Below, one piece after another: positions 1 to 32,000 of a DNA stretch of 32,000 bases. The stretch covers positions 615,622 to 647,621 of the forward strand of contig CP113000.1 of the NCBI GenBank assembly GCA_026625185.1. Direction: 5' to 3'. The DNA is from Thermodesulfobacteriota bacterium. Lineage in GTDB: Bacteria; Desulfobacterota; WTBG01; JAGOGO01. A model generated the notes under the pieces. The model had not been told where the DNA came from. It worked only from the letters and a program-made list of their open reading frames with translations, and ran no database searches. Position numbers and translations under genes: made by a program. Position 1 is the first letter of the stretch, and the number at the start of each line of letters is the position of its first letter.

Positions 1-1
1 A

Positions 2-1468
2 AGCGTATTCATGCTGTTGGCCAACAAGCGGGTCGGCTATACGGTTGCCCATGTCGCCACCGACCTGCGTCTTGCGTTGCTTCGCGCGCTCCTTACCACC
101 CGCTGGGAATACTATCTTGGCCAACCGGTAGGCGCTCTTGCCAATTCATTCGCTACCGAAGCTTCGCGCGCGTCTCATGGGTATGAGTCGGGCGCTAAAA
201 TGGCGGCGCTTTGCATACAAGCCATAATCTATCTGATAATCGGCCTTTGCCTCTCCTGGAAAGCGATGCTCGCCTCCATGGCCGCCGGGGCGATTATTCT
301 TTTTGGATTAAGCCATTTCGTGCGAATGTCTCGGCGCGCCGGCCGCCGTCAAACATCACTGCTTCAGTCCTCGCTCGCACGTCTGACCGACAGCCTCCAA
401 TCAATAAAACCGCTCAAGGCCATGGCGCGTGAGGAGCTGGCCGATGCTGTGCTGGTTACCGAAACCAAGCTCCTGAACAAGGCTATGAAAAAAGATGTGT
501 TCAGCAAGGAGGCCCTGAAATCTTTTCAGGAGCCGATGGTTACCGGTTTACTGGGATTTGGAATTTTTGTGGCGCTTGAATTTTTGGCCTTACCGCTGGC
601 TTCCATAATGGGTTTGGTATTTGTAATCGCCAACATGGTGACCAAGCTGAACAAGGTGCAGCAGGAGTATCAGAAAATGGTCACTTTTGAAAGCGCCTAT
701 TGGTCATTGCAGGAAAAGATCAAGAATTGCGAGCATGAGCAGGAAGAGGTTTTAGGAACTGCCAAAGCATCGCTTGAGCGAAGCGTTTGCATGGATCACG
801 TCAGTTTCAAATATGGGAAGCATTGGGTATTGCAGGAAGCGTCCCTGGAATTGCCTGCCGGGTTTTTTACCGCTATTACCGGGTCATCAGGAACCGGAAA
901 AACCACGGTGGCTGACCTTCTGATCGGGCTGCTTCGGCCTCAGAAGGGGCAGATATTGATTGATGGTCAGCCCCTTTCCACGATAGACATTAAAAGCTGG
1001 CGGCGGATGATCGGTTATGTACCGCAGGAGACCCTGCTTTTGCACGATACCGTGATGAAAAACGTGACGCTCGGCGCTTCTGACTTAAGCGAAAAAGACG
1101 TTGAAAACGCCCTGATTGCGGCGGGCATTTGGGATTTCGTGGCAACCATGCCGCAAGGGATGCACACCACTGTTGGCGAGCGCGGAGGCAAACTCTCAGG
1201 CGGTCAGCGGCAGCGGATCGCCATCGCCCGGGCGCTTGTCCATAAGCCGTCGTTGCTGATTCTGGATGAAGCGACCAGCGGCCTGGATCCCGAAACCGAA
1301 AAGCGCATCTGCGACACCTTGCGAGGACTCCGGGGAAAACTTACGATTCTCGCTATTTCTCATCAACCTGCCCTGATAAATGCCGCTGACCGGGCTTACC
1401 ACATCAAGGATGAAAGGGCGGTTTTAACCGTAAACCCAACCGACATCGGGGCTGATTCGAAAGCATAG
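2..1468 (+). CDS. ABC exporter, fused transmembrane + ATP-binding protein (type-1 exporter, MsbA-like); 5' end cut by the window edge
   Basis: The frame is open from the window edge (codons at 2-10 have no stop), so the ATG at 11 is probably internal. The N-terminal half is hydrophobic. The C-terminal NBD has Walker A GSSGTGKTT, ABC signature LSGGQRQRIAIARAL, Walker B LLILDEATSGLD and H-loop ISHQ. Confidence 0.9.
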   Translation, partial: SVFMLLANKRVGYTVAHVATDLRLALLRALLTTRWEYYLGQPVGALANSFATEASRASHGYESGAKMAALCIQAIIYLIIGLCLSWKAMLASMAAGAIILFGLSHFVRMSRRAGRRQTSLLQSSLARLTDSLQSIKPLKAMAREELADAVLVTETKLLNKAMKKDVFSKEALKSFQEPMVTGLLGFGIFVALEFLALPLASIMGLVFVIANMVTKLNKVQQEYQKMVTFESAYWSLQEKIKNCEHEQEEVLGTAKASLERSVCMDHVSFKYGKHWVLQEASLELPAGFFTAITGSSGTGKTTVADLLIGLLRPQKGQILIDGQPLSTIDIKSWRRMIGYVPQETLLLHDTVMKNVTLGASDLSEKDVENALIAAGIWDFVATMPQGMHTTVGERGGKLSGGQRQRIAIARALVHKPSLLILDEATSGLDPETEKRICDTLRGLRGKLTILAISHQPALINAADRAYHIKDERAVLTVNPTDIGADSKA

Positions 1469-1681
1469 TGGTTCGGCGCAGAGCTTACGGATTTGACGCA
1501 GGCAACGTAAGGGAGTATCTTAATTAAAGAAAGTAATACCGAAGTTTGAGAAACGTTTGTAGGTGTCGGGTAAGTAAACCTTATTTCTCTGTATACAATA
1601 AAATACTCAGGTGTAGAATGCTTAAGTGGAGATTGGGGCTTTTGATTTTTTTAGATTTTTTTTGTTTGGTAGAGTTGGACA

Positions 1682-2623
1682 ATGATTCCAAAAAGGTTAA
1701 AGGCTGCCGTTGTTATTATTTTAATAATTTCTTTGTTTGGCGGCTGTGCAAGGTTTGAGCAGAAGCTTTTTGATTGGGGCCTGTGCTTCGAGCGGCAAAG
1801 GTCCGATTTGGTTTCTCGAACCATTCACGTGGATGGGCAAAACATTGCCTATTTAGAGCGACCGGGGGAAGGCCAAACTATTGTCCTGCTGCACGGATTC
1901 GGGGCCAATAAAGATACCTGGATTCGTTTTGTTCGTTATCTGCCCAAAAAATTCCGGATACTCGCCATTGATATGCCGGGTCATGGAGACAACAGCCGGA
2001 ATATGGATGTGTCCTATGACGCGCAACATTTGACGGACGTTTTTTCAAGAACGGTTGAATATTTAGGTCTGCAACGTTTTCACCTGGCGGGCCATTCCTT
2101 TGGCGGGTATGTGGCTATGCGTTATGCCGTCAATCACCCGCAGAAGCTGATTACTTTAGGTTTATTCGCTTCCGCGGGTGTTATGTCGCCCACGCCCACT
2201 GATTTTCAACAGGCATTGGGAAAAGGTGAGAATCCGATCCAGATCAACTCGGAAAAAAGCTTCGACCGTATGATGGACCTTGTTTTTTACAAAAAACCTT
2301 TTGCGCCCTGGCCGATGCGTCCGGTCATTCGGCGGCAATGTATCGAACGGCATGAGTTCGAAAAAAAAGTGTGGCACGACATTGGTAAAGATTGGAAAGA
2401 AGCGACTGAGTTCCTGCCTCAGATTCGGACCCCGGTCTTCCTTATCTGGGGGGATAAAGACCGCATTCTGCATATATCTGGCGTGAATGTTTACTGCCAC
2501 TATTTGCCGCAGGCTGAAACCGCAATTATTAAAAATTGCGGCCACGGATTGATTTTTGAAAAGCCGAGGGAAGCGGCGGATGCTTATGCTAATTTTTTGG
2601 AAAACGTGAAAACCAGAGAATAG
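1682..2623 (+). CDS. alpha/beta-fold hydrolase, probable lipoprotein
   Basis: HGFGANKDTW oxyanion-region motif, nucleophile elbow GHSFGG, and a C-terminal NCGHGLIFEKP His region. The N-terminus MIPKRLKAAVVIILIISLFGGC looks like a signal peptide ending in a lipobox-like LFGGC. Confidence 0.85.
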   Translation: MIPKRLKAAVVIILIISLFGGCARFEQKLFDWGLCFERQRSDLVSRTIHVDGQNIAYLERPGEGQTIVLLHGFGANKDTWIRFVRYLPKKFRILAIDMPGHGDNSRNMDVSYDAQHLTDVFSRTVEYLGLQRFHLAGHSFGGYVAMRYAVNHPQKLITLGLFASAGVMSPTPTDFQQALGKGENPIQINSEKSFDRMMDLVFYKKPFAPWPMRPVIRRQCIERHEFEKKVWHDIGKDWKEATEFLPQIRTPVFLIWGDKDRILHISGVNVYCHYLPQAETAIIKNCGHGLIFEKPREAADAYANFLENVKTRE

Positions 2624-2700
2624 GAATAGAGAAAAAACACTTAGGATTTTAATATGTTGGTTGAACGTTGGAGAACTAACAGCGGGAATTCCCTTGCCAA

Positions 2701-3765
2701 ATGAAAAATAACTCAGAGAGCCGTTTTTACGAGGTCCATTTTGCGGGCCCTGATATGCCGGCATTCCGGTTGCGCAACTTGCTGGCAGAAAGGATCGCCG
2801 CGGTTCCTTCCGGCGGAGCTATTGATTGGGTGACCTATTATTTTCGCGATCGACGGCTGGCCGAGGATTTGCTTAGAGCACACCGCCGCGGCGTTAAAGT
2901 CACGGTGACAATTGAAAAATACCCGCGAACATCACAAGCCAATGAGACCGTGACGGCGATGTTATCGGGGCGGAGTGGTCTGGGTTCGGGGTTTCGCAGC
3001 CTGTCCCCACCTAACAAATTAATTCCCTTTGGGAAAGAGAAGAAACCGCGGCTGCACGAAAAGCTCTATTGCTTTTCACACCCGAGGCCAACGGCTTTTA
3101 TCGGCTCCTTTAATCCCTCCGGAGATGGCATTGCGGACGATCCTGCTATCATCGGTGAAATCGGCGATCAAGACCGGGGCCACAATTTTCTGGTCGGGCT
3201 TACCGACCCCTTGCTGTTTGGGCGGCTGGTCGAGCACGCCCGGTTGATCCACCGAGCGCAATTTATCCGGTTGTACCGTTTTTCGAAAAACGCAAACCAG
3301 GCAGTGAGGGCAAAAGACACGGTAATCCATTTTGGGCCGCGGGTGCTGCCAAATCCGGTGTTAAAGTTTCTCTCCCGGCTCGGAACGAAAGCGCGGATAC
3401 GCATTGCCGCTTCGCACATTAATGGAAAATTCGTCGTCAAAGCCATAACGGGACTTGCTTACCGGGGTGCAGCCGTGGAAATCCTGGCTGAACCGACCCT
3501 GAGACGGGTTCCGGTGGAAGTTGAGGAGATACTGGCTCAGGCGGGAATCTCGTTTCGGCGGGTCACCCATCCGGAAGGTCTCCCGATGCACAACAAGTTC
3601 GCGCTGGTGGAGAAAAGCAGTGAGCGGTGGGTTATGTTCGGCAGCTTTAACTGGACAGACCGCTCGTGTCGGTTCAATCATGAAATTAGCTCTATTTCCT
3701 CCGATGTTCAACTGTTTGACACATTCGCCGAACGCTGGGAGGCCTTGGCGACACAGCGAGATTAA
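2701..3765 (+). CDS. phospholipase D superfamily protein with two HKD motifs (cardiolipin synthase / PLD-nuclease-like), no obvious TM segment
   Basis: First HKD: LHEKLYCF...IGSFNPS (His codon 3055-3057). Second HKD: MHNKFALVE...FGSFNWT (His codon 3589-3591). Two HxK(x)4D...GSxN halves in one chain are the PLD-superfamily signature. Confidence 0.8.
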   Translation: MKNNSESRFYEVHFAGPDMPAFRLRNLLAERIAAVPSGGAIDWVTYYFRDRRLAEDLLRAHRRGVKVTVTIEKYPRTSQANETVTAMLSGRSGLGSGFRSLSPPNKLIPFGKEKKPRLHEKLYCFSHPRPTAFIGSFNPSGDGIADDPAIIGEIGDQDRGHNFLVGLTDPLLFGRLVEHARLIHRAQFIRLYRFSKNANQAVRAKDTVIHFGPRVLPNPVLKFLSRLGTKARIRIAASHINGKFVVKAITGLAYRGAAVEILAEPTLRRVPVEVEEILAQAGISFRRVTHPEGLPMHNKFALVEKSSERWVMFGSFNWTDRSCRFNHEISSISSDVQLFDTFAERWEALATQRD

Positions 3766-3818
3766 ATCGCCGGTTTAGCCCTACCTCGTATCGGTATCAA
3801 AGAAAAGGAGAAACGTTC

Positions 3819-4922
3819 GTGCACAAGGTAATCATCTATGGCGCTGGTTCTATCGGCAATCACCTGGCTCATGCCTGCCGCAACAAGGGGTGGGATGTTC
3901 TCATGACCGATCTTGATCCTAAGGCTCTCCAACGAACACGCGAGGATATTTATCCCTCCCGATATGGGAAATGGGATCCGGGCATACAGCTAAGAGGGAT
4001 GGACGCGCTCCCCAATGAACATTTTGACGTTGTCATCATCGGCACCCCCCCCGATACCCACGTGAGTCTGGCCATCCAGGTGTTAGAAAACAGCTCGCCC
4101 GAAGTATTGCTTATTGAAAAACCCCTGTGTAACCCTTCTCTCGAGGGTGTTCAAAAGATCGTGGATCTTCAGAAAGCCACCGGATCGTTTGTTGCCGTCG
4201 GCTATAATCACACCCTGACCGAAAATTCCAGGCGTTCGGCCCGGATTTTTGCAAATAATACGATTGGTGATCCGATCACCATCAGCGCGCGGTTTCGAGA
4301 GCACTGGGGCGGAATATTTGGCGCCCATCCATGGCTCAGCGGCCCCAGGGACACGTACCTGGGATTTTTTGAACGGGGGGGCGGCGCCAGCGGGGAGCAC
4401 TCTCACGCCATAAACATCTGGCAGCATTTTGCCCGTCTTGTTGGTGCGGGACGGATCGTTGAAGTATCAGCCACTATGGACATGGTGGATGATGGCGTGG
4501 TAAAATATGACCGAATTTGTCTTATTAATGTCAAGACTGAGTTCGGTCTGGTGGGAGACATCGTCCAGGATGTGGTCACCGAGCCAGCGCAGAAGGCAGC
4601 GCGAATACAAGGGACGAAAGGCTTTCTTGAATGGTTTGTGAATTATAAAAGCGGCCATGATGCCCTTCGCTATTGGGACGGGAAGGGTGAAGTGCGACAA
4701 GAACTGATTAAAAAAACACGTCCTGACGACTTTAAGGGGGAGATTGATCACGTGGAGCAAATACTTAACGGAGGAGATCGAGCGGGCTCGCCCATATCGA
4801 TTGAACGAGGGCTGGAGACCATGCTGGTAATTGCGGCCGCGCATTTGTCTTGCCGGAACAAGAGGGCGATGAGAATAAACTTTGATCGGGGATATACACC
4901 CGAAGCCGTCGAATTACTCTAA
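3819..4922 (+). CDS. NAD(P)-dependent oxidoreductase, Gfo/Idh/MocA-like Rossmann protein
   Basis: GTG start 7 nt after the AAGGAG-type RBS (aaaaggagaaacgttcGTG). N-terminal IIYGAGSIGNH dinucleotide-binding loop and VVIIGTPPDTH, which is typical of the family. It lies 19 nt upstream of the NeuB-like gene. Confidence 0.7.
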   Translation: MHKVIIYGAGSIGNHLAHACRNKGWDVLMTDLDPKALQRTREDIYPSRYGKWDPGIQLRGMDALPNEHFDVVIIGTPPDTHVSLAIQVLENSSPEVLLIEKPLCNPSLEGVQKIVDLQKATGSFVAVGYNHTLTENSRRSARIFANNTIGDPITISARFREHWGGIFGAHPWLSGPRDTYLGFFERGGGASGEHSHAINIWQHFARLVGAGRIVEVSATMDMVDDGVVKYDRICLINVKTEFGLVGDIVQDVVTEPAQKAARIQGTKGFLEWFVNYKSGHDALRYWDGKGEVRQELIKKTRPDDFKGEIDHVEQILNGGDRAGSPISIERGLETMLVIAAAHLSCRNKRAMRINFDRGYTPEAVELL

Positions 4923-4941
4923 CAAGACGAGGTAAATTTCC

Positions 4942-6465
4942 ATGAATCGTTTTGATTTCAACGGGGTTTTTACGTATGACCTGGCCAACAACCACCAGGG
5001 CGACCTGGAGCATGCGCTCAATATTATTAATGCCGTGGGTGAGGTGAACAGACAGGCCGCCGTTCGTGGCGCGCTCAAGTTCCAATTCAGGCAATTGGAC
5101 ACCTTTATTCACCCTGATTACAAGCAAAGAAAAGACGTAAAACATATTCCAAGATTCATGGAAACGGCCTTGACCAAGCAGCAGTATGCGACGCTCACCA
5201 AAGCGGTCATCAAAAACGGCATGCACACCATGGCCACTCCCTTCGATGAAGAATCAGTGGACCTCATTCTGAATTTGGATATCGAGATCATCAAAGTAGC
5301 CAGTTGCTCAGCCACTGACCGGCCACTCCTCGAACGGATCACCCAGGTGAACAAACCGGTAATTGTCTCAACTGCAGGGTTGAGTTTGGACAAGATCGAC
5401 CGACTGGTGAGTTTTCTTGAATCAAAAAACATGCAGTTCGCTTTGATGCACTGTGTGGCCATCTATCCCACCCCCAACGACAAATTGGGATTGAATCAGA
5501 TCAATGTGCTGAAAGAAAGGTTCCCTCATGTGCCCATCGGGTTCTCCACTCATGAAGAGCCGGATAACTATTCCTCCATCCAAATCGCATATGCAAAAGG
5601 GGCGACGCTGTTTGAAAGGCACGTAGGCATGGAAACAGAAAAACATCAATTGAACAGTTATTCCTCCAGACCTGAGCAAATAGCCCGATGGATTGATGCG
5701 TACAAGCAGGCCGTGGCAGCCTGTGGTGGAGAACATCGCATTCCTGCCTCCCCTGATGAGATCGCCTCTTTACGTTCACTCATGCGAGGGGTATTCGTAA
5801 GAGCGCAGATCAAGAAAGGCGATAAACTGAACAGGGACAAAGTATATTTTGCGATGCCCCTGCATGACCGGCAACTCCCAAGTGGTGACTGGTTTGACGG
5901 GATCGCAGCCGACCGGGACTATGCACCAAACGAGCCCGTCAATGAGGCGGTGGCAAACCTCCCATTGCCGGCGGAAGAGATCATTTACCATATTTTACTT
6001 CAGGTGAAGGGCATGCTGAACAATGCGAGGATACATATCGGCAAAGAGACTTCCGTTGAGTTGTCCCACCATTATGGTCTTGAGCGATTCAGAGAGTTTG
6101 GGGCGGTCATCATGAACTGCATCAACCGGAAGTACTGCAAGAAGTTGGTCATCCAGCTTCCACGGCAGAAGCATCCGTATCATTTTCACAAGCGCAAAGA
6201 GGAAACCTTCCAGTTGTTGTACGGGGATTTGGAGGTAGAACTGGACGGAAAGAGGATCAAGCCACAGGTAGGGGATACCATTCTGGTGAGGCCGGGTGAA
6301 TGGCACAAATTTCATACCCTTGACGGGGCAATTTTTGAGGAAGTGAGCACCACCCACTTTGATAATGACTCGTTCTACGAGGATGAGCGGATAGCAAGGC
6401 TCGCCAGGGAAGCGAGAAAAACCGTCATCACTGTTTGGAAGGTAATCGAAAAGAAAACCATTTGA
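4942..6465 (+). CDS. NeuB-family nonulosonic (sialic-acid-like) acid synthase fused to a C-terminal cupin domain
   Basis: NeuB-like blocks ANNHQGDLEHA, LKFQ, IIKVASCSATD, HCVAIYPTP and GFSTHE. An SAF-like segment (VFVRAQIKKGDKLNRDKVYF) follows. An extra ~130 aa carries a cupin pattern: HPYHFHKRKEETFQLLYGDLEVEL...GEWHKFHT (from about 6170). Confidence 0.8.
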   Translation: MNRFDFNGVFTYDLANNHQGDLEHALNIINAVGEVNRQAAVRGALKFQFRQLDTFIHPDYKQRKDVKHIPRFMETALTKQQYATLTKAVIKNGMHTMATPFDEESVDLILNLDIEIIKVASCSATDRPLLERITQVNKPVIVSTAGLSLDKIDRLVSFLESKNMQFALMHCVAIYPTPNDKLGLNQINVLKERFPHVPIGFSTHEEPDNYSSIQIAYAKGATLFERHVGMETEKHQLNSYSSRPEQIARWIDAYKQAVAACGGEHRIPASPDEIASLRSLMRGVFVRAQIKKGDKLNRDKVYFAMPLHDRQLPSGDWFDGIAADRDYAPNEPVNEAVANLPLPAEEIIYHILLQVKGMLNNARIHIGKETSVELSHHYGLERFREFGAVIMNCINRKYCKKLVIQLPRQKHPYHFHKRKEETFQLLYGDLEVELDGKRIKPQVGDTILVRPGEWHKFHTLDGAIFEEVSTTHFDNDSFYEDERIARLAREARKTVITVWKVIEKKTI

Positions 6466-6550
6466 GCTGTTTATGCCGCAATTTCTTTAAATGCCAAATA
6501 CCTTTAAATAAAAGAGAGGTTATTACCACAGAATATCTTCTCCGTCGATT

Positions 6551-7666
6551 ATGAAATGGAATATTTCAAAGCGAGCCCACGGACGAATTGTCGCGCATGA
6601 TGTTGCCGAAAACCTCGCTACACTTGCGGCTATCGAGGCTCGTCTTGATGCTGTCAGCCGTAACAATACTCAAGGCACCGCTTTCAGAATAATCGGCAAT
6701 TGGCTTATCCGTGAAAAGATATTATGGGATTATCTTCGACACCGCTCTCCTCAAAAAATATGTGGGGTCCCCAATTTTATTCCGAGTTTTCCAGTTCGCA
6801 ACGCAATAAAGGCGCTCTATTATCTAGTTTTTGGTACCCGCATACGTGCGGATCTATCCGCCAGCGCTGTAATTTTTAAATCCAACATGCGCTCTTTTTA
6901 TTTTCAGCAGAAGATGACCCTTTGGGTCGCCAGGCAGCAGCGGTCAACGGAAAAGCTTGATGAATCAATGACTGCCCGAAATCGATTCGCCCAGATCTCC
7001 GGGTTTCTACAACCTCAGGTCATTGAGCAAGACACCGCTGCTAAGCCGCCGTTCATATTTGAAGAACTTGCCTGTGGCCGTCGTTTAGGCGAAACAAATG
7101 ATTGGAAAGTGTTTCCGGATCAAGTATTGCCCTTATTGTTTCGGTTTTATGACCATGGTTCTATTCGCCATCGCCGAGCAGCCGACGTTTACAACACGGA
7201 TTGGATAAGCAGTAAAATTGCCGGCCTGATTTCCGAACTTAAGTGGAAAAAAAAATGGGCACCTTTGCCACGATTTCTTAAAGCCACTGAGGAATGTCTG
7301 TCCCTGAGGGATGAAACAATACCCCTGTGCATTGGTCACGGTGATCTGGCGAAAAATAATTTTGTCGTTTCTGAGAATGGCAATTTCGCTCTTTTGGACT
7401 GGGAAGTATCTCGAGAGTTACCTATGGCTAGGGAATTGATTAAGCTCGTTTTCCAACATCCTTCCCTATTGTATTGCCTGGAGCCGGAGATCCGGAGCAG
7501 GACGGAGGACCCAATAGCTATGCCCCCGAGACGTCAGTTCCTGTGTGCAGCGCTCGACACAATTGCAGGCTTTGAGAATTTTCAGGCCGGAAGACCACCG
7601 GGGACAAAGAAAATAAAACAGTGGTTTGGCCTGGCATCTATGCTTATTGCCGGGCCTGACTGGTAA
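6551..7666 (+). CDS. aminoglycoside-phosphotransferase / choline-kinase-fold kinase (substrate unknown)
   Basis: Brenner-type catalytic motif GHGDLAKNNFVV (His codon 7337-7339) followed by ALLDWEVS, as in the APH/ChoK family. The N-terminal ~250 aa has nothing I recognise. Confidence 0.6.
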   Translation: MKWNISKRAHGRIVAHDVAENLATLAAIEARLDAVSRNNTQGTAFRIIGNWLIREKILWDYLRHRSPQKICGVPNFIPSFPVRNAIKALYYLVFGTRIRADLSASAVIFKSNMRSFYFQQKMTLWVARQQRSTEKLDESMTARNRFAQISGFLQPQVIEQDTAAKPPFIFEELACGRRLGETNDWKVFPDQVLPLLFRFYDHGSIRHRRAADVYNTDWISSKIAGLISELKWKKKWAPLPRFLKATEECLSLRDETIPLCIGHGDLAKNNFVVSENGNFALLDWEVSRELPMARELIKLVFQHPSLLYCLEPEIRSRTEDPIAMPPRRQFLCAALDTIAGFENFQAGRPPGTKKIKQWFGLASMLIAGPDW

Positions 7667-7703
7667 ACCATTCCGGTAAACATAGCCGGAGATTAGTGAA
7701 AAG

Positions 7704-7853
7704 ATGGATAAAAATCAAGCCATGCACATTGCACTCTTTATTCGTTCATTTAGCGGCAGCGGCGATGCCCGTTTTATGGTCAATATGGTCCGTGTTCTGT
7801 CGGACAAAGGGCATTGCGTTGACCTGGTTAGGGGACGTAAAAAGGGGTATTAA
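7704..7853 (+). pseudogene. N-terminal stub (49 codons) of a GT4/GT-B-type glycosyltransferase
   Basis: Frame beginning at ATG 7704 reads MDKNQAMHIALFIRSFSGSGDARFMVNMVRVLSDKGHCVDLVRGRKKGY*. This is the classic first beta-strand / Gly-rich loop / helix ending in GH-x-V of GT4 enzymes, but it stops after 49 aa. No continuation appears in any frame. Confidence 0.45.
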
Positions 7854-7909
7854 CTGGATGAAATCTCTGCCTGGCTAAGGATATACACTCTTTTAGTCAT
7901 GATTCGCCT

Positions 7910-8050
7910 TTAGCCAGTTAAAAACATCAGGCAATGAAAACGGACATATTTCCCAACAATCTTAATATGAGGGATAGGCTTATCTCGTGTTCGGTCATAG
8001 ATCCAGCTTTTGGGGGTATGCAGATAGGTAGTCAGTTCATCTATAGTCAT
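7910..8050 (-). CDS. excisionase/AlpA-like helix-turn-helix mini-protein (46 aa), possibly frameshifted at its 3' end
   Basis: The minus strand reads MTIDELTTYLHTPKSWIYDRTRDKPIPHIKIVGKYVRFHCLMFLTG*. The pattern (L/M)TIDE-x3-YL-x6-IY-x10-K-x-G-x3-RF matches phage excisionase-type HTH proteins. It is too short for the supplied ORF track. Confidence 0.45.
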   Translation of the reverse strand: MTIDELTTYLHTPKSWIYDRTRDKPIPHIKIVGKYVRFHCLMFLTG

Positions 8051-8176
8051 CAAAGAATATGCGTCATTTCTTTGCTCGCTGATTTTTTCTAATGCTTTCT
8101 CAGCTATTGTTTTGGGTATTTCGTCAATTATAGTTTGAAGTATCTGATTATCTATTTATTAAAATATTACCATTAA

Positions 8177-10186
8177 TCAAGGTAGGGAGGGATATGTAAT
8201 GCTACCGTAAGAATTCTCTTTGGGAATATGGTGGAGACGATTTTTATAAAGATACCACGGCAGCAGCGAGTGCGCGAGCGCGTCTCGATAAAGATCGGGG
8301 TTGAATTTTGATTTTGTCCCTTCCACTTTACCATTTTTATGGGTGTATTCTATCGGCGGCAAACCAGGTCGCTGGACAATCAGCTGTTTTTCTACCATAA
8401 AAGCATTGGTCGAACTATACTGCATGACTGCCCTGCCGGGTACATTTCCAGGAAGGGTGAGAAGTGGCCGCCCGATAAGAGGATGTTTGGTGCTCAGGCC
8501 CATAAGATCAAGGAGCGTGGGGGGCATATCAATCTGGCTTGCTAACTTGTAATATTTTTCCGACCTAATGCCCGGCCCGATAATGAGGCCGGGGATATGG
8601 AACTTTTTAATGGGGATCAACTCCATGCCCTTAAGCCTCGTGGAGTGGTCAGCGATGACAAGAAACAAGGTATTTTTATAGTAGGCTTCTTTTTTCGCGA
8701 ATTTGAAAAAGTTGCCGAGCGCGTAGTCAGCGTACTTCACGGCGTTATAACGAGTATTTTTGGGAGACTCATAAAGTGCGATTCGGCCATCAGGGAATTC
8801 AAATGGGATATGATTGGAAGTGGTTAGGATAAGTCCAAAAAAAGGCCTATCGCCGTGAGCCCGAAAAATAGTATTGGCTTTCGAAAATAAATCCTCGTCA
8901 GATACTCCCAACGTGCCTTTAAAAACAGGGTTATCATAATTGTCTTGTTCATAGACCTTTTGAAAACCATTACCAAGGAAAAACCCGCGCATGTTGTCGA
9001 AGCGGCTTTCCCCACCATAGACAAACTCAGTGTGGTAACCATTGCGAAGGAGCAAGTCTGCTATAGTGAAGAAGTCTTTCTGCGCCAAACCGAGTCTTAC
9101 CACGCTTTCTCCCAAGGTTGGCAGGAAGCCAGAAATAATCGCTTCAATGGCCCGAATGGTCCGGGTCCCGGTGCTGTAAAGGTTCATAAAAAGAACCCCT
9201 TCTTTGCTCAGCTCATCAAGGTTTGGCGTAAGCGGTATCCCGCCGAGACAACCCACATACTCGGCCCCAAGGCTCTCTTCAATGATGATGACCAAGTTAA
9301 GCGGACGTAGCCTCGGGTAGCTGGATTGCTGGTGGTGCAGAAGCGGTATCGAGGGATCAGTAAAGTCTTTCTCGGCGATACCGCTGCTTTTTCGTACCCG
9401 GGAGAGCATCTCGCGGGGATCCATTCTTCCATAAAATTTTCCAGGATCTTTTTCCATTTTGTAGCGACTAAAAAAAGCATAAACCAAAGTGAACGTGGAA
9501 TTGAGGGCAAGCTGGTTGGCAAGGTGACTCGATGAAAAAGCCCCGTCACTAGGGCTGGCCGCCAGATTTCCAGAACTTAAGGGGATGACAATGGTGAGCA
9601 AAGGTATAATGAGCAACAAACTGAGCGCCCTTTGCAGAACAGAATAATTCCCATAGCTCTCGAACAGTTTTTGAAAAAACCGAAAAATAAGCCACCCGAT
9701 TATCAAGGTGAACGCGATGCCCCCGATCACTATGAGTGTGTAGCCCCGAAGCACCATAGTAAACACTTCGCTCCCCTGGACGATATATTCCAAGATGAGA
9801 CCGTCAAGACGGGTAAAAAACTCAGCCATAAAAGGGAAAGTGGCGATTTCCAGAAACACAAAGAGAGTAAAAAAAAGGGCAAAATAAGAAGAGAATATCC
9901 AGCGAAGGCTTCTCGTAATCTTGCCGGGAAGAAGGATCAGCAAGAAGGCTGGCAGGACTATGCTGAAACAAAGAACAATGGTATCCATCCACATGCCGAT
10001 AGGGAACAAAAGAGCGTAGTTTGGGATATCCCCGATCTGTGGAAAGAAGGTAAAGCAAAGCACTGCCCTAAAAACCGAAAAAGTGCACAGGCAGAGGAAA
10101 TAAAAAATGATAACCGGACTAAAAAGGCCGACGAAACAGACCGCCTTTGACCAAGGGTTGCGGTAATTTGATTGCTTTTGAGACAT
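8177..10186 (-). CDS. LtaS / phosphoglycerol-transferase-type membrane enzyme (N-terminal polytopic domain + extracytoplasmic sulfatase-fold domain)
   Basis: About 230 aa of TM helices are followed by a sulfatase-fold domain: NLVIIIEESLGAEYVG (metal-binding E), YSTGTRTIRAIEA (candidate Thr nucleophile), LVIADHS and TTSNHIPF. The RBS is weak. Confidence 0.8.
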   Translation of the reverse strand: MSQKQSNYRNPWSKAVCFVGLFSPVIIFYFLCLCTFSVFRAVLCFTFFPQIGDIPNYALLFPIGMWMDTIVLCFSIVLPAFLLILLPGKITRSLRWIFSSYFALFFTLFVFLEIATFPFMAEFFTRLDGLILEYIVQGSEVFTMVLRGYTLIVIGGIAFTLIIGWLIFRFFQKLFESYGNYSVLQRALSLLLIIPLLTIVIPLSSGNLAASPSDGAFSSSHLANQLALNSTFTLVYAFFSRYKMEKDPGKFYGRMDPREMLSRVRKSSGIAEKDFTDPSIPLLHHQQSSYPRLRPLNLVIIIEESLGAEYVGCLGGIPLTPNLDELSKEGVLFMNLYSTGTRTIRAIEAIISGFLPTLGESVVRLGLAQKDFFTIADLLLRNGYHTEFVYGGESRFDNMRGFFLGNGFQKVYEQDNYDNPVFKGTLGVSDEDLFSKANTIFRAHGDRPFFGLILTTSNHIPFEFPDGRIALYESPKNTRYNAVKYADYALGNFFKFAKKEAYYKNTLFLVIADHSTRLKGMELIPIKKFHIPGLIIGPGIRSEKYYKLASQIDMPPTLLDLMGLSTKHPLIGRPLLTLPGNVPGRAVMQYSSTNAFMVEKQLIVQRPGLPPIEYTHKNGKVEGTKSKFNPDLYRDALAHSLLPWYLYKNRLHHIPKENSYGSITYPSLP

Positions 10187-10470
10187 TATCGGTATATATA
10201 GTTATTCGATTTTTTTTGTTAAAAATAAGATTTTTGCAGCGAAGACATTCAGCATCACAAATCCTTCGTGCTTTGGATGCAGACATTCTTAATTGGTGCG
10301 CTCGTACTACCGCCATGCCTTTTGTAAGCAGATGTTTACAAAAATCTTTTATAAAAGTCAATAAAAAAGCAAAGTGTCCCTGAGGAGGGGGGAGGAGAAA
10401 AAAGAAGAGGAAAAAATAAAAAACCCCTGCATTTCTGGGGGGGGTCAAGGGAAAATGTGAAAAGAAGGGA

Positions 10471-10956
10471 ATGAATAATAGCAATAAGTCACCAATTTAT
10501 AAAGTTTATCTACCCCATAAAGCAGATGTGCGGGCCAAAGAACAAAAACATCAATCCGGTAAAAGAAAACGGCTTAAAGACACCATGATTGAAAAATACG
10601 TAATACAAAAACTAAAACTCGGTTGGTCTCCTGAGCAAATAGCCGGTAGACTCCCTCTCGACTGCCCCTCTATTACCTATGACAACGGCTCAGAGAATAT
10701 TGAACATCAAAAAATCAACGAAGCGCTCGGTACACAGTCATACTTCTGTAATCCCTACCACAGCTGGAAAAAAGGCTCGGTCGAATATCCCATCGGCCTT
10801 ATCCGGCGCTTTTTGCCAAAAAAAACCGACTTTGCTATAATTAAGCCCTCTCAACTAAAAACAATCGAAAACCTTTTAAATAACAGACCAAGAAAATGTT
10901 TAAACTTTAAAACCCCACCAGAGGTCTTTTCCTCTTGCGTTGCACTTGCTGGTTGA
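10471..10956 (+). mobile_element. IS30-family transposase remnant (5'-truncated and internally deleted pseudogene)
   Basis: It reads LGWSPEQIAGRL, then jumps straight to TYDNGSENIEH...YFCNPYHSWKKGSVEYPIGLIRRFLPKKTDF...LNNRPRKCLNFKTPPEVF. Intact IS30 transposases have an N-terminal HTH and roughly 100+ aa (including the first catalytic D) between WSPEQI and DNGSE. The WEKG / ENTNG blocks are degraded to WKKG / EYPIG. Confidence 0.8.
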
Positions 10957-11077
10957 ATGTAGCAAAATATTTTCTTTACAAGCACATAATTTTTTATAAA
11001 ATCACCGGAAGATTACTGGGTAAAATTTTGCGGATTAAATTCATACCAGGCCGAAAGACAAGGAGAGTCGCAATATA

Positions 11078-12445
11078 ATGATCCGTCTGTTACAATTCCA
11101 CGAGAATTCCAAGGTCATTTCAGGCTGGCTGGCTTTGGCAGGCCCGGCGCTCAAGTGGTTGACACCCGCGAGACGGCGAACCATCCTGATTGCGGGAGCG
11201 CTCTGGATCGCCTTGAAACGTCCTCTGAAACAAATGACGAAAGCCCATGTCTGGTCAGAGGTCCCCCCCGATCTAATCACCGCAATCGTTGTGACCATCA
11301 TCATTTTTGCCTTCCTGTGGTTTTGCTACTGGTTGGCGTTAAAATTCACATCCATGCCATCATTTATCCGCCGCAATCCCCAGTTGTGTCTTCACGCGTT
11401 TTTTTGGATCATTCTGGTCGTTCTCTGGAACACTTCGCCTGAAGGTGGAATTTGGCGCGTTGTCCTGGTGGTCCTCGCCATCAATCTCCCTTTTCTCCTC
11501 TGGCGTCTGGGGTACATGCTGATCTCAGCCAAACATAACAAAGTGGCAGGCACACGGTTCTGGGAACATCTGATGTATCTCGCCCCTGTTTATGGCGGAA
11601 CAAATACCCCCTACGGAAAGGGTCTGGATTTCCTTTCACGCCATGAAGCCAAGGACGAGGAAGCACTTGCCCGCTCCCAGCTCGCGGGAATCAAACTGCT
11701 CATCCTGGCTGTCCTCTGGCAAGGGGTCAGATTAATTATGGATGGACTGGTGTTCGGTATAAACAATCCGGCAAATCAGGTCTTGGGGGGATTTACGCTT
11801 GCAGTGCCTCGCCTTGGCCAATTACTCAAACAACCCGAGATAGCTTCAATCGGAACGGCGTGGGTGAGCCTTTACTGTGAACTTATATATAACGTGCTCA
11901 ATCTTGCAGTGAGAGGTCATCAGATCATAGGAATTCTAAGACTTTCCGGTTTCTATGTATTCCGGAATACTTATAAGCCCTTGCTGGCAGAAACAATAGT
12001 CGAATTCTGGAACCGCTATTACTACTACTTCAAGGAAATTATGGCAGACTTTTTTTTCTTCCCGACCTTTGTAAGTTGGTTTCGCAAACACTTCGTGCTC
12101 CGGCTCTTTTCCGCGGTTTTCATGGCGGCTTTCTTCGGTAACATGTACTATCACCTGATCAGGCTGAAGTACCAACTCATCCAGGCTGATTTTAACGCCA
12201 TTTGGCTTACCCTGCACGCACGATTGTTTTACTGTTTTCTGCTGAGTTTAGGTATCTTTATTTCGATGCTACGTGAGCACCGGCGGGGGAGAAAGCCACG
12301 GCCGCGACGTGGCTTGATGCAACGAGGTCTGTCTATTTTTGGCGTGTGGACCTTCTTCGCAATAATCAATATTTGGAACCAAAAAGGAGGCATTCCGTTC
12401 GTTCAGGTGACGAAATTTTTTCTTCGACTCATAGGTATTATTTAA
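11078..12445 (+). CDS. polytopic membrane protein, MBOAT-like (DltB/AlgI-type membrane-bound O-acyltransferase candidate)
   Basis: Hydrophobic throughout. EFWNRYYYYFKEIMADFFFFP (from 12002) aligns by eye with the MBOAT block FWRRWHISLSxWxRDYxYIP. FFGNMYYHLI (His codon 12152-12154) aligns with the LWHG catalytic-His block. RBS aaggagag lies upstream. Confidence 0.55.
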   Translation: MIRLLQFHENSKVISGWLALAGPALKWLTPARRRTILIAGALWIALKRPLKQMTKAHVWSEVPPDLITAIVVTIIIFAFLWFCYWLALKFTSMPSFIRRNPQLCLHAFFWIILVVLWNTSPEGGIWRVVLVVLAINLPFLLWRLGYMLISAKHNKVAGTRFWEHLMYLAPVYGGTNTPYGKGLDFLSRHEAKDEEALARSQLAGIKLLILAVLWQGVRLIMDGLVFGINNPANQVLGGFTLAVPRLGQLLKQPEIASIGTAWVSLYCELIYNVLNLAVRGHQIIGILRLSGFYVFRNTYKPLLAETIVEFWNRYYYYFKEIMADFFFFPTFVSWFRKHFVLRLFSAVFMAAFFGNMYYHLIRLKYQLIQADFNAIWLTLHARLFYCFLLSLGIFISMLREHRRGRKPRPRRGLMQRGLSIFGVWTFFAIINIWNQKGGIPFVQVTKFFLRLIGII

Positions 12446-12467
12446 AACTCTTGTGGAGGCAATATCC

Positions 12468-13988
12468 ATGTTGCTTAAATTAAACGTTGGAAATCTTTTT
12501 GAACCGATCAGCGGACGGCGTTGGGATCAAGCGGAAATCAGCTCCCAGGTAACTCGGCGTATCGCCCGATTCAAAAAAAACGGTCTCGCTCGGGGTGATC
12601 GTGTCTTTCTTCCTTTCGGCAACCGTCTGGAGTTCTTCGCCGAGCTTCTTGCCATCTGGCGGTTGGGCGGCTGTGCGATTCCAATCGACAGCCGGCTTAC
12701 CGCATTTGAAGTTGAAAACCTGGCTCGCGTCGCCACCCCCCGACTCGCTGTCGTGGATGAGGAAACTTCAGCAAATATTATCCGGGTCCTTACAGCCTCC
12801 GGAGCCAGGATCATCCAAACCACCGAAACTGGCACAGATGAATCCGTTGACAGCTTGTTCTGTCTTGAAAGCGACGCACTCATGCTTTTTACTTCCGGTT
12901 CCACAGGCAATCCCAAAGGTGTGCTCCATACCCATCGTTCACTCCGCGCTCGCTGGATGTCGTTGCGCGATCACCTTGGAGTGGTTGCTTTTAAGAAGAC
13001 CCTGTGCATGTTACCGACCCACTTTGGCCATGGCTTGATATGCAACAGTCTTTTCCCATGGCTTGCGGGCCAGGATCTTTACATCACACAACCATTCAAG
13101 CCTGAGATTGTCATGCGCTTAGGAACACTGATTGACGAAAACGGAATCACGTTTGTGTCGTCGGTACCTGCCATTTGGCGACTCGCCCTGAAACTATCCC
13201 GTCCTCCTCAACGAGGTACGCTCCAACGGGTGCATTGCGGCTCAGCACCTCTGTCCGCCCACATGTGGGAGGAAATTCGCCGATGGACGGGTACGAGAAA
13301 CATTTGCAACGCCTATGGAATCACGGAGACCGGAAGTTGGGTTGCCGGGCTCGTAGACGCGGATGTTCCCGCCCAAGATGGCCTGATTGGGCAAGGCTGG
13401 GGAGCCATTATCCAAATAGTGCACACCAATGACACCGCACAACTTTTTAATCCGGAGCTCAGCTGTCCAGCTGGTGAATCTGGTTTTGTATGGTTAAATA
13501 CGCCAGCCCTTATGAAGGGCTATTTCCAGCGTGATGATCTTACACAACAGGCTGTTGTTGCCGGCTGGTTTTTGACTGGTGACATTGGTTTTATTGATGA
13601 TCACGGCCGGCTTGTACTGTTGGGGAGGGAGCGCGATGAAATCAATAAGGGCGGGATGAAAGTCTTTCCATCCGACATTGATGCCGTGGTGGAGCGTTTC
13701 GAACACGCTACCGATGTCTGTACCTTTGCGCTCGACGACCCCCTGTACGGGCAGAACGTAGGTATGGCGGTTGTCCTTGCAAATCAGAGCGATGAAGTTA
13801 TTCGCGCCCTGCATCAGTGGATGAAAGTCCACCTAGCCGAACCGAAGATGCCGGTGCGCTGGTGGGTGATCGATTCGATTCCCCGGACTTCGCGCGGCAA
13901 GCTTAACCGAGACGCGGTTAAGGCCGCTTATCAGAACCAACCACCACTTGACCTGCCGGGTATTTTGGGAAAGGGGGTCATCTCATGA
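12468..13988 (+). CDS. ANL-superfamily adenylating enzyme (acyl/aminoacyl-AMP ligase, DltA-position)
   Basis: FTSGSTGNPKG (A3), YGITET (A5), TGDIG (A7), GRERDEINKGGMKVFP (A8) and PRTSRGK (A10). The track start is GTG 12453, but ATG 12468 sits 8 nt after GGAGG and is the more likely start. Confidence 0.85.
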   Translation: MLLKLNVGNLFEPISGRRWDQAEISSQVTRRIARFKKNGLARGDRVFLPFGNRLEFFAELLAIWRLGGCAIPIDSRLTAFEVENLARVATPRLAVVDEETSANIIRVLTASGARIIQTTETGTDESVDSLFCLESDALMLFTSGSTGNPKGVLHTHRSLRARWMSLRDHLGVVAFKKTLCMLPTHFGHGLICNSLFPWLAGQDLYITQPFKPEIVMRLGTLIDENGITFVSSVPAIWRLALKLSRPPQRGTLQRVHCGSAPLSAHMWEEIRRWTGTRNICNAYGITETGSWVAGLVDADVPAQDGLIGQGWGAIIQIVHTNDTAQLFNPELSCPAGESGFVWLNTPALMKGYFQRDDLTQQAVVAGWFLTGDIGFIDDHGRLVLLGRERDEINKGGMKVFPSDIDAVVERFEHATDVCTFALDDPLYGQNVGMAVVLANQSDEVIRALHQWMKVHLAEPKMPVRWWVIDSIPRTSRGKLNRDAVKAAYQNQPPLDLPGILGKGVIS

Positions 13989-14254
13989 GCGAAAAGCGGG
14001 AACAACGGCGACAGGGACTGGTCCGTTTTCTGCGAGACATTCAGAAAGCAGGTCTTCCAGTGGACCGTTTAGGTGACACCGATGAATTGATTGCCTCGGG
14101 TTTAATTGATTCTTTGGCAATTCTGGAGATTGTGCTCTATCTCGAACAAACCTATGGTATTGATTTCTCGGTCCTTGGTATCGATCGGGATGAGTTCAGC
14201 ACTATTGGAAACATCCTCGACCTAATCGAACGGCAGAAACCCGAAGTGAATTAG
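13985..14254 (+). CDS. acyl/peptidyl carrier protein (89 aa)
   Basis: GLIDSLAILEIV phosphopantetheine-attachment motif (Ser codon 14111-14113). The ATG overlaps the ligase stop (ATGA at 13985-13988), implying translational coupling. Confidence 0.8.
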   Translation: MSEKREQRRQGLVRFLRDIQKAGLPVDRLGDTDELIASGLIDSLAILEIVLYLEQTYGIDFSVLGIDRDEFSTIGNILDLIERQKPEVN

Positions 14255-14302
14255 TCACTGCTGTTTTGTCACCCAAATCTATCATTTAACAATGAGGTGC
14301 AC

Positions 14303-15175
14303 ATGTCTTTGAGTCCATCAGGCACAACGATCCCATCGCCCGGCAACCGGTTGCGAGAAACCATGAAAAACCGGGATATCCTCCCGTTTATTGGGATCTA
14401 CGATGTCTTCTCGGCATCGCTTGCCGGCCGTCACTTTGACACTCTGTTCGTTAGTGGCTTCGGCTTTGCAGCCAGTTACTATGGTCTGCCTGATATAGGT
14501 TTCATTGCGTGGCCGGACATTGTCGCTTTGCTGCAACGCATCCGAACCGTGTTGCCTACGCATCATATCTTGGTTGACATCGACGACGGTTATTGTGATA
14601 CCGAAGTGGCCTGTCATGTGGTTTCCTTGCTTGAAGCATCGGGCGCATCGGGTGTTGTCCTCGAGGATCAGAAACGTCCACGCCGGTGCGGCCATTTTGA
14701 TGGAAAACACATCATGGAACTCGAGGAGTATCTCGAAAAGCTCCGAAGAGTACTTGCCACCAGGCGCGATCTGTTTGTCGTGGCGCGGACTGACAGCTCT
14801 GACCCAGCAGACATCGTGCTTCGCATGCAGGCATTTGCAGAAGCTGGCGCAGACGCTGTGCTAATCGACGGCCTGAAGTGCCTCGACACCATCCGCACAC
14901 TGAGGGGGCTTGTAAACCGACCATTCGGTTTCAATCAGATCGCCGGCGGAAAATCACCGTCTTACAGACTAAGTGAACTACGTGAGGCTGGTGTCTCTTT
15001 GGTGATTTATAGTACGCCGTGCCTTTTCTCGGCACAGTCGGCGATCGAGGATGCCATGAACGCGATAAAGGCAAACGATGGCTCCCTTGCCGGAAGTCGA
15101 GTTGGTGTTCAGGACTGCACAAAGATCCTTTCTGATAATCTCGCCCGGCGCTACACTGCTGACATAAAACAATAG
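14303..15175 (+). CDS. isocitrate lyase / PEP mutase superfamily enzyme, lyase-type (methylisocitrate-lyase-like)
   Basis: IGIYDVFSASLA...SGFG...GLPDIG, DIDDGYCD metal site, and gating loop LEDQKRPRRCGHFDGK (Cys codon 14687-14689). The EDQ...KRCGH pattern is the lyase form, not the EDK...NS form of true PEP mutase. ATG 14303 follows GAGG; the track begins at GTG 14297. Confidence 0.8.
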   Translation: MSLSPSGTTIPSPGNRLRETMKNRDILPFIGIYDVFSASLAGRHFDTLFVSGFGFAASYYGLPDIGFIAWPDIVALLQRIRTVLPTHHILVDIDDGYCDTEVACHVVSLLEASGASGVVLEDQKRPRRCGHFDGKHIMELEEYLEKLRRVLATRRDLFVVARTDSSDPADIVLRMQAFAEAGADAVLIDGLKCLDTIRTLRGLVNRPFGFNQIAGGKSPSYRLSELREAGVSLVIYSTPCLFSAQSAIEDAMNAIKANDGSLAGSRVGVQDCTKILSDNLARRYTADIKQ

Positions 15176-15463
15176 GGTAATAGCTGGGCATCCTTTACAC
15201 GGTCTAATTGAAAATAGTTGTTATGGTTAATTTCTAGGAAAAACTTGTTGAATTTACAAATAGATATATTCGGTTAAAAGGTTTTCAACAATGGTTAACG
15301 CTTTCCATAACTAAATGTTTTTTTTAACTAATTGTTCTAATTTGGACGGTCAATTTCCTTTGGTTTTATTGGGGGTTAATTCATAGGAAACCAACAATAG
15401 AACCCATACTGAAATTTCCCTTATATTCTAAAAGTTATTTGGGGCGCTGTTTAGTTTTACTGC

Positions 15464-15491
15464 AATAAAAAAGGGCCTCAAATTGAGGCCC
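15464..15491 (-). terminator. rho-independent terminator for minus-strand transcription
   Basis: GGGCCTC(A)...(T)GAGGCCC perfect GC-rich stem (15473-15491). On the minus strand it is followed by TTTTTTATT (complement of 15464-15472). There is no U-run on the plus-strand side. Confidence 0.6.
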
Positions 15492-15508
15492 TTGCCATAA
15501 ATTATCCT

Positions 15509-15563
15509 GCTACCATTTTGCTACCATAACAAGCCAAAACAAGATAAAACAAGGGACAATAAG
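15509..15563. repeat. phased short direct repeats: 2x GCTACCAT (11-bp spacing), then 4x AA(C/T)AAG at exact 10-bp spacing
   Basis: GCTACCAT at 15509 and 15520. AACAAG at 15528, 15538 and 15548, and AATAAG at 15558. AACAAGGGA (15548-15556) recurs inverted as TCCCTTGTT at 15608-15616. Confidence 0.75.
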
Positions 15564-15636
15564 AGAAGCTAACTTACCAATTTCTTGCTTATTCTTTCTT
15601 CCTGTTATCCCTTGTTCGGTGTATGCAAGCACCTGT

Positions 15637-15907
15637 TTATCTTGCAGTCCTTTGTCCCTCCAAGTGCTTGGTTCCTTGACTCGGGTCCATGGGGATGCTA
15701 TAAGCTTTTGCCAAACTGGTCTTGACGCCTAAATCTTCTTGGGTTTTGGGTGCGATCCCCGGTCTTGCGCGTTATCTCATCCGTGACCGGCCACAAGTCA
15801 TGATCTCTGACATGGATTACGCTCAAAATGGCCTTCGTGAAAGGAAAAACGCTTAAAAAAAGCGCCGATTGCTCAAATTTCTCATGGCAAGAATCGTCTC
15901 GACATAT
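15637..15907 (-). pseudogene. decayed C-terminal fragment of a tyrosine recombinase (integrase), split over two frames
   Basis: One minus frame reads ...FTKAILSVIHVRDHDLWPVTDEITRKTGD... (HDLW at 15802-15791, where integrases have HDLRHT-x-A-x2-L-x2-G). A second frame continues GIAPKTQEDLGVKTSLAKAYSIPMD, resembling the i-x2-vQ-x-lLGH-x5-T-x2-Y-x-H tail. No intact ORF remains. The similarity was judged by eye only. Confidence 0.35.
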
Positions 15908-16046
15908 CTATCCCGCAATCATAGCCTCAGCCTCCCACATTTTGGGGCCAGTTTCATATTGACATACAAAACTGCTTGTCCTACACTTTCTCCACGAAAA
16001 AACAATGCCTTATCAGATTATCAAATCTCTTTGACCTAAGTTGGCT

Positions 16047-17213
16047 ATGAAAATACTGATTGTGGACACTGATAAAATATTGCCAGGACCATCATATTCC
16101 GGAAGTTCGCTGGTTCGTTGGGGGCTAATAAAAGGATTGAAAAATCAGAATGTTGACGTTGGATTTTACTCAGCCAGTCCTGGTAGCAATGAGTTTGATA
16201 AATATGATGGTTCGGAGATTGCTTCTGAAATTGGGGTGAATCAAGTATGGTTAAGACAGCCAAACCCGAAATTTTCTAAGGAGGAAAGCGTACGCAAATT
16301 GCAGGGTCCCTTGGATGAATTTAGACCAGATGTTGTTCTTGCTTTAGGGATGGAATCTTTGGAGTTTGTTCGCAATACAAGATATCGAGGGAAAGTCGGA
16401 ATAGTATGGGTTGATTTAGAATTCCTCCCAAGCCTTTACCGAATTTATAATACATTTATTTACGGAGGTGCGTGTAAAGGAATAATAAAAGATCTCATTA
16501 AAACCTGGAATAGATATAGAAAGGTAATTAATATTTATCCTAAGGCTGACTTTATAATAAACCACGCTGCACATCACGCTGATTGGCATCGTCGAACGCA
16601 TGGAAAGAAAACTTTGTATGTTCCTAACCCAGTTCCACCCCTTTTTAAGGAAAATCCGCACAAAGAAGTCTCGAAGCCGGCACGTTTTATTTTGTTGGGT
16701 GGTCTGGGCAGTGTCTCAACAACGAGCGGTTTAGGGTGGTTTGCACGACATGTTTATCCGTTAATCGAACCAAACCTAATAAATGGTGAAATTGAAATTC
16801 ATCTTATAGGGCGGCACACGCTTAGAGCACCATTTGTAAACAAGATGCGACATCTTATCTATAGAGGATATGTGGAAGATTTGGTTATTGAAATGCTGAA
16901 GGCCACCGCATTATTGGTTCCTACGCCGATAACGATCGGGTTCAGAACGAGAATATTGGAGGCCTTTCGACATGGCGTTGCTGTCATTGCACATGAGGCA
17001 AATGCGGTAGGGATGCCGGAACTGAAACACGAACATAATGCCTTGGTTAGTAAAAAAGGCAAGGATTTTGCGGGTGCTATTCTCAGGCTCACCAATAAAC
17101 CTATTGATGCAATAACAATCGGGAACAATGGATTTAGTGATTTTTCTCGCCAACTGAATTCGGATTTCGTGGGCTCTAAAATCTTGGAATTCCTTGATAA
17201 AGAAGTCCTGTAG
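16047..17213 (+). CDS. GT-B fold glycosyltransferase (GT4-like)
   Basis: N-terminus MKILIVDTD...SGSS...L...G-x-V. The C-terminal part, LLVPTPITIGFRTRILEAFRHGVAVIAHEANAVGMPELKHEHNALV, matches the GT4 E-x7-E region. The gene is clearly AT-richer than its neighbours. The track start is TTG 16041; ATG 16047 is preferred. Confidence 0.7.
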   Translation: MKILIVDTDKILPGPSYSGSSLVRWGLIKGLKNQNVDVGFYSASPGSNEFDKYDGSEIASEIGVNQVWLRQPNPKFSKEESVRKLQGPLDEFRPDVVLALGMESLEFVRNTRYRGKVGIVWVDLEFLPSLYRIYNTFIYGGACKGIIKDLIKTWNRYRKVINIYPKADFIINHAAHHADWHRRTHGKKTLYVPNPVPPLFKENPHKEVSKPARFILLGGLGSVSTTSGLGWFARHVYPLIEPNLINGEIEIHLIGRHTLRAPFVNKMRHLIYRGYVEDLVIEMLKATALLVPTPITIGFRTRILEAFRHGVAVIAHEANAVGMPELKHEHNALVSKKGKDFAGAILRLTNKPIDAITIGNNGFSDFSRQLNSDFVGSKILEFLDKEVL

Positions 17214-17391
17214 GGCAACAAACATTGTAATTAGCCGTATTCACCATTTAACGTTATAAAAAAGTTAATATAAAAGAAAAATTACTATAAGGTAGTAACC
17301 TCACGATAGATCGTTAATTGGAGAGCGTGCGCTTTTTCACCACTATAGCCACGTCTACGGTTTTGTTTTGCGAAAATTAGAGGCATGACAC

Positions 17392-18042
17392 ATGGGAATA
17401 CGATCGATTGTCTTTGACTTTGACGGAACGCTTATCGATTCCAACCGTCTGAAATATGAAGCTTATTTCGAGCTTTTTACTGACCAGGGACACCAGGCAC
17501 AAATTATTCGCGAGGTCCTTTCCGAGAATTTTGAGCAAACCCGCTACGTAATCCTGGAAAAGATTGTTCGGCGGCTTGGGATCAAGGATCATACTTACAT
17601 GAAGAGTAGGGTCAGCAAGCTGGCCGAACAATACAACGACATTGTTGTAGCAGGCGCAAAGACGTGTCCCGAAAAAATTGGAGCAGAAAAAACACTCAAG
17701 AAATTAGCGGCGATCTATCGCCTTTATGTGAGTTCAACTACCCCTGAATCCAGTCTGAAAGAGATCATTCGATTCAGAAAATGGGATGGCTATTTTTGTG
17801 GGGTATTTGGCTATCCGCATAAAAAAACCGAGACTCTCCTGCGCATCATGGCGTTAGAAAAGCTGAGAAGCGATGAGGTGCTTGTGGTGGGCGATGGTGA
17901 ATCAGATAGGGAATCAGCAGTGAAAAATGCGTGTCCGTTCGTTCATGTGACGGAAGGGTTTAATCTCGAGCAGATTGATCAGATACTGGTGACCTATACA
18001 AAAAACGATACTCTTCTTCGGGTAGGAAAGGTGAGTAACTAA
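17392..18042 (+). CDS. HAD-superfamily phosphatase
   Basis: Motif I IVFDFDGTLIDS, motif II YVSSTT, motif IV VVGDGESD. The RBS gaggc lies 8 nt upstream. The stop overlaps the next gene's ATG by 1 nt (taATG at 18040-18044). Confidence 0.8.
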   Translation: MGIRSIVFDFDGTLIDSNRLKYEAYFELFTDQGHQAQIIREVLSENFEQTRYVILEKIVRRLGIKDHTYMKSRVSKLAEQYNDIVVAGAKTCPEKIGAEKTLKKLAAIYRLYVSSTTPESSLKEIIRFRKWDGYFCGVFGYPHKKTETLLRIMALEKLRSDEVLVVGDGESDRESAVKNACPFVHVTEGFNLEQIDQILVTYTKNDTLLRVGKVSN

Positions 18043-18773
18043 TGCTCAAAGAAAAAAGTATCTTGGTAGTGGTGCCGGCGCGCGGCGGCAGCAAGGGAGT
18101 GAAACTTAAAAATATCAGAACCATAAGCGGCGTGCCCCTTGTCGCCCTGGTGGGACAGGTGGTGAAAGAGCTTCCCTATGTGGACAGGGCGGTCGTGTCA
18201 ACCGACCATCCTGAGATAGCAGCGATTGCCCGAGGATCAGGTTTGGACGTTCCCTTCATGCGGCCGGAGCGCTTGTCCGGAGACATGGTAGACGATTGGT
18301 CTGTGCTGCACCATGCCTTGACTGAATGCGAGAAGATTGATAACCGCAGATACGACATTGTGTTAATGCTGCAACCAACGTCTCCCTTCCGCAAACCGCA
18401 CCATGTCACTGCAGCATTGGAAAAGCTCATCACGGGCGGATACGATGCCGTATGGACAGTGAGCGAGACCGACTCCAAGGCACATCCCTTAAAACAGCTC
18501 GTAATTCAAAAGGATATTTTGGATTTCTATGACCCGGCCGGCGCGAACATAATTGCCAGGCAGCAGCTTTTTCCCGTATACCATAAAAACGGCGTGGCCT
18601 ATGTCATGACCAGAGATTGCATTCTCAATAAGAAAAACATTAAGGGTGAACGGACATCTTTCGTGGTAATCGATGAATTTATGGTGAACATTGATACCGA
18701 GTTTGATTTCAAAATCGCCGAACTCGTCCTGCAGCAAAAGGACTACCCGGAAAGGGATTACAGAAATAGTTAA
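18042..18773 (+). CDS. CMP-nonulosonate (acylneuraminate-type) cytidylyltransferase, NeuA family
   Basis: VVVPARGGSKGVKLKNI...G-x-PL N-terminal P-loop-like motif, LQPTSPFR, and NGVAYV, all typical of CMP-NeuAc/CMP-Kdo-type synthetases. Confidence 0.85.
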   Translation: MLKEKSILVVVPARGGSKGVKLKNIRTISGVPLVALVGQVVKELPYVDRAVVSTDHPEIAAIARGSGLDVPFMRPERLSGDMVDDWSVLHHALTECEKIDNRRYDIVLMLQPTSPFRKPHHVTAALEKLITGGYDAVWTVSETDSKAHPLKQLVIQKDILDFYDPAGANIIARQQLFPVYHKNGVAYVMTRDCILNKKNIKGERTSFVVIDEFMVNIDTEFDFKIAELVLQQKDYPERDYRNS

Positions 18774-19319
18774 AGTTTTGTTACAGTTTTAATAACCGTG
18801 ATGCAGGTTTTATATCCCCCAAATTAACGTTTTATTTTTTTAAACTCCGCCTATAAAGGTGTTTTTATTTTCCAGCATATTTCAATTTTGTTGACTTTTT
18901 CCCACTCAAAAGTTAATAACAAATATAACTATTGAATTTAGCAAAGGGATATTTTGGGCATGATCGTGAGGAAAATGAATTGAATGAGTATAAAACAAGG
19001 CCGGATTGCCCATCACTAAGGTAATGGAATCCATAAAATGAAGGAATTTTGGCGAATGGGCAAAATACAGAAAAAATTATTCCCCCAAAAAAACAATCTG
19101 GATTTGTAGTTTAATAAAAACTCTATAATCATTGATGGGCTTTTCAATAAGGGCAATCATCTTATGGTGATAAAACAAATCCACGAATATCCCAAGTGAG
19201 CAAACCCCGAATATTGATGAACTTGGCCGTTTGCTGGAAACAACTGCGATAGGTGCTGACACGTTTCATAAATTGCCGGCAACACCAAAAAATCTCTTGA
19301 AATAAACTTAGGGTAATAG

Positions 19320-20855
19320 ATGAAAAATTTGACAAACCGTCAACCTCAAAGCCCCGGGCTTGGAGAAGTAATTAAGCGCATTGCTGATACAGATCCAGCG
19401 GCTCCGGCTATAGTGTCTTCAAAATATAATTCATTCTCCTATTCACAACTTGTTTGGCAGATCGAGCACGTTGCCGGTGCGCTGAGCCAATCAGGATTGA
19501 GAAATTCTGCCCGAATTGCTATTGCCGTGAAGGATGCCCCGCCGGCCGCATTGGCAATCGTAGCGGTTGCATGTTCAGCCGCGGCTATTCCCTTAGACCA
19601 GAACCTGGCAGCGGCAGAAATTGAAATGCGACTGAAACTTTTGGACGTGGATGCAGTGTGTGTGCTTGCCGGTGAAACAACTTTAACCAGAACTGTAGCT
19701 GAAAAGCACGGGATTGCCATTATCGAACTAATGCCGAAAGATAAGCGCGAACTTGCATTCTCAGTGTATGCCCCAAAAATTTCAACTAAAAATCAGATTG
19801 GTGATTCTGCCTTGGAAAGTGTGGCGGTCATTTTGCAAACCTCCGGAACTACCGCAGAGCCAAAATTAGCCCCCGGTCGTCATTCCGGTTTGTTGTTTTC
19901 CGCGGAACGCACTCGCAACTGGTTCAATCTCGATAAAAATGACCGATGCTTGAGTATTGCGCCACCCTACTTCAGTCATGGCCTGACCTTCACCATACTT
20001 GCGCCGCTTCTTTCGGGCGGCAGCGTGGCGTTTCCAGTGAGTCTAACCGAGGTAAATTTAACGGAATGGTTTGAGGAGCTAAAACCAACATGGTTTTCAG
20101 CCTCGCCGACAATGCAATTGGTGATTTCTGAAAAATTAGGCTTAACCACATCAGGCTTGAAGCATCACCTTCGATTTGCCGTTTCCGGTGGAGCACCCCT
20201 GCCGGAAAATGTGCGATCAAGTTTGCAAGAAGCGTTGGGGGTTCCTGTTCTTGCAGAGTATGGTATGACGGAAGCCAGTCAGGTTTCCGCAAATTTGCCT
20301 CAGCCGGGACTATATAAATCGGGCACCGTCGGGATTCCGCCCGCGGATACAGTGATTATAGTCGGGCCGAATGGTGAAAATTTGCCTCAAGGCGAAAAAG
20401 GCGAAATTTTAGTTCGTGGTCCAAATGTAATGACCGGGTATCTAAACGGCCCGGAGTTGAATAAAGCAGCTTTCTCACAGGGCTGTTTTCGGACCGGAGA
20501 CATTGGTAGTTTTGATGAAGATGGCTTTTTAATGATTCACGGCAGAATCAAGGAGCTCATCAACCGCGGAGGCGAAAAAATTTCACCATTCGAGATTGAA
20601 GCGGTCCTACTAAAACACCCGGATGTTTTGGAGGCTGTGGCTTTTGCGGTTGCACACCCGCGGTTGGGTGAGGATGTTGGAGCTGCGGTGGTGTTGCGCC
20701 CGAACGCAACAGTGGATGCTGGGGGATTTCGTCGATTTATGGGTGCACACCTTTCATGGAACAAAGTGCCCAGACGAGTCCATATTAGGGAAAGCATCCC
20801 CAAAGGACTGGGGGGAAAGGCGCTGCGCAAGAAACTCAGTGAGGAATATTCATGA
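19320..20855 (+). CDS. ANL-superfamily adenylating enzyme (acid-thiol ligase type)
   Basis: QTSGTTAEPK (A3), YGMTEA (A5), TGDIG (A7), GRIKELINRGGEKISPFEIE (A8), PKGLGGK (A10). Confidence 0.85.
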   Translation: MKNLTNRQPQSPGLGEVIKRIADTDPAAPAIVSSKYNSFSYSQLVWQIEHVAGALSQSGLRNSARIAIAVKDAPPAALAIVAVACSAAAIPLDQNLAAAEIEMRLKLLDVDAVCVLAGETTLTRTVAEKHGIAIIELMPKDKRELAFSVYAPKISTKNQIGDSALESVAVILQTSGTTAEPKLAPGRHSGLLFSAERTRNWFNLDKNDRCLSIAPPYFSHGLTFTILAPLLSGGSVAFPVSLTEVNLTEWFEELKPTWFSASPTMQLVISEKLGLTTSGLKHHLRFAVSGGAPLPENVRSSLQEALGVPVLAEYGMTEASQVSANLPQPGLYKSGTVGIPPADTVIIVGPNGENLPQGEKGEILVRGPNVMTGYLNGPELNKAAFSQGCFRTGDIGSFDEDGFLMIHGRIKELINRGGEKISPFEIEAVLLKHPDVLEAVAFAVAHPRLGEDVGAAVVLRPNATVDAGGFRRFMGAHLSWNKVPRRVHIRESIPKGLGGKALRKKLSEEYS

Positions 20856-21916
20856 CCAGCAATGAACAAGCAAATTTGAGTGATGTTGCCTTGGAAAAAG
20901 AACTTCTTGGAATGTGGCGACGTGAGCTCAAGGATGATAATTTGACTATTGACGACGACTTTTTTGAGTGTGGGGGTGATTCCTTGCTCGCAATAAAATT
21001 ATTGCTTGAGATCGAGCAGCTGACAGGCAAAACATTCCCACCCTCAATAATTTTTGAAACCGGTACTGTTCGGCAGTTGTTGGAGAGAGTTATAAAAACC
21101 GATAAAGCTCAACCTCAAGTGTCCGTCCTTGTAGGTCCTGAACAGGGGAAAATAATTCATTTCTTTCATGGCCGTTTCACTCGTGGCGGGGTTACGGTTA
21201 AAGTTTTCTCCAAAATGCTTGGCACTGATTATCGTATCCATGCGATGTCCCCCCATTTTCCTCATGAAGGGAAGTTGCCCAACTCGATAGAAGACATGGC
21301 AAAAGAAAGATTACAGAAAATCCTCGAAGCGCAGCCAAAGGGCCCCTATGTTCTGGTTGGACAGTGTAACGGCGCCTTGGTGGCGTTTGAAGCGGCAAGG
21401 ATCCTGGTTTCAATGGGTGAAGAAGTAAAAGCTGTGGTGATGGTGGATCCGGGCATAATGTCAGTCAGGAGGTCCGCGCAGTTCATTTTTATGGCTGCGG
21501 ACTTTTTTATGCGTCTCATGGTTATTCAAAAAAACCAGCGGCGTAAGCACTTGCTCTGGGTCTCTATCAAGCTCGCGCGCACGGACCGCTGGTGGCGTCG
21601 TGCACTATTTTTCTTTCGGAAAAAAGCGTCTCCAAAGCGATCATCGAAAAAAAAGCCCCACCTTCAAAAGCTTAGCCATGAATGGAAAGAACTCCAAAAT
21701 TTAAAACAGCATTACAACAATGCGTTACTTGACTATAAACCTCTTTCGTTGAATGTGCCCCTGTTATATATTGCACTAAGATTTAGCGGGTATGCGTGGC
21801 GGCGGATTACCAAGGACACTGTTTTTATAAATATATTCCGTGGGCGTCATAACCCCTGGGGCGAAACTTATGGCCCTTATCTCGCCAATAAGATACGGGA
21901 ATTTATTAATTTCTGA
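20852..21916 (+). CDS. carrier protein (PCP) fused to a thioesterase-like alpha/beta hydrolase domain with Cys at the nucleophile position
   Basis: FFECGGDSLLAIKL (Ser codon 20981-20983). IHFFHGRFTRGG is a TE-type N-terminal strand. The nucleophile elbow reads VGQCNGA (TGT at 21365-21367) where GxSxG is expected. The C-terminal FRGRHNPW is the candidate catalytic His. The ATG overlaps the ligase stop (ATGA 20852-20855). Confidence 0.7.
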   Translation: MTSNEQANLSDVALEKELLGMWRRELKDDNLTIDDDFFECGGDSLLAIKLLLEIEQLTGKTFPPSIIFETGTVRQLLERVIKTDKAQPQVSVLVGPEQGKIIHFFHGRFTRGGVTVKVFSKMLGTDYRIHAMSPHFPHEGKLPNSIEDMAKERLQKILEAQPKGPYVLVGQCNGALVAFEAARILVSMGEEVKAVVMVDPGIMSVRRSAQFIFMAADFFMRLMVIQKNQRRKHLLWVSIKLARTDRWWRRALFFFRKKASPKRSSKKKPHLQKLSHEWKELQNLKQHYNNALLDYKPLSLNVPLLYIALRFSGYAWRRITKDTVFINIFRGRHNPWGETYGPYLANKIREFINF

Positions 21917-22021
21917 TATATATATGAATAAAATATCAAACAATGCAGGGTACGATATCAGCCTGTCATGTGAAAAGACAGCAGCGTTAACTGTCGCTTC
22001 TAACTATTGAGTGTTTGTGCT

Positions 22022-23146
22022 ATGGAATCCAGGATGGTGGTAGTTCACGCGGATAATGATCCCATAAAGGGCATTGCCAAGCCGGGGACTCACCAGAGAT
22101 ACAAAAACCCCCGGATATCGGTGGAGAACCGAATCTTACCGGCACTCCGTCCGGACGAAGTTCGGGTAAAAATGGTTTACGCGGGCGTGTGCGGTACGGA
22201 CGTACATCTCGTGACCACGAATCCGGATACGGGCTATATCCGGTGTTCTTCTCCGGCTCAAATCCCCGCTGGAGGCCGGGTCATTGGCCATGAGGGAATC
22301 GGAAAAGTTCTTGAGGTCGGCTCTCATGTCCATCACGTTCAACCCGGCGCTTGCGTCACATTTGAGTCGATTATAGTTTGCCATTACTGCGAGGAGTGCC
22401 GGAGAGGAGACTTTAATCAATGCCGCCATGCTTTGCTGCTGGGACTGGAAAAAGACGGACTCTTCGGCGATATCGTTGACGTCCCCTCCATGCTTACCCA
22501 CGACGTGACCGAAATGGCAGAAAGCGAAAAAGGCCTGCGGGCAGCAGCCTGCGTGGAACCGGCCGGTGTCGCTTATGTGGCCTGCCAGAACACGCATCTG
22601 GGGGCCGGAGATGTGGTTGTTATTTTCGGCGCCGGCCCGATTGGTTTGTTTGCCGCCATGCTGAGCAAAGTTGTTTTCGGAGCTTACCGGGTGCACATAG
22701 TCGAGCCGCTTCCATTACGACGCAAGTTAGCAGAAAAATGGGGCGATGAGATCTACGAACTTGACGAATTTTTTAACCATGGTCCGTCCTCTATTGACGT
22801 TGTGATAGAGGCATCAGGAAACATGGGCAACATCAACAGGGTATTCCGCCGATTAAATGCCAACGGACGCGTCGCCATCCTCGGCAGGAGCGGTGAGCCT
22901 TTGTTATTGGAGGCAGTAGACCACATGATCACCAATGCGGTCTCTTTAATAGGGTCGAGAGGACATCTCGGCGGCGCATTTGCGAAGGTTTTGAGTTTGT
23001 GCCGCAATGGGCGCTTATCCATTGATGATGCGGTAACGCTCATCATCAATGGCCCGGAGGAAATCTGTAATCTTTTGAAATCGCCGGGAAAGGTTTTTGA
23101 AGAAAACTGCAAGGTCTTGGTTAAGTTTGAGGCCGACCGGCTTTGA
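22022..23146 (+). CDS. Zn-dependent medium-chain alcohol/polyol dehydrogenase (MDR family)
   Basis: GVCGTDVH, GHEGIG, structural-zinc loop CHYCEECRRGDFNQC, and the GAGPIGL Rossmann loop. ATG 22022 is preferred over the track's TTG 22007. Confidence 0.85.
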   Translation: MESRMVVVHADNDPIKGIAKPGTHQRYKNPRISVENRILPALRPDEVRVKMVYAGVCGTDVHLVTTNPDTGYIRCSSPAQIPAGGRVIGHEGIGKVLEVGSHVHHVQPGACVTFESIIVCHYCEECRRGDFNQCRHALLLGLEKDGLFGDIVDVPSMLTHDVTEMAESEKGLRAAACVEPAGVAYVACQNTHLGAGDVVVIFGAGPIGLFAAMLSKVVFGAYRVHIVEPLPLRRKLAEKWGDEIYELDEFFNHGPSSIDVVIEASGNMGNINRVFRRLNANGRVAILGRSGEPLLLEAVDHMITNAVSLIGSRGHLGGAFAKVLSLCRNGRLSIDDAVTLIINGPEEICNLLKSPGKVFEENCKVLVKFEADRL

Positions 23147-23302
23147 AAGCCGTTCGATAGAGAAAATTTCAATATCCAAAAAAACAAAAAAATGAATGCG
23201 CACCTGGTTGGCAAGCAGGTATTCAAAAAATTGAAAAATGACAATGGTGAATCATCCAAACCCGGCAACGTTATATATAAGCCACTCATAAAAGAATAAT
23301 CC

Positions 23303-25501
23303 ATGACTGAAGGTATTAAAATTTACAAAAGCACCTGCCGGATGTGTCACGGGGGCTGTGGGGTGCTTGTTCACGTTGACCAGGGTAAAGTCGTTAAGGT
23401 GACAGGCGATCCCGAATCTCCGCTCAACAAAGGGAAATTATGTCCTAAGGGGTTGGCGAGTATTGAACACCTTTATAATCCTAACCGTTTGAAATATCCG
23501 TTAAAAAGAACCGGAAAACGAGGAAAAGGCAAATGGGAACGCATTACCTGGGATGAGGCTTTAAATACTATCGTCAAAAAAATTCAGGAAGTTAGAGAAA
23601 ATTACGGGTCTGAATCGATCGCGATCGGGCAGGGTACCGGAAGGCATCACTTCTTTCACACGATTAGGTTTGCTAATGCCCTTGGCACCCCAAACTGGTG
23701 TGAGCCGGGAACCGCCCAGTGCTTTATTCCAAGAATACTTGCAGGAATCATGACGTATGGAGATCTGCCCGTTTGTGACTATTATGGAGAGGTGAATCCG
23801 GCCTGCGTGCTGGTCTGGGGGCATAACCCCGCAGTCTCAGGGCCTGATGGGGAACTTCAATTCACGATAAAGGAATGTATAAAGAAAGGAACCAAGCTTA
23901 TTGTTATTGATCCACGTCAAACTGACTTGGCAAAAGAGGCAGAATTCTGGCTTCGCATACGTCCGGGAACTGATGATGCTCTTGCGTTAAGCATGATGAA
24001 TGTAATCATCAATGAGGATCTCTACGACCAGGAATTCGTTGAACAATGGACTGTCGGCTTTGACCGATTATCGAAACGCGTTTTAGAGTATCCGCCTGAG
24101 TGGGCGGAAAAAATTACTTGGGTGCCTTCTGAGCAGATAAAAGCCGCCGCGAGAATGTTTGCAAAAACAAAACCCGCGACCCTTGAGTGGGGTGTCGCTC
24201 TTGAGCATACTCCCAACTGTCTGCAGACGGTTCGGGCGGTAGCCCTCATTCCTGCCATCACCGGCAACATTGACGTTCCGGGGGGATGGATTTTGGGGAT
24301 GCATCTTATTCAGACTCTTCCTGTTCTTCTTCAGGGAAGGCTGCCTGATGCAAAAAAAGATAAGCGAATGGGAGCTGATAAATTCAAGGTGTTATGCGGA
24401 AGCGACTCATTCTTTCCTTCCGCTCATGTTCCGACTTTATTTAGGGCGATGCGCACGGGAGATCCCTACCCAGTTAAGGCCTTTCTGGTGTTCGGAAACA
24501 ACGCCCTGGTGACGTACGCGAATAGCAAAGAGGTTTACGATTCCCTTATGAAGCTGGATTTTTTTTCTGTTATGGATATTTACATGACCCCCACGGCAGA
24601 GTTAGCCGACATCATCCTTCCCGCTGCAACATGGCTCGAAGTAGACCAACTCGTTGGATTGCCTTTTGTAGCAAATAACGTTGCTCAAGTTCAACAAAAG
24701 GTGGTCGAGATGTGGGAATGTAGACAGGACGAGGAGGTATTCATAGAGTTAGCCCGAAGGCTGAACCTGGAATCAGGAACCGAACCCCTCGAAAAAATAT
24801 TTAATAATCAATTAAGACCATTGGGAACCCGGTTTGATGAGCTTAAGACTAAAGGTTATATTTCGGCCCAGATGGAATATCGGAAATTTGAAAAAAGAAA
24901 ATTTGCTACTCTCTCCGGGAAAGTAGAACTGTACTCGACTTACTTGGAAAGACACGGCTACGATCCCCTACCGTCCTATCAGGAACCGCCTGAAAGCCCG
25001 ATCAGCACCCCCAAAATAGCAAAAAAATACCCCCTCATTCTCACCACCGGAGGAAGAATACAGCATTTTTTTTGCTCCGAATATCGTCAGATACCCACAT
25101 TGCGCGGGGGACAACCGGACCCGATCGTAGAAATCAACCCCGAGACCGCGGCGGAATTGAACATTGAAGAAGGCGACTGGGTGTGGATCGAAACGCCCCG
25201 CGGGAGAATACAACAGAAGGCAAAACTCACACCGATCCATCCAAAGGTGGTAAATGTTCAGTTTGGTTGGTGGTTCCCCGAAGAGGAAGGTCCTGAATAT
25301 GGTGTGTGGAAATCAAACGCCAACCTGTTGACCAGCAATGCACCCCCCTACGATCCGGCACTGGGCACCTATCAGTTACGGGCATTACTTTGTAAAGTCT
25401 ATAAAAAGGGTGATGATAAAAGATTTGGCACGAAGGCAGCCATTAAATGGATTAATAAAGTGAAGCAGCATTCCCGGTATATCTTTCGAATTTGTATCTG
25501 A
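23303..25501 (+). CDS. molybdopterin (bis-MGD) oxidoreductase catalytic subunit, cytoplasmic type
   Basis: N-terminal 4Fe-4S motif CRMCHGGCG...CPKG (23336-23443). The length and blocks (WGHNP, ILPAATWLE, and a C-terminal beta-barrel region with GDWVWIETPRG) are typical of the DMSO reductase / formate dehydrogenase superfamily. There is no twin-arginine signal. Confidence 0.85.
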   Translation: MTEGIKIYKSTCRMCHGGCGVLVHVDQGKVVKVTGDPESPLNKGKLCPKGLASIEHLYNPNRLKYPLKRTGKRGKGKWERITWDEALNTIVKKIQEVRENYGSESIAIGQGTGRHHFFHTIRFANALGTPNWCEPGTAQCFIPRILAGIMTYGDLPVCDYYGEVNPACVLVWGHNPAVSGPDGELQFTIKECIKKGTKLIVIDPRQTDLAKEAEFWLRIRPGTDDALALSMMNVIINEDLYDQEFVEQWTVGFDRLSKRVLEYPPEWAEKITWVPSEQIKAAARMFAKTKPATLEWGVALEHTPNCLQTVRAVALIPAITGNIDVPGGWILGMHLIQTLPVLLQGRLPDAKKDKRMGADKFKVLCGSDSFFPSAHVPTLFRAMRTGDPYPVKAFLVFGNNALVTYANSKEVYDSLMKLDFFSVMDIYMTPTAELADIILPAATWLEVDQLVGLPFVANNVAQVQQKVVEMWECRQDEEVFIELARRLNLESGTEPLEKIFNNQLRPLGTRFDELKTKGYISAQMEYRKFEKRKFATLSGKVELYSTYLERHGYDPLPSYQEPPESPISTPKIAKKYPLILTTGGRIQHFFCSEYRQIPTLRGGQPDPIVEINPETAAELNIEEGDWVWIETPRGRIQQKAKLTPIHPKVVNVQFGWWFPEEEGPEYGVWKSNANLLTSNAPPYDPALGTYQLRALLCKVYKKGDDKRFGTKAAIKWINKVKQHSRYIFRICI

Positions 25502-25510
25502 GGGCGGTTA

Positions 25511-26452
25511 TTACTCCATTTCCGTTTTTTTGTTCCTTTTCATGCGCCTTCTCCACGGCCACCACCACTGTTCAGGATATTGTTTCACGAATGCTTCAAT
25601 TATTTCTGTAAAAGCTTGTGATAGGTGATACACATCCTCTTCGCGATTGCCGGATTTTTTAACTTTAATCGGGGGAGTAATAATAATCTTATGCTTTTTC
25701 CTGTCCATCCTTATCATAAAGGCGCAGAGCATCTCAGCGCCGGTCCTCAGGTGCAATAGCGCCGGGCCTTCAACCGTGGCCGCCGGGTGATTGAAAAATT
25801 CTACGGACACGCCGCCGTCACGTTTTTTCTGATCGGCAAAAAGAAACAGAATTCCCCCTTTTTTTAACCATTTCAGAGAATCCGAGACCGCCTTGATGGT
25901 GGGCCGGGCGGGAATCCATTGTATGCCGGCTTTTCTCATGCAAATGTGCCAGATTTCCGCCGCGACAGCATTATCGGAATCTTTGATAATGATGTTGCAG
26001 GGATAACCCATGAGGGATAGCCTGTGCGCCAGGAAAAGAAAATTCCCAAAATGAGCGCTGATACAAATAACGCCTTTCTTAGTTTTCAGCGCTTCATCCA
26101 GGTAGTGGGCGCCCTCAACCGAAATTTCCTGTAACAACCTTTTTTGCGGGTCTCGTTCTTTGAGAAGGCGGGTGGCAGTATCCACGGTAGCTTCAGCGAT
26201 TCCATAAAAGACTTGCTTTGCCAGACGGGTGATTTCTTCCGGAGATTTCTTCCCTTGGTAGACGTGGGTCAGATTTCTTATCGCTCGGTGGCGTCGTTCG
26301 CCGGCCAAAAGATAATATGCGTTGCCCAAAATTTGAGAAAAACGATAAAGCATTGTTTCGGGGACCAACTTAACGATACCCATTAAAAAATAAGTAAGTA
26401 TCCGTGCGGCTAATTTTTCTGTTTTTTCCTTTAAACCCATTTTTTTCATCAA
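25511..26452 (-). CDS. LpxL/HtrB-type lipid A biosynthesis (lysophospholipid-type) acyltransferase
   Basis: N-terminal membrane anchor, the SAHFGNF block (family consensus HxGNWE), and ADQK...GVSVEFFNHPAATVEGPALLHLRTGAEM, which is typical of PF03279-type late acyltransferases. The RBS is ggaga. Confidence 0.7.
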   Translation of the reverse strand: MMKKMGLKEKTEKLAARILTYFLMGIVKLVPETMLYRFSQILGNAYYLLAGERRHRAIRNLTHVYQGKKSPEEITRLAKQVFYGIAEATVDTATRLLKERDPQKRLLQEISVEGAHYLDEALKTKKGVICISAHFGNFLFLAHRLSLMGYPCNIIIKDSDNAVAAEIWHICMRKAGIQWIPARPTIKAVSDSLKWLKKGGILFLFADQKKRDGGVSVEFFNHPAATVEGPALLHLRTGAEMLCAFMIRMDRKKHKIIITPPIKVKKSGNREEDVYHLSQAFTEIIEAFVKQYPEQWWWPWRRRMKRNKKTEME

Positions 26453-26602
26453 TAGCTTATCTCCAAAAGTATGCCCGGACCTTCGGGTGAGGCTTTTGCC
26501 GGGGAGGAGGGGTTATCGCATGTCCGGACGGCCAAATTCCCGGAGAAAAAACCCGGGCCATTTAATTCCATTTTTATGCTGGTAACTTACAGAAATAAGT
26601 AT

Positions 26603-26630
26603 AATATAGTGTCATATATTAAACTTGTAA
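26603..26630 (-). promoter_or_regulatory. possible sigma70-type promoter for the minus-strand acyltransferase gene
   Basis: The minus strand reads TTACAA-16 nt-TATATT (complements of 26625-26630 and 26603-26608). Confidence 0.25.
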
Positions 26631-26651
26631 TGACCTGTTGTCGATAAAAAT

Positions 26652-26680
26652 TTGACAGACCAGCCCAAATCCCCTATACT
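26652..26680 (+). promoter_or_regulatory. near-consensus sigma70-type promoter
   Basis: TTGACA (26652-26657), a 17-nt spacer, then TATACT (26675-26680). It lies about 265 nt upstream of the ATG at 26946. Confidence 0.45.
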
Positions 26681-26837
26681 TTTTTATTGCGGAAGCAACC
26701 CCTCATCAACCAGGCCATGGGAAATGAGAGGAGGCCGGGTAAGCAAAAAATAAAACATGGACTAAAAACTTATAATACCTTAAAATGGTAAGATTTTTAT
26801 GTTAATGGGGTTACCTTATTACACCCGATGTTTTCTC

Positions 26838-26872
26838 CCCTATCCCTCTCCCCGTTGGGGAGAAGGATAGGG
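26838..26872. repeat. REP-like GC-rich imperfect palindrome (hairpin)
   Basis: CCCTATCCCTCTCCCC-gtt-GGGGAGAAGGATAGGG forms a stem of about 16 bp with one mismatch and a 3-nt loop, set in otherwise AT-rich intergenic DNA. Confidence 0.6.
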
Positions 26873-26945
26873 TGAGGGGGCCTCATTTCAAAAAACTAAA
26901 CACCTTTGTATTAATTTTCACACGGTTAGTAAAAAAAGCGCCTTT

Positions 26946-28343
26946 ATGAAAAAATCAGCTTCGACTCTTATTATCCCGGTGGAAACCCAGGTTCGGGAAA
27001 TGGATGCCAAGATATTATTGTCCTGCGTTGCCGCCGAGCGCGGTTTCACGGTAATAATGGGTTCCCGGGCTTTTATCCATTACCAGGTCGCCTCGTTTCC
27101 GCGGGGAGTGTATCTGGCGAAAAGCCTGCGCACGCTGAGCATTCGCATGTTCAAGATTTTGCGCCAGCTTGGACATGAAATAGTTGCCTGGGATGAAGAA
27201 GGGCTCCAGCGTTGGCCTGATCCTGAGTATTACCGGCAACGATTGTCTCCGGTCACCATGGCGCAAACATCTCATCTCTTGGCGTGGGGCCCTGACAATG
27301 CCCGCGCTTTTCGTGATTATCCAGGCTACCATGGTGCGCCGATTCACCTCACCGGCAATCCACGGATCGATCTCATCCGGCCGGAGCTTCGGGAATACTA
27401 CCGACCGCAAGTGGATGTACTGAACAAGCGATACGGAGACTTTGTGTTGGTCAATACGAACTTCGGCTTGGTCAACCACTTTTATTCGGAGCTTGGTTAT
27501 CTTAAGAAGGCAGCGGAATCAGAAACGCCCGGCGCCGCTTTCCCTTACGATGCAGGAAAAGGACGGCATAAGCTGGCTCTCTTCAATTGCTTCCAGAAAA
27601 CGCTGCCCGCGTTGTGCGCGGCGGTGGCTGATCGCACGGTGGTTCTTCGCCCCCATCCTTCTGAGAACCAGGCGGTCTGGCACGCAATTGCTGAGCATTG
27701 CCCCAATATGCGGGTGGTCAATGAAGGCAGCATCACCCCCTGGCTGATGTCAGCTAAGGTCGTAGTGGCCAATGGGTGCACGTCCCTGGTGGAATCGGCG
27801 GTGCTCGGCACTCCGGCCATTGCCTATCAACCGGTTACCTCTGAGAAATTTGACGATGATATGCCAAACTCTCTCTGCCATCGGGCATTTTCCGTTGATG
27901 AGCTTTGCCTGACTACACGAGCCATGGTCGCGGGTGAACTTGGCGCATTGGACAACTCCGTGCGTCGTAAAATTTTAGATCAACACATAGCGGCACTCGA
28001 CGGTCCTTTGGCCGCAGATCGGATGGTAACGGTACTGGAAGCAGCTGGGTACGACCGACAACAGCCTCCCGCTGCACGTATCAGTGATTATATTCGAGGC
28101 TGGCTCAACAACACGATGCGAACCCGGAAAAAACGCAGAAATATGCGCCGGCCAGGCCACCGCAATAATATTGCTTTCCATGACCATCGCTTTCCGGCCA
28201 TATCCGTTGAAGAGATCCGAGATCGAATAGCCAGATTTGGTCGGTTGGTGAACCGGTTCAACAACATCCGAGTCGAACAGCACTCCCAACATATTTTTTC
28301 CATCCGTTCCATGGCGGTGAATGAAAAGCCTATGAGCGTTTAG
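26946..28343 (+). CDS. conserved-looking protein of unknown function; possibly a surface-carbohydrate biosynthesis protein (GT-B/capsule-polymerase-like)
   Basis: Long intact ORF. The N-terminus LIIPVETQVREMDAKILLSCVAAERGFTVIMGSR recalls, from memory only, proteins annotated as surface carbohydrate biosynthesis proteins. VVLRPHPSE...VVVANGCTSLVESAVLGTPAI resembles a GT-B C-terminal nucleotide-sugar-binding half. The arginine-rich tail is RTRKKRRNMRRPGHR. Confidence that it is a real CDS is high; confidence in the function is low. Confidence 0.5.
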   Translation: MKKSASTLIIPVETQVREMDAKILLSCVAAERGFTVIMGSRAFIHYQVASFPRGVYLAKSLRTLSIRMFKILRQLGHEIVAWDEEGLQRWPDPEYYRQRLSPVTMAQTSHLLAWGPDNARAFRDYPGYHGAPIHLTGNPRIDLIRPELREYYRPQVDVLNKRYGDFVLVNTNFGLVNHFYSELGYLKKAAESETPGAAFPYDAGKGRHKLALFNCFQKTLPALCAAVADRTVVLRPHPSENQAVWHAIAEHCPNMRVVNEGSITPWLMSAKVVVANGCTSLVESAVLGTPAIAYQPVTSEKFDDDMPNSLCHRAFSVDELCLTTRAMVAGELGALDNSVRRKILDQHIAALDGPLAADRMVTVLEAAGYDRQQPPAARISDYIRGWLNNTMRTRKKRRNMRRPGHRNNIAFHDHRFPAISVEEIRDRIARFGRLVNRFNNIRVEQHSQHIFSIRSMAVNEKPMSV

Positions 28344-28374
28344 TCATTACTAATCTATCTATAGGAGAACAACG

Positions 28375-29589
28375 TTGGCAGCTACGCTTGAACATCTTAA
28401 ATATTATCGGCTTCCCTGGAATTATGCGGACAATGGCATTTCCTGGCTGGAACCTACCACCAAATGTAATCTTCGCTGTGAAGGTTGTTACCGGGATTTA
28501 AACGGTCCGGGACATAAGACCATCGAAGAAGTACGGGCTGACCTTGAAGTGTTCAGACGATTGAGAAAAAGCGATTGTATGAGCATCGCGGGTGGTGACC
28601 CTCTGGTTTACCCGCAAATCCTGGAGCTGGTGAAGATGGTAAAGGAGATGGGTTGGAAACCGATTGTCAATACCAATGGGGTGGCGCTTAACGAAACTCT
28701 CCTTGGGGATTTAAAAAAGGCCGGGGTTTTTGGATTTACCTTTCACATCGATACGAGTCAGAAACGACCGAATGCTCACGCAACAACCGAGGATGAGCTC
28801 AATGAAACACGGTTACACTACGCTGAAATGCTGGCCAGAGTGGGCGGAATTGCCTGTTCTTTTAATTCAACAGTGTCGGAAAAAACCGTCCATGAGATCC
28901 CGAGCATGGTGAACTGGGCTCAGAAACATGCAGATATCGTTCATACGATGGTGTTTATTTTGTATCGTTCACCGACCTTAACCGGTGATTTTAATTTCTA
29001 TGCAAACGGAAAAAAAATTGATATTGGAGCAACCTACAAAGAAACCGCCTGGGGAGGCTCAAGAACCCTTATGGCTGGAGATGCTGTTGAAAAGATACGT
29101 GAAGCCGACTCTATCTATGAACCGGCCGCTTACTTGAACGGCACCGCAAAACCGGATTCATTGAAATGGCTTCTGGCGAGCCGAATTGTGCTTAACGGTG
29201 AGACTATGGGATATGTGTCTCCGAATTTCATGGAACTGGTGCAGACATTCACCCATCTTTTCACCGGGACCTACCTCGCCTATGCTAAACCCAAATCCAT
29301 TGCCCGGGGAAAACTTGCCTCTTTTTTAGGGGGCATGGTTGACAAAAAAATGAGAAGTATCTTTGTCAGTATCCTGGGGAGGATGTTTTCCAATCCGTTG
29401 AATCTCTTTCGACCCGCCTATCTGCAAAGCTTTATGATTATTCAACCGGTAAATTTTGAAATGGACGGACGACAGGATATGTGTGACAGCTGCCCCGATA
29501 TTACCGTCCATGACGGAAAACTTGTTTGGAGCTGCCGCCTTGAAGAAATGAATGATCACGGAGTCTTTCTCACTTCCGTTCCCAAATGA
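28375..29589 (+). CDS. radical SAM enzyme
   Basis: CNLRCEGCY (CxxxCxxC, 28465-28488), the GGDPL SAM-binding motif and NTNG. The C-terminal extra Cys cluster is DMCDSCPDITVHDGKLVWSC. TTG start follows aggaga. Confidence 0.85.
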   Translation: MAATLEHLKYYRLPWNYADNGISWLEPTTKCNLRCEGCYRDLNGPGHKTIEEVRADLEVFRRLRKSDCMSIAGGDPLVYPQILELVKMVKEMGWKPIVNTNGVALNETLLGDLKKAGVFGFTFHIDTSQKRPNAHATTEDELNETRLHYAEMLARVGGIACSFNSTVSEKTVHEIPSMVNWAQKHADIVHTMVFILYRSPTLTGDFNFYANGKKIDIGATYKETAWGGSRTLMAGDAVEKIREADSIYEPAAYLNGTAKPDSLKWLLASRIVLNGETMGYVSPNFMELVQTFTHLFTGTYLAYAKPKSIARGKLASFLGGMVDKKMRSIFVSILGRMFSNPLNLFRPAYLQSFMIIQPVNFEMDGRQDMCDSCPDITVHDGKLVWSCRLEEMNDHGVFLTSVPK

Positions 29590-29683
29590 GCGGAGATACA
29601 TGGGTGACCGCAATTTCTTTTTGGCATAATTGATGACCGTTTTACCTACCAGGAAGTAACTTTAGGAGCAACGAAAACCCCGG

Positions 29684-30229
29684 ATGGCAAAAGTGATTCG
29701 ATCGAGCACCTCTCTTTCAATCACCATTCTTTTTGTGATACTTGCTTTTGCCGCGATAGTCCATGGTAGTCAGCACTTATACCAGGATCTGGAGACCAGG
29801 CATCTTTTTAAGATTGAGCGGAGCAAGAACGCCAATATCGTTCAGTACGACGTTCAGGTGACCCCTGACGGTAAGCTTTATCAGAAGGAACCGGTCATCG
29901 TCTACTGGATTCGGCTTGCTGAAGATGGACGAAAAACGGAGCTAAGTTATATCCAAAAAAAATGGTCTTACGGTATCAGGACGAAATACGATGCCGGGAG
30001 CAACTCCGCGATCCTGCAGATCGTGGCTGCGCCTTCGCGGCCAATTAAGGTCTATGAAGTAGAGGGTGTGTATCGGGGGGAGGCCAGAATTAACGGTCAA
30101 CCGGCTTTTCTCACGAAGATCTTCGTCACCTCGATTAAAAATGGCTTGTTTCGAAAGACTAACTTTATTGAATTATTTGGTAAAAACCTTAAAACCGGCG
30201 TTGATTGTTATGAAAAGCTCACGCCGTAG
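29684..30229 (+). CDS. small secreted or membrane-anchored protein, unknown function
   Basis: N-terminal hydrophobic signal/anchor SLSITILFVILAFAAIVHG, then a beta-strand-rich ~150 aa. There is no motif I can assign. It is co-directional with the radical SAM gene. Confidence 0.6.
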   Translation: MAKVIRSSTSLSITILFVILAFAAIVHGSQHLYQDLETRHLFKIERSKNANIVQYDVQVTPDGKLYQKEPVIVYWIRLAEDGRKTELSYIQKKWSYGIRTKYDAGSNSAILQIVAAPSRPIKVYEVEGVYRGEARINGQPAFLTKIFVTSIKNGLFRKTNFIELFGKNLKTGVDCYEKLTP

Positions 30230-30234
30230 TCAAA

Positions 30235-30353
30235 ATACTAATCCCAAGTCGCCTTCATTTGCATATCTTGGTTGTCTCCTTGACATACTCTCCCCTGCGT
30301 CGATTCCTCGTCGCCGCCTCGATCTGTTTTTGAATGCAACTTGGGATTAGTAT
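30235..30353. repeat. 119-bp element bounded by a perfect 15-bp inverted repeat
   Basis: ATACTAATCCCAAGT (30235-30249) and its exact reverse complement ACTTGGGATTAGTAT (30339-30353) are separated by 89 nt. Pairing can extend inward about 8 more positions with 2 mismatches. Confidence 0.8.
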
Positions 30354-30506
30354 GACGAAGTCCTAAAAAGGCAAGTTTTCTTCAGTGGGTCATTCTTTAT
30401 GCGAAAGCAGGAATCCGGTTACTCCAATTGGTTCTGGACTCCGGCTGGAGTTTATTCCGGTGAAAACCAGGGACGGAGTGACGGATTTCGAACTTTTTAT
30501 GGTCCA

Positions 30507-31439
30507 TCAAATACGATTGCTCCCCAAAATTTTTCTCGCCTCGATGACATCTTGATGCATCTGGTGGATAAGTTCCTGCGGCGAACGAAATTTCTCTTCT
30601 TTTCTGATGCGCGCGACAAAATTGATATCGAGTTTCTCCCCGTATATTGATTCATTAAAATCGAGGATATACACTTCCAAAGAGAGTTCCCGATATTTAA
30701 AAGTAGGATTGTATCCAATGTTCATAGCCCCAGGAAATCGCTGATCGCGGAGGGTTACCCATACCGCATAAACCCCTGTCCCAGGATGAAGGATTTTATC
30801 AGGTTTAATATTAGCAGTCGGGAAACCCAAATTGGCTCCCCTCCCTTTCCCCTTTATTACCTCACCGCTAAAACTAAAATGTCTTCCCAGAAGCCGATTG
30901 GCAGTTGATATGTCTCCCTGTCGGATAAATTCCCGAATTTTACTGCTTTTTACTATAATGTTGTCCTTAATCTGAGATTCAATAATCTTTACCCGAAAAT
31001 TGAGGCTTTTACCCATAGTTATTAGAAAATGAATATTCCCCTGACGCTTACTTCCGAAGTTGTAATCCTCCCCCACAAAGATTTCTTTTGTTCCGATTTT
31101 GCTACAGAGAATATTTTTAACGAATTCTTCCGCGGAAAGCCGAGAAAATTCTAAAGTAAAAGGCTCACAAATTACTACCTCAATACCAGCCTTCTCAATC
31201 AGCTTTAATTTTTCCTCTAAGGTAGTAATATTTAAAAATTTGCTTCCCGGTGTCAGCACAGAAAGAGGGTGGGGATGAAAAGTATAGACCAAAGAAGTCC
31301 CTTGTATCGCTTTTGCCCTTTCACGTACGCGCGAAAAAATCTCTTGATGCCCCAAGTGAACTCCATCAAAATTGCCCAAGGTCACAACGGGGTTGAAAAA
31401 TTTTTGGTTTAGAAATTTATAACCTTCAAAGACTTTCAT
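30507..31439 (-). CDS. ribF: bifunctional riboflavin kinase / FMN adenylyltransferase
   Basis: GNFDGVHLGHQ, FHPHP, and the C-terminal kinase domain GEVIKGKGRGANLGFPTANI...PTF...LEVYILDF. Confidence 0.9.
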   Translation of the reverse strand: MKVFEGYKFLNQKFFNPVVTLGNFDGVHLGHQEIFSRVRERAKAIQGTSLVYTFHPHPLSVLTPGSKFLNITTLEEKLKLIEKAGIEVVICEPFTLEFSRLSAEEFVKNILCSKIGTKEIFVGEDYNFGSKRQGNIHFLITMGKSLNFRVKIIESQIKDNIIVKSSKIREFIRQGDISTANRLLGRHFSFSGEVIKGKGRGANLGFPTANIKPDKILHPGTGVYAVWVTLRDQRFPGAMNIGYNPTFKYRELSLEVYILDFNESIYGEKLDINFVARIRKEEKFRSPQELIHQMHQDVIEARKILGSNRI

Positions 31440-31477
31440 ATCTTTTAAGAGTTCAAAAACTTACGCGTAGATACCGC

Positions 31478-31506
31478 TTGACTATCAAAGTTTACTATTA
31501 TAAACT
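31478..31506 (+). promoter_or_regulatory. possible promoter for tRNA-Leu
   Basis: TTGACT (31478-31483) is followed by TATAAA at 15-nt spacing or TAAACT at 17-nt spacing. The tRNA starts about 20 nt downstream. Confidence 0.3.
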
Positions 31507-31526
31507 ATTTTTTTAAAAAAGAACCT

Positions 31527-31610
31527 GCCGAAGTGGCGGAATTGGCAGACGCGCTAGGTTCAGGGTCTAGTGAGGGCAGCCTCGTAGGGGTTCAAGTCCC
31601 CTCTTCGGCA
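31527..31610 (+). tRNA. tRNA-Leu (anticodon CAG), type II with long variable arm; CCA not encoded
   Basis: Acceptor GCCGAAG/CTTCGGC plus discriminator A. Anticodon stem CTAGG/TCTAG with loop TTCAGGG. Long variable arm (TGAGGGCAGCCTCG). T-arm GGGGTTCAAGTCCCC. Confidence 0.9.
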
Positions 31611-31889
31611 TAGTAAACTTTACGATAATTAATTTATTCTTTTTGTTCTTCTGAAAAATATCTTTTTTCCTCCATGCAAAAGAAAAAAAATTTATTTTAC
31701 TCCTTTTTTTCATTTTTTTCTATACTCTTGACATTATTTTTATATTACATTAAAAGTTACCGGTCAAAATACTTAAGGTCGTTTAAATTTAAGTTTAAAT
31801 AAATTAAATAATGAATTATCTAAATGGTAGAGAACAAATAAAAAGCGCAACCTAATAGATAAGATAACAGAATCAAAGGAGAAATTAAG

Positions 31890-32000
31890 ATGGCGCATAA
31901 AAAAGGACAGGGCAGTTCCCGTAATGGTCGAGATAGTCAAGGCCAGCGGTTTGGAGTTAAACGTTTTGGCGGACAATTGGTACTGGCTGGAAATATTCTG
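31890..32000 (+). CDS. rpmA: 50S ribosomal protein L27, N-terminal part (runs off the window)
   Basis: [37 protein letters not shown] is the canonical L27 N-terminus. RBS aaaggag is upstream. Confidence 0.9.

Follow-up and report, generated by a model that had tools for sequence, protein, structure and literature searches.

Can a Gram-negative bacterium use a Dlt-like set of proteins to pass an acyl group across its inner membrane, and, if so, which group and onto what? This question is raised by a 32,000-nucleotide stretch of DNA from a Thermodesulfobacteriota bacterium (hereafter, the window), in which positions 11078–15175 hold four co-directional, tightly packed genes encoding a membrane protein, an ANL adenylating enzyme, a carrier protein and a lyase. 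An earlier reading made from the letters alone had likened the first three genes to Dlt. The four ORFs lie where that sequence-only reading had placed them, and re-translation reproduced its codons and motifs (FWNRYYYY at 12005–12028, H359 at 12152–12154, Ser43 at 14111–14113 and ATGA at 13985–13988), with only two start codons revised to more likely positions, that of the ANL gene from GTG 12453 to ATG 12468, which is preceded by GGAGG, and that of the lyase gene to ATG 14303. The features considered here are the following.

8177..10186, minus strand: LtaS/OpgB-like membrane phosphotransferase with a sulfatase (alkaline-phosphatase) fold (PF00884, E 1.4e-50)
10471..10956, plus strand: truncated IS30-family transposase remnant (NF033563, E 1.1e-35)
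10975..11002, plus strand: sigma-70-like promoter candidate (TTTACA-16-TAAAAT, 10/12 positions, by consensus match only)
11078..12445, plus strand: membrane gene, 455 aa, MBOAT fold, unannotated family
12005..12028, plus strand: FWNRYYYY motif, counterpart of the MBOAT FWxRWH signature (hhalign, BLASTP, MAFFT merge)
12152..12154, plus strand: His359 codon (GNMYYHL), proposed catalytic His, invariant in 67 sequences
12453..13988, plus strand: ANL adenylating enzyme (PF00501, PF13193; probable true start ATG 12468)
13011..13046, plus strand: ANL motif A4 (LPTHFGHGLICN), which belongs to the acyl pocket and is invariant across 61 orthologues
13985..14254, plus strand: DltC-like carrier protein, 89 aa (PF00550)
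14297..15175, plus strand: ICL/PEP-mutase-superfamily C-C lyase (PF13714; probable start ATG 14303)
15471..15493, no strand assigned: perfect 10-bp hairpin in the 865-nt non-coding gap 3′ of the lyase gene

The promoter candidate lies ~75 nt 5′ of the membrane gene, which is preceded by a AAGGAGAG ribosome-binding site at 11060–11067. The IS30 remnant, which covers only positions 191–267 of the 267 in its profile, separates the cassette from the phosphotransferase gene on the opposite strand. Because the T-run of the hairpin is on the minus strand, the relation of the hairpin to the cassette is uncertain.

An MBOAT fold in an unannotated membrane-protein family

The sequence-only reading had called the membrane protein MBOAT-like, a claim that stood for the fold and the alignment of the catalytic His (Foldseek, BLASTP, hhalign, MAFFT) but not for profile searches, which returned no significant MBOAT-family hit. 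No Pfam or NCBIfam model matched the protein, PF03062 and the DltB models included, even at E ≤ 10, and the same was true of 67 + 10 family members; nor did a profile of the family retrieve any MBOAT from the PDB sequences. The MBOAT assignment therefore rests on structure prediction and motif alignment. An AF2 model (pLDDT 87, pTM 0.82) searched with Foldseek against the PDB gave nine top matches that were all MBOATs, the best being DltB (6bug_C, E 3.3e-4, TM 0.52/0.56); the lipid MBOATs MBOAT7, ACAT2 and LPCAT3 were also listed, with lipid MBOATs scoring TM 0.31–0.41. BLASTP and hhalign against authentic DltB both paired GxxxxxNxxKPxxxxxxxxFWNR[Y/W][Y/H], at an hhalign probability of only 26%. 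Both MAFFT merge modes aligned H359 with the catalytic His328 of DltB, which hhalign, in its low-confidence tail, did not pair. As the sequence-only reading had noticed, a Tyr (Y315) occupies the position of the first MBOAT His, aligning with DltB His281 in the MAFFT profile merge.

Across the window sequence and 110 divergent representatives, H359 (95%), N355, R313 (98%), Y317 (100%), K319 and E320 were each conserved in at least 95% of sequences, and position 315 was Tyr in 68% and His in 7/111. The family comprises at least 1,056 clusters at 50% identity, and none of the 120 clusters listed carried a functional name. These alignments and the predicted structure indicate that, in fold and in motifs, the MBOAT relationship is real, and we propose that the protein, whose modelled fold is that of an acyltransferase and not of a transporter, is a trans-membrane acyltransferase.

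A dedicated ANL–carrier pair with a polar acyl pocket

The ANL and carrier assignments held up in profile searches. The ANL enzyme matched PF00501 (E 1.7e-52) and PF13193, and the carrier matched PF00550 (E 1.2e-6), with phosphopantetheine attachment predicted at Ser43 (GLIDSL). The best NCBIfam and PDB matches of the carrier were DltC, under the curated cutoffs, and B. subtilis DltC was 31% identical over 52 aa (E 5e-8). The ATGA overlap, which we re-read as reported, joins the two genes, and the sequences support a dedicated, translationally coupled pair.

The acyl group, which had been suspected to differ from D-Ala, appears to do so. The ANL enzyme shares only 22% identity with DltA and carries a Gly in place of the DltA Asp that binds the amino group (the Asp of FSFDLS), arguing that its substrate is not an amino acid; judged by these residues, it is not an activator of D-Ala or any other amino acid. 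Among solved structures, the closest to it are those of malonyl-CoA synthetase MatB, FadD13, feruloyl-CoA synthetase and oxalate-CoA ligase, and its best NCBIfam matches (long-chain-fatty-acid-CoA ligase and FadD7) score far below cutoffs. The invariant pocket (THFGHGL / GSAPL / ETGSW) is polar, like that of MatB and AAE3 and unlike that of FadD13 (HVAAL / GGAPM): the His of HGL in motif A4 is common to MatB and AAE3 (PMC8905533), and the Ser of GSAxL is also common to these dicarboxylate activators.

A lyase as a recurrent accessory

The fourth gene, translationally adjacent to that of the carrier, encodes a PF13714 protein (E 1.9e-33) to which the prpB model gives 151 bits against a cutoff of 354. 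By its residues it is of the petal-death-protein (PDP) / dimethylmalate-lyase (DMML) / OAH type. With structures of this branch (1zlp, 3fa3, 3lye; ~30% identity) it has in common the xxCGH catalytic loop (here RRCGH, with catalytic Cys131 at 14687–14689), the Mg-binding acidic residues and the lack of a distal-carboxylate Arg, there being none at the position of MICL R241. FVSGF and NQIAGGKSP correspond to FVSG[F/Y] and N-x-I-x-G-G-K-[S/T]-P of PDP (NMIEGGKTP in full), and the lyase has Ser where both OAH and PDP have Ser. It departs from them in having Asp (LIDG) for the Glu conserved in all five aligned structures, Ala for the Glu of NMIEGG, and a coupling to a carrier-protein system for which we found no precedent. 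The specificity residues and CGH loop are conserved in 29 orthologues.

Recurrence of the cassette and its neighbours

The membrane-protein family had 304 genome matches, and the 80 loci inspected came almost entirely from Gram-negative MAGs. Hundreds of environmental Gram-negative genomes have the cassette, and the genomic contexts in which it sits number dozens and are unrelated to one another, an arrangement far beyond chance; in some genomes these contexts are unrelated housekeeping ones. Methylotenera, Propionivibrio and Rheinheimera are among the cultivable bacteria that have it. The survey for which the sequence-only reading had called bore out the linkage: among the 44 loci with full flanks, the MBOAT-fold gene was accompanied by an adjoining ANL gene in 40, a carrier gene in 41 and the lyase gene in 19. 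The linkage spans two gene orders (B-A-C and A-C-B) and many phyla. The lyase, which had been described as appended, is thus a genuine recurrent member of the cassette, accessory and not universal. No DltD- or DltX-like sequence was found in the window, as the earlier reading had held, nor in 84 related loci.

Periplasm-facing AP-superfamily phosphotransferases, of LtaS, EptA or PigN type, lay within 4.5 kb in 15/44 loci (32/82). LtaS-like matches of at least 240 bits fell within this distance of the MBOAT-fold gene in 11/82 loci, and any LtaS-like match in 19/82; several of these relatives were directly downstream and co-oriented. The sequence-only reading had not noticed these neighbours, which are limited to about a third of loci. 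Several loci also had ArnT/PMT-like glycosyltransferases nearby. By gene content, the window itself is an envelope-biogenesis neighbourhood. The best NCBIfam models for its LtaS/OpgB-like protein, both under cutoff, were LtaS and phosphoglycerol transferase I, and its periplasmic domain matched 3LXQ (the uncharacterised Vibrio VP1736; E 1e-127), followed by LtaS/LtaP structures. This phosphotransferase probably serves the cassette as an accessory partner. Other genes of the window encode PLD-like and LpxL-like lipid enzymes, and a second ANL gene with a carrier-thioesterase gene lies 5 kb downstream.

Proposed function

From the observed gene content and its conservation, the fold, the matching motifs and the neighbourhood counts, we see about an even chance that the cassette is an MBOAT module which depends on its carrier protein and brings a small polar acid to an envelope acceptor facing the periplasm, and we hold with the same reserve that it is a self-contained system for trans-membrane acylation in diderm bacteria, following the logic of DltA-DltC-DltB. 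The ANL enzyme would adenylate a small, polar, non-amino carboxylic acid and tether it in thioester linkage to the phosphopantetheine arm at Ser43; in the ~43% of loci that have it, the PDP/OAH-type lyase would probably provide this acid by cleaving a C-C bond of a 2-hydroxy or 2-oxo acid. The MBOAT-fold protein, via His359 with Asn355, Arg313 and Tyr317 nearby, would accept the acyl group that the carrier presents on the cytoplasmic side and pass it to the acceptor on the periplasmic side of the inner membrane. This acceptor would probably be a glycoconjugate of the envelope or the head group of a lipid, one also decorated by the co-localised LtaS/OpgB-like, EptA-like or PigN-like enzymes; the recurrence of these periplasm-facing neighbours supports an envelope polymer. 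As with the acid and the acceptor, we infer the direction of transfer and a last step that proceeds without an SGNH partner or acyl-shuttle Tyr peptide. Such a step is without precedent, since the mechanistically characterised bacterial MBOAT systems all need an SGNH partner and the FxYxxF acyl-shuttle Tyr (PMC12148441).

Comparison with known systems

In the Dlt pathway of Firmicutes teichoic-acid D-alanylation, as proposed here, a small carrier of the system's own is charged by an adenylating enzyme and hands the acyl group, on the cytoplasmic side, to a polytopic MBOAT-fold protein that has a conserved His; the FWNRxx signature is also common to both. The cassette differs in its Gram-negative hosts, its order (B-A-C or A-C-B versus X-A-B-C-D), its membrane protein with Tyr at the DltB His281 position, missed by PF03062 and DltB models, its ANL enzyme, which is unlike DltA and has no amino-binding Asp, the absence of DltX and DltD, and its associated lyase and LtaS-like genes.

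Among Gram-negative MBOAT-SGNH systems, PatA/PatB, AlgI/AlgJ-F-X and WssH/WssI likewise rely on an MBOAT-fold protein that carries an acyl group out through the cytoplasmic membrane for the decoration of an envelope polymer, but they use acetyl-CoA directly, with no carrier or ANL enzyme, and depend on the SGNH partner and on an FxYxxF motif carried at the C terminus by two extra helices (PMC12148441). The cassette protein instead ends in FFLxLxGL, the shuttle pattern occurs in just 2/224 family members, and no SGNH gene was linked to the cassette in the loci examined.

The comparison with AlmE-AlmF-AlmG of Vibrio cholerae concerns Gram-negative envelope modification through an adenylating ligase and a DltC-like carrier. 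There, a DltA-like ligase loads a DltC-like carrier for glycine modification of lipid A; the substrate is an amino acid, no lyase is known to take part, and AlmG is an LpxL-type enzyme (lysophospholipid acyltransferase superfamily) that acts at the cytoplasmic face and lacks the MBOAT fold.

OpgC, an Acyl_transf_3 protein, has no known dedicated ANL enzyme or carrier. Osmoregulated periplasmic glucans receive phosphoglycerol from OpgB, phosphoethanolamine from OpgE and succinyl from OpgC (PMC3818809), so that AP-superfamily phosphotransferases and a membrane acyltransferase adding an acidic substituent meet on one periplasmic glycan. Neighbours of these kinds are found repeatedly near the cassette, a likeness that may serve as an analogy only; none of the loci inspected showed linkage to opgGH.

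Alternative explanations

Might the module instead acylate or remodel membrane lipids, with the ANL enzyme activating a fatty acid in the manner of an acyl-ACP synthetase and the MBOAT-fold protein acylating a lipid within the membrane, as eukaryotic LPLAT/DGAT/ACAT MBOATs or E. coli Aas do? LtaS, OpgB and EptA enzymes use phospholipid donors and leave diacylglycerol behind, so one candidate acceptor would be diacylglycerol or a lysolipid freed by such neighbours; the fatty-acid names among the ANL matches, FadD13, the lipid MBOATs in the fold search and the PLD-like and LpxL-like enzymes of the window would all fit. We nevertheless consider this unlikely: the model resembles DltB more than it does the lipid MBOATs, the carrier is like DltC and not AcpP, the invariant pocket is polar, every ANL score is far under the fatty-acid-ligase cutoffs, and a small-acid lyase often sits beside the carrier gene.

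That the ANL enzyme and carrier build a thioester-tethered small molecule, which the membrane protein would export, scaffold or, as an acyltransferase, transfer to a soluble small-molecule acceptor that is no envelope component, seems to us quite improbable. Natural-product loci commonly hold stand-alone ANL–carrier pairs, and both the second pair downstream and the housekeeping contexts in some genomes agree with such a role, but no condensation, ketosynthase, thioesterase or tailoring genes travelled with the cassette in the loci examined, the recurrent neighbours modify the envelope, and the fold of the membrane protein, with its conserved catalytic His, is that of an acyltransferase and not of a transporter. 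The three-part logic and the DltB and DltC matches would be explained by a true, though divergent, dlt/dra-type system for D-alanylation or another aminoacylation that Gram-negative bacteria had acquired by transfer; this reading is very hard to reconcile with the Gly at the alpha-amino-binding position of so distant a DltA relative, the missing DltD and DltX, the silence of the PF03062 and DltB NCBIfam models, and a lyase that has no role in D-Ala supply. Orthology of the cassette to dlt was rejected on the Gly-for-Asp replacement together with the absence of DltD, DltX, an SGNH partner and FxYxxF.

Finally, five MAGs encode a second paralogue of the membrane protein without its own ANL enzyme and carrier, twice beside an LtaS-like gene, which fits one donor system serving two transferases.

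A carrier-protein cassette with a membrane protein of predicted MBOAT fold

Four co-directional ORFs lie at window positions 11078–15175, each where the sequence-only reading had drawn it, and form the cassette analyzed here:

11078–12445, + strand: polytopic membrane protein, 455 amino acids (ORF)
12453–13988, + strand: ANL adenylating enzyme, 511 amino acids as an ORF (PF00501, E 1.7e-52; PF13193, E 3.4e-6)
13985–14254, + strand: carrier protein, 89 amino acids (PF00550, PP-binding, E 1.2e-6)
14297–15175, + strand: ICL/PEP-mutase-family lyase, 292 amino acids (PF13714, PEP_mutase, E 1.9e-33)

The membrane-protein gene has a ribosome-binding site (AAGGAGAG) 5′ of its ATG at 11078 and is spaced 7 nt from the ANL ORF, whose stop codon shares an ATGA overlap with the carrier start, as had been claimed; re-translation also placed the codons of His359 of the membrane protein and Ser43 of the carrier at the positions first assigned to them. 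GGAGG precedes an ATG at 12468, and a start there gives a product of 506 amino acids, the length of the orthologues; translation of the ANL gene more plausibly begins at this ATG than at the GTG that opens the ORF at 12453, and that of the lyase gene at ATG 14303. A search for riboswitches and other RNA elements upstream of the cassette found none at E ≤ 1. The GC content is 0.49–0.54 in the cassette and lower in its flanks (0.39–0.42 at 10–11 kb and 15–17 kb), and a truncated IS30-family transposase, of which the C-terminal 77 profile positions are left, lies at 10471–10956 (+ strand) between the cassette and an LtaS-like gene; the GC contrast and the IS30 remnant could be traces of an earlier insertion or rearrangement. 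Beyond the lyase gene, an 865-nt gap with no ORF of at least 60 amino acids (15176–16040) holds a perfect 10-bp GC-rich hairpin (15471–15493) with a T-run on the minus strand, and no minus-strand gene is nearby.

The membrane protein matches a hypothetical protein from a Thermodesulfobacteriota MAG at 100% identity, and neither Pfam nor NCBIfam reported any family for it. The AMP-binding and PP-binding domains expected by the sequence-only reading were recovered in the ligase and carrier, whereas the MBOAT family PF03062 matched neither the window protein (E ≤ 0.1), nor 67 members of its family (E ≤ 10), nor 10 divergent representatives (E ≤ 1), an outcome that the reading itself had named as counting against an MBOAT. 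A family profile searched against PDB sequences found no MBOAT either, returning a single chance match at E 0.45. The fold, in contrast, was recovered: the AlphaFold2 model built from a 67-sequence alignment (pLDDT 87, pTM 0.82) is predicted to have the MBOAT three-dimensional fold, and when it was compared with the PDB by Foldseek the best nine matches were all MBOATs (DltB, PORCN, HHAT and MBOAT7; probability 0.97–1.00, TM 0.40–0.56), led by DltB 6bug_C (E 3.3e-4, TM 0.52/0.56), with unrelated folds appearing only at E > 1.

We also aligned the family with authentic DltB sequences, which were database proteins that all carried PF03062 and were collected with a bait 99% identical to the B. 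subtilis DltB entry. Aligning the two families with hhalign gave a probability of 26%, and the core of the alignment was G-x5-N-x2-K-P-x8-F-W-N-R-[Y/W]-[Y/H], which is the MBOAT signature; pairwise BLASTP against DltB found the same segment (E 8e-4). Merging the profiles with MAFFT, in local and global modes alike, set Tyr315 opposite DltB His281 and His359 opposite the catalytic His328 of DltB, in agreement with the original observation that a Tyr replaces the first His while the second is kept, although the latter pairing is absent from the low-confidence tail of the hhalign alignment. (The result of hhalign -glob was meaningless.) His359 lies in a hydrophobic stretch ~45 residues past the FWxRWH-type motif; it does not vary among 67 sequences and reaches 95% conservation in a set of 111, comprising the window protein and 110 representatives of 50%-identity clusters. 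In that set, R288, P301, F310, R313 (98%), Y317 (100%), K319, E320, R342, G354, N355, H359, Y385 and S396 were at least 95% conserved, N312 was at 81%, and the position of DltB His281 was Tyr in 68% and otherwise Phe, His (7 of 111) or Asn. Because the structure model, the signature alignment and the residue conservation agree despite the lack of an HMM match, the family is, on this modeled fold, a remote MBOAT-fold lineage outside current domain libraries, and the observation that had first suggested it was correct.

Two further features of the family deserve mention. Acyl_transf_3 (PF01757) matched 6 of the 67 aligned family members weakly (best E 4.4e-5), which may reflect trans-membrane composition; the fold search gave only MBOATs. 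At the N terminus, residues 1–34 (window 11078–11179) contain a conserved Q[FL]HE followed by invariant P30 and R32–R34, and in the most divergent representatives this segment resembles IPxLDTYP. Carrier docking and an N-terminal acyl relay are possible roles for the Q[FL]HE segment.

Recurrence of the cassette in Gram-negative bacteria

A word-indexed search returned more than 1,000 relatives of the membrane protein, and the 120 listed had no Pfam domain and no name other than 'hypothetical protein'. An exhaustive profile search found 1,056 representative clusters (E ≤ 1e-3); the 150 matches listed from it were all strong and all family members, with no bridging relative to another family among them. 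Scanning contigs of one genome per species yielded 304 confirmed matches, and the best 80 of these loci came almost all from Gram-negative (diderm) MAGs, including Betaproteobacteria (Accumulibacter, Propionivibrio, Methylophilaceae, Rhodoferax and Sulfuritalea), Gammaproteobacteria, Desulfarculaceae and other 'Deltaproteobacteria', Verrucomicrobiota, Binatia and Methylomirabilota. A search for plasmid-borne relatives found none.

We counted neighbors by family-specific searches in the 44 loci flanked by at least 4.5 kb on either side, in place of ORF-cluster counts, which antisense shadow ORFs of high-GC genomes had skewed. The gene arrangement recurred across genomes: an ANL gene was adjacent to the MBOAT-fold gene in 40 of the 44 loci, a carrier gene in 41 and a lyase gene in 19. 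The appended C–C lyase noted at the outset is therefore a recurrent member of the cassette, and an accessory one, present in 43% of loci. Two gene orders were seen, MBOAT-ANL-carrier(-lyase) and ANL-carrier-MBOAT(-lyase or -phosphotransferase), and because the surrounding genes are wholly different from lineage to lineage, the module is self-contained. Five betaproteobacterial MAGs had two paralogues of the MBOAT-fold gene that were 59–64% identical (loci L032/L038, L034/L041, L024/L043, L025/L045 and L050/L060), one in a full cassette and the other alone or followed by an LtaS-like gene. This pattern suggests that a single pair of ANL enzyme and carrier can supply two transferases, which would explain the 'orphan' copies.

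Carrier, ANL enzyme and lyase

DltC was the best NCBIfam and PDB match of the carrier, with scores of 31.7 and 30.1 bits against cutoffs of 68 and 52.35. Identity to B. subtilis DltC was 31% over 52 residues (E 5e-8), spanning the GL[IL]DS motif and the DRD-x-[FW]-x-T-x2-N-I segment. By these matches the carrier is DltC-like, below the curated cutoffs.

The ANL enzyme has the features of its superfamily, including the AMP-binding N- and C-domains, FTSGSTGNPKGV of the P-loop and a region aligned with the catalytic-Lys motif (SRGKL). Its identity to B. subtilis DltA is 22%, and the Asp of DltA FSFDLS falls opposite a Gly in its THFGHGL motif; under A-domain rules, that DltA Asp binds the α-amino group of the substrate. 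Judged by these residues the ANL enzyme is not DltA-like, which is in keeping with the initial idea that a different acyl group is moved. LPTHFGHGLICN, GSAPL and AYGITETGSW are invariant in 61 ANL orthologues, whether or not the lyase is present. Among enzymes of solved structure, the closest to it are MatB malonyl/methylmalonyl-CoA synthetase, FadD13, feruloyl-CoA synthetase and plant oxalyl-CoA synthetase. The pocket of the last of these, AtAAE3, comprises Val215-His216, Cys288-Ser289, Ala313-Met314 and His319, of which Ser289 and His319 contact oxalate (PMC8905533). We compared pockets by motif anchoring, in place of a residue-level alignment to 5IE0. By this comparison the His of HGL (H193, equivalent to AtAAE3 His216) and the Ser of GSAxL (S264, equivalent to Ser289) are common to the ANL enzyme, MatB and AAE3, and the position of the oxalate-contacting His319 is occupied by Ser295 followed by Trp (ETGSW). 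Oxalate as the acyl group is neither favored nor disfavored by this comparison. From these motifs we infer that the substrate would be a small polar acid that is not an amino acid and is possibly a short dicarboxylate.

The lyase keeps its acidic metal ligands and the catalytic xxCGH gating loop (RRCGH at 14681–14695, containing Cys131, versus KKCGH or KRCGH in the five best structures), and it scored 150.7 bits against the prpB model TIGR02317, whose cutoff is 354.4. Its FVSGF corresponds to aFvSGy of the petal death protein (PDP), and its NQIAGGKSP to NMIEGGKTP in PDP and NITEFGATP in methylisocitrate lyase (MICL). At the position of MICL Arg241 the lyase has no Arg (Phe/Ser), the N-I-T of MICL is replaced by N-Q-I, and a Ser occupies the Ser position of oxaloacetate acetylhydrolase (OAH) and PDP. 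At these specificity positions the lyase resembles PDP, 2,3-dimethylmalate lyase (DMML) and OAH, and not (methyl)isocitrate lyase. Two changes are specific to the family and kept in 29 orthologues, an Asp (LIDG) for the Glu of the five aligned structures and an Ala for the Glu of NMIEGG. Known PDP, DMML and OAH members act on 2-alkylmalates or oxaloacetate, which they split into a 2-oxo acid or oxalate on the one hand and acetate or propionate on the other, and by analogy with these enzymes the lyase could therefore plausibly supply the acid for the ANL enzyme. Succinate, which we considered as the acyl group by analogy with OpgC, was downgraded because the lyase is without the succinate-binding residues of MICL and ICL.

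Comparison with characterized MBOAT systems

To our knowledge, Dlt is the only MBOAT pathway in which the acyl group is taken from a carrier protein, and this pathway is seen as a specialty of Gram-positives. The reference dlt operon (L085) is ordered DltX-DltA-DltB-DltC-DltD, compared with MBOAT-ANL-carrier in the cassette, whose carrier has DltC as its best match, below the curated cutoffs, and which differs from Dlt in its ligase and in having neither DltD nor DltX. The absence of the latter two, noted from the outset, was confirmed when B. subtilis DltD and DltX, used as phmmer queries, matched none of the ORFs of at least 20 amino acids in the window and 84 loci (E ≤ 1). In the same set, small ORFs conserved across lineages were likewise not found; such clusters of small ORFs as did turn up were lineage-restricted and resembled out-of-frame shadows of neighboring genes.

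In characterized bacterial MBOAT systems the acyl group passes to the invariant Tyr of an FxYxxF 'acyl-shuttle' peptide, which is the C terminus of DltX or is fused at the C-terminal end of the MBOAT itself, and from there to an SGNH transferase (PMC12148441). The C-terminal consensus of the present family is FFLxLxGL, and the shuttle motif of PatAB, AlgI/J/X and WssHI, relaxed to hydrophobic-x-Y-x-x-hydrophobic, occurs in the last 12 residues of 2 of 224 full-length family members. Pfam families of the SGNH, DltD and AlgX types were found neither in the window, nor among the called neighbors of loci L001–L004, nor in recurrent neighbor clusters. The family is thus without an FxYxxF C terminus, DltX or a linked SGNH gene. 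Beside the catalytic center lies a cluster of tyrosines (the fully conserved Y317, with Y357 and Y358) that, to go by sequence conservation, could stand in for shuttle elements together with the N-terminal Q[FL]HE and the invariant RRR.

The system is not orthologous to the dlt/dra, alginate, cellulose or peptidoglycan acylation operons; such orthology would have spoken against the sequence-only reading. A search of the literature found no described equivalent of the cassette. An NCBIfam lead to the ornithine-lipid acyl carrier protein of OlsHI was set aside, as that pathway needs a GH3-like enzyme and is found in planctomycetes.

Envelope genes around the cassette and a proposed function

The cassette is repeatedly accompanied by enzymes of the alkaline-phosphatase (sulfatase) fold that are anchored in the membrane and face the periplasm, a feature that the sequence-only reading had not mentioned. 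At least one AP-fold phosphotransferase lay within 4.5 kb in 15 of the 44 full-flank loci, and in 32 when all 82 loci are counted. LtaS/OpgB-like proteins are often encoded directly downstream and co-oriented; EptA-like proteins and ArnT/PMT-like glycosyltransferases also recur. In Verrucomicrobiota (L027, L028, L036, L052 and L065) the neighbor, divergently upstream, encodes an 830-amino-acid protein resembling the GPI-ethanolamine-phosphate transferase PigN, which has a Phosphodiest/alkaline-phosphatase domain at its N terminus and many trans-membrane helices in its C-terminal part. The LtaS-like gene of the window (8177–10186, − strand) is set apart from the cassette by the truncated IS30 transposase; in a gammaproteobacterial locus (L076), MBOAT-ANL-carrier-lyase is followed by a close homologue of it (E 8e-159). 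The periplasmic domain of the LtaS-like protein matched first 3LXQ, an uncharacterized structural-genomics entry (Vibrio parahaemolyticus VP1736; E 1e-127), and then LtaS and LtaP, and its equivalog scores were 62 bits for LtaS (cutoff 970) and 59 for OpgB (cutoff 572). By these scores the protein belongs to the 3LXQ/VP1736 family and not to the LtaS or OpgB equivalogs, and the linkage to the cassette provides a functional lead for this orphan structure and its LtaS-like family. The rest of the window encodes NeuB, a PseF-like cytidylyltransferase, a GT4 glycosyltransferase, an LpxL-like acyltransferase, a PLD-like protein and an ABC exporter. Together, the phosphotransferase neighbors and these envelope genes point to an extracytoplasmic envelope acceptor.

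The most likely mechanism, to which we would give about an even chance, resembles Dlt, a carrier-dependent export in which the MBOAT-fold protein passes a small non-amino acyl group to an envelope acceptor; every element of the sequence-only interpretation that could be checked held. The main rival, that the cassette acylates a lipid, we consider unlikely. The export mechanism could take a more specific form, a teichoic-acid-like decoration in diderms, which is a long shot. A 3LXQ/VP1736-family LtaS-like enzyme would attach glycerol-phosphate, or a head group related to it, to an acceptor in the periplasm or the outer leaflet, and the cassette would then esterify this head group with oxalyl, malonyl or another C2–C4 acid from the PDP/OAH-type lyase. 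Such esterification, with a short acidic acyl group and neither SGNH partner nor FxYxxF peptide, would be a new MBOAT mechanism, in which the built-in Tyr317 next to His359 might act as an acyl relay.

If carrier-dependent export is correct, the cassette would stand as a second and independent MBOAT system that relies on a carrier protein and extends this chemistry to Gram-negatives, in whose environmental members it is widespread, including wastewater genera such as Accumulibacter and Propionivibrio. It would bring to light a family that numbers more than 1,000 clusters and is invisible to current domain libraries, and would indicate an acyl decoration of the Gram-negative envelope that is not yet known. 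Lacking the parts now taken as universal in bacterial MBOAT pathways, the cassette also challenges the recent generalization that bacterial MBOATs act by way of an SGNH partner and a shuttle of the FxYxxF acyl-tyrosine type.

Other genes of the window are arranged around the cassette as follows. Nonulosonic-acid pathway genes are split by it (4942–6465; 17392–18773, + strand), with a NeuB-cupin fusion upstream, and downstream a HAD phosphatase, whose stop codon (18040–18042) shares its last base with the ATG of the PseF-like CMP-sugar cytidylyltransferase gene at 18042; the GT4 glycosyltransferase gene (16041–17213) is likewise downstream. The 465-amino-acid ORF at 26946–28343 (+ strand), with the LpxL-like gene on one side and a radical-SAM gene on the other, has no Pfam match; considered as an MBOAT-fold paralogue, it proved soluble and unrelated. 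A second, unrelated carrier system at 19320–21916 (+ strand) pairs an ANL enzyme, 28% identical to that of the cassette, with a PP-binding–thioesterase fusion whose gene it overlaps by 4 nt. A Zn-alcohol dehydrogenase gene (22007–23146, + strand) follows this pair, and the gene for the LpxL-type lipid A acyltransferase a further 3.6 kb on is on the opposite strand (25511–26452, − strand). Taken together, this ligase, carrier and LpxL-like enzyme recall lipid A modification of the AlmEFG type.
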